Source: Auanema rhodensis (Eukaryota; Animalia; Nematoda). Taken from it: a DNA stretch of 64,000 bases. The position numbers and the translations under genes are program-made. The stretch lies in NCBI GenBank assembly GCA_964057225.1, contig OZ059900.1, positions 10,292,001 through 10,356,000 of the forward strand, given 5' to 3'. Below, one piece after another: positions 1-64,000 of the stretch (positions are counted from its first letter, which is position 1; each line of letters opens with the position of its first letter). Under the pieces are notes generated by a model, which worked only from the letters and a program-made list of their open reading frames with translations, did no database searches and was not told the DNA's origin.

Positions 1-18
1 TAGAAAAGTAGAGAATAC

Positions 19-62
19 AAGAGAGATAGAGATAGAGAGAGAGAAAGAGAGAGAGAAAGAAA
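19..62. repeat. (GA)n-rich microsatellite
   Basis: Imperfect GA/GAAA run read directly. Confidence 0.8.
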
Positions 63-3000
63 GGATATATTCAAGTATAACACAGAAAGTTGATGCTGAT
101 AGTTGGAGAGCTCACATTAATTTTCCATCGTTTTGCCGCTCATTTTTTTTATTCAAAACGTACTAGAATTTGAAAACATCAGGTTGATGATGCAAATTTT
201 ATTTTTTGGAAGATCGTATTTGATCTGCTATGTTTGGAAATGGCACGATTATCTATTCATCAATCTTAAAAGTAGCGAAAGTACTGAAAAGAAGATATGG
301 TAGAGAAAAACGATTGTCAGCTTGAAATCAAACAGCTGTGTGAATTATTTGGATGCAAAAAATACTTATAGGATGTCGTATGTGATTCTGGTCGAATGAA
401 AAAGGACAGTTGAACAGCTAAGCAGATTAGAAAAAAACTGTTTCGATGACATTATGTCTATTGCTAGCGGCAATATTCCGATGCCCTTCTGTATAAGCTA
501 TTGAAGTCAAAGAGGATGTGAGAGGTTGGTGATGAGAAAAGAAATGAGAGAGAACGAGAGAGATAGATCGAAGGAAAGGTAGTTATGTTATCAGAATAAA
601 GGACATTATCAACCAAAAAAAGTCATTTAATGATCATTTTTCATGAAAAGAATAAAAAACAACAAAAAAACTGCTGAAAGAACCGGAAAAATGCAAACGA
701 TTCCTGATGCTCCAGCTATAGGAAATAGCATTACAGACAAGTTGTCTATGTATGTATGTGTGTATGTGTTGCTATTGCTTTTGGCTTTGTTAAGCTTATA
801 GACAATACAGTTTTGTGAGAGCGAAAGAAAGTAAAAGAGAGAAAGATAAAGAAAAGAGAAGGAAGATGATGTGAAGGATGCTTAAAGAAGAGACAAAAAA
901 CGTGTTTCAATGCGTTAGAAGGGGGGCAACGTGTGGCTTAAATAATGTAGCTTCAACATCAATTCATGAAACAAAGTATAGATATATCTTTAGTTTTTTA
1001 TAGATTTTCGTTGAGGCAAGCATTTTACAGTAACAGAATGTCTGTTCTACAGGTGTAATACAACCTGATGAACAAATGAAAAAGTTTCATCGAAAGCTTT
1101 GAAAACAAGAATCAAGACAGAACATTCGAAAATAAAAATACAAAACAGCTTATGAACGTTAGGTTAAAATATAAAAAAACGAATGACTTTTATCACTTAA
1201 ATAAACAAGAAACATTCACAATCAGCTTCATAATATGTAATTTATTTCTAGAAAATCTTTTAGATTAACTAATTTATGAAACAATAAAGCTTTGTAAAAA
1301 CAAACAAATAAATCTATTTGAAAAAGAAATTTATAGAAGACGTATGATAACTAGGACACAGATGAGACAACAGAAGATGCAATTAGTTGTCATGTGCATT
1401 ATATAAACATCACTGAATCACATCTCACGCGTTTTGTGATAAATAATCAGAAACACGGAAAAAAAAATGATAATTTGATTAAGATAATATGGAATAAAAA
1501 TAGAAAATGAACAGTTTTTTCTATTTATAATATTGTGTGACGCATTACTTTTCAATAGGTGTTAGAATGGAATCAGTATGATCATGTACTAACATGGTTA
1601 ATGGTCAGTTCGCTTACTTTTTTCTTTCATCTTTCACCGCAATTTCATTCTCTTCAAACATTTGCACACACGCACTGCAGGCGGACATACATGTCCTATT
1701 CTTCTGTCTTGCTCTACCTCAACCGTCTCTATTATTCTTGTAAACGTCTCTAACATCTCCGAACTTTATAAAAACACTAACATCGTTTTCCTCTTCTTCT
1801 ACTTAATCGTTTAGTTTTCAAAATTCACACAATGAAAAACAAACATATGTGTAAACTATTACGGAAAAACGTAAGAAGATTCCAAATATGAGAACAAAAA
1901 CAGAACTTTTTGGATTTTTCATTGAGTAATAGTGTTTTCTCAAGTATTATTACAATATTCGTCACCAGTATACTTCAATGTAATCTGCTTCAGTTCGAAA
2001 TATTTATGAGTATGATGAGCTGAGATGATACAGCTACTTTCGGTGACATATCAGGTATTAAGAATCACAAATATTTTTATTTTGTTTTCTTGTTTTCATT
2101 CTCTGTGTTTTTCTTCGCTTTTAGCTAATATTTGGAATAGAATGATGTGATAGTATAAACGATAGTAGCACGTGCTAAAGTAAAGAATAACTTATAAATA
2201 TCAAAATAATATAGTTTTTAATTGATAGTGAACTGTTTAACCATAGTAGTTGATTGAGAGTGAAAAAGCTACACGTCTGATAAGGATGGCAAAGGAATTG
2301 TAGCGAAAGGACAGAGCAGAGTCCACACGATCTATAGATCATAAAATGAAACGAGAGAAAACAGAGAAAAATGTTTTTTTGAAGATAACTAGACACTAGA
2401 GATGAAGCTGGTATGTAGATTTGAAAACTAAATCATAGTTCTAATTGTGATTTTCAACATTGTTGGCACAAAAACATTATAATTTCGATAGGGTTGGGGG
2501 GGGGGGGCAAAATGTGCATTGATAGTGAAAATCCATAGAGTGTTATAGTCGGAACATGCTACTGTTGAACTCTAAATGGAACATGTTAAAGTGCAGTTCA
2601 GTTGAAATTAAATTGAAAGTGACAGTGCTTGAATGGTAGTCGGAACATGCAATGAACAGAAGGCATTGAAGAATAAAATTTAGAAAATTAACGAAAGAAG
2701 TTGAAGGAGAATGCTTCTCTGTGCTATTTTGAGTGAAGAAGATACAGAGAAAACGAGAAAAAGAAAAAGAGGGTGAGATTGAAAGAAAAGAGAGCGAAAA
2801 TGCGCTAAAGGGACGGTGAGAATGTAGAAGTGCATGAGAGAAAGAGGAAAGGTTCAAGAAAATGAAAAGAAAATGCAATTGAAAGAGAAAAGGAGTGAGG
2901 ATGAGACGAGGAGGAAGAGGGTATAGTGGAACAGAGGTTCTGGAAACAGACTTTACAAAGAGGACGACGCCCCGAAACAAACTATTGGTGATGATGAGAG

Positions 3001-4044
3001 AAAGATACATACTTTCATGCATAGATGTGGACACACACACACACACTCACATGCATATACACGGACAGGCAGAAGAATTTTTCCTCATGCTATACATACA
3101 ATCGACGTAGTTCTCGTTGACGTAGTTCTTGCTTGTCCTAACGAACTGAGGCGTGAGATTACAGAAAAGTACAATTGAAAGCGGATGAGAATGAATAAGG
3201 TCAGATGAACGATGGAGAGATTCAACAATTAGAGTCATCTACTCAAACAAGAGCAACTGTGGCAGGGGGGCAAGTGAGTTAAACAATTTTCAAAAGGTAA
3301 TTTAAGAATAAGCAAGTACTAGAAGCTGAGGTAATAAAATAAAATAAAAAATGAGAGATTCATCGTAGTGAGAGAAACAGGGACAACAAGATGAGGGAAA
3401 GCAGAAGAATCGTTGAGGTAGTGATGATGGTCGGCTAACGTCTTCGTCATTTCAACCGGATTGATGTGTCGGTCCCTTCTGTGCGTTTGTGTGTGTATGT
3501 GCAAACAGTCTTTTGACTGCCTTTTTTTCGTTTCGCCAGCCAATACTAGAAGCTTATACTGCTGTTGATGCTGCTGATGAAGATCATGATGCTGATGACG
3601 AGTTCGATGACGACAACATCAACGTGGACGACGATTTGGGTAATGATGCTGGCGATTATGATGACGCTGCTATGCGCCGTTCGGACGACCCTGTTGAATA
3701 CAAATTCGCGAATGATGTGGAAATGAATTGGATGATTGGTTGGTTTCTGACAGTAAAGATCTGGTCCTGATGCGAGCGCGAAAGAGGAGCTTTTTAGGAA
3801 AAAAAATAAAACAGCATGAGAAATGTTGAGCGCTTCAGAAGATGAGGAAGAGCGAGAGATATATGATTTTCGGCTGAGCGTAAAGCGTCCAGTATTTCAT
3901 GTGCATCAACTCGAAACTGCATTCCGTTCACACGCAGTTTTGAAAAAAATGTTCGTTTACCCTAGATCGCATCAGGTAATTTGTATCTAGTTAGGGAAAA
4001 GTTGAAAACTGAACAAGCGTATACTAAGTTGAAAGAGGATGAAC

Positions 4045-4083
4045 GAGAGAGAGGGAGAGAGAGAGAAAGAGAGAGAGAGAGAG

Positions 4084-4126
<43 letters not shown>

Positions 4127-4170
4127 AAGAGAGAGATAGAGAGAGAGAGAGAGAGCGCGAGAGAGAGAGA
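4045..4170. repeat. (GA)n microsatellite
   Basis: ~125 bp of GA dinucleotide repeats; source of the spurious SLSL ORFs. Confidence 0.95.
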
Positions 4171-7100
4171 GTGAAAGCGAAAGAGAATTGAAAGAGCGGG
4201 AGTGAAACAGAAAATATGTATGTATAAAGAGAGTTTGATATACAAGAAGTAATAAACATAGTCAGCCAGATATAGTGCTGGAACTGACCGGATTCTGTAA
4301 GCTTTTACTTTCATTATCTTTCATCAAAATGCTAACGTAAATCACTAATGCTTTTTTGATATCTATCATACAGCAAAACATCTTTTTATATCATCATTAT
4401 TAAACATAAGTGGATTTCAAGATAAAAAAAGTCAGACACTGCTGGAGAAGAATACAGCCTCTAACCAATTTTTATTTTAACCTTTTCGATTTTTCTTTAG
4501 TTCAGCTTTTTTTTTTCAAATTGTTTTCATTCTCCACCCAAACAAGAAATATTCTTGAGGTATTTTAAAATGAAAAAAGAGATTGAAAGAGAGCTGACTT
4601 AGAATTTCTGCATTCATTTAACAAGGAACGTTCCGTAATGTTCCTGTATTTCAAAATTTTAATGTCTAGTTCAAAGGACTAAGCACTTTTCAATTCTACA
4701 GTTCATAGTGTTATTTCAGACAAAAAAATCATATACAGAAGGGATGAGTAAGCGATGAAAAGGGTAAGAACTGAGGAATATTATTCGAAAATAACAAACA
4801 AATAACTATAAAAAACAATAAAAAAAATGAATTTTAAGAACATAATGTGTATGTGCATGTGTCTGTGTGTATGTAGCCAGGTGATAAATACATTCGAAAA
4901 TAAGGCTGATTAGCTGATTTTAAGACGGAATAAAAACATATACACATACACTCATATGCACACATAGAGAGAATATAAAAAAAGACATACATAGCCATGT
5001 GATGGGTGTATACAGAAGGACAGAAACACAAGAAGAAGAAGAAGAAGAAAAAACTAAGACGAATTGAGGCTAAAACAGGGCTAATGACCAAATATTTGTT
5101 TCGTTCAGTTCCACATATAGATGAGACAGAACGGTTTTGAAAGAAGAGAGAAAAAATATAAAATTATGTCAAACAGCATTTTGACATGCTCATGGTGAAC
5201 ATAGATAGATCGCCGAGATATGAGAGCAGTTAAGATGTTTAGAGAACGCAAAGAAAGGGCGGTGAATAAGCTCATATTAACGGCAGATTTAATGATAATA
5301 CAATGGTCTTAATCTATTGTATTCAAAATTAAATCTGTAAACTAATGCCGTAATCTGTCTGAAACAGCATGAAAATTTGAAGATTAAGCACCGGTACACG
5401 GACATGCTAATTATCAATTTTTTTGCAGTCAAATAAAAACGACTTAACTGCCTTTGCTAATCACACTCACAGCATCTACTTTCTCAGACAATATCAATTG
5501 CCAATGCTTCTCTATCTCAGTTCTTCGTTTTTTTTGCTTTTTTTCTAAATCAGCTTAAGACTTCACGTGGATGAAAATGCATGAATTTCGTTGACATAAG
5601 AGATTTATTTCACTAATGACGAGCAAGCCACACAAAAGCAATATCTGATAACAGTCAATGAAAAGATGAAACAGTCTCAAAGAGAGTTTGAAATAAGGAA
5701 ATGTGAAATCAGAGAAAGAGTTAAAAAATGAAATAAACTTTTTGAATCAAAAACAAACAGTTTATATACTATAATATAATGATAAATATAAACATTCAGG
5801 GCTTTTAGATTACAAATAATAAAAATAGTCATTCTGAAGCCAAAATTAAAATAAAATAAATCACAATGACTGTGGCTCTTATTCTGTTTTGGTACAATAT
5901 GCTTGTGAATAGTATTTGAATCATAATGCGTAGAAAAAGGCAATATAGTATATCATCTCATATAATACACAACAAAATTGAATTTTAATATATAGTATAT
6001 AGAGTTTCGCTTTCAATATACTATATGAAATAGAACACGGAACTAGCTCTCATCTCATAAGGATATATTATTATGGAATAAGTTGAAAAATAACATTATT
6101 TCTATATTCTCCTTTGCTATTATTCAAAAAGAAAAACTATTTGTTCACATTATTACACTGTATACAGCGATAATTCATTCATGTATCGTTTTAGACACCT
6201 TTTCTCATTTTTTTTTGAAAAATAATCATAAATATATTCAAAAGTATTCAATAGACTACTGAATAAATGAGAATGCGTTATACAACTGTTTAATATTGAT
6301 AACGTAACGGTGAATAATTTACATACAATATGTTACAAATCATGAATTATATGGAACAGTTTTCAAACAAATTCTAATAAATGAGCAAATCATTGATTTA
6401 ATTTGGTAATCAGTTAATCTTCTCTCATTTAATTCAAACATATGGCAAGAAAAATTGGGTTAATGTTTGTAAAACGATAAGTACTGACTTATTCAACTTA
6501 AAACTTCTTTTTTTCTCTGCTTTTAACAAAGTAAATATAAGAAAAAATGAGATAAAAATAAAATTATTTACATAATTATTTGAATAAAAAAAATCAATAA
6601 TATAAGAAATAATCTATAAATGTTACTTGAAAGTTTACCGTTGTTTATCTGATCAAATATATCGTTGATGATGATGAATATGAAGATTAATCACAACCTA
6701 CTACTATCAAACTATACGTATACTAGTATAGTTTATACTTGTTTTTAGAGGTCGACATAGTAGAAGACCATAGAGGTCAAACTATAGTATAGTATAAGCA
6801 GGTGTGAGAGAAACATATCTAATATAATGGGTAAACTCATCTAGATTCATATAAGGCATGATACAATGAATAAACAGAAGAGAGAGAGAGAGAAACAAGA
6901 CTTGTAGGATGTACATGTACTAATCAATAAATTATATTATATAGTAAAAATAATAATTAGAAAATTAATACGTATTTTTATTATATGATAGTGAAAATAT
7001 TTGATGAAAGTGAAAAGATATTAAAATGAAAAGTGATGAGAAAATCTCTTCTGAATATCTAAACAGATAATAATATTCGGTTACAATGGTTCACTGTGAC

Positions 7101-9448
7101 AAGCCATTTTAGGTGTGGTATGCAAACGAGACACACTGAAAGATAGGTGAAAAATGAAAAAGAGAGAACAAAAGAGAGAGAGGGGAGAGGGAGGGGAAAG
7201 AGAATGGAAGAGTAAAGTGTACATGAGAAATTTAAACAAATTGTTAATATTTCATAAGATTGTTTTATATTTATGATAGTTTTCTGAAGTAGAGAATAAG
7301 AATCAAAACATTGCATATTTTAAAAAGTTAAAATTCAGAATGAGATGTTCAAGAGTTGAGAAATAAAGAGAATGAAAAATTCAAAAAAAAAATGAATAAA
7401 CAAGAGAAATCTTAGTAATATTATAAAAAAAAGAAAGGAAAAGGGCCTACTATACAACAGTTTCAAAACAATAACCGCAGCAAAGTTGATTGAATTTGAT
7501 AGATAATAGAAAACGTATATTTGATATGACTTTACTATGAGCATGAATGAGATAATTTTTATCATAAGCGTACAGAGCCCACAGAGCTTTATACTCAACA
7601 CGTAGAGACATTAATGAAATAAAATCTTTTATATTCTTGATTTTACTCGTTTTTCTTTCTGCTTCTTCTTCTTTTTTTATTTCAAATCTTCTTTTTTTTC
7701 AATTTTCATTGTAGTGGAGAATATTATATGGACATTTTATTATAATATGCCCTGGAGGCAATTTCCATTTTGCAACTATGTATCAAATATACTGATAAGC
7801 ATTGAAAGACAGAGATTATATGAAAACGAATATTTTATGTGTATGAAATGATAAAATATTTTATTGTGTTTAATTCGTTTGATTAACAAAATCTTTTATA
7901 TGTTTCTTTATTATCAATTGTATGAAGAGGATTTATCTACGAAACATAATATATAAATCACCTAATTACCTATAAACACAATGGAAAACTAAATTTTTTT
8001 TATAGATTATGCTATAAATTCTTATGACGTTAGTAGATTTGAAGCATAATCACGAATCAAAATCAAAAGTTAAATTTTTTTGTTTTAAAATCCTCAATCT
8101 AATTATATTTCAAGTTATCTGGAGTAAAAATTAAGTGAAGAAATATAGTGATTAGTTGAAAAATTTTAAAATTCTCGTGCCAGAAGAGTGGGAAATAAAC
8201 TTTTGTTGCAGGTAATATCTGTCTGGCAGTTATACTTTGTTGATTAATTTGTAATATGTAGCTTTTCTTCAACTGATGTCAAAGATGATGGAGTCGATGA
8301 TGTAATTTTTTTCTCACTTTGCTCTTTGATCCAATAAATTTGTGAATATGAACATTTCAAATATAAACAAATATATGTATGTATGTGTATAGTTGTATGA
8401 AATAGATTTTACGCTCATTCATAGCTAGTTTGAAAATATAAAACTTAGTTATTTTGGTGGATGATTTCTTGCTAGAAAAAAAAATCCACTTGTGCTTTCA
8501 ATTGACTTGAAAAGCTTTATTCCTATCATTTGCTTTTGAACATCATCACTTCATTTTCAATTTGAGCTCAAGTGTTTAAAGGTTATTTACTCGAATTCTG
8601 AAGTTTTCCTAGAAGTTGTCTTCAATAGTTTTCTACTTAAATGGAGAAAAATAGAAAGTTCAATTGAAGATGTCAAAATAGATCCGGTTTCAATTGATTT
8701 TGTTATTTGTCATGTTTATTATCCTATTCAGAAGGTATTCTTTATTATTTTTCGCTCAGGTGAGATGATGGTTGTAGAGAGTAGCATATCAACGTAACCG
8801 CATCTCGACAATCAAAAAGGGAACAACTTCAAAATCTGATTGTTATGACATGTATTGAAATTAATAAAATTATTTTTAAAATTAAAATATTTTAATAAAT
8901 GCTGCTGCAAGTTGCTCTTCAACGTTGTAAAAATCAGATACACAAGAACCGAGATAAAAAGAGATAGAGAGAAAGTGAGAGGATGAGGAGGTTGTACGTT
9001 CACGAGATTGGGTATTCGAGATGTGTAAAGCCGTGAGTTACTTTGAAAGACGATCTTCATCATCACAGCAGTTTCATTGCACATATAGATTATATATTTA
9101 TCCACATTATATGAGAGAAAAAAAAAGAAATGATAGCCTTTGTTTCAAGTTTTGAAGTGAAAAATTGATTTTCTCAGCTCAATTCAAGCTATTTGTATAA
9201 ATTAGTTATTCTTTTTATTTAAACTTTCTGTTATGTTTGTTAATTTTTGTCTTAGTTCCAGTAAAATTACTGCAAAATAAGTTAAAACAACCATATGTCT
9301 ACCAACTTATGCATGGATTTCAGTTAATTTATCTAAATTTATTCTACAAATTCACTGGTTTGATTACAATTTACAGCAATTAAATAATTAATTAAGTTAT
9401 AGATTAAATAGCTAATATTTTCTTTTATTATTATTCATTTTTGACAAT

Positions 9449-11552
9449 ATGATTCATTCTATTACTATAATTTCTCTCTATTCTCTCCTAGTTTTAGCTA
9501 ATTCACAAAAAATATTGACACAATCAACTGAATATCATGTAAGTTCATTGCTCAAGTATGATTATTTTATTTTTTATTAATTCCAATACATGATTATTCA
9601 AATAGATATTTAAAAATATTTAGATATTAACACATAATACAATTGAATTACATTGTAATCTTATTGATATATCTGATGATCATACGGTTATATGGAAAAG
9701 AGGAAAAGATACATTGTTTGTTGATGAAGATCAGCTAACATATGATGAAAGATATTATGTTTTACGAGAAGGAATGGTTAGTTTATATTATATTTAACTA
9801 TATGTATATATTAACTATAATATACTTTCTAATATATTATTATTTCAGAATAGTACACTTGTAATCAAATCTGTGGAACCAATCGATAATACATTATTTT
9901 ACTGCGAGTTAACTGATCCATTGCAGATTGTTCATTATCGTTTAATAGTACACAGTAATTTTCAAAAATTTTATTGATTTTTTTAAAAAAAAAAAGAGCT
10001 AATTGTTTCTAGATCCACCAACTGTACGTATTATACCAGAACAAAGTGAATATGTTGCACATGCTGGTGATACAAATCTGATTATTCGATGTTATGCACT
10101 AGGCAATCCGAAACCAATCACAAAATGGTCATATTCGGTATGTAAATAGCTATAACAATTCAAAAAACACTAAAAATATTGATTATAATATTCATTTTCT
10201 ATATTTCCAGTCAGGAAATGTGACAGATGACGTGCTTATTAAAGACCATCAGCTCATAATACCTGTAGTTCAACAGCATCACAGTGGTGATTATACATGT
10301 AATGCAACAAACAAAGCTGGAAATGCAATTCAACGCATTCGAATAAAAGTTTATGGCAAGTTTTAAGATTTTCTTTGTCATCTTTTTTTAATTTTCTTAT
10401 CTATATTACAACATTAAAATCATTTTCCAAATAACTTTAGTAATATCATGACATAAACTGAATATTATAGTTAAACCATTTATAAAAGCTGATAGTACCT
10501 TCTTGCCCGTTAATGTTGGAGGCAATTACGAAATACTTTGTACATATGATGGCTATCCAAAGCCAACAACCGATTGGTTATTCAATGGCCAGCGAATAAA
10601 TGTAAATTTTAGCATTATTATAATATTATATATCAGCATATAGTTAAGCAGTACATAAGATATAATTATAGTTTGCTGCTGAACCATTCAATACAGTTGC
10701 TCGTCAAGCTCGTCATCAAAACAACACACATATAACATCATTGCTTTTTACTAATATGACTGAGGTATATTATAAATAGATTTAGACATATAGTTAATAA
10801 TTTGCATAACTAACAATTTTTATTTATTTTTCCTTGTTTTATAGGAACATTTTGGTGATTATATTTGTCGTGTATCAAATACACTTGGATCAGATAAGGC
10901 AGTTGTACATGCCAGTGGTATGTGAACAGAACATACTATGTGTGTGTGTGGGTAATTGATGATGAACCTCGAATTACAGCACGACCGGGTCCACCAACTA
11001 TTGTATGTCATGATAAAGTCATTTTTTGGACAATAATCTCAAAAAATCCAATTATTGAATATAAATTGTTTATTCGATATGCTGATGATGAGGAATGGAT
11101 ACGTTTTGAAAACATATTAGCCAAGAAATGTATGATTGTAAACTTGGAAATCTTCAAAAGTTGCTCTATTATTTCAGCAGATGAGATTAAGACTGATATT
11201 TGGGAAAGAGAAATCAAACTGCAGGACTACTTCGAGCCAGATATCAAGTATGAAGTGCAGGTATGTAAGCGCATTTCAACAATATTTCTCTCTATTTCTA
11301 CATTTGAATTCAATGTATTGTTACAAATGTTTTTTCTGCTTCAGGTTCAAGGACGTAATTCATTCGGATGGGGGAGTTTAGCTAAAAATTATGCGACACC
11401 GTTTTATGCGTTACCGAAAAAAGGTCTCTGGGTGTAACTGTGTCCGTTTAATAATGACGAACAAAAATGTTTCAGAACGAATATCCGCATCATCAACTGT
11501 GATGAATGCACTGGTCATGCTATGGGTTTTCCTTGTTTTCAATCAAATTTGA
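9449..11552 (+). CDS. wrk-1: GPI-anchored Ig-superfamily cell-surface protein (signal peptide, 3 Ig, 1 FN3), Wrapper/Klingon/WRK-1-like; ~12 exons
   Basis: Manually spliced: MIHSITIISLYSLLVLANSQ signal; Ig1 IELHC..VIWKRG..TLVIKSV..FYC; Ig2 IRCYALGNPKPITKW..SGDYTCNATN; Ig3 ILCTYDGYPKPTTDW..FGDYICRVSN; FN3 RPGPP..YEVQVQGRNSFGWG; hydrophobic C-tail ALVMLWVFLVFNQI*. Symbol assigned from domain architecture only. Confidence 0.8.
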
Positions 11553-12615
11553 TCTATGAATATCGGTTCGCAGGCGTTTTTTTCTGTAATTCCAACAGAA
11601 GACTCATTTTTTTCTGAATCAAAAACTTTTTTTTAGTGCATGAAAAATGAAATTGATTTGGATTTTTTAATTTCACTGATTTTGTCATTCACTTTTCTGT
11701 CAGCATCAGCACTTTTGCAATAGATTTCTTTTGGAGTTTAAACTATTTTTTTTGAAACATTTGTTTTAGAAATGTCTAGACAGACTGATAAAATTTCTTT
11801 CATTTTTTTTCTTTAATCTTTCGCTTCATTTCATTTTTTTTAAATAAACATTTTCTTTATTTTTATTTTATTGGTATTGAAGTGCACGTCTGCTTTAGCT
11901 GATTAATCAAGAAGATAGATGATGTAATAAAATTTCTTAATAATGTATTTCATCTATTATGGTGGCCGGAACACAAAACGCGACTATCTTGCATCTTGCT
12001 ATCAATGAAATAGCAAATGGTTTACAAAAATGCCCGCAGGGAGATGCATTGTGGAAACCTGCGCAGACATATAAATAATAGAACGAGAATGCCATCTCGT
12101 CATATTCATCTTCATTATCTTGCAACCGGAAAAAAGTATAATGATCTGTGATAATAATGATGCTGATGTGTCAATTTAGAAAGAAGAAATCAGGTTGAAT
12201 ACATGAACAACCTATAACGATGCGATTTTTCTTAGCTGGGGTGAACTTCTATTTTCAACCTTTGATAAATGATAACGGAATCATGATCAACGTTTCCCTC
12301 TAATCCTTCGTTTTCTCTAAATCTATCTCTCTCTTTTTCTTTCAGTTTTTCTAGATTCTCTCACAATTCTATGATTTTTGTATTTTTTTCTCCACATTAT
12401 GCTTCATCTCTCTTTTACGCATGCTGATGTTCTCATTCCCATTCTCTACTACACTCCATGTCATTCCATCTTCCCTTTTCGATAGTTGTACGTCTGGTGT
12501 AAAAGGACAGCCTTCTTACGTAGAATGGCGGACACGCACAAAAAATGGTTTCCCGTAGTCGACACATTTTTAAGACAACATTTGGCACAGTTGTTGTCAA
12601 AACAGTCAGGTCGGC

Positions 12616-14258
12616 ATGTCGCGTCTCCTTCAGGTTTTCCTCAGTACAATCATTTTACTAGGTAAGTACCAACATATTAATCGAATTCGACTTTCAAATG
12701 TTTTAGGATATACATCAGCAGATCAATGTGTATTACCGTTTGGTAACTATGAAGCTGCATTCGGCTCATTGAATGGAACTGTTTACTTCCGCCTTTCCAT
12801 TGCAATTCCGAACCCTGCTGCTTCGAACGGCTGGACAGCTATTGGATTTGGTCAAAGCATGGTAAGATATGAGCTTCAACAAAAAAAAATACGAGTGAAT
12901 GAAACTTTACTTGTTTACAACTTTCACTTTAAAAAAGTGGGATTTTGAAAATTTTAACAATATTCATTGTAGAGAAGTGGTATTGATGTTATTATTGTTC
13001 GTGTGCTGAATGGACGCGTGCTTGTAACTGATGAATTTGTTCAAGGCTACACTCGACCAACACCAGACAGAGTAAGTATTATTCAGTTTCAATTATAGAT
13101 GAGGCAGAAGGCAAGTTTGAAAAAAAGTTACCAAACTCCCTGGTCTGAAGTAATGCAGAAGTAGCATAACGAGGAAGTTCTAAGTATTTCTATGTAGAAC
13201 TGGAAAAGTACGCTTAAGAACAAGTTTACAAGTTTTCGAATATTTTTACGATTATTTCAATTTTCACGCATCTCATGCTTACTCAAACCGGCATGCCCAA
13301 AACAAACACGTTCGGGTCATTTTAACAGTTTTTTTATATGATCGAGGAAGTCTTAGCTGTGTGCGCATGTAACTTTAGAACACACGAGATGGACGTGAAG
13401 GGTGTGAATAAAGTGAAACTGTTCCAAGAAAACAGTTCTGCGCCATCGAAGCAAAGCTTGAAAGAGTGACTAAAAATCAAAAGTGAATTGGATTCTTTCC
13501 TATGATTTCATACTTTAGAAGGTTCAGTAGGATCAAATATAGCAAGCATTCTGCCAAGCGAAAAGCTTCATGTCATTCAGTTTTACTTTCAATTGTGACG
13601 TAAACATGCATTTTTGCAAGCTATCCGGATGAAACAGGTTTTAGCTATACTTCATACATCAGCAGACATTTCAATGTGTCTCAATAAACATTTTTTTGAA
13701 AAGATCATTAAGTTTATTATCGTCTTCCTGCCCGGAAGTTTATCTAAGTAAGCTGTTTGAGCGACTAATATGCAACGCTTTTCTACTGAAACCGTTTGAA
13801 AGAGTGAAAAGAAAATTTATGGATACTAGAAAACTGATGATGAGAAGAACTAAAGATGATGTAATGTTACACACAAATTCCTATATGGATTGTCTGATAC
13901 AGTGACTCATTAATATCATTTTTCCAAGCTATCTCTAAAGAGTTTACGATTATTCAGATCAATCACGTTCAAATGGGAAGTGTAAATTTCTCCAATGGCG
14001 TCTTGAAGGTCTCATTTTCTCGTCCAGCTATGACTTTCGATCAAATGGATCATCCACTAAATGGCTGCAGCACGTGGCAGGTATTATACATTTCTGACAA
14101 TGAACAAGCACATTGTCAGTCCCTCTACAATGCTTACTTTCCATCTTTTGCAGTTCGTGACAGCCTTCAGTCCTGTAAGTCCTCAAGGAGCACTATTTCA
14201 TCATTCACGAACTCCTGTCAGCCGAACTGTCTGTCTGCAGCAATGTCTCATACGATGA
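12616..14258 (+). CDS. secreted DOMON-domain protein, 5 exons
   Basis: Exons ~12616-12661, 12707-12861, 12973-13071, 13958-14080, 14154-14258; signal peptide; GWTAIGFGQSM..GIDVIIV..VTDEF..LKVSFSRP..D..L..C..WQF..HH pattern typical of DOMON. Confidence 0.85.
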
Positions 14259-15165
14259 ATATCATTTACTTAACGTTCAATGACTGTCTTGTACAAATAT
14301 GATTGCATACATATTTTCTTCTCATGCATCTGAAGTTATAATACAATTAAATGAATTGGGTAACACATACATGCGTATGCATAGCCTATACACACATTCA
14401 CATATAATAACATATATTATATTCATAGCAATGCATGCACACTGATATATATTAATATAGATTGTTCATGAATCAATATATTGAAACCTGAATTACATTG
14501 TAAAAAAAATGATTTATTTTCAAAAAAAAACATATTTTATCCATCCATTTGAATAATATACAATATATATATATATTATATTTCGAAGAAAAATATAAAC
14601 TTAAATAATTACATTAAACTTTTCTTAAAACTTTGTCCAAACAGAGAAAACAGAGCAAAATAAAGAAGAAAAACAATATAAAAGTGAGAAACAATTTAAT
14701 GATGATCAGTTATTTTCAAGAAAACTGTATGAACTCATCATAAAATTATTAACTCCCACCAATTCCAAGAGAGGAAAAGTGAACGATCTGGAATCGGCAG
14801 TAGATCGTCAAGAGGCAAGACGATGATATATAGATAAAGAAAAGAGAAAGAGATTGAGAAAAAATGTAAAATAACATTAATATTAAATTAAGTTAAACTA
14901 TAAAACATGAGAGTCATTGTGTTAAAATCTTTCAAAATTAAATAAAACCCAGAGAAAGAATGAAGAGCAGAGGAAGACTACAGGGAATCATATGACAATA
15001 ACTAACATTATCTTAATAATTTTTCGCTTATTTGTTCTATTTTTGTATTGAAACGGAGAAAAACCAAAAAAGAAATTCGAGAAGAAGATCCAAGAAAGTA
15101 TCCGGGTAAAAAAGTATTTACAAATGAAATATTGCAAAGAACTTGATAATCTCATTTTAAAATTC

Positions 15166-18100
15166 TTATGGTAGCTCCCAACTGTACAGACAGTGCTTCA
15201 TCAGCATATCAGTTGTGTCCTTAACAAGCGACACGCCAGAAGCTTGCAATTCAAGTTGCTGAGCTTTGGCTATACGTTCTCGACGAACATCAGTGCTGGA
15301 AATCTGAAATGCAAATTTGTCAATGATTTAAGCAAAAAAGTCTGAAAAAAACTTACGGATGGCATGGGCCCTTTGCGAACTTCACAATTTAAACGTAGGA
15401 GGAAAGGAATTTGAGTGAGAAGACGTAATTCACATTTAATCTGAAAAAGAACGGTCATTTTTTAATGAATAAATGGCTTTTCTGCTTGATATTGCATTCA
15501 TTAATTCTTATATTGAGCACATTATTACAATTACTTTCGTTTTTCATTTTTTTCCTCTTTCCTCCCATTTTCCCTTCACTATTCTTTATTAGATGCTCTA
15601 AAATACCGAAACTTGACTAACAGCTGTCACATGCTCACATATTAGCTTTTCCGCAATTTTCCCACACAATATATCTGACTACAGTTGTCAGCTCTCAGCA
15701 TAAATCGCATCTATAAGCCTCATTAAGAGCATTCTCTCACAATTTTAACTGCGAATTTTCTCACCAGAAGAATTTTTTCTTTGACTGGTGTCACTCTTAT
15801 ACAGCGGAAAAAAGTGAGAAAGGCACAAATCAGAAAAAGAGAAAGTGAGAGATTTTAACTAATAACTTGATAGAAATATTTAACAATGCACGTGATTAGC
15901 AGTTGTACCTCTCGCCAAGCTGGACTGCGAATAATTGCCGTCGGCTCATAATATTTTCCACGAATACATTGCTGTTCAGGAAGAGTGCAGAAAAGCTCTA
16001 TCCAGATGTGTAGGCAGTTCTCATTCAAACCAGCATAAATCAAAGTTCTGCAATTGAAAAGAGATGAATAATGAATATGATTATCTATGCTGGTTACCTA
16101 AGCTTAGCTTTTTCATCCATCAAAGGTTCTTCCTGGTTTTTCACAATCAAATGATAATAATGAAGTAGAAGTTCTACAGGCTCAAGCGTCTGAATAGCAA
16201 GTGATAATAGGGAAAATATGCTGAATGACGTTTCTTACCTTCATATCATCATGCAATCTGAAACTATTGGACAAGGAAATTTTAGCCAAAACTTTACGGC
16301 CATGCTCAATCACGAGGCTTTTACAAAAGCTTTCTGAAACACCATAAATAACAATTATTTTATCTATATTTAGATAGATTACCAATGAAATGCCACGGAC
16401 GAATTATGACACGACCAAACATATTCTGATTCTTAAGCTTATAAGCAAATACATCTTCTAGCGCTCCCACTATTTGAGCTGAAAATAGCATGATATGAAT
16501 ATTTGCATATTACATTAAATTGTGTTACATTTAACAAGAGATTGAAAACCTGGATCGATATGCCCATCAGATGTTTGAGCATATGGCATCCCATGATCAT
16601 TGATTATCTGAAAAACATCCGTTTTCTCATTATTTCGTCTACTACGTTAAGCTAATATTGGGTAAAAAGAATTGAATGTAGGGTAGCGTCTTACATCAGA
16701 AGAATAGTTAAAAACCTGAACGAATTTGGCTGGGAACCAGCCACGTAAGCCGTTAATTTCGCCAACCCAGCAATGCTCATCTCTGTCACTAATAATGGTG
16801 ATAATATCGTTTTTTCTGTAATAATATATAGCTGATAAGCAACATGTCAATTTGATACGACCTGAATCCTAGATCATCACCGTCCTGACGAGCAAAATCA
16901 AGAATAGCCCGAGCTTTTCTAGGTCCTCTCCCACGCTTTTCATAGAATTTTTTCTTGTCTAATTCATGTGAAAGATCTGAATAATCAGCCTGGAATGATT
17001 ACAATGTAGACAGAATTACTAATGTTTGTAACAACTAACATTAAAATTGATATTCCATGTTCCATTGTTCTGAGTATCGAAATATTCCAAAACTTTTTTG
17101 ACACTCCTCTTGACTTTCGCCATAATCTCAGTTTGAAGGATGTTTTTCATGCGTAAAATTTCCTTTCTCTTCAAAATGTGCATTGAAATAGCAGGCAATA
17201 ACTCAAAACTGTCTTACCTCATCTGCATCTGGGAATACATGATGGAACATTGTCTTGGGAACAACCGATCGTTTAGCTAAGCTTTGTGAAGCTATTCCTG
17301 TCAAATCATTCTTCTCTTTGATTACAGACTAAAAAAAGTAATTGTATTTCCAAGCATTCAAGCATTACTAACTCGTAGTTGAGTGCGTAGATTGGTAATC
17401 ACATCCTCAGTTACAGAAAACTCAAATGAAGCCATGTACTCATAGAGCATTGCAAGTCTTTGCTTCTTATACTAAAAATTCAGGTTAACAGAATGATGAT
17501 TATACTATGTTCAAGTTATTTACCGAAAAGCCCATTGAGAAGAACTCAAATGCTATGTACTCAGAGTACTCATCTTGGCCTACAGCAGTTGTAATAGAAC
17601 GTTCGCGCAGCTTCATTAAGCTTAGAGCAGCCTTAAACAAGCGTGTTTATACAATAACATATTATCAATAGTTTTACTTGAAAAATGACGCACGATCCAC
17701 GGATGAAGAATAAATCGAAAAATCGCAACAGTGCATCTGCTGGTAACCCAGTGGTGAATAGATTACGTGTCCATCGTATAGCAGCATCTTCCAACTAAAA
17801 TATGTTCAATAGAAGTACTTTTTACGATATGTAGTTAGTCTTACGTAATGATCCATATTATTTAAAGCTTGAACGATTTCGGGAGAATGTACTTTCATTA
17901 GTTCGAATAGAACTTTAACGTCAACCTAAACTCATTCCATTCTTTTAAATTGGTTTTATCAGTCTAATTACCTCAATATCTAATTCATTCAAACTGAAAT
18001 ATTGGGGTGGTAGCATGTTTTCAACAAGAGCAGCCATTATCCAAAACGTCATTTCTTCATGACATACAAGAAGGATGAAAGCGACAATGTTGCCTATAAG

Positions 18101-19267
18101 TTTCAGAAACCATTCAACAAATTTCTCAAATAGAATAGCTTACAGAGATTATCTGAGATAACTACATCTGGGTAAAGGAACGATAATGTTAGAAGTATTC
18201 GCTTTAAAGCTTTAGCTGGCTTGCCTTCTGGATCATCGTAAAACTTTGAGTATGCTAACGTTAGATGAATCTTCTTGCTGCGCGCTAAAGTAATTTCAAG
18301 TATTCTAATTGCATTCTATCGTATTCTTCAAACCTCGTAGAGAGCGCTTAGATACAGCCTGCTCACAAAGCTTTTCATATGATACGCGTGAACTATTTTT
18401 CTTTTGCTCAGCTCCACTTAGTTTGGCCCATAAAACAGGTCGCATCATGGCCGGAAATCCTTAAGTTTATATGTCAATAAATGATATGATATGATATTGA
18501 TTATATGTATTAACCTGTTTGCCGTGTTAATGAGAATAGCTTTTCCTTATTCACTTTTTCAATATCAATGTCGCCTAGTTTTGATGGGCTCATTTTACTA
18601 AAATCGAATAATCCCATGAGTTGCAACCTATAATATGAGTGTAAGCATGTCATACAACAATAAATCTTACTCGACATTATTCTGGTCCGGCTCTTCATCA
18701 TCCGTCGAGCTTGAGCTACTGTAGTATAAAGTTTGTGTCACCATATTTCAAACAGCACACATACACACAACAAAAAGCTAAGAATCAATGTAAACTAACG
18801 GATTATTATCCTGAGAACTGCTGGTTGGATCCATATTCATTCCATCCGCATGTGCTGGTCTCAAACGTGTGAAAGGATCAATTATCTCAGGCTAAAATGT
18901 GATTTGTGGGAAAATAAATACAATTATGAATGAATAAGATAAATATATATACATATGTATAGTAAATGTAATCAAATATCCATTTAGACATTAAAAAAAA
19001 ACTTACAGTACGCTTTGAAAATTCCACTTCAAACATTTCTGGTTGCCAAAAAGTATCACGTGAAAACGGATTAATAATATCAGGCTGAAAAAAAAAGATT
19101 CTCGAAAAGAGCCATATTTATAGTTAATATTATATATTATACTATTTATGTGAATATTTTTCAATATAATATATAGTTCTTACCGCTGTATCTTCTTTTA
19201 GATAAACCTTTTTCATTGCTTCAACAGCAACAACGATTTCAAAATCGTCATTTTCGTTTTGACTCAT
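15166..19267 (-). CDS. SGSM3: SGSM3/RUTBC3-like TBC + SH3 + RUN domain protein, multi-exon
   Basis: [17 protein letters not shown] (TBC start); SH3 [33 protein letters not shown]; [34 protein letters not shown]; C-terminus [14 protein letters not shown] resembles the SGSM3 end. Internal exon boundaries not all resolved. Confidence 0.88.
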
Positions 19268-21998
19268 TGTTGTGAATAAATACTATAAAAATATGATTAA
19301 AAAATGATTATAGTAGTATAAAAAGCATTTGATATAGTATAGAAATATATATTACATGACATAATAGATATAGTTATGCTTAGTTACAGATAAATATGCA
19401 TATACATATATGTAAAGCCGCAAGAGTATTAACCAAAAAGGGCACAATGCTGATGAGTAATGAAGAGAAGACGAAAAAGCAGCCTCGAGATGAATGCGAA
19501 ATAGCATCGAGATGGCAGAGAGAAAGAGTAAGTGAGAAAAATGGAGAGAGCAATAGAGACATTGACACAGAGATAGAATGAGATAGAGAGGGAGAGAGGG
19601 AGAGAAAGGAAAAGAATCTCCTTCCTCCCCAAAGCGCACTGCAATTGTTGAGCAATCGCGGAGGCCGCCACGGGCCCAAAATCAATAACACAGCAGAAGC
19701 AAGGCATGCATCTAGGAGACCCCTCATAAGATTAGCGTTTCCATTGGCTGCACAGCAGGAGAATCGATACAACAAAATGTTCTCAACGATAATATTTTAT
19801 GATTAGAAAGCGAAACCTCACATTCATATACCGAAATTGGACTATTGCTTCACTTTTAATTTAACGAAAAAGAAGGAAAAAAGAAGAAAACAGTTAGAAT
19901 CGTTTATGTATATTTAAATGAGACAATGAATAAATATATTTTGTTCTAATTGCTTATATAAATTATTGAGAAAAAATGACAAATGAACTAATCAAGTGAA
20001 TCACGATTTATTTACTTGCTCTCCCAAATGCTACAATTTTATGAAATGTGGTCAAAAAATCCAATCAACAGCCGGTTGTCTTGATAAAATGTAGCGGATT
20101 ATGAAAAGTATTGAAGAAAAAGTCAGATTAGCTTTTCTTTTCAATAACAAAATATTTGGATGAAGTTAATGAAATTGTAATCTTTCGAGTTTTCTTCTTA
20201 ATATTTCCATATTACAAGTACTTCAGATAGGTTTTATCGTTTTGGCAACAAAATGGAGAGGAAGAAATGAAAAGAAGGATGACTATAAACGGAAATGAAA
20301 AATAGATGAATGTTTTATATATTTTATGTTTTCGATATGAGCAACTGTTGCTATAACCAGCTCTTTTCCAGCAATATTGTTGCTGATTCATCTGATGCGT
20401 ATCCAAGGTATTCTTCCTTGGTTTCAAAAAAAAGAGAATAACGAGCTCGTGATTTATACAGAGCAGCTGTGCGTTTTCATTTGAAGGATAAATAGCAGAA
20501 AACAAATAAAGGATTCAAGATGAAGATGATGAGAATGGAGGATGGGAGGAAGAAAAAAATAGTTTTTTGAATACTCAAACGAATGAGATGGCTGATTGTC
20601 CAGGAAACATTGAAGACCTCGCTGAAGGGCATATGAAATGCCAAATCGCCATTAATGTTCTGTAGAAAAAAATTGGAATTAAGAGTGGAAGGCGAAATGG
20701 AAAGGGAAAAAATGAAAGCAATCCGAAAAAATAGAATTACTCACAATGGATATATGGGAAAGGAAAATGAGGAGCTATATCGTGGAGAACTACAACAATT
20801 GGCTTCGTTATTCGTTAGTATTACTCATCTACGGATATTATTTGAATATAATAAATCGAGGCGCAGTATAATAAGGGGAAGGACATCGAGGAGCAAACAT
20901 ACAAATGATTGCCTTGCTTAACTATATGTATATAATTATATGGAACAAGGAAATGAAAGAGCACTGCTTCACGTGATTTGTGAGCTTGCTTAACTAGATT
21001 TATATACACACATGTAATTAAATCTAACAAGAGAAATATATTCTCACATGATTTGTAAGTTTTCTTAATTATACGTATATATATATATTTAATTAACTAT
21101 AATAGGGTGAGACAAATGAAGCAGTTCTATTAATGTTCGCAAAGGTTTTGGAGATATATAAATTTAATTATAGATAAGACGAATATAGCATATAACGATT
21201 ATGTGTACCTGGCAGAGGTACAGCCTTAGCTATATGCATAGTTAAAAGGATAATCGACAATAATTGGATGAACAACCATTTCTTATATATAGCACGTAAC
21301 ACAGAATTTTAAAGTAATTTATATAATAAATTATATTTCATAAATGATTAAATAACGAACAAAACTATAATTCTATCAGTTAGCTTAAAACATAAACTAA
21401 TTAACTAGATGTTGAGTTTAAAACATAAAATAATTAACTATATGCTGTATACTACAAAATGAAAAAAAAAATTTCTCAAATTATTACATATGCAATCTAT
21501 TTCTTCAATGGAGCTGTGTCTTGTCTTCGATATTTCTTTATCATATTATGAAAAATTGGATCCAGACAACCCAGATGCCTTTTGCTCATAGAGAAGAGAA
21601 GTTTAGCAAAAAAATTTTGTTTTATAGTTTTCATTGGAGGAAAAGAAAAAAGTATTTAATATGTGAAAACCTTTGCAAAAATAATGAGAATGTTGTTAGA
21701 CAAGTATCTATCGTTTTTTTATTTTTCCCATACACAATTTTGTTTCAAAATACAGAAAAGTTTTAAAGTTTTAAAGTTTCAAAGTTTTGAATAACAAATG
21801 TTTTGGCGCTAGAAATTCATTAGCATTGGCGCGCACTTTTATGGAACCATCTTGAAATGAAGATATGAATGAAGAATGAAGGAGGAAATGTAAGGCGGGT
21901 AAACTGGGCGGAAAGGTATACGAGCATGTGGCCGATAAAGATTGAATGGAATGAATAAAAATGTAAAGAAAGAGAAGAAGAATGAATGCAAGAGAATC

Positions 21999-22041
21999 GA
22001 GGAGGAGGAGGAGGAGGAGGAGGAGTAGGAGGAGGAAGAGG
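21999..22041. repeat. (GGA)n trinucleotide microsatellite
   Basis: Direct reading. Confidence 0.9.
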
Positions 22042-25000
22042 AGATGGTAAAGGATGAGATGCATATGCGAGGGCTAGACTAACGAAATGAAGTAGAATAG
22101 GCGGAGTTTAGGCGTCAACACGTGAGGACAATGCCATTTTGAAATGGTAAAATTTGTTATCTGATCTTAGTAAAGTTCATCTTTTAGTATTTGAGTTTAC
22201 ATAAACATAGAGATGCAAGCAAAAGAAAATAAAAAGTTTCAAATAACGGATGACTTGGTTGTTATAAAGAATAGCAAAAGATAATCTGTATGTAGATTAG
22301 TTACTTCATATATTTTTTTAATTTCCGCCTGTTGACAAGGCGTATCATCTTTCATTTGCTTTTTATCACTTTAATACAGTTTAGTATCTGATTTTTGATG
22401 TATCAGATTACAGCGATTATTATATTTTTCTCACATTTTTATATAAATAGTATGATATTAAATGAATAGTATATAGCAAAGATGGGATGCCGTTTTTTTA
22501 ATCTTTTTTTATTATCAAAACAATAGCAGTTTTTGGACTTATAAAAAAGTTAATATTCAATATAGTTTTCATTCATTATGGCTATTATATGATTATTTAA
22601 CCAACGCATTGTTAGGAAATATAAAATATTTATAGAATTTTAAATGACAATGATGACAATTATGAAAAAAAAGTTTTGGATTTTGTTAAAAAAAAAGTTT
22701 TTATGGATATAAGAAAAAGAAATGAATAGAGCAATAAGAGGCATTGCATGCGAATCAGAATAATGACGTGTGAATAGTTGAACTAATATGGTGTGAGGGA
22801 AAAGGAGTATGGGATATACAGACAAAAGAATAAGAAAACTGATTGTAGTATGACAAGATATTGAAAATCAAGAAGTAGGTAATACAATGTATATGAAATA
22901 TATTCTATATTCATACATATATGAAAGGAAAATATGTAATTCGATTATGTTATAAACTCTGTAGTGAGCGAATAGACCATTTAACTAATTGAAACTAAAG
23001 TAACTAACAAGAATATGCTTTGTTAATGCTCTAAAAAGAAGAACTACTTTACAAATGGTTCATTTGACCTATTTTATTGGTTTTTTCCTGTCTAAGACAC
23101 ATGATGATAGAATTATTTCATGTAGTCTGGGCAATAGATAAGATTACATCAGGTTAAGTAATGACAGAAGTGAAATATAAAGTGAAATATGTGCAATAAA
23201 AAGAATTTCTACTTCTTCGTAGACTGAATATGTGAGTGTAAAATGGGATAATTTATTTTCCTTTTATATGAAAAACTAGAACAAAAGAAATGCAAATATC
23301 TATTGAGGAATATATATTTCAACTCTGATCATTGTCGTCGTTTTTCGAATATCTTCCTACGTATATATTCGTTTTAGTTTAAGTCAGATGCGTCTGGTGA
23401 AGACAATGATACATCAAGCGTTTGTTGAATGAAACAATCTGTTATTTCTTCCTCGAAAAGACCACACATGTAGTTCTTTACAATCTTCTTTGTTACGAGA
23501 GGCAATGAAAAAGAATGGGATTTTCTGAGGCAAAACTGAGATGGCCATATGTTGAAGAGCCAGTTTCTGATGTGGCTATCTATCTTGCAAAGTGTAAGAT
23601 GAGAACAGACAGATTAGAGAGAAAAAAATGTTATTTCGTTACAGTATGAAGAATACGAAATAAAGATGGGAGATGTTGAAAATGAGAAAATGTAAAAACT
23701 CAATTGACTAATGGCAAAAAGCCGTCCGATATATTCTAGGTCACGACTAGCAATTAGCGGATTATCTGCAGCTAGCGAGCTCTATGCAATGAGCGACAGA
23801 TTTTTCTATTCAATTCGTCAAAACTAGCAGTAGACTGATAATTACACTTGTCGTACATGTCTATGTCAATGTTTCATTTTATCCTTTCAGATTCAAGAAA
23901 ATGCTATAACGCTAAGGGTGAGCATACATTGCAATTGTCTTAGATCTTTCCGTCATTGAAAGCACTTACTGCTTCCTAGGTCCTGTATCCTAGTATTTTA
24001 AATTAGATTAGTTTACTCAAACTAGCCGCAAAATGCATTAATTATGTGAATGAGAATAGCGATTTGAGAGCAGCATTGTGAATTAATTTTGCCTACTATT
24101 ATATATTATGCGACCTTATGTTATTATAGGGTTTGCTCTTATTTCAAATAGTAATTGAATATTTTAACTTATATGAGAGTGTAGAAAAATTGATCAAAAA
24201 TATGAAAAACAGGGATTTCAAATTGTTTCAAAATTACTTGAAAGCTCATACTAAACAGGTGAGCGTTAAACAATGTGCCAACTTTAATAGCTGTGAAAAC
24301 TCAAGAAGGATACTACCTGAAGATTTTTACTATACGTCATAGTCTTTTGAGGTCTTTTTACCATTCATAAACTATGTCTAGTAGCTATTGTTCAAATGAG
24401 AAACATTTTAAACTACCAGTAAACAAAGCTTCGTAAAGCCTCATTGATCACCTTATTGCTAATGCTATTAATAGCATTTTGAAGTTAACGAAAATACAAA
24501 CTTATAAGTATGCAATGAAGCTGTTTATTCTTTCTGCTGAAATTGTAACGAAAATTTTTTTATAGATCACTCTGTTCAGGCGAATAAGAGCTTGAAAAAT
24601 CAGAACCAATTACAATTTCTAAGAATTGAATTTCAACAGGATTGCATAAGGTTAATGTAGTGGTGTGGATTAGGGATATATGATACATATATGTATATTC
24701 TACTTGGTTGCAATAAACATATTTCAACATCGAAATGACCTTAAGAGATTGATTATGATATTTCAAATTTCTTCTTAGAATCAAGAAAAGAAGACTTTTT
24801 TACATTTTTTTATAAAAAGTTTATCACTTCTGTTATTACATAAATATCCATATTAAGTAGGAGAATTCAACTTGTGCCTAAAATTTACATCTCAGAAGAT
24901 TTTTATTTCATTTTCATATCAGTTGATATTACTCTCGAAGTTCCTCGTCCACACGAAAGAGCGGTATATTTTCATTTCAAAATTGTTCAATAATATGATA

Positions 25001-25230
25001 TAAGATGTTAATCAATATAATATATTGTTGTTTTAATTAGATGAACTGTTCGCTCTATCAATACGCGGGAATATATTATATTTTAAATAAAAAATGCTCC
25101 GAATGTAATAATGTAATTCCAATTATTATTTTTTCTTATATAAATAGCTAGTTAGATACTTTTTTTTGATTTAATTATTTCAGTAATTTCAATTGCCTTT
25201 GTTTAACCAAGTTGCCCGTCGAAAATCAAA

Positions 25231-25798
25231 ATGGTAAGTAAACCTTGTTATGTTATTTCCAATTTATATTGTTGTAGAGTTTTGTTTATGAATGTTGTAG
25301 AGTTTTGTTTATGAAAAAAAGAGTCAAAGAGGCGATCAGAAAATGTTTGGCAGAGTAAAAGAAGAAGCGTGATGTCAACTGAAAACAGTAGTAACAAGGT
25401 TTAGATAATATCTCCTTTATGAATCTCTTGATCGTTTATAATAGAAAGCACTACAACACAACAACGGAACAGTTTCCGACGACGAAGAAATGAATAATCG
25501 TATGCTCTTTGATTTTGGTCTAATGACAGATGAAGCAAAGATGCATCGGAAAATTGAACAAGTTTTAATGAAAATTGAATTAGCTGAAGAGGAAAACTAT
25601 AGAAGAGAACAAGAGCATAAGAGTAACATGTTCAAAGAATATCAGAAGCTTCATTCCCTTATGACTCAACATCTTCGATTTCTTGCCAGTGAAATCGAAG
25701 TTTATTTCGATAACAACATGACAGTTCCAAAGCCATTGATGACGGAATATGAGGAGACTAGAAGGTATTTCAAAGAAATTATAGATAACAAGGATTAA
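25231..25798 (+). CDS. orphan gene A, ~150-aa helical protein; exon 2 appears frameshifted by 1 nt
   Basis: ATG-only exon (25231-33, GTAAGT donor), exon ~25301-25398, exon 25445-25798 (KALQHNN..EYQKLHSLMTQHLRFL..P..EYEETRRYF). Paralogous to the C-terminus of the 47246-49269 gene. Confidence 0.6.
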
Positions 25799-26347
25799 AC
25801 ATAGTGAGTTGTAAACTGTATGCTATATTCTATTAAATTATGATTTTTTCCCTTTGTCTTGTAAATTATGTTATTTGTATTCAAATAACTTGATTGTATT
25901 CTGTGAATATGCTGTGATTTGTTGTTTTATTTTTAAATTAGAACTTGTTTAAGGTTATGATGACTGCAAGACTTTTCACAATTTTTCCAATTTGTGATGT
26001 TATAAAGAAAATAAAAATTTTATAAATGGTTAAAGCTTCTATATGTTTCACATACCATTATAGTTCATTTGAAATGAGAAATTTGGGCGTTTTCCTGAAA
26101 ATGTATTTTAGAGAGTTGTGGTGTACGGTATATTATACTTTTTTTTAAATATTTCCCTTCAAATGTTTCTCTTTATCTATATATTCATATGGAACTATAT
26201 ATTAAAAATATATTTGTATATAAGTTGATGAATAGGAGGGGAAGAGCACCACTACTAACATGAGTTCATGAAGATCACAGGTACTCGAAAAAAATATCTG
26301 AAAAAAATTTTTTTTTTGTGATTTTATATAAAAACTTTATAATTCTC

Positions 26348-26373
26348 ATTATTATTATTATTATTATTATTAT
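26348..26373. repeat. (ATT)n microsatellite (mirror ~38719-38744)
   Basis: Direct reading. Confidence 0.85.
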
Positions 26374-26504
26374 TTATATATATTTAATAATTTAAAGAAA
26401 GAAAAAACAAGAAATAAACCAATTGACCAAATCTTACCCCTCACGTAAGTCATTAATGACCGGTACACCCAAAATAGTCAAATCTGACACTTGTGGTCAA
26501 AAGA

Positions 26505-26518
26505 ACGAGTGCACTCGT
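26505..26518 (+). promoter_or_regulatory. perfect 14-bp palindrome ACGAGTGCACTCGT at -65 to -52 of U2 (PSE position)
   Basis: Position matches snRNA proximal sequence elements; function inferred. Confidence 0.35.
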
Positions 26519-26569
26519 ATGAAGTACGATACATAATCTCTATGTTTATGTTTCTGACGACGTTGCAGT

Positions 26570-26758
26570 ATCGCTTCTCGGCCTTTTGGCTAAGATCAAA
26601 GTGTAGTAATCGTTCTTATCGAATTAACCTTCGATATGTGTTCCATTGGTTCACAATAAGGTTAACCGATTTTTGAGACCTGAGGTAGATGCTGGCTTGC
26701 TAGCTCCATCTCACGGGTCGACCCGCTCTTGCACTGCTGGCGGGAACGGCCCATCCCC
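26570..26758 (+). ncRNA. U2: U2 snRNA (variant)
   Basis: ATCGCTTCTCGGCCTTTTGGCTAAGATCAAAGTGTAGTA 5' end; stem IIa TATCGAA/TTCGATA; IIc pairing TTAACCT/AGGTTAA; Sm site ATTTTTG; stem III with CTTG loop; stem IV with TTGCAC loop. Confidence 0.97.
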
Positions 26759-26853
26759 TTTGGGGGAGAATAATCGTTCTTATCGAATTAACCTTCGATA
26801 TGTGTTCCATTGGTTCACAATAAGGTTAACGGATTATTTTTCCCCAAAGGGGA
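26754..26853 (+). repeat. 22-bp hairpin stem enclosing an exact 60-bp duplicate of U2 nt 38-97
   Basis: 26771-26830 = 26607-26666; 26754-26775 pairs with 26832-26853 (20 WC + 2 G.U). Confidence 0.92.
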
Positions 26854-27017
26854 GAGTTGTTACAGCGTCAGCATCTTATGCACTACTGATATCCCATTTT
26901 CGTATTGTAATCCAACCTCAACTGACTTGGAGACATAGGTAATAATGGGAAATTTATTTAATATATGGATTCATGTGATGATTTTCCATCATAATACGGT
27001 GAGTAATATTAAACTCC

Positions 27018-27124
27018 TGACAGAGTATTACCCAGATGTTCTATTTCTGCCAAAATTTGCTCACTTTCGGATGCCACGGTCAGCGAAGTTCACTATGATA
27101 ACCGCAAAACTAGCAATTTAATTC
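27018..27124 (-). ncRNA. spliced-leader (SL) RNA-like / Sm-site RNA candidate, possibly a relic
   Basis: 22-nt leader 13/22 identical to SL1 followed by GT; stem-loop; Sm site AAATTTTGG at nt 67-75; 3' stem GGCAGA/TCTGTC; adjacent to 5S. Confidence 0.35.
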
Positions 27125-27243
27125 GCTTACGACCATACCACGTTGAAAGTACGCCATCCCGTCCGATCTGGCAAGTCAAGCAACGTTGGGCCCGGTTAGT
27201 ACTTGGATCGGAGACGGCTTGGGAATCCAGGGTGCCGTAAGCT
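27125..27243 (+). rRNA. 5S: 5S rRNA
   Basis: GCTTACGACCATACCACGTTGAA..CATCCCGTCCGATCTGGCAAGTCAAGCAACG..TTAGTACTTGGATCGGAGACGG..GTAAGCT; 119 nt followed by a T-run terminator. Confidence 0.98.
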
Positions 27244-27296
27244 TTTTCTTTTTGTCAGAAAAAAAGTTTCTGAAATTAGTTTCATAATCAGATATG

Positions 27297-27904
27297 CACG
27301 AATTCGATTAGTGAGATATGATCGTTTTAATGAACTAGATACAATTTTGAAGACTGAACCTGACTGGGATAATGGAATGAAAAAGCTGAATTCTACAATT
27401 GCAATGTTAGAAGAGCAGGCTATCCAAACACCGTTTATTCGTTTTATAGTTTTGGTCTAACTATTCGAAAGAAGTTTGGTTTTTCAATTCTTTAACCCTA
27501 CACAACAATCTGCCAAGTCAGGGATATCTTCAAAATGAACAAGTAATCTGCCCCCCATGTGGCATACGGTGCACAACTATGTGAGGTCAACCTAATCGTT
27601 TAAGCAGAAAAATCAATTATAACGGGCCTCTCAAGACCCTATTATTCTAATTTTGAATCCTCACTATCTATTTAGTGAGGAAAATGAAAAGAATCTGATT
27701 CAGATAAGTGATTCATTCCAACATGAATCTCAATATAGAAACCGTATTCTCTTTAGTTCCTTATTGATTTTTGCTCTGTCATATATTGTATTTTAACATC
27801 AAATAGTATAACATCTTGGTGTAATGGTTGTATTCCAGGTTAGTTGATAAACTCTCCTTGGATCATATCCTCTCCAGGTAAGTTACAAAAATAAAAATAT
27901 TCAC

Positions 27905-27942
<38 letters not shown>

Positions 27943-28087
27943 ACCACACTCAATTGCAATATCTCCTTCCTACTTCATCATATATTCTCTCTATATATAC
28001 TGAATACCTTATATCAGCTTCACAATCCTTGATTCTGGTGTAAACAACGATTTCTTCCACTTTGCGGTTAATTATCATACTTATCAC
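27297..28087 (+). repeat. dispersed repeat module B; other copies ~31920-32722 (+), 32724-33155 (-, partial), ~37007-37795 (-)
   Basis: Copies aligned by eye, ~88-100% identical in patches; contains a (CT)n tract. Confidence 0.92.
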
Positions 28088-28119
28088 CTGATTGATGAGA
28101 ATTAAACAATATTAATATG

Positions 28120-28193
28120 AACATAGTAGTCTAGCGGTCTGAGCATTGGACTGCATTCTACACGGGCAAGTACAATCCCTTTCTGCGTTTTTT
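28120..28193 (+). pseudogene. degenerate tRNA-like sequence (anticodon position GCA) with T6 run
   Basis: A-box-like TAGTCTAGCGG, partial acceptor pairing AACATAG/CTGCGTT, B-box-like GTACAATCC; stems imperfect. Confidence 0.45.
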
Positions 28194-28355
28194 AAGAAAA
28201 TCGATAGCATGTCGAGAATCCAAAAAACGCTCGGATGGATTTTAAATAAGAAAAAGTGTTAATTTTGGTATTTGAAAGCTGATATCTCTGTTCAAAGTCA
28301 ATATTTTTGAATTTTAATTGAGTCTTTCTGTAGTTATGAATCACTGCTTCTCGCT

Positions 28356-28913
28356 CACAAAATTTTCAAATACTTTCTCTTTTGGTTTGAGAGTTATAGC
28401 TTCATGAATATGAGATATGAAGCCTAAAGTTAGACTTTGAACAGCTCTATCTCCTCAACCATTAAGATTTTCAACAATTTTCTTTCGGATTCAGAATCTA
28501 CGTTATGAGATCTATCGAATAAGTTGTCAATATCGAAGTTTGAAACACTTTGAAATTTTGAAAATTAAAGAAATCAGCTAGTTTCAGGTTTGAGAAATAA
28601 AAATATTGCGTTTTCTAACTTTTAACTAGCTCAGACGATAGAGTTGAACATGCTGATTTCAAATTTAAAAATCCCAATTTTTAATTTTCACTTTGAAAGG
28701 AGTTATGAGACTTTAAAGTTGTTGACGATGAGCATTCAGAAGGATATATCTCCGTTCAGACGAATTTTCAGATGCTCGCAAGTATCAGGATCGTTTTCGA
28801 CGAGTTTGATTCACCTATGTGATAAATTTCGAAAGTTTTGCTCGAAATTTTTAGTTTTTGATAGGATGATCCCATTCCATGTACTCCCCCCTTACCTACT
28901 TTTTGACTGAAAA
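28356..28913 (+). mobile_element. repeat module D, ~550-bp DNA-transposon/MITE-end-like sequence; other copies ~31333-31890 (-), ~33185-33742 (+), ~36162-36720 (-)
   Basis: Four near-identical copies; ends in GTACTCCCCCCTTA; recurring GAGATAT/GAGTTAT/TATCTC motifs as seen in subterminal repeats of non-autonomous DNA transposons. Family unassigned. Confidence 0.6.
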
Positions 28914-29864
28914 TCGATCGATATCGATGAGCAGTCACCTTCGAAATTTCAGTAAATTATTCTTTTTTTCTGACATCTTAAGATCTCCGTTATTATCTTC
29001 TAATGTGGCATGTTAGTGAGAGGAAAAAGAATATATTTCTGAGGTTATACTACACTTTATTTATATTAGTAGCATAAGTCGTGTTCTAGCTAGTAGAAAA
29101 CCAACATTTCATTAATCTTCTATAAGTTTTATTTTTTTGTGATTAGTTCATAGAGACATAAAAACAAAGATAGATAAGGTGAACTATAATGAATAAACCT
29201 TAGATGAGATTGGCAGTTCTCTCCCACGTGCGATACAGGCCCAAATACCTTACGTTTCAAAAATCACTTAATCATTGTGAACACGAATGTCTGTTTGCAT
29301 AGAGCAATTAAATTAAAATTTCAAAAGAATTAGCGAAGGTCTTAGATATATTCAACTTTTATTAGCTGTAGTTATCACTTATATACTCATTTGTTATTAG
29401 CTGCAGTTTTAAACTGAAAATAAACAAAAGTTTTTTGTTGTTCAAACCGCTATTAAAGCAGAAACTAACAGTAGAGGTTTTAAAATAATTTGTTATTTCC
29501 AACATAAAATAATCTGTAACATGAAAATATCTATGCTAAACATATGTTTTGTAAAAAGATCAAATGAATAACTTTCCAACTCTATTTTCATGATAGGCTG
29601 TTAGTTATAATTCTTGCAGTTCTGGTCTGCCAACCTTATGCTTAGCTAAAGACACTCACTTGTCCAATTGATTACTACTAACACGGATAGTTCAAAATCT
29701 CAATTTTTTCATTTTTAAAGTTCCTAAAAATTGTTAATGAACAGTGCAGTTTAATACACATGACAAACAATTATGATTTTAATTCATAATAATTGAAATT
29801 TATTTTTTAATTTATTTTGAACTTACTTTCAGATCAGTCTGTTGTTTTCATATAACTCTTCTAA

Positions 29865-29958
29865 TTTGTCCCGCATGGAAAAGCTTTGTCACCGTAATCA
29901 TGTTTGGCAATTCAAATTTTATCAGCCTAAATTATTTATGATAAGCAAACAAACTACG
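29865..29958 (+). promoter_or_regulatory. conserved upstream block shared by orphan genes E, E', F, G (TTTGTCCCGCATGGA..ACCGTAATCA..TTTTATCAGCCTAAATT..TGATAAGCAAACAAACTAC)
   Basis: Same ordered blocks on the - strand at ~35117-35210, ~42000-42098 and ~45760-45858; contain two GATA (TGATAA) sites and a forkhead-like TGTTTGC. Confidence 0.65.
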
Positions 29959-30083
29959 GTAAACACGATATAATATTGATTATTTTTATCTTTTTCTTTG
30001 TTTAATGGTTACTTACGACAACTGGCATACGGTATATACAGTATACAATCTCCCACTTCAGGTCATTGATTTGGTTTTCTAGA

Positions 30084-30988
30084 ATGCCTGGCACACGTAA
30101 GAAAAATAACATTGATCCAAACTGGAATTTTTCTGATTCTGAGGAGAGTTGTTTCATGCAGGAGGCTCCTGCATCCAAACTAAGAAAAGTGAATGTATCA
30201 CAAACGCATTATTGCACTCGCTCACGTTCGCGTTGTTCAAATATAAACCAATCAAAATCTTCAACACCCCATCATTCTTCACAAAACCGCACTGTAAAAT
30301 TTGATAAAGTTATCACAATAGTGAGTTTAATGAATAAAGTACTTCTTTCTATTATGACTGATTTTTAGATTGGAGAATCTAATATTATATTCAATTTTGA
30401 TAACCAAATTTCACATGTTGATAAAGACACAATTTTTCGGCACATTATCGTTCACAATCCTGAATTGGCTTCAAAACATCCTATTAGAGCACACATGGTT
30501 CCGAATTCAGTTTGTATGAATGTCGATAATAATGTATCTATGGATCAAGAGTTTTCCGAGCATAGACAAACGTCTTTGGAATGTCGGAAAATTAAACGTG
30601 CGCTGCGCGACATCTTGGAACAATGTTCTCAGTCTTCTTCTTGTTTCATCCAGTGTTTGGGCGAACGTTTAGCCAGAATTGATTATGAATTTTTACATCT
30701 AGTAAGTTGTTTAATGAATGATTCTCTATCTTAAGACATACTTATTTTCAGAACAGTGAGATAAGTAGTGATTCTGATGAAAATGATTTTGATATTGCTG
30801 AACATTTTCAAGTCGATGAAAAATCAAATGTTTTCAATGAGTACAAAGACATAGCAATGGAAAAGACAAAGGTCCCTGCATTCGGTATCTCCGAAAATGT
30901 TCGAGATTGTAATACGCTTGAGGGTGCTGTAGTTGTTGAAGAAGATGGAATCTTCGAAGTATATTGCGATTCCGTAGAGAAGTTATAA
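30084..30988 (+). CDS. orphan gene E, 268 aa, 3 exons (basic N-terminus, acidic C-terminus)
   Basis: Exons 30084-30320, 30369-30701, 30752-30988, all phase 0 with GT-AG introns; MPGTRKK..SDSEE start matches gene F MPRTRKR..SDSEE. Confidence 0.75.
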
Positions 30989-33900
30989 CTGTATTATTGA
31001 AGCTCTGTAAGATTTAGCAACATTGTGCCATATGTTTGTTGTTGTTGCTTTCTTTTTAAATAAATGTTATTAATATGCCATAGTTAGCTATGTGATATGA
31101 ACTCAGATATATATTCTAAGATTATCCTTGTTTCATCTTCCAATGTATTGTCAATCTCGTTTTGATGTCCAAAGGTATCACAAAGGAGAATATAATGAGA
31201 AACTAAGATTCCAAGTTTAAGAAGAGCAATCTTTACGTTGTTTCTTCTCTAAACCTTTAATTCGTTATAGTTGATATCATATAATTAACAAAAAAATTAG
31301 AAATTTTCAAAATATTTCTAGGATGATTGATGTTTTCAGTGAAAAAGTAGGTAAGGGGGGAGTACATGGAATGGGATCATCCTATCAAAAACTAAAAATT
31401 TCGAGCAAAACTTTCGAAATTTATCACATAGGTGAATCAAACTCGTCGAAAACGATCCTAATACTTGCGAGCATCTGAAAATTCGTCTGAACGGAGATAT
31501 ATCCTTCTGAATGCACATCGTCAACAACTTTAAAGTCTCATAACTCCTTTCAAAGTGAAAATTAAAAATCGGGATTTTTAAATTTGAAATCAGCATGTTC
31601 AACTCTATCGTATGAGCTAGTTAAAAGTTAGAAAGCGCAATATTTTTATTTTTCAAACCTGAAACTAGCTGATTTCTTTAATTTTCAAAATTTCAAAGTG
31701 TTTCAAACTTCGATATTGACAACTTATTCGATAGATCTCATAACGTAGATTCTGAATCCGAAAGAAAATTGTTGAAAATCTTAATGGTTGAGGAGATAGA
31801 GCTGTTCAAAGTCTAACTTTAGGCTTCATATCTCATATTCATGAAGCTATAACTCTCAAACCAAAAGAGAAAGTATTTGAAAATTCTGTGAAATAAATGC
31901 TGAATATGAAAGAGAGATCACGCGAATTCGATTAGTGAGATATGATCGCTTTAATGAACTAGATACAATTTTGAAGACTGAACCTGACTCGGCTAATGGA
32001 ATGAAAGAGCTGAATTCTAGAATTGCAATGTTAGAAGACCAGGCTATCCAAACACCGTTTATTCGTTTTATAGTTTTGGTCTAACTATTTGAAAAAAGTT
32101 TGGTTTTTCAATTCTTTAACCCTACACAACAATCTGCCAAGTCAGGGATATCTTCAAAATGAACAAGTAATCTGCCCCCCATGTGGCATACGGTGCACAA
32201 CTATGTGAGGTCAACCTAATCGTTTGAACAGAAAAATTAATTATAACGGGCCTCTCAAGACCCTTTTATTCTAATTTTGAATCCTCACTATCTATTTAGT
32301 GAGGAAAATAAGAAGAATCTGATTCAGATAAGTGATTCATTCCAACATGAATCTCAATATAGAAACCGTATTCTCTTTAGTTCCTTATTGATTTTTGCTC
32401 TGTCATATATTGTATTTTAACATCAAATAGTATAACATCTTGGTGTAATGGTTGTATTCCAGGTTAGTTGATAAACTCTCCTTGGATCATATCCTCTCCA
32501 GGTAAGTTACAAAAATAAAAATATTCACAACTCTCTCTCTCTCTCTCTCTCTCCATCTCTCTCTATCTATCTCTCCCTCAAAACCACACTCAATTGCAAT
32601 ATGTCCTTCCAACTTCAGCATGTATTTCCTCTATATATACTGAATATATCAGCTTCACAGTCCTTGATTCTGGTGTATACAACGATTTCCTCCATTTTGC
32701 GGTTAATTATCGTACTTATCACGTTCATGTTGGAATGAATCACTTATCTGAATCAGATTCTTTTCATTTTCCTCACTAAATAGATAGTGAGGATTCAAAA
32801 TTAGAATAATAGGGTCTTGAGAGGCCCGTTATAATTGATTTTTCTGCTTAAACGATTAGGTTGACCTCACATAGTTGTGCACCGTATGCCACATGGGGGG
32901 CAGATTACTTGTTCATTTTGAAGATATCCCTGACTTGGCAGATTGTTGTGTAGGGTTAAAGAATTGAAAAACCAAACTTTTTTCAAATAGTTAGACCAAA
33001 ACTATAAAACGAATAAACGGTGTTTGGATAGCCTGGTCTTCTAACATTGCAATTCTAGAATTCAGCTCTTTCATTCCATTAGCCGAGTCAGGTTCAGTCT
33101 TCAAAATTGTATCTAGTTCATTAAAGCGATCATATCTCACTAATCGAATTCGCGTGATCTCTCTTTCATATTCAGCATTTATTTCACAGAATTTTCAAAT
33201 ACTTTCTCTTTTGGTTTGAGAGTTATAGCTTCATGAATATGAGATATGAAGCCTAAAGTTAGACTTTGAACAGCTCTATCTCCTCAACCATTAAGATTTT
33301 CAACAATTTTCTTTCGGATTCAGAATCTACGTTATGAGATCTATCGAATAAGTTGTCAATATCGAAGTTTGAAACACTTTGAAATTTTGAAAATTAAAGA
33401 AATCAGCTAGTTTCAGGTTTGAAAAATAAAAATATTGCGCTTTCTAACTTTTAACTAGCTCATACGATAGAGTTGAACATGCTGATTTCAAATTTAAAAA
33501 TCCCGATTTTTAATTTTCACTTTGAAAGGAGTTATGAGACTTTAAAGTTGTTGACGATGTGCATTCAGAAGGATATATCTCCGTTCAGACGAATTTTCAG
33601 ATGCTCGCAAGTATTAGGATCGTTTTCGACGAGTTTGATTCACCTATGTGATAAATTTCGAAAGTTTTGCTCGAAATTTTTAGTTTTTGATAGGATGATC
33701 CCATTCCATGTACTCCCCCCTTACCTACTTTTTCACTGAAAACATCAATCATCCTAGAAATATTTTGAAAATTTCTAATTTTTTTGTTAATTATATGATA
33801 TCAACTATAACGAATTAAAGGTTTAGAGAAGAAACAACGTAAAGATTGCTCTTCTTAAACTTGGAATCTTAGTTTCTCATTATATTCTCCTTTGTGATAC

Positions 33901-34086
33901 CTTTGGACATCAAAACGAGATTGACAATACATTGGAAGATGAAACAAGGATAATCTTAGAATATATATCTGAGTTCATATCACATAGCTAACTATGGCAT
34001 ATTAATAACATTTATTTAAAAAGAAAGCAACAACAACAAACATATGGCACAATGTTGCTAAATCTTACAGAGCTTCAATAATACAG

Positions 34087-34991
34087 TTATAACTTCTCTA
34101 CGGAATCGCAATATACTTCGAAGATTCCATCTTCTTCAACAACTACAGCACCCTCAAGCGTATTACAATCTCGAACATTTTCGGAGATACCGAATGCAGG
34201 GACCTTTGTCTTTTCCATTGCTATGTCTTTGTACTCATTGAAAACATTTGATTTTTCATCGACTTGAAAATGTTCAGCAATATCAAAATCATTTTCATCA
34301 GAATCACTACTTATCTCACTGTTCTGAAAATAAGTATGTCTTAAGATAGAGAATCATTCATTAAACAACTTACTAGATGTAAAAATTCATAATCAATTCT
34401 GGCTAAACGTTCGCCCAAACACTGGATGAAACAAGAAGAAGACTGAGAACATTGTTCCAAGATGTCGCGCAGCGCACGTTTAATTTTCCGACATTCCAAA
34501 GACGTTTGTCTATGCTCGGAAAACTCTTGATCCATAGATACATTATTATCGACATTCATACAAACTGAATTCGGAACCATGTGTGCTCTAATAGGATGTT
34601 TTGAAGCCAATTCAGGATTGTGAACGATAATGTGCCGAAAAATTGTGTCTTTATCAACATGTGAAATTTGGTTATCAAAATTGAATATAATATTAGATTC
34701 TCCAATCTAAAAATCAGTCATAATAGAAAGAAGTACTTTATTCATTAAACTCACTATTGTGATAACTTTATCAAATTTTACAGTGCGGTTTTGTGAAGAA
34801 TGATGGGGTGTTGAAGATTTTGATTGGTTTATATTTGAACAACGCGAACGTGAGCGAGTGCAATAATGCGTTTGTGATACATTCACTTTTCTTAGTTTGG
34901 ATGCAGGAGCCTCCTGCATGAAACAACTCTCCTCAGAATCAGAAAAATTCCAGTTTGGATCAATGTTATTTTTCTTACGTGTGCCAGGCAT
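34087..34991 (-). CDS. orphan gene E', palindromic copy of E
   Basis: Mirror of 30084-30988; the ORF-track translations are identical. Confidence 0.75.
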
Positions 34992-36900
34992 TCTAGAAAA
35001 CCAAATCAATGACCTGAAGTGGGAGATTGTATACTGTATATACCGTATGCCAGTTGTCGTAAGTAACCATTAAACAAAGAAAAAGATAAAAATAATCAAT
35101 ATTATATCGTGTTTACCGTAGTTTGTTTGCTTATCATAAATAATTTAGGCTGATAAAATTTGAATTGCCAAACATGATTACGGTGACAAAGCTTTTCCAT
35201 GCGGGACAAATTAGAAGAGTTATATGAAAACAACAGACTGATCTGAAAGTAAGTTCAAAATAAATTAAAAAATAAATTTCAATTATTATGAATTAAAATC
35301 ATAATTGTTTGTCATGTGTATTAAACTGCACTGTTCATTAACAATTTTTAGGAACTTTAAAAATGAAAAAATTGAGATTTTGAACTATCCGTGTTAGTAG
35401 TAATCAATTGGACAAGTGAGTGTCTTTAGCTAAGCATAAGGTTGGCAGACCAGAACTGCAAGAATTATAACTAACAGCCTATCATGAAAATAGAGTTGGA
35501 AAGTTATTCATTTGATCTTTTTACAAAACATATGTTTAGCATAGATATTTTCATGTTACAGATTATTTTATGTTGGAAATAACAAATTATTTTAAAACCT
35601 CTACTGTTAGTTTCTGCTTTAATAGCGGTTTGAACAACAAAAAACTTTTGTTTATTTTCAGTTTAAAACTGCAGCTAATAACAAATGAGTATATAAGTGA
35701 TAACTACAGCTAATAAAAGTTGAATATATCTAAGACCTTCGCTAATTCTTTTGAAATTTTAATTTAATTGCTCTATGCAAACAGACATTCGTGTTCACAA
35801 TGATTAAGTGATTTTTGAAACGTAAGGTATTTGGGCCTGTATCGCACGTGGGAGAGAACTGCCAATCTCATCTAAGGTTTATTCATTATAGTTCACCTTA
35901 TCTATCTTTGTTTTTATGTCTCTATGAACTAATCACAAAAAAATAAAACTTATAGAAGATTAATGAAATGTTGGTTTTCTACTAGCTAGAACACGACTTA
36001 TGCTACTAATATAAATAAAGTGTAGTATAACCTCAGAAATATATTCTTTTTCCTCTCACTAACATGCCACATTAGAAGATAATAACGGAGATCTTAAGAT
36101 GTCAGAAAAAAAGAATAATTTACTGAAATTTCGAAGGTGACTGCTCATCGATATCGATCGATTTTCAGTCAAAAAGTAGGTAAGGGGGGAGTACATGGAA
36201 TGGGATCATCCTATCAAAAACTAAAAATTTCGAGCAAAACTTTCGAAATTTATCACATAGGTGAATCAAACTCGTCGAAAACGATCCTGATACTTGCGAG
36301 CATCTGAAAATTCGTCTGAACGGAGATATATCCTTCTGAATGCTCATCGTCAACAACTTTAAAGTCTCATAACTCCTTTCAAAGTGAAAATTAAAAATTG
36401 GGATTTTTAAATTTGAAATCAGCATGTTCAACTCTATCGTCTGAGCTAGTTAAAAGTTAGAAAACGCAATATTTTTATTTTTCAAACCTGAAACTAGCTG
36501 ATTTCTTTAATTTTCAAAATTTCAAAGTGTTTCAAACTTCGATATTGACAACTTATTCGATAGATCTCATAACGTAGATTCTGAATCCGAAAGAAAATTG
36601 TTGAAAATCTTAATGGTTGAGGAGATAGAGCTGTTCAAAGTCTAACTTTAGGCTTCATATCTCATATTCATGAAGCTATAACTCTCAAACCAAAAGAGAA
36701 AGTATTTGAAAATTCTGTGAGCGAGAAGCAGTGATTCATAACTACAGAAAGACTCAATTAAAATTCAAAAATATTGACTTTGAACAGAGATATCAGCTTT
36801 CAAATACCAAAATTAACACTTTTTCTTATTTAAGAATTTTTTTCTTATTTAAAATCCATCCGAGCGTTTTTTGGATTCTCGACATGCTATCGATTTTCTT

Positions 36901-36974
36901 AAAAAACGCAGAAAGGGATTGTACTTGCCCGTGTAGAATGTAGTCCAATTCTCAGACCACTAGACTACTATGTT
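36901..36974 (-). pseudogene. mirror copy of the tRNA-like relic (3 substitutions)
   Basis: Reverse complement of 28120-28193. Confidence 0.4.
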
Positions 36975-37151
36975 CATATTAATATTGTTTAATTCTCATC
37001 AATCAGGTGATAAGTATGATAATTAACCGCAAAGTGGAAGAAATCGTTGTTTACACCAGAATCAAGGATTGTGAAGCTGATATAAGGTATTCAGTATATA
37101 TAGAGAGAATATATGATGAAGTAGGAAGGAGATATTGCAATTGAGTGTGGT

Positions 37152-37187
<36 letters not shown>

Positions 37188-37848
37188 GTGAATATTTTTA
37201 TTTTTGTAACTTACCTGGAGAGGATATGATCCAAGGAGAGTTTATCAACTAACCTGGAATACAACCATTACACCAAGATGTTATACTATTTGATGTTAAA
37301 ATACAATATATGACAGAGCAAAAATCAATAAGGAACTAAAGAGAATACGGTTTCTATATTGAGATTCATGTTGGAATGAATCACTTATCTGAATCAGATT
37401 CTTTTCATTTTCCTCACTAAATAGATAGTGAGGATTCAAAATTAGAATAATAGGGTCTTGAGAGGCCCGTTATAATTGATTTTTCTGCTTAAACGATTAG
37501 GTTGACCTCACATAGTTGTGCACCGTATGCCACATGGGGGGCAGATTACTTGTTCATTTTGAAGATATCCCTGACTTGGCAGATTGTTGTGTAGGGTTAA
37601 AGAATTGAAAAACCAAACTTCTTTCGAATAGTTAGACCAAAACTATAAAACGAATAAACGGTGTTTGGATAGCCTGCTCTTCTAACATTGCAATTCTAGA
37701 ATTCAGCTTTTTCATTCCATTATCCCAGTCAGGTTCAGTCTTCAAAATTGTATCTAGTTCATTAAAACGATCATATCTCACTAATCGAATTCGTGCATAT
37801 CTGATTATGAAACTAATTTCAGAAACTTTTTTTCTGACAAAAAGAAAA

Positions 37849-37967
37849 AGCTTACGGCACCCGGGATTCCCAAGCCGTCTCCGATCCAAGTACTAACCGG
37901 GCCCAACGTTGCTTGACTTGCCAGATCGGACGGGATGGCGTACTTTCAACGTAGTATGGTCGTAAGC
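37849..37967 (-). rRNA. 5S: 5S rRNA, second copy (2 substitutions)
   Basis: Reverse complement of 27125-27243. Confidence 0.97.
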
Positions 37968-38074
37968 GAATTAAATTGTTAGTTTTGCGGTTATCATAGT
38001 GAACTTCGCTGACCGTGGCATCCGAAAGTGAGCAAATTTTGGCAGAAATAGAACATCTGGGTAATACTCTGTCA
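37968..38074 (+). ncRNA. mirror copy of the SL-RNA-like candidate
   Basis: Mirror of 27018-27124 with 1 substitution. Confidence 0.33.
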
Positions 38075-38238
38075 GGAGTTTAATATTACTCACCGTATTA
38101 TGATGGAAAATCATCACATGAATCCATATATTAAATAAATTTCCCATTATTACCTATGTCTCCAAGTCAGTTGAGGTTGGATTACAATACGAAAATGGGA
38201 TATCAGTAGTGCATAAGATGCTGACGCTGTAACAACTC

Positions 38239-38338
38239 TCCCCTTTGGGGAAAAATAATCCGTTAACCTTATTGTGAACCAATGGAACACATATCGAAGG
38301 TTAATTCGATAAGAACGATTATTCTCCCCCAAAGGGGA
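38239..38338 (-). repeat. mirror copy of the hairpin enclosing the U2 fragment
   Basis: Reverse complement of 26754-26853. Confidence 0.9.
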
Positions 38339-38522
38339 TGGGCCGTTCCCGCCAGCAGTGCAAGAGCGGGTCGACCCGTGAGATGGAGCTAGCAAGCCAG
38401 CATCTACCTCAGGTCTCAAAAATCGGTTAACCTTATTGTGAACCAATGGAACACATATCGAAGGTTAATTCGATAAGAACGATTACTACACTTTGATCTT
38501 AGCCAAAAGGCCGAGAAGCGAT
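38334..38522 (-). ncRNA. U2: U2 snRNA (variant), second copy
   Basis: Reverse complement of 26570-26758. Confidence 0.97.
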
Positions 38523-39293
38523 ACTGCAACGTCGTCAGAAACATAAACATAGAGATTATGTATCGTACTTCATACGAGTGCACTCGTTCTTTTGACCACA
38601 AGTGTCAGATTTGACTATTTTGGGTGTACCGGTCATTAATGACTTACGTGAGGGGTAAGATTTGGTCAATTGGTTTATTTCTTGTTTTTTCTTTCTTTAA
38701 ATTATTAAATATATATAAATAATAATAATAATAATAATAATAATGAGAATTATAAAGTTTTTATATAAAATCACAAAAAAAAAATTTTTTTCAGATATTT
38801 TTTTCGAGTACCTGTGATCTTCATGAACTCATGTTAGTAGTGGTGCTCTTCCCCTCCTATTCATCAACTTATATACAAATATATTTTTAATATATAGTTC
38901 CATATGAATATATAGATAAAGAGAAACATTTGAAGGGAAATATTTAAAAAAAAGTATAATATACCGTACACCACAACTCTCTAAAATACATTTTCAGGAA
39001 AACGCCCAAATTTCTCATTTCAAATGAAATATAATGGTATGTGAAACATATAGAAGCTTTAACCATTTATAAAATTTTTATTTTCTTTATAACATCACAA
39101 ATTGGAAAAATTGTGAAAAGTCTTGCAGTCATCATAACCTTAAACAAGTTCTAATTTAAAAATAAAACAACAAATCACAGCATATTCACAGAATACAATC
39201 AAGTTATTTGAATACAAATAACATAATTTACAAGACAAAGGGAAAAAATCATAATTTAATAGAATATAGCATACAGTTTACAACTCACTATGT

Positions 39294-39647
39294 TTAATCC
39301 TTGTTATCTATAATTTCTTTGAAATACCTTCTAGTCTCCTCATATTCCGTCATCAATGGCTTTGGAACTGTCATGTTGTTATCGAAATAAACTTCGATTT
39401 CACTGGCAAGAAATCGAAGATGTTGAGTCATAAGGGAATGAAGCTTCTGATATTCTTTGAACATGTTACTCTTATGCTCTTGTTCTCTTCTATAGTTTTC
39501 CTCTTCAGCTAATTCAATTTTCATTAAAACTTGTTCAATTTTCCGATGCATCTTTGCTTCATCTGTCATTAGACCAAAATCAAAGAGCATACGATTATTC
39601 ATTTCTTCGTCGTCGGAAACTGTTCCGTTGTTGTGTTGTAGTGCTTT
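39294..39647 (-). pseudogene. 5'-truncated copy of orphan gene A (last exon only)
   Basis: The palindrome ends inside the preceding intron, so exons 1-2 and the donor are missing. Confidence 0.7.
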
Positions 39648-39742
39648 CTATTATAAACGATCAAGAGATTCATAAAGGAGATATTATCTTATGTTTATTA
39701 TGTTTATGTTTATTATTATTTTCTCTTTAATTTTTATTTCAG

Positions 39743-40174
39743 TGCGTGGTAACCATGATGCGACAGCGCGTACACCCACGTTAATGAAGTATGTTCTTTT
39801 TTTCTAATATTCGATTAACAATAAAATAAAATAAATTAGACTAATCTATGCAAAAGTATATAAATAATCATTAAATAACTGATTACTGTATTTAGCACTC
39901 GGTCACCAGAAAGCGCTTAAAGAGAATGAAAAGACAAACTAAAGCTATTTGTTTTTTCGCGGACGTTGTACAAGTAGGTATGTTTCAATGTATTTTGAAA
40001 TATATTTTTAGAATCTTTCTGTGTTTGTATTAATTTTGTTTTTTAGGTCTATCAGCAAATGAGAATGAGGCTGAAGTGCTAACGAGGGCACAACAGGTGC
40101 TCAATGAAGTTTACGACAAAACTACGCTACCGTTGTCAAGTTCTGATTCTGATTGGGAAACTGAAACCGACTGA
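39743..40174 (+). pseudogene. 5'-truncated spliced orphan gene fragment ending ..LSSSDSDWETETD*
   Basis: Exons 39896-39977 and 40047-40174 splice in frame (HSVTRKRLKRMKRQ..); upstream exon 39743-39788 has stops in that frame; lies next to the palindrome breakpoint. Confidence 0.45.
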
Positions 40175-40586
40175 GGAGTGATGCTTGTTATATTAAAGTA
40201 TTTCTCATTTGAACATTTTTTTCTAATTTCTTTAATTTATTTCGCTCTGTTCTCTATAGCTTAACAAACACCGTTGATTCACATAGCATTTCTTGATGAC
40301 CAATAAAAAAAAAACATTATTGAAAAAGTGAAGCAAAAGAAAACAAACAGATTTGCCTAAAACAAGAGATCAAATTCAATTATCTTCTATCGAATAGGAG
40401 ATCAAAAAGTACGTTTCAGACAAAGGTAACATTCATAGGGTTTTTCAATCAAACCAGCAGTAGCACACATATATTCTTGCAACATTTCTGAATATAATTT
40501 TCATTAAATTGAATAATTGCCATTAAAATACCTTCTCATCATTGCAAAAACAAAGAAACCACAGGTCCATAGTTTGAGAAATCTGA

Positions 40587-41692
40587 TTACTGATTTTCCA
40601 TATTGAAAGTATCTAATTGATCGATAAAATTATCATCAACCACTACTTTTTCAGAATCCTGATGATCAAAATCGCCAGCATTCGAAGAGTTATCGGATTC
40701 ATCACCTCCGAGATAAAAAGGCTCTTCATGATAAACGTGACCCAAATCTGCATCTTGCAAATGTAATCCACAAATATCAAGCTAAAAAGATAGAATTTCA
40801 TTAAATTTACAACTTAGTAGTAGTTCGAGGATGCTAATTTACAACTTACTGGTTGTTTGAGTACGTTTTCAATCTTGCCCATATGCTTATAGATGAGCTG
40901 AATATTCTCTTCAAGCTTCATACTAATTTTTCGCCAGAAACTAATAACACGAGAAGACCCAAGCTTTGCAGAGCGTGCAACGTTTTGATGAGCCACGTTT
41001 TCTATAATAATACAGAACAATCACACACAAATTAAATAATACTAAATACCTAACAGTTCTTTATAACTGGGAGTAACGTAATGTTCCGGGATCAACGGAA
41101 GACCTTCCAATCTTAACAAATTATTGTCCCGCACGCTGTCAGAACCTTCGCAAAACGTGTAACGAACCAAAACAAGTGATTCACCACTTCGAATCCTGGC
41201 CACTTTATCTTCTAAATCAAAATCCGGCTTATTCTTAAAAAAAATCTTCAGCGCATATTTGACAGTTCTACTTACTTCCCCACCGATATCCAGTTCTAAT
41301 TGTTCTATGATTTTCCGGACATCATTCTTGGATTCCCTAAGTAACTCGCACAGACGGATCCAATATGAATTGTTAAAGGCCGAGAACGATGAAGGATCCT
41401 CGTCCAAAAAAATGTCCGGAAATTCGAAATTGCCTTCAATAGGTTTTGTTACATCCTGAAAACCATATTAAACCAATAAAATTCTACTAATTATACTCAC
41501 CTGGGTTCGTGCGTACTTTACAAAAGATAGGTGATCATCGAAAGCATTTCGAAGGAAAGGAATAAACTCGTTACAATACTTCTTCCATTTTTTCATTTCG
41601 TCAAAGCGTATGTTTCTTTGCAGAAACTGACCAGGTTCTTCAGAATCACTCCGATTTGCTCGAACTGCATTTCTTTTACGAGTGCGAGGCAT
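40587..41692 (-). CDS. orphan gene F (E-family)
   Basis: Exons 41692-41501, 41455-41050 (with a probable 42-nt internal intron), 41001-40850, 40781-40587; ends LDTFNMENQ*. Confidence 0.75.
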
Positions 41693-42676
41693 TCTATGAA
41701 ACAAAAGTTGAATCTTGAATAAAAATATAAAGTTCACGATATTTACCTGGATGATTATTACTAGAAAGTTGCAGAATAAATGCAAACTGAAAACAATAGC
41801 TTGAAGAGATTTATGATATAATATAGATCAAAAAAATTAACAATGAACATATATCTATAACATCTGTTTACCAATGACCTGAAGTAAGAGAAGGAACACT
41901 GTAGATACTGTATGTTAATTGTTTTTTAGTTGTTTGTTAGTTGTTTGTACCATAAATAGAAAAAATGATGAAAATAATCAATAACATACTTTGTTTATTG
42001 TAGTTTGTTTGCTTATCAAAAACAATTTAGGCTGATAAAAGTTAAATTATTAAGCTAAATCTGATTACGGTAATAAGGTTTATCCATGCGGGACAAATTC
42101 AAAAACAAAAACAAAAATGAAATTACGATTAGAGCATAAGTGCAACGTGAGTTCAACTAAAGTGCAATTTTTTATAATAAATATTAAAAAACATTATACA
42201 CTTCTCACTTTTGAAATTCGAGTGTATTTTCATAATTAATTTATAAAATGCTCATTGCAACAAGCTGAGGTCTCATTCTTCTTCCTGAATAGTTACTAAG
42301 CTATTACAAACCATGTGTCAATAAGAATTAATTCTTCTTTTTTCTTGTTAGCTATTCACATACTGATTCTGATTTAACTATCAATAGTGCTATGTTGTGA
42401 ACGTTTGATAACTTAAACAAGATTAAGTAAAAGAAGATGAAAGCTTTCATTTCAGAAATATGGCTTGCTGGTCAATACTCTGGCAAAAATTAAATTATTA
42501 AAATGAAATAGAATAATAACAAATTAAATATTTTAAATTATTATATACATGTCTCATCCAAATAAAACAAAATATATAAATAAATAAAGATATTTGAATG
42601 ATTAAATGATTGAATGATTATATCATTAGTGTCATAAATCAATATTTTTGTATAAACGCTTAACTACACAAAAAAA
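41690..42676. repeat. ~987-bp direct repeat, copy 1 (upstream/5' UTR of gene F)
   Basis: Matches 45450-46436; only 2 mismatches found by eye. Confidence 0.95.
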
Positions 42677-43885
42677 AAGAAATTAGGCCAAGTATTAACT
42701 ATGTTCCCATACCGTAGTATATAATAGTTGAAAAATATATAAATCATGCACATATCTAAAGCAATACACCCTAATGATGAATGACTCCACCGTTCAAGTG
42801 CAGTTATGTTAATTTCTCATATATGATGAAAACATGTATGCTGCTTCTCATACTAGGGGTGTCAATAAATAAATCTCCGCACGTTAGAATTGGAAAAAAT
42901 ATACTAGTTTTACAAAGTTAAAAATGTTTTTTATTGAATTACAAAATTAGAATATATTCAAATATAATAAACAAAAAAAAAGTTTCAAAATTTAATTTTT
43001 TTCTGAAAAAACTTTTTGATTTTAGCTCTTTTTTTCATTGTTTGTTATGGATGTAGCACATACCTCACATTCTTCTTTCTCATTTTGAAAGGGGCGTTCT
43101 TAGAAACTTTTTTGTTATTTCAATTGCTAACACATTAAAATTATTTGTCTATACTCTATATAATTAACATTTGCAATAAACGTTTAGCAAAATAACATTT
43201 GTATGCTTCATAACTTGAAAAAAATACTTTCAAAATTTAAAAGCACAAAAACCTCAGCAAGTAGTTAGACAACAAAGCTTCCGAGAATTATCAGATTTAT
43301 TAGGTCATATTTTCGTTTTTATTTCTTTTTTTCCTTCTCTTTCTCATGATTATCATAAAAGTAATTAACTCAATTGTTTATTATCATTCTATAAATGATC
43401 TGCTTTAAAAGTTGTAGACAATTGTCTTTATCTTAGAAAAGGATATAAGAGAGCATACCTGTTAAAAATAAAAAATAAATAGTTGTCAAGGAAATGGATA
43501 TTTTCTTAGTTTTACCTCAATATTTCCTGCTCAATTTGATGCGTTTTGTTTTTAATTTTACTTTAAAACCTGTTCTCACACGAATATTGTTGGATCATTA
43601 AAATAAATTAGTGACTTCTATAAGTATATTCTGGATGAGTAATTTCAAATAAATCTTATGCCAATTTTTAGAACTTTCATATTGAATACAATTATAAGTT
43701 AAATTATTACAATCGCTTTATGATTATTGCATCCGAATAATCGATTTTTTCGTATCTCATATAAGTCACTCTTTCCTTTGTGATTGCAGAGAAGTAGTTG
43801 ATACGCAAAACATTTATTGAAGAAAAACAAAACAAACAGCAACGAAACAGCGAAAAATCAAGCACAGCATTAATCAAAATGAAAA

Positions 43886-44271
43886 GTCAAAACACAAGCA
43901 GAAATAACAGATTTGCCTAAAACAAGAGATCAAATTCAATTATCTTCTATCGAATTGGAGATCAAAAAGTACGTTCCATACAGAGGTAACATTTATAGAC
44001 AAAGTTAACAGTCAAGCATAGTAATAATCAAAATGATATGTCAAAACATAAGCAGAAATAACAGATTTGCCTAAAACAAGAGATCAAATTTAATTATCTT
44101 CTATCGAATAGGAGATCAAAAGTACGTTTCAGACAAAGGTAACATTTATAGGGCTTTTCAATCAAGCCAGACTATAATACAGCAGTAGCACACATATATT
44201 CTTGCAACATTTCTGAATATAATTTTCATTAAATTGAATAATTGCCATTAAAATACCTTCTCATCATTGCA
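43886..44271. repeat. 3' flank of gene G, homologous to gene F 3' flank (40346-40546), with an internal 154-bp-period duplication
   Basis: AACAGATTTGCCTAAAACAAGAGATC.. present at 40346, 43906 and 44060. Confidence 0.9.
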
Positions 44272-44312
44272 TTAACATAACAACTTCAACGTCAACAATT
44301 TGAAGGTTTTGA

Positions 44313-45452
44313 TTATTTTTTTTCAATATTGAACGTATCTAATTTAGCAATAATATCGTCCCATGCAAGCATAATCTCAGCATCTTGGTCATCAAATTCA
44401 TCTGCATTTTGAACATTAACAATACCTTCAGCACTACGTTCCTCATAATTGTTAGTGGATACACTTTCCACATTCTCAACGGTTTGCCCGTAGTTGTTAA
44501 TAGAGCGCTAAAAACAAAAAGTTAAATTTCATCAACTCATCTTACCGCCTGCATAAACATATTTTCAATTCTAGCTATATGTCGACAAATGAGCTGAATA
44601 GTGCAATCAAGTTTCCAACAAATATCACGCCAAGAAGAAACCACGCGAGAAGATCTGAGCTTTCCACAGCGTACAGCTCTTAGACGGGACAGATCTTTGT
44701 AACCTATAACTAATGAGATAAACACTTCAACGCATTTCGAATAACAGTACCGGAACCTCTAATTCGTTTGTAACTGGAAGAATCAACACTGATAGGCTTT
44801 CCACTATCCTGAAATTTCGCAGGAACCGCAGGGAAAACAGGACGTTTTTGTAAGGATGCTCTTCTATTTTCCGGAGTTTTAAAGCTTGAAGGGGAGTACA
44901 AAAAAGTAGACTTATATCTTCCCTTCATGGAATAAGAGAAACCTGGGTTTTTAGTTACAGCTGATCTGTCAATCTAAAAACAGAAGTTATCGAATGTCCT
45001 GTAAATATACTAACAGGCCCACAAATCTTTTCTTCAAATAATCTCAAATGATGCTGGATATGTCTTATATGTTGTTCCAATAATGAAACAAATTGCATCC
45101 AATACAAGTTATTTGAAGCCGAATGTTCCCTGTTCAAATATTCGTCGACGCCGCGATAATCAAAGGATTTCTAGAAAACCAACATAATCAAACAAAAACC
45201 TCAGCTCATCCTACTCACCATCAGAGAAAGCTCGCGTTCAGCAAGGAAAAGGTGATTGTAAAAAGCCTGATAAAGATACGGTCTGAGGTGTTTACAGTAG
45301 TTCCTCCAGTAATGTAAAAATCGTGCACATGTTATTGCTGGTTGGAAGATAAGAGGTGCCACAGGTACTATAATATTTGACGAACGCACACGTCGACCCC
45401 AGTTATCGAACGCAGCTTTTTTATTTGGATTGAAATTAAAACCGTGAGACAT
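44313..45452 (-). CDS. orphan gene G (E-family), 5 exons
   Basis: GT-AG splicing gives a continuous frame MSHGFNF..YWMQFVSLLEQHIR..KLRSSRVVSSWRDIC..LDTFNIEKK*; intron positions match gene F. Confidence 0.72.
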
Positions 45453-46436
45453 TCTATAAAACAAAAGGTGAATCTTGAATAAAAATATAAAGTTCACGAT
45501 ATTTACCTGGATGATTATTACTAGAAAGTTGCAGAATAAATGCAAACTGAAAACAATAGCTTGAAGAGATTTATGATATAATATAGATCAAAAAAATTAA
45601 CAATGAACATATATCTATAACATCTGTTTACCAATGACCTGAAGTAAGAGAAGGAACACTGTAGATACTGTATGTTAATTGTTTTTTAGTTGTTTGTTAG
45701 TTGTTTGTACCATAAATAGAAAAAATGATGAAAATAATCAATAACATACTTTGTTTATTGTAGTTTGTTTGCTTATCAAAAACAATTTAGGCTGATAAAA
45801 GTTAAATTATTAAGCTAAATCTGATTACGGTAATAAGGTTTATCCATGCGGGACAAATTCAAAAACAAAAACAAAAATGAAATTACGATTAGAGCATAAG
45901 TGCAACGTGAGTTCAACTAAAGTGCAATTTTTTATAATAAATATTAAAAAACATTATACACTTCTCACTTTTGAAATTCGAGTGTATTTTCATAATTAAT
46001 TTATAAAATGCTCATTGCAACAAGCTGAGGTCTCATTCTTCTTCCTGAATAGTTACTAAGCTATTACAAACCATGTGTCAATAAGAATTAATTCTTCTTT
46101 TTTCTTGTTAGCTATTCACATACTGATTCTGATTTAACTATCAATAGTGCTATGTTGTGAACGTTTGATAACTTAAACAAGATTAAGTAAAAGAAGATGA
46201 AAGCTTTCATTTCAGAAATATGGCTTGCTGGTCAATACTCTGGCAAAAATTAAATTATTAAAATGAAATAGAATAATAACAAATTAAATATTTTAAATTA
46301 TTATATACATGTCTCATCCAAATAAAACAAAATATATAAATAAATAAAGATATTTGAATGATTAAATGATTGAATGATTATATCATTAGTGTCATAAATC
46401 AATATTTTTGTATAAACGCTTAACTACACAAAAAAA
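45450..46436. repeat. ~987-bp direct repeat, copy 2 (upstream/5' UTR of gene G)
   Basis: Offset of 3760 bp from copy 1. Confidence 0.95.
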
Positions 46437-46723
46437 GATGATCTGTGTACTAGTTACTAGTTTTACAGTCTTATTTTCCAAGATATTCTTGTTATACGTT
46501 ATACCTAAACCCTACCTCAACGAAGAATAGACGATCTATTTTTTCGTTGAAATTGTTATTATTCGTTCATACAACCATTCTACCACTGTTGCCTGTAGTA
46601 ATGAACCTGAACGGAATATTATCAACTTGATACACAACTAAATACTCGTGACAAACCCTGTAGATACGGTTTTTTTCTTGATCTACAATTTATGATATAA
46701 CTACAAAAAATTACTATGACTTC

Positions 46724-46836
46724 GCTTACGACCCTACCAAGTTGAAAATACCATCCCGTCCGATATGACAAGTTAAGCAACGTTGGACTCTATTAGTTCT
46801 CGGATCAAAGCCGGCTTGGTAATCCCGGGTGCCTTT
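46724..46836 (+). pseudogene. 5S rRNA pseudogene
   Basis: GCTTACGACC..GTTGAAA..CCATCCCGTCCGAT..AAGTTAAGCAACGTTGG..CCCGGGTGCC with substitutions, small deletions and a lost 3' end. Confidence 0.9.
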
Positions 46837-47245
46837 TCATTTTTATTAAAAGTATTTGAATAAATAAAGATGTTGTGGTAGTTGAAAACAGCTTTTGTTA
46901 AGTATGTACACATGTTCTCTATTTATATATTAGCCTAACACATTTTTTGATTATATCATTCTAATTAGCATGTAGCATTCTACAACAGAATTTTACACTT
47001 GTTTGATTAATTTCGTTTTTTTTTCCAAAAGTTATTAACTCATACACTAATAATGAAATAAATTAAACTTTAAAAAGTTATAATAAAAGTTTATGAAAAC
47101 AAAATACATTACAATTTCCTGTTATAAAAAACACAGCTAAAACAAACAATTATTAATAATTCAAATTTTCTTCCACTATATTTCAGGTATGCTGACAGCC
47201 AAGTGTACTGAAACTAGTAGTTAATATCAATTAGATTCATTAAAC

Positions 47246-49269
47246 TTACAATTTTAACTTCAAACTGTCATTTAAATCAACGTATTGTTTCTTATTAGCT
47301 TCAAATTCTTCCAGCATACCATCAGGAATAGGAGTACCACTTTCCAGACATTCTTGTGTTTGTTCACGAATGAATTTCAAATAATCCAACATTAAGGAAA
47401 AAAGTTGGCGATATTTCATATGTATCACACAACTGAAGCTTTCTTCTGAACGAATGCTCTCAGCCATATCATTTAGTGTTTGTGAATAATATGCTCTGAG
47501 TTCTGCATTCTTTTGTAGCTTATTATGATTATTTAAGTCAATATCCTGAAAAAAAAAACATTTAACGCATCATTTGCAAAGTTTCAGATCCTATTATCCA
47601 TTAAAATGTGAATTTACTTTGGAAATAAAAACTCATAAATTAAAAAAGAGGATGTAACACTAACCAATTTGCTTTCTTCATATTTGTCTTCATTATGAAA
47701 ATCATTCGTTTCCTTAACCAATTGAGGAAGATCAACCAGTTCACCGTCTTCAATTTCATCATCTAAGTCTGATCCCACCACGAAGTTTTCAATTATTTCA
47801 CGAACTAATTTCGGAGGTTTATCTTCTATGCTTTCTTCCAGTTCATTCATTGGATCCAGATGTGTGTTATCTGTATCAGTTTCAATATCCATATCTGAAC
47901 AAGAGTATCTATCCAGGTTACCACCCTGCAGATTATAAGCTGAGTTTGGGATTGTGTCCTTGTTGAAGCAGCCAAATTGATAATTTGAGTCAGGTACTAT
48001 GTTAGCAATACTCCTATCCATTTCGTTAACTAAGTCTCCAATAATGTCAACGGTTGTTTCTTCCATTTTCTCGACTGTGTTCGGAACATTGTCAGCAATA
48101 CCGTTTTCCATGGCATCAACTAAGTCTCTGATTGTGTTATTGTCCTCAGCTTCCATGACTGTGTCTGGTATTCTGTCAACAATACTTTCTTCCATTTCTT
48201 CTATTAAACTTTGAATTGCATCCACGATAATATTTTCGATCTCCTCAACAGAGTGGGGACTTCTGCTCTTGTTGAAACCTCCTATTACGTTAGCAACGCC
48301 TGAGCTTCTGTCATCGATACTCTTCTGCATTTCTTCTATTAAGTCTTCGATTATGTTTTCGGTATTATCTCCAATTGCTGTAACCGTGTCTGGGATTCTT
48401 CTGACAATGGTATTCTCCATTTCCTCAAGAGAGTGGGGACTTTTGCTCTTGTTGAAACTTCCTATAGCGTTAGCAAATCCTGAGTTTCTGTCATCGATAC
48501 TCTTCTGCATTTCTTCTATCAAGTCTTCGATTATGTTTTCGGTATTATCTTCAATTGCTGTAACCGAGTCTGGGATTCCTCTGACAATGATATTCTCAAT
48601 TTCCTCAAGAGAGTGGGGACTTCTGCTCTTGTTGAAACTTTCTATAGCGTTAGCAAAGCCTGAGTTTCTGTCATCGATACTCTTCTGCATTTCTTCTATC
48701 AAGTCTTCGATTATGTTCTCCTCATTATCTTCAATTGCTTTAACCGAGTCCGGGATTCTTCTTACTATGGTAATTTCCATTTCCTCAATTAAGTTTTGTA
48801 TTGTACTCACAATCAGTTCATCAGTATCGTCTGGATAACGACTAAAATCATTCAATCTATTAGTTGAGGTAGAAGTTTCGTTGACAGCACTATTATCCAT
48901 TCCCGCAACTAAGGTTGCAGTCGAGTTCTCGGCGTTATATTCCATTTGAACAACAGAGTTGGAGATTTCATTCTCTATGTTGTCTTCAATTTGATTAATT
49001 ACGTCTCTGATTGTAGTGACAACAGAATCTTCTAATTCTTGACTGCTTTTGTCTATTTCATTTACGATCCTCTTTAATACGTCAGCAATACAGCTTTTTT
49101 CTGAAGCTGTTCTCTCCAGTTCCCTCTCTTCGAGAGCTATTTGATTCATCAGCTCAGTATAAAGAAAATTTTCATCGCCCTCGAATGTAACAAAATCGTT
49201 GTAGAGAGCAATTTCATGTTCCTATAATGATGTTAAATCTAGAAAAATAGGCGACAATTAACTAACCAT
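47246..49269 (-). CDS. orphan gene H, ~619-aa acidic repeat protein with an A-family C-terminal domain
   Basis: ATG-only exon (49269-49267), exon 49221-47665, exon 47545-47246, all phase 0; long stop-free frame. Confidence 0.82.
48230..48790. repeat. three in-frame 180-bp (60-aa) tandem repeats in gene H
   Basis: Unit approximately ENTIVRRIPDSVTAIEDNTENIIEDLIEEMQKSIDDRNSGFANAIGSFNKSRSPHSLEEI. Confidence 0.93.
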
Positions 49270-51195
49270 ATTGTTTAACCTTTGTACAAAAAAAAATCAG
49301 AAAAATTTAGCAGCAATTACCTATAAGAAATTAGAAGTTAATATGTAAATAAATAATGACATTTTAATAAATATAAACAAAAATAAATTAAATAAAATGT
49401 ATTTGAAAGACTAACTCCCGCGTAGCAATAGAGCACATACGTGATTATCAATAACAGTACTCAGTTACCGTAAATTTATTTTTTTTAATAAAAACAAAAT
49501 AAATCCCCAATTATCAATAGAGCACTGATTCATTCAATATTAATTTTAACTTTTTTCAATTATATATATTTTTTGCTTAATGTACCCGAAATTCCCACTC
49601 CATTTCCAATTCAAGTACCAGCTGGGTTATGTTGCTTGGCATGTCAAAACAAAAAATCTGTGCTTTTAACATGGTGTAATTGTATGTGATTTTATTGTTT
49701 CAGTCATCACATATTTTAAGGTTATCACTGTGTAAAGGAAAAACAAAGAGAGATATAAAATCTGCTTTACTTTTCAAAATATTAATTAATTAAGCGTTTG
49801 TGTTGCACGTGTAATTAAACAGTATTCCAGTATTGCTGCATATATGATTTTGGTAGTCGTGACAGTCTGAGCTATCATAACAAATACTGTATGCATATAT
49901 TAGTTTATGTACTAATAATAAAATTGAGCTAACACACAGTGTTGCAAATTGTAAAAAAACGAGCGGAAAAGGTTTTAAGCTTACGATATTTTTTTGTTTA
50001 CACGGTTGAATTAGTTAGATGAAAACAATACTTATTCATATATTTCCATTTATCCGCTAATTTTATTAATTTGTCAACTGAATTATTTTTATAAAACTTG
50101 TATATCTACGTGAAGAATTATAATGTAATCACTTTGTTTTAATATTCTGGTTTTTATACTCAAATAAATAGTTTACTCTATATGTAAGTTTATTGCGCTG
50201 AGAATATATATGTACTTAAATATTATTTGCTCATAAAGATGCATAAACTAGCAATAATGGGTAGAAGCACTATATATTTGAGTTTTACAGTCAATAGAAG
50301 AATATATGTTGATTAACTGTTTAAGTGAAAACAAAACAGATTAAACTATTGTATAGTAGATGAACATGGGAATAGATAAAAAAACATCAAAATCCTACAT
50401 AATATTCAGACTATTCAAAATTCTTTCCTGTTTTTGATAAAAACATCATAATATAAAAATAATTATGATTATATTTTGATACACATTGATGGGGAAGTAA
50501 CTTTACGGCTTCTGAACAGTCTCCTCCATTTCTAAAATGCAGTTTTTGAAAGAAATATGGTATTAGGTGAATGAACAGTGTGTATGTCTAAATCATTCTA
50601 AACACCAGAAACATTTATTTTTTCATTATCATCGAATGCTTAGTATTCGAATGTTCCCAAGCATTTCAAAGCGTATAGAATATAATATTCGTTCATAATC
50701 AACTATAAATTTGAAATGAAATGGCTATAACTAGGTTGATATGATACTTTTTGCTTGAAAAATTGAATTGTGAAATCTAGATTTTTTCATGGAACACACT
50801 TTTCATCATGAAGTCATCAGTTTAACATTACTTTTATGAGAATAAAAAGAAACTTTTGATCTGAAAGTATTCAAAGTCATTAAACTGATGACTAATTTCA
50901 GTAGAAAATCTATTTCCTGCTCCAAAGATTTTCTGGAAATCGTCATTTTTCATTTGAGGGTAGGGGGTGTGACCTAAAATTATCAACTAATACATAAACA
51001 ATATAATTTCGAATAGTTGTCTTAAATTTACTGACACAGCTGTGTATTTATCTATGAAACAGCCGTCTGTTTTATCAATCCCATGCCAACGAAAATGCAA
51101 ATCTTCTCTTGCCTCTTCACTAAAGCAACAAAATGTTTTCAAACTGATTCGAGATGAAAATGCTTTACCCTTCTATTTTTTGATCCAGTTTATAT

Positions 51196-51451
51196 TTTTC
51201 ATAAGTGGCATCAATTGTGTTTTCTTGTTGATCAGTAGAAACAACAGAAGCAACTAGTATATTTCTACGTGCACTACCTGCATACATACATGTCTTAGAT
51301 ATTTCACTAATTAACATGCTATACCTGTCAATCATCAAGGAATTCAAATCCTCTACAAAGTTGTAAAGTGATATTGAACATATTCTTTATGCTGATATAC
51401 GTTAGGCCTTTTCATAAGTGGCATCAATTGTGTTTTCTTGTTGATCAGTAG
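51196..51451. repeat. 43-bp exact direct repeat (51196-51238, 51409-51451)
   Basis: TTTTCATAAGTGGCATCAATTGTGTTTTCTTGTTGATCAGTAG twice. Confidence 0.9.
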
Positions 51452-52805
51452 GAACTTTAGCACTGTTTAGCAGAATAAAACAGCGATAATACAAATAATC
51501 TGAGATTTCCATTTTCAAAATACTCTGAACAATACTTTTCAATCCTCACCTCCAACCAGTTTCCAAAAATAGTACGACATTCGTATTGAGACCAACCATT
51601 TCATTAAGAAGTCTCAAGAAAATTCATAATCGTTGCTCTGTTTATTTCTTCCAAACATCTTTGAAAACTTTCGAAAAAGCCTGCGTTCAATAAAACCAAA
51701 CAATTCAATTTTTAATAATTATTGTTTTCTATTTATAACAAGTACAGTATCAATATTCTCACTTCTGTATTTCCCAAGGCTGCTTGGAATATGCTCTTGT
51801 TTTCAAAAGGAGCGCATTAAATGTGCTTCAGTTTTCTCATTCTACCACGCAGTTTGAGCTTTTATTCAGAACATATTACCAAAATCATTTAAAATTCACT
51901 TCTTCTGATAACAACCTGTCTTCATAATGAATTAAGTGCAGATGAATCCATTTAGTGTGATCCAAAACATACTATAATCATCTACTCATTTCTATGAATC
52001 TTTCTTAAAATCAGTGCACAAATCTATATTACCCTTGCTTGATTAGTACAATTTTTTCAAAAACATTATTACAATAAAATTCAAATAATAACCATATTCA
52101 ATTTCATCAATCACCACCAAGTGAAGTACCTTTCTCCTTCTTGTCGGCCTCACATTAGCTGTCCTTCTTGCTCTTCATGATGCAAACAATCTTCCCCGAA
52201 TGAATCAATAAACTATATACAGAAACTATTTACAATTCGCATGCCTAATGCAATATAATCCAATAACCTTACCATCTCAAAAACATATGAAATCAAACAT
52301 GCATGAATCATTTCGTATTATCTATTATGCAGATCAACGTTATAAAGCGCGGTTTATACAAGCATAGTTATGTCATCGTGCTTTCACCAAACCATTACTA
52401 GTTATATGGATAAATCATGTACAATCTAACGTTATATTCACATTCTTGTCAATTGTTTAGAACAATCGGAAAAAACTTAGATATTAGCTTATATAGCTAT
52501 ATATTTGTTGGAAACTGATTATACTTGTTACTGATACTTATTAATAATGAATGAACTAACTAAGTATGCATTTGATTTACGCTTGCTATTCCAACTTCTT
52601 TATTATTTCTATATGACTCATACTAGGCAGTTCTAGTTCGTTTAATTATTTTAAACATCAACGATAATGTGCAAAAAAGTTTGTTGTATTTTAATCATTC
52701 TTCATTAATCATTTAATCAAATCATGCAACTAAATTAGCTAAAAATGTATATACTGTCTATGCCGAAAGCGCCAACCCGTGATGATTCCGCACACCCTTA
52801 CCTCA

Positions 52806-52917
52806 TTTGAAAACGCGCCAAAATGCGCAATTGGACAAACCGCATTCGCATTGGAGCGACATATATAAGTCGTCCAGCCAATAACAATCGAACGCGCCAC
52901 AGTTGTTGACATTTGAA
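52806..52917. promoter_or_regulatory. E2F / CCAAT / CHR motif cluster upstream of the NDR kinase
   Basis: TTTGAA x2, CGCGCC x2 (one as CGCGCCAAA), three CCAAT/ATTGG, TATATAA, in a GC-richer patch. Confidence 0.55.
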
Positions 52918-53284
52918 AAAAACAAATTTATGTTTTATATATATTTAGATCGCGTATATTATTATTATTTGTTTATAATATATTTATAGTTTAATTTTAT
53001 ATAACACAAACTCTAATTTTTATGAAAATATCATTATAATACGAGCGTTTAAGTATTGATTTTTCATATTGTATACAATGTATGCACAGTGATTGGTGGT
53101 GAATATGTTTCATTCTTTTTTATTTTTTCAAAGTTTTAATGTTCTATCATATGATTTCAATTATTCTTCTTCACTACATCGATTGTTTTCTTCTCGTGCC
53201 GTCCTTCCCGTCCCCAACCCCATTCGCTAACTAGTATTTTTGGTTATTCGATGCATTATATGTATGAAAAGTCTTTTAGGCTTT

Positions 53285-55314
<2,030 letters not shown>

Positions 55315-58054
55315 GTTTTCCACTATGAATTCACTTCATACTTCATCTAATTAATGAATATTTCGTTATTCGAAATTTTCAAACTTTTTTCATGCACGTC
55401 ATATAGCATTGAATCTTGCAATTCACATGCTACAAAGTTTTTAAAAATTTAGTCTGCTTGCTTTTACATTCTTATGTTTTTCCTTATTCACTCTCCGTGT
55501 CCGGCATGATTCGCTTATATTTCACTAGTCGTATACTTCTTTAATCACTTCACTGCTTAGTTAACATAATCATTATTAAAATATTCTAGCTATTATGGTT
55601 GTTAATAAGTGTATAATAATATATTATGCATATATAGTATATTAGCCTTAAACTATATATATCTATATATCTTAACTATATGTTTATTATAGCACATATT
55701 CATGTACACAGTTGTATTCTATATTGTAATTTTAATAATTTTTTGTGAAGAATAGTCATACCATATACATTCGAACATATCTATATGTAGCCTCTTTTGT
55801 TTTCTTCTACAAATCATCCATCCCACCATCTAACTCACTCTTACGTACAGGCTTTTAATTATTATTATCCTTATAGTTCACTAGATTGTCTGCTTATTAT
55901 CAGAATATTTTATATTTTTTCTCATTATTTTGATAATAAGCATTGTATGTAGTAAGCATTCCATATGTATATCAAAACGGAGGCTTTATCATTATCTCCT
56001 ATGTTATCAATTGTTTAAAGTTCAAAATAGTTAGTATTATATTCAGAGAAGATAGTTAGGATAGAAAGTAGAAATATATATTTTCATTCATTTATTTTAT
56101 TTTAATTTGTGTTCATATTTTAGTTGTTTAGATAAGTTATTAATGTTGTAATGAAGTTTTGTTTATTGATTAAATTTAAATAGAAATGTATGTATTATTT
56201 ATCAATAAACACAAAACTATTAACGCCCTGTAAAGATTGAAACACTATTTTTAAAGCGAAAAGCGTAATCAAAAATGTTTATTGTTCAGAAACAGACACT
56301 CTGTTGTCTGGAAAATAAAATATATTATTGATTAATTGAAGAAACATTCTATGAGTTTAATCTATAACAGGCTCTATATCTGAGTTCAAATGAATGTTTT
56401 CTCATTAAACAGTATATAGAAAACAACTGTTAGTCAGATTTTGCCGGAAGTTCACTCACGTGTTCCTTTGAACTTCTTGACTTATTCGTGTTATATCATA
56501 AGCTTATGTGAAACTTAAACGAATAACAACAAAAGTTCGCAAATATATTGACTGATTTGATAAATCTAAGTAGGTTTATAATCTTATATTGCACTTGAAC
56601 TTTATTTCGATGCTTCAATTCCAACTAATGTTTTTTGAACAAAATTTTATTTTCTTACGTGCAAATGTTTCTAATATTTAGTTAAAGGAGTATGAGAAGC
56701 ATAATCTTCTTTAAATTTACCTTGTCTATATAAAATATATTTAATAAATAATACTTTCTAGTTATTTATGATGTTATAATGATCATATCTGAGTTGTATA
56801 TAAAGATTATTTGCATATGTTCATGTTAGTTGCAATTCTTTAAACATTATTGTAATTAAGAAGATAATAGATGATCAACTAGGTATGATAACGTTAACTA
56901 ATTACACTTATTTATACTTTTCTCTCATCAAAGGCTATTCGTTGTTAAGTTTATCTGATAGCTTTAGAGCAACACTTGGCTAGCAGTACAACAACTGATA
57001 GTGATTAAAGATGTTTGAAGTATTTAATATACTCTCACATTTTATTCATATTTTATCAATAAAATCAACTTACAACAATTTTTAAATTTTATTTTTAAAA
57101 AATAAAAATATTAACCGATTAAGCGCCAATTATTCATTTTGAACGTAAATATTATAGAAAAATTATTGATGTTTATTCAACGATATAGATAAAAGAAATG
57201 TTCAAAATATTGGAGAAAAAAAAACATTGAATGAATTAAACTGATAATTACCAATTATATTACTCTTATCATAGCATCTTAATGCCATTATCTGATTTTT
57301 ATATTGCTGAGAAAAAGTCATGAAAAGTGTATGAAATGATATTTTCAGATATATTAACACGTAAATTCGAATATTTAAATGATTTTTAAACTTTTTGTCA
57401 TTTGTATCTCTGATCATTAGTTTGGTAATTGACATATTAACTCGAACACGTGAATATCTGATGAAGAAAGAAACAATTCATGACATATAGAATGTGACTT
57501 ATCACGTTATACACTCTTGTAAAAGTATTTAAATCATAAATAACTGAAAGGTATACGATTGCTTTGCAAATTGTTATTTTTATGTCATTTAGCTTATATA
57601 TTTTCTTTATAATTGTAATGAAAATACATATATACATACACATACACACTCACACAAACTCATTTCAGACCCATTTATCGATATTGACACATGACTTGCT
57701 GTCTTATGATTATATCTGCTTGTTTTGATCGCAACTAAGCGTCTGTTACGAAATTTTCCGCCTCATTCATTATCAATGAAAGAGCTCCGCCGTGTACATT
57801 CGTTGATTGTTCTACAACAACCCCCATCACCTCATTTCAGACTTTAATCATGTATTTTCTTGGCTAGAAAAGCATTTACAGCACTCCTAATTAATCTATA
57901 TTCACAGCCATAAATGTCTTTTCGGTTTATCTAACATATTTCATTTATAATTGTAAATGTTGAAACTAATTTAATAGAATATTTCTTTATCGTTTTTAAA
58001 AAAAAATAAAGGAATATTCGGGATATCATTCAATTATTCATTTTTTCTATTCAG

Positions 58055-58716
58055 ATGAATAATATAATTATTCTAAGCATTTTACTCGCCTTATTTGGTT
58101 TGTCTATCGGATTTCGTACACAGTCCGTTGGAGTATCCGGCCGACTTCTCTGTGGCCATTCAGCAGCCAAAGGTGTTGTTGTAAGGCTGATTGATAAAGA
58201 TCAGGGCGAGAAAGGTAGGACAAGATGCGCTTTTGTTCATGATGTATCAAACAATGACTATAAAGAGAATTAGCTTAAAATAATTGTTTTTATAGAAAGA
58301 ATTATAAGAATAAATGAAAAAAATATGATAAAAATCATTGTTTCAGGACCTGATCCAGATGATTATATGGCACAAGCAACAGCAAATGAGACAGGGTATT
58401 TTGCGGTTAAAGGATCAACATTGGAATTAAGCATAATTGATCCAGAAATCCGTATTTATCATGATTGTCAAGACCAAAATAAGGTAAAACTTATAACAAA
58501 ACATGAGTTGTGCATTTTTCTAGAAATGCCAACGTGAATGGATAATCAGGATACCTCATAAGTACATATATAATGGCGAGAATATTGACAAATATATGAA
58601 TTTAGGAGATATAAACTTGGAGGTATTGAATATTTACAATATTGATTATTACCTGTTTATTTAAATTATAGGTTGAATTGGAGAATGAGTATCGTGAATG
58701 CCCGCCAAATGAATAG
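58055..58716 (+). CDS. transthyretin-like (TTR-52 family) secreted protein, 4 exons
   Basis: Signal peptide; QSVGVSGRLLCG..V.L.D.D..DPDD..GYFAVKGS..IDPEIRIYHDC..CQRE..IP..LGDINLE. Confidence 0.93.
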
Positions 58717-58883
58717 ACTACTATTATTGTTTTTTTGCACAAATTAAAGAAAAAAATGTTTAAAATGAAATATTTAGATTCTATTTATAATATTTATATA
58801 TAACTATATGTTATAGATCATACTATATACATTCATATTTATTATCATCTATGCTAATTTCTTAATTCAAATTGTTATTTTAG

Positions 58884-59683
58884 ATGAAATTAATAGTGCC
58901 TGTTTGCATTATTCTCTTGGTGTCATGTACATACACATTAGCAAATACAGTTCAAGGCTATAAGGTATTTCAATTTGTAAAATAGGTTGAAAAATGAAGT
59001 CGTCACTTCGTAATGAGTCCAGTTGTCATTAAAAGTATTGTGAGCAGAATCAAAACTAATTGTTGCGTTGTCTTGTAGTGTACATTTTTTTTGCTTTTCA
59101 GGTCAAAGGACATTTTATGTGTGGAAGCGAGCCAGCTAGAAACGTACAAGTGAAATTGATTGAAGATGATTTTGGTAAGCAATTGATTTTATAAGTAATA
59201 TGGTTGTTTTCTTGATTATATATTTTTTTCGAAACTACATGTAAATGTGTGTTAAGGTCAGGACAGTGATGACATATTGGGAGAATGTCTGACAGATCAA
59301 AATGGCTTTTTTGAACTGAAAGGCTCAACGAAAGAGAGAACTAAGATAGACCCACAACTCAAGATCTATCACGATTGTAATGATGGTATTAAGGTATTGA
59401 ACTGCTTTTCTTACTGGTTTTCTCCTCAATTTATCTTGAAACTAAAAACCATTTGAATTCCGAGAGATTTCTATGTTACTTTTTCCTGGTTTCAGCCTTG
59501 TCAGCGTCGTTGGAAATTTGAATTGCCTCTCGAATATGTGAGCAAACGTACGTTCCATATTTGTATCATATAGCTATATTATATATATATTTTTAAGAAG
59601 ACGAAGATGGCAGAGTTATGGATATTGGTAGATGGAATTTAGAAGCATTGATGGCAGGAGAAACTCGTGATTGTTCACATTAA
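58884..59683 (+). CDS. transthyretin-like (TTR-52 family) secreted protein, 5 exons
   Basis: Signal peptide; VKGHFMCG..VKLIEDD..GFFELKGS..IDPQLKIYHDCNDGIKPCQRRWKFELP..DIGRWNLE..ETRDC. Confidence 0.93.
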
Positions 59684-62600
59684 AATAACTATTTGATAGC
59701 AAAATATTTTAAATGATTAATTTTTAATAAAAAATCATGTTTCAAACTTTTTTTTTCAATTTGCGACAAAAAAAGTTAAATTTAAATTGTGTCAAGTATG
59801 GAAAAATGATTATTCATAGTTGACATGAGAATAGATAAATTAATGTTTTGTGATAATTAAGTATTTTGCCGAACTTTTTTTTTTAAGATTTCAAACAGAC
59901 CGCTAGAGAAACATAGACCTTGACAAAAATCAGTTCAACTATTGTTTTGCATGTTCTAATTTATCAACAAAGCTACATCAAATATCTTGAAGCTTACTCG
60001 AAAAATACATATATCAAATGCCTGTTGATAAGCGTCTGAATGACTCAAATGAAGTATTCCATATGATATCAATCATATATATATGCTTCTGAACAAAATA
60101 TAATGCATAGAACATGGATAAGAAAAGGAAAAATAAAAAAAAATATATTATATTGTATATGGATTGGATAAGTGTCTTGAAGAAACCCGGTTTTGACGAC
60201 CTAATTCTCAATCGACTCTCTCTTTCTTTGCATATTCTCGCTTTCTTTTATCGGCCGCACGCATGGACGGTCAGCCAACCCCATCCAGCCAAGTGAATAT
60301 GATGATGACGACGATGACGAAGCCGTTCATGAAGCATCTGACGAAGATGATCACAACGACGACGACGACAACATCTTCAACGTATGCATCTACTGCAACT
60401 GAACGTCATCTCGTTGTTATGATCATCGTCATGCTCAAACGTTGTCTCAAATACTGCAGTGCATTGTTCTCTTTATTACTTTCTCAGAAGATTTTCACTT
60501 TCATCTTTTTGACCCGCCACCCCTCACGCTGCCCCACCCGCTCGTTTTTCTCCTGTTTCACCTTAATCTGTCCAAGTTTTGATCAATTCCCTTTCGACGA
60601 GATTTCGCTCACACAGAAATAGTTGTGCTCATTGCTAACAAGTTGTAACTAGATGGTTTAAGTGCTTCCGGTTTTTCACTTTTCCTTTTTAGATTCGAAA
60701 ACAAAATAAAAAATCCGTTTCACCTATTAGACGCCATATGTCCACTTGTCTTCATTTTTCTGTCATGTTTCGATGTTTGATCAGTGTTAACCTTTCACAT
60801 GTGTGACTAAATATGTTATGAAAATTGAAATATTCAACTTTACGTGTAATTTTGAATATAATAATTCTTTTATCTTCTCTCATCATTTTATATTTAACTA
60901 TAAAAGATATTTATAATCAGAATCAACATATTTGCTTGCTTCTTGCAAGGCATAAAAATATTTTTTTCATTACGAGTTTGCATGTCATCATTATTGCCAT
61001 TTCCTTAGATTGACTGTCAATTACATTTGTGCTATTAGCGCACTTTTGTCAAACCATATTCAAACTCATTGTGAACTTCTGAACATTATCACTTCATCAC
61101 TTATACAAATCAAGATGACGATTTTTATTATCAATAGCTTATATATCTCATTTTCAATCTCTAATCATCTATATTATTTCTCATTCTAATCAATTAATCA
61201 CGAGCATTCTTTTGAATTTTCAAACTTTTGATTTCTAATTTCTGTTTGCTCTACTAGTATTAATTAGCTTTTTAATCATTAAATATTTTGATAATCATGA
61301 TTCTAGTATGTTTATCTCATGAAACCAAAAAGATGAAGTTAAGCTCACAATTTAATTTTTACATCTTGTTTAATCGGGTTATGAAGCATTTTTTAAAGAT
61401 TTTCGTAGCCGGAAAGCTTCACTTAAGCTGAACAATGTTCAAGCTTCACAATCACAAGAATATATATCAAAAAGATCTTCCGATCTTTCATCGCTTACCC
61501 TCTTCATCTATGCATATCCATCTTGCCGATGACGTATTCTGTGTTCTGATACGCGTCGTTATGATCCTGATCATCTAAGATCCTAAAATCGAAGCGCAAA
61601 TTCATCTTCAATTTATTTTTTCATTATTGCACATGTATCTATTTCATTTTATATACCTCCATTATCATACTGTGTTATTTTGAATATATTATAGCCTTTT
61701 AAATCGTTTCTAAGACAGTAATGTTTAGAACATGTTCGTCAGATGTCCGGGTCAGACCGGTCCTTATCCCTCGAATGACCCCAATTTTGTCCTCAAGCAT
61801 CTCAGCTAATTCCTTTCACTCGTTTCCCTCTCTTTCATTTTTAATCTTTGTTCGTTTTCAATAAAATACAAAAAAAAAGAAAGAAAAAGAGGGAAAACGA
61901 AAGAGAAAACTTTAAACAATAATGAGACCTCAATATATTTTCTGATTTTTCAAATTTCTTCTAACTACTAGCCACGACTTCTCTAACTTCTCTATTGAAT
62001 GTGTGTCGTTGTATTGTTTAGTTTTTCTGATTATACAAGTATAATAGTTTCTGTTAGTTTTGTATATATATATGTATATATATACTAACTATTATCAAAC
62101 ATTTTGTGACTTTTTGATGGCATTGATTTACAATTTAACCATTTTTATGGCTAATGTTATACTGTAGTTCGTGAAAGTTGCTCATACTATTAATGTATTG
62201 TTCTTCGCTTTCTAACGTCATCAATACTAACAATACAGCAAATACCGTCATGACGACTAATATTTTCAATTCATCTCTTTATTATATTAATTGATAAGAT
62301 GATAAATCATTATTTTAAATATATTGTAATCTATATCTTTTGTGTTCAAGTTGCTCCATCATAGCCTATGATGGTTATGCAAGATTTTCGATTAAAATTT
62401 GTTGAATATTTCAATACTGATTATAATAATAAGCGATATTTCATATTCTGATAAGATATTGCAATGTTATCACTGGCACATGATGTCCTTTTCTTTTCTT
62501 TTTTACAAAAAAAGCTGATGTCATGCACTGCTTGTAGGTTTGGCCACCGAATAGCCATTTTGAATAGTGCTATCTGTGAATATAGATAAAAAAGCAAGGT

Positions 62601-64000
62601 GACAGCATTGGGAAAGTGAATGTACGAAACAGATAGGGACGACAACCGAGATGACAGAGAGAGATAACCAGCTTATATGATACATAGAGTGATAGAATGA
62701 GAAGCGAGAAACACTGCAATATAATGAATGAACTGCTTTCATGCATGTTGTTTGTTAAGAGCTTCTCTTGCTCTAAAGCAAGCATATCTAGCCACACAGT
62801 TGCCTTTGAACGATTAGAGCTGATTGAGCCTAGAGCAATTTGATAAGCCATGCTACATCAAAATCTGAAAGCACCCCTCCCCCCCCCCTTTATTCTGTAA
62901 TCGCTGATATATTACTGATATTGCTTCGGACTATTTAATAGGCATAGCAATTCATTAAGCTTCTTTAAAACAGAGACAAATGCAGCTAGCTTATTGAGTA
63001 AAAATGCCTTTATACGAAAATTAGCAGTTGTGACATATCTCATATCCTGCAATAGCAGAACAGCTTTACCTATCATATCTTCTCTCTATACCCCTCTCTC
63101 TCTCAATTTCTCTTCCTCTCCCTCTCACCTTCATATTTTCTAACACTTACAGTCACAGAGAATCCAAAGGACAAACCTCAACATTCATCACTGAAAGTGT
63201 CTCATATCAATCTTATAGCCAATTAAAAATATTTTCAAGTCATTTTGACCCAACCCAACTACATGAAACGTGTCATTATCATCATTAAAGCCGCAAAATT
63301 GTTTTATATCTTTTAATATTACCGCCAATCAAGCTTTTATTCTATACCAATTTTTCAAGCAATATGCACATGTTTCTAAAAAAAAGTATTGTTCAAATGA
63401 AATCAAACTTGTTCTATCACTTTGCTTTAATCTAATTTTCAGACCAAGATCAAAAAACTTGGTTTCAAACTTTTAATCACTTTACATACTGTGATAGTTA
63501 TAATGATATCATTACTTAATTGTCGATAAAATTAAAATATTTTTACATTTTTGAAGACAAAGTTTTTAGTTTATTATGTTAGCTCTGCTTTTTCATAAAA
63601 TCAAAATATGCTTTACATTCAAAAACTTATTTTACCTTATTTATATTTTAGATTCGTATAATTATTCATCAATAACTTTAATATGATATAATTATCTATT
63701 TTGTCATTAATATTATAAATATTCTAGTTACTCACAAATGAACGGTATACTTGTGTGTGGTAGAAATTTGAACTGGCTACCAAACAACAATGATAATCTG
63801 TGCTTTGATAATTCAAGTAAATGCGATTTTGGCTTAGAAGATGTATTCACCAACGATAAGGTATTCCATTTTACGTTCTATTTTAACTATACGTATACAC
63901 AATAATATATAGAAATTTATATTTTCTTCAATATCAAATCATAAGCATCACTTGCTTATGAAATAGATTAAGAGGTATTGATAATAAAATAACAAAAAAC

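Follow-up and report, generated by a model that had tools for sequence, protein, structure and literature searches.

How can two neighbouring genes be nearly identical in their flanks and barely recognisable as relatives in between? Genes F and G of the nematode Auanema rhodensis raise this question; they lie a few kilobases apart in a 64,000-nucleotide stretch of contig OZ059900.1 (the window, in whose coordinates all positions are given). A sliding-window identity profile of F against G, a check proposed in the first-pass annotation, confirmed that the usual pattern of conservation is reversed here. The answer that we favour, with a probability of about 0.72 judged from sequence comparison, is that the flanks were copied non-reciprocally between the two paralogues, a promoter piece of about 970 bp recently, and a 3' block separately and earlier.

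The models of both genes translate without a stop:

40587-41692, minus strand: gene F, 314 codons, four exons (41692-41501, 41455-41050, 41001-40850, 40781-40587)
44313-45452, minus strand: gene G, 319 codons, five exons (45452-45219, 45170-45015, 44973-44757, 44703-44546, 44507-44313)

The introns of F (45, 48 and 68 nt) are all GT-AG, and F and G have the same intron phases at the three introns common to both. The 41-nt intron of G (45014-44974) is required for the frame and, if left unspliced, introduces an in-frame TAA. Start codons are at 41692-41690 (F) and 45452-45450 (G), and the N-termini, as read from the translation, are charged and carry no hydrophobic signal segment. A Pfam search with the nine exon translations returned no family, and an exhaustive HMMER search of F exon 2 against 1.84 billion representative proteins returned one spurious repeat-protein match and otherwise no relative. 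An ESM Atlas search gave low recognition and nothing informative, while an AlphaFold model of exon 2 had a pLDDT of 43, with some helices. Homologues of a neighbouring 511-aa ORF, sought as a synteny route to orthologous loci, were not found. The joined exon models of F, G and H (a third gene, described below) were used solely in local comparison. As far as their sequences indicate, F and G descend from an ancient tandem duplication of a nematode gene that is an orphan, is restricted to this locus and has no assigned function.

The two proteins align only in patches, as had been noticed at first reading; 84 of 287 aligned residues are identical (29%), with a global score 15 sd above shuffles. 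Nucleotide identity is 49% across the coding bodies and 39% at third codon positions, and synonymous sites are saturated (pS 0.71, dS about 2.3). The introns are 49-71% identical, which is near baseline for short AT-rich sequence, and no homology was detected between the distal intergenic regions 42677-43843 and 46437-47613 (z 0.9). Saturation of these neutral sites indicates that the gene bodies are old, and not merely fast-evolving at the protein level. The dN/dS ratio of 0.31 is meaningless at a pS of 0.71 and gives no footing to the earlier suggestion that the coding regions are actively diversifying.

The promoter side is entirely different from the gene bodies. Self-BLAST of the window aligned 41686-42676 with 45446-46436 without gaps (991 bp, 3 mismatches, 99.70% identity); the upstream match first reported as about 987 bp with 2 mismatches is therefore real, although both figures required correction. 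It comprises the following features:

41709-42676, minus strand: 5' block, F copy, 968 bp identical to the G copy, promoter and probable outron
45469-46436, minus strand: 5' block, G copy, 968 bp identical to the F copy
41686-41708, minus strand: patch of old homology at F, with an acceptor-like TTTCATAG, a single A, and then ATG

In an in-register comparison at an offset of 3760, we found zero mismatches from 42676 to 41709, with all three mismatches of the 991-bp block (41708, 41698 and 41689) falling in its last 23 bp, and a match at random level from 41685 onward. Such a run of 968 consecutive matches, adjoining DNA that aligns at random level, excludes chance. The proximal edge is sharp, as first described, but it does not coincide exactly with the ATG; perfect identity ends 17 nt before the ATG, and recognisable identity ends 6 nt after its first base. 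The distal edge is equally sharp and falls at a run of T (42676/46436), so that, read on the plus strand, the block finishes with 7-9 A, encoded at both copies. The F patch and its G counterpart (45446-45468) match at 20 of 23 positions and form the proximal junction of the young tract.

A YAG acceptor lies 1 nt before the ATG in each gene. The region before the ATG, initially labelled 5'UTR, is more likely to represent promoter and outron, with the YAG as a putative SL acceptor. A coding exon upstream, spliced to the ATG, was considered and rejected by eye, because a stop lies four codons before the ATG when read through the sole plausible mini-exon; given this stop, the 5' block contributes no protein sequence common to both genes. 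The block contains no ORF of at least 50 aa, and a search against Rfam gave no match, even at E up to 1.

A second shared block of about 200 bp begins 41 nt (F) or 42 nt (G) past the stop codon, in agreement with the roughly 40 bp given originally:

40346-40545, minus strand: 3' block, F copy, inside the probable 3'UTR
44060-44270, minus strand: 3' block, G proximal copy, carrying a 12-bp insertion
43858-43998, minus strand: tandem twin, private to G, of the distal part of the 3' block (91% identity with 44012-44151)

The first 88 bp (F 40545-40458, G 44270-44183) are free of mismatches, and are followed by the 12-bp indel and by 111 aligned bp containing 4 substitutions and a single 1-bp gap, the block ending at F 40346 and G 44060. 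Overall there are 4 substitutions in 199 bp (about 2%), compared to 0 in 968 bp for the 5' block, indicating that the two blocks arose in separate events. With the tandem twin of G serving as an internal outgroup, F grouped with the proximal G copy inside the block (informative sites 4:1:1), while just beyond the block end the proximal G copy grouped with its own twin (6:0:0). Relationships thus switch across the boundary, on small numbers of sites in both cases. The paralogues, with a pS of 0.71 and 29% protein identity, are much older than blocks that differ by 0 of 968 and 4 of 199 substitutions.

To distinguish recent copying from constraint, a third gene is informative. A 14-kb palindrome adjacent to F and G carries gene H in both of its arms, and the copies are 100% identical over the parts compared:

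29771-30988, plus strand: gene H with its promoter, palindrome arm 1 (promoter 29771-30068; exons 30084-30320, 30369-30701 and 30752-30988; 268 codons)
34087-35304, minus strand, as F and G: H', the mirror copy of H, palindrome arm 2
41707-41871, minus strand: segment of 165 bp absent from H and present in the F and G blocks

The H promoter matches positions 42189-41872 of the 5' block at 68% over 321 bp (E 1e-39), in short conserved islands of 10-19 bp each. The island region common to H and the block covers 230 bp, and its GATA-like and forkhead-like islands would hint, as a guess, at activity in the digestive tract. H also matches F 41706-41640 at 70% over 67 bp (E 1e-5), with no such match to G, and its start has the same layout as that of F (TTTTCTAG, A, ATG). 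The 165-bp segment separates the acceptor/ATG patch from the conserved promoter islands. Because the identity between F and G extends across the unconstrained spacers between the islands conserved in H, it points to recent copying and not to constraint. H shares with F only the promoter islands and the first 20 or so codons, and we rejected H as a demonstrable paralogue of F and G, since a profile built from F and G misses the H body (-1.2 bits, below shuffles). An 'IQ...ARI(E/D)' spacing before a phase-0 exon end is common to H and F/G, and is anecdotal.

A search of the 181-Mb genome for further copies of the upstream block, as proposed in the first-pass annotation, recovered full copies at F and G only, its relatives genome-wide being these two and the two old H promoters. 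The 3' block was likewise present only at F and G, and the exons of F, G and H had no match outside the locus, giving no further member of the family. With no other flank or exon copy in the genome, there is no donor library from which cassettes could be drawn. The blocks are confined to one locus in 181 Mb, and do not belong to a transposon family.

We infer that ectopic gene conversion, broadly defined, accounts for the copying. A piece of about 970 bp, reaching from the promoter to the splice acceptor before the ATG, would have been copied from one gene onto the other by repair synthesis templated by the same-orientation paralogue 3.76 kb away, and the 200-bp block in the 3'UTR would have been copied in a distinct, earlier event. 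On the gene side, the 23-bp acceptor/start patch, the only short stretch still common to both genes, may have acted as the anchor, and conserved promoter islands such as H retains perhaps aided pairing. The far side would have been sealed at the T-run without detectable older homology. Homology available for pairing around the 5' tract consists of the 20/23 patch proximally and the T-run alone distally, with none beyond it, and this distal junction fits microhomology or template switching better than classical double-ended recombination. Divergence of the coding bodies (49% nucleotide identity) probably prevents their pairing and so halts the tracts there, and chimeric proteins may in addition be selected against. 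There is a weak hint that F was the donor, since in F the promoter is contiguous with an H-like coding start, as it is in H.

Conversion that homogenises the flanks was one of two explanations offered at the outset, and it is supported by the saturated synonymous sites, the diverged introns, the lack of homology beyond the blocks, the unequal ages of the blocks, and the switch in relationships at the boundary of the 3' block. In C. elegans, same-orientation paralogues separated by 1-8 kb are the preferred partners of conversion, and its tracts are 12-2958 bp long, about 117 bp on average (PMC3966223). Two observations count against this explanation: no older homology is detectable past the distal edge, where textbook two-ended conversion would call for it, and 968 bp is long compared to the C. 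elegans mean (PMC3966223).

Flank-only conversion must be weighed against promoter-only segmental duplication, in which a non-homologous event inserted a 968-bp piece by chance before the start codon of the paralogue. A distal junction that falls at a T-run, past which older homology is lacking, is what such an event would leave, and partial duplications can mimic conversion, as Katju and Bergthorsson warn (PMC3966223). A chance landing within 17 nt of the paralogue's ATG, in the same orientation and register, is however very improbable, and the proximal junction falls in a patch conserved at 20 of 23 positions. A search upstream of both 5' blocks for traces of a displaced promoter found none, and the 3' block independently shows the same kind of exchange. 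We therefore consider segmental duplication an unlikely source of the promoter tract.

Somewhat less probable again is an artefact of the assembler, which would have generated either the duplicate copy or its flawless match. Polishing that goes too far can leave near-identical repeats with 0 differences in 968 bp; however, it cannot make unrelated sequences identical, and each copy is embedded in flanks that are unique and do not align with those of the other. The distance between the copies, 3.76 kb, is short enough for one long read to cover both. The block edges make biological sense, lying 17 nt before each ATG, and the 3' block retains true differences together with an indel. Nor can two haplotypes have been mis-joined in tandem, as the sequences outside the blocks lack homology.

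The other explanation first offered, that coding cassettes are swapped between constant flanks, now appears very improbable. Fixed regulatory handles would hold coding bodies that are exchanged or selected, as happens in antigenic variation or diversified immune families, and the layout is indeed alike, with near-identical 5' and 3' flanks around very different bodies, a 5' module shared with a third gene, and a structurally restless locus with a 14-kb palindrome adjoining. Against this, the genome holds just two bodies and no donor library, the 5' and 3' flanks are unequal in age, and the charged N-termini have no signal segment. We give equally little credence to the related idea that the identical flanks are selected as regulatory and recombination handles of a small, fast-changing, locus-bound family of F, G, H and H'. 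If it were true, bodies could take on new flanks, or come and go in units of 3.76 kb, and there would be heritable, even within-lineage, variation in which body is expressed.

Still less credible is a mobile or retroposed element inserted beside both genes. The plus-strand A run at the end of the block recalls a retroposed tail, yet it is encoded at both copies, and the genome holds only the two copies and two old H promoters. The 5' block has no ORF of at least 50 aa, no target-site duplication was seen at the junctions of the 5' block, and no terminal inverted repeats reach its ends (a weak, non-terminal 33-nt pair is 73% identical); two independent insertions equidistant from two ATGs are implausible. 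Recent duplication of the whole gene, with selection then driving the coding parts alone to diverge at extreme speed, would give a reversed conservation resembling the accelerated evolution of venom genes, but can be set aside given saturated synonymous sites, third positions only 39% identical, diverged introns, and unalignable intergenic DNA outside the blocks.

Copying of the flanks by conversion would amount to a natural promoter swap, in which the cis-regulatory input of an old pair was reset to identity in one step while the proteins remained 71% different. The pair offers a convenient test of how far the expression of duplicates follows the promoter alone. Conversion that erases regulatory divergence is usually ignored by models of duplicate-gene retention, and annotators should be cautious, in that identical upstream sequence need not mean young duplicate genes. 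With a 968-bp direct repeat on either side of G, its 3.76-kb unit should also be prone to deletion or duplication.

Several known systems resemble this locus in part. In venom PLA2 and conotoxin genes, which show accelerated evolution, UTRs and introns are more conserved than exons, and F and G similarly have non-coding flanks more alike than their coding sequence. However, introns and synonymous sites stay similar in the venom genes, whereas in F and G they are as diverged as replacement sites, indicating that the flanks are young and not that the exons are fast. In trypanosome VSG and Plasmodium var genes, constant or conserved upstream flanks surround highly variable coding bodies, but they depend on a large set of silent donors, on an expression site, and on products that are secreted or displayed at the surface, of which the F/G locus shows no indication. 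Conversion between the human fetal globin genes HBG1 and HBG2 is bounded by a simple (TG)n tract, and, like the F/G tract, covers the 5' flank of tandem duplicates and ends abruptly at simple sequence; unlike it, the globin tract includes coding exons, and the globin genes are nearly identical overall.

In the Sp185/333 (SpTransformer) genes of the purple sea urchin, both the 5' and the 3' flanks are conserved up to simple-sequence DNA, where similarity ends, and the coding parts are more diverse than those of close neighbours should be, for which the authors propose duplication and/or conversion promoted by simple repeats (PMC3091723). That family comprises more than 40 immune genes with shared mosaic elements and true microsatellite bounds (PMC3091723), whereas here there are two genes (plus H), saturated divergence, and a T-run at one of four edges. 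The closest parallel is conversion between tandem paralogues in Caenorhabditis, including hsp-16, col-12/col-13 and fog-2/ftr-1, and Semple and Wolfe's genome survey (PMC3966223). As in those cases, F and G have the same orientation, lie a few kb apart, and carry a sharp tract in anciently diverged DNA, with a length inside the 12-2958 bp range (PMC3966223). The F/G tract is about eight times the reported mean, and one of its junctions has no detectable older homology. In the classic Caenorhabditis cases the ORFs, and sometimes introns, are homogenised while the flanks are diverged; in F and G the flanks are homogenised and the ORFs untouched. The process would be ordinary gene conversion with no new mechanism, and its restriction to the flanks is the uncommon, somewhat unusual part.

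The near-identical flanks of genes F and G, neighboring paralogs on the minus strand, form two young, sharply bounded and locus-specific blocks of unequal age around old gene bodies. For the upstream (5') block, self-comparison of the window aligned 41686-42676 at F with 45446-46436 at G, ungapped, at 99.70% identity over 991 bp, and comparison in register (offset 3760) gave 0 mismatches over the 968 bp from 42676 to 41709. All three mismatches (41708, 41698 and 41689) lie within the final 23 bp, and similarity falls to the random level from 41685 on. The first-pass annotation had thus placed and described this shared stretch correctly, and only its figures change, from 987 to 991 bp and from two mismatches to three. 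With identity scored over a sliding 60 bp along both 3.76-kb units, the block appears as a flat 60/60 plateau that rises and falls vertically. At its distal end is a T-run (nine T in F, seven in G), past which no homology was detectable between 42677-43843 and 46437-47613 (local score z 0.9 versus shuffles). The window covers positions 10,292,001-10,356,000 of contig 8. Across the genome (181 Mb, 112 contigs, nematode), the 991-bp block occurs at F and G only, plus a partial match of 68-73% in each arm of an adjacent palindrome. The block has no ORF of at least 50 aa, no hit in Rfam at E values as high as 1, no terminal inverted repeats, and no target-site duplication seen at its ends. Through the only plausible mini-exon, the reading frame (judged by eye) hits a stop four codons before the ATG, so the two genes gain no common coding sequence from the block. 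On the upstream side of G's block, 288 bp from its distal edge, a degenerate copy of 5S rRNA occupies 46724-46825 (plus strand); it scores 31.7 bits, under the Rfam threshold of 38 bits, is 83% identical to the 5S genes of the palindrome arms, and has no comparable copy upstream of F's block.

The bodies of F and G were modeled as spliced genes without a reference; database searches were run exon by exon, and joined models served only for local pairwise comparison.

41692-41501, 41455-41050, 41001-40850, 40781-40587, minus: exons of F, 314 codons, canonical GT-AG introns of 45-68 nt
45452-45219, 45170-45015, 44973-44757, 44703-44546, 44507-44313, minus: exons of G, 319 codons
45014-44974, minus: extra intron of G, 41 nt, GTTAGT...TTTTTAG

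Three introns are common to both genes, with matching phases. Without the 41-nt intron an in-frame TAA truncates the G protein; downstream of it, ~190 codons are open in exactly the post-splicing frame despite the AT-rich DNA, and G has a second very short intron of 38 nt, which together favor a real 41-nt intron. The donor that follows it (GTTCCG at 44756) is weak, and G may be heading toward decay or its introns may just be very short (38 and 41 nt). The two proteins share 29% identity over 287 aligned residues and are homologous, if very distantly, since their alignment scores 15 sd (global) and 38 sd (local) above shuffles. In aligned codons, nucleotide identity is 49%, third-position identity 39%, dN 0.71 and pS 0.71 (dS ~2.3, saturated); optimally aligned introns show 49-71% identity, close to the baseline for short AT-rich sequence. 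The saturated pS and diverged introns demonstrate that the bodies are old at neutral sites, which rules out recent duplication with rapid protein evolution afterward. The exon-by-exon search found no Pfam family for the proteins, and F exon 2 had no true relative among 1.84 billion representative proteins. A single-sequence structure model was of low confidence. In the translations, an acidic tail is present in F, G and H (the gene carried by the palindrome), a basic N-terminal stretch in F and H, and a hydrophobic N-terminal segment in none of the three. The gene next upstream of G (47614-49149, minus), a 511-codon ORF free of interruptions, encodes a very acidic protein and contains three tandem repeats of 180 bp each (48224-48788, 88-91%); no homologue turned up among scored candidates.

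The downstream (3') block starts 41 nt past the stop codon in F and 42 nt in G. F 40545-40458 equals G 44270-44183 over 88 bp with no difference in the alignment count; a 12-bp insertion in G comes next, after which 111 aligned bp, reaching F 40346 and G 44060, show 4 substitutions and a single 1-bp gap. It is found genome-wide at F and G only and, lying between the stop codon and the first AATAAA of each gene, is probably within the 3'UTR. The last coding exon and the first ~40 nt of 3'UTR are only ~65% alike. The distal 140 bp of G's copy has a tandem twin, which we used as a built-in outgroup.

43858-43998 versus 44012-44151: tandem twin and distal part of G's 3' block, 91% identity

Within the block, 4 informative sites join F to the G-proximal copy and 1 supports each alternative; over the 18 bp that follow its end, 6 sites versus 0 pair the two G copies. 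On these small numbers, the switch is the classical signature of a conversion boundary, and places the F-G exchange after G's internal duplication.

The sequence in each palindrome arm that partly matches the 5' block is H's promoter.

25403-32351 and 32724-39689: arms of the 14.3-kb palindrome, 99.47% over 6,968 bp, 16 mismatches, 2 gaps, spacer 372 bp
30084-30320, 30369-30701, 30752-30988: exons of H (arm 1), three exons, 268 codons
34087-34991, minus: H', the mirror copy (arm 2)
41872-42099 / 45632-45859 and 29863-30068 / 35007-35212: six perfect islands of 10-19 bp common to the F/G block and the H promoter
27299-28087, 31923-32722, 28355-28913, 31333-31891, with mirror copies: nested arm repeats from window self-comparison (805 bp direct, 94%; 559 bp inverted, 98.6%)

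Besides H, each arm contains one gene for U2 snRNA and one for 5S rRNA; the palindrome's outer edge is ~650 bp from F's 3' block. The DNA adjoining the palindrome's center is itself a copy of a segment farther out in the arm. H upstream sequence (29771-30068) matches block positions 42189-41872 at 68% (E 1e-39), as perfect islands between diverged spacers. The H acceptor, ATG and first ~50 coding bases match F 41706-41640 at 70% (E 1e-5), with no alignment to G; the 165 bp at 41871-41707, present in F and G, are missing from H, and no relation of the H body to F/G was detected (profile score -1.2 bits, below shuffles). The longest island, a 19-mer, has exact matches at only four places genome-wide (F, G, H and H'); two islands hold GATA-type cores, one of them adjoined by a forkhead-like core. 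The islands look like the phylogenetic footprint of a constrained module, a candidate cis-regulatory element common to F/G and H, for which digestive-tract expression would be our guess. Within F, G and H, constraint keeps the islands only, so recent copying rather than selection accounts for the perfect F-G identity through the spacers and through 490 bp on the distal side of the last island.

In F, G and H alike, a YAG, one A and the ATG follow one another, which explains the 23-bp patch of old homology (F-G 20/23) where the young tract ends. Trans-splicing can be assumed in this genome (G+C ~31% in the window), since a genome search found canonical SL1 spliced-leader genes in the thousands: more than 3,600 matches to leader plus donor (at most 2 mismatches) lie on contig 3 at ~6.74-6.77 Mb and ~14.13-14.14 Mb, tandemly arrayed at intervals of ~252 and ~341 bp. 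C. elegans has roughly 110 SL1 copies, far below this count. Given this abundance, the YAG is most simply a predicted spliced-leader acceptor, which would make the 5' block promoter plus outron rather than 5'UTR.

Arithmetic on the alignment counts separates the two blocks in age. The 0/968 differences in the 5' block set a 95% upper bound on divergence of ~0.31%; at the palindrome's rate (16/6,968 sites, 0.23%) 2.2 differences are expected and none has a probability of 0.11, so the palindrome and the 5' event could be equally young, and a single rearrangement burst may lie behind both. The 3' block, with 4 substitutions in 199 bp (2.0%; P of at least 4 at 0.23%, ~0.0015), is significantly older, and there were therefore two separate copying events, not one.

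We infer non-reciprocal copying from the paralog 3.76 kb away; in C. elegans, conversion is most frequent at same orientation and kb-range distance, with tracts of 12-2958 bp (mean 117) (PMC3966223). The proximal junction of the 5' tract falls within the short conserved acceptor/start patch and the distal one at the T-run, past which nothing is alignable. These junctions suggest one homology-guided and one microhomology end, as by repair synthesis overrunning homology or a template switch, not the textbook double-ended event. No remnant of a displaced promoter was found upstream of either block, indicating that the old promoter was replaced, not added to. The tracts stop at the bodies because pairing there is no longer possible. 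Chimeric proteins may also be selected against, though the pattern can be explained without this. F is weakly favored as donor because promoter and H-like N-terminus are contiguous in F, as in H; a G-native block is equally possible, provided all three ancestral promoters were alike.

A promoter-only duplicate inserted by chance, without homology, is hard to reconcile with the register of the two copies and with the independent 3' event. The swapping of coding cassettes, which the first-pass annotation had proposed beside flank conversion, would call for a donor library, and there is none: F exons 2, 3 and 4, G exon 1 and H exon 2 had no match outside the locus in the whole genome. An assembly artefact is unlikely: polishing cannot turn unrelated DNA into identical sequence, the edges of the block copies match in functional position, and both copies have unique flanks and lie close enough together to be spanned by a single read. 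Because the DNA past the blocks is not homologous, two haplotypes cannot have been mis-joined in tandem.

The shared flanks are confirmed, and a known process, ordinary interlocus gene conversion in the broad sense, explains them with a modestly unusual geometry. What is uncommon is that homogenization is confined to regulatory flanks: in the classic nematode cases ORFs are homogenized and flanks left diverged (PMC3966223). The sea-urchin Sp185/333 cluster likewise has conserved flanks around diverse genes, ending at simple repeats, although, unlike F and G, it is a large immune family (PMC3091723).
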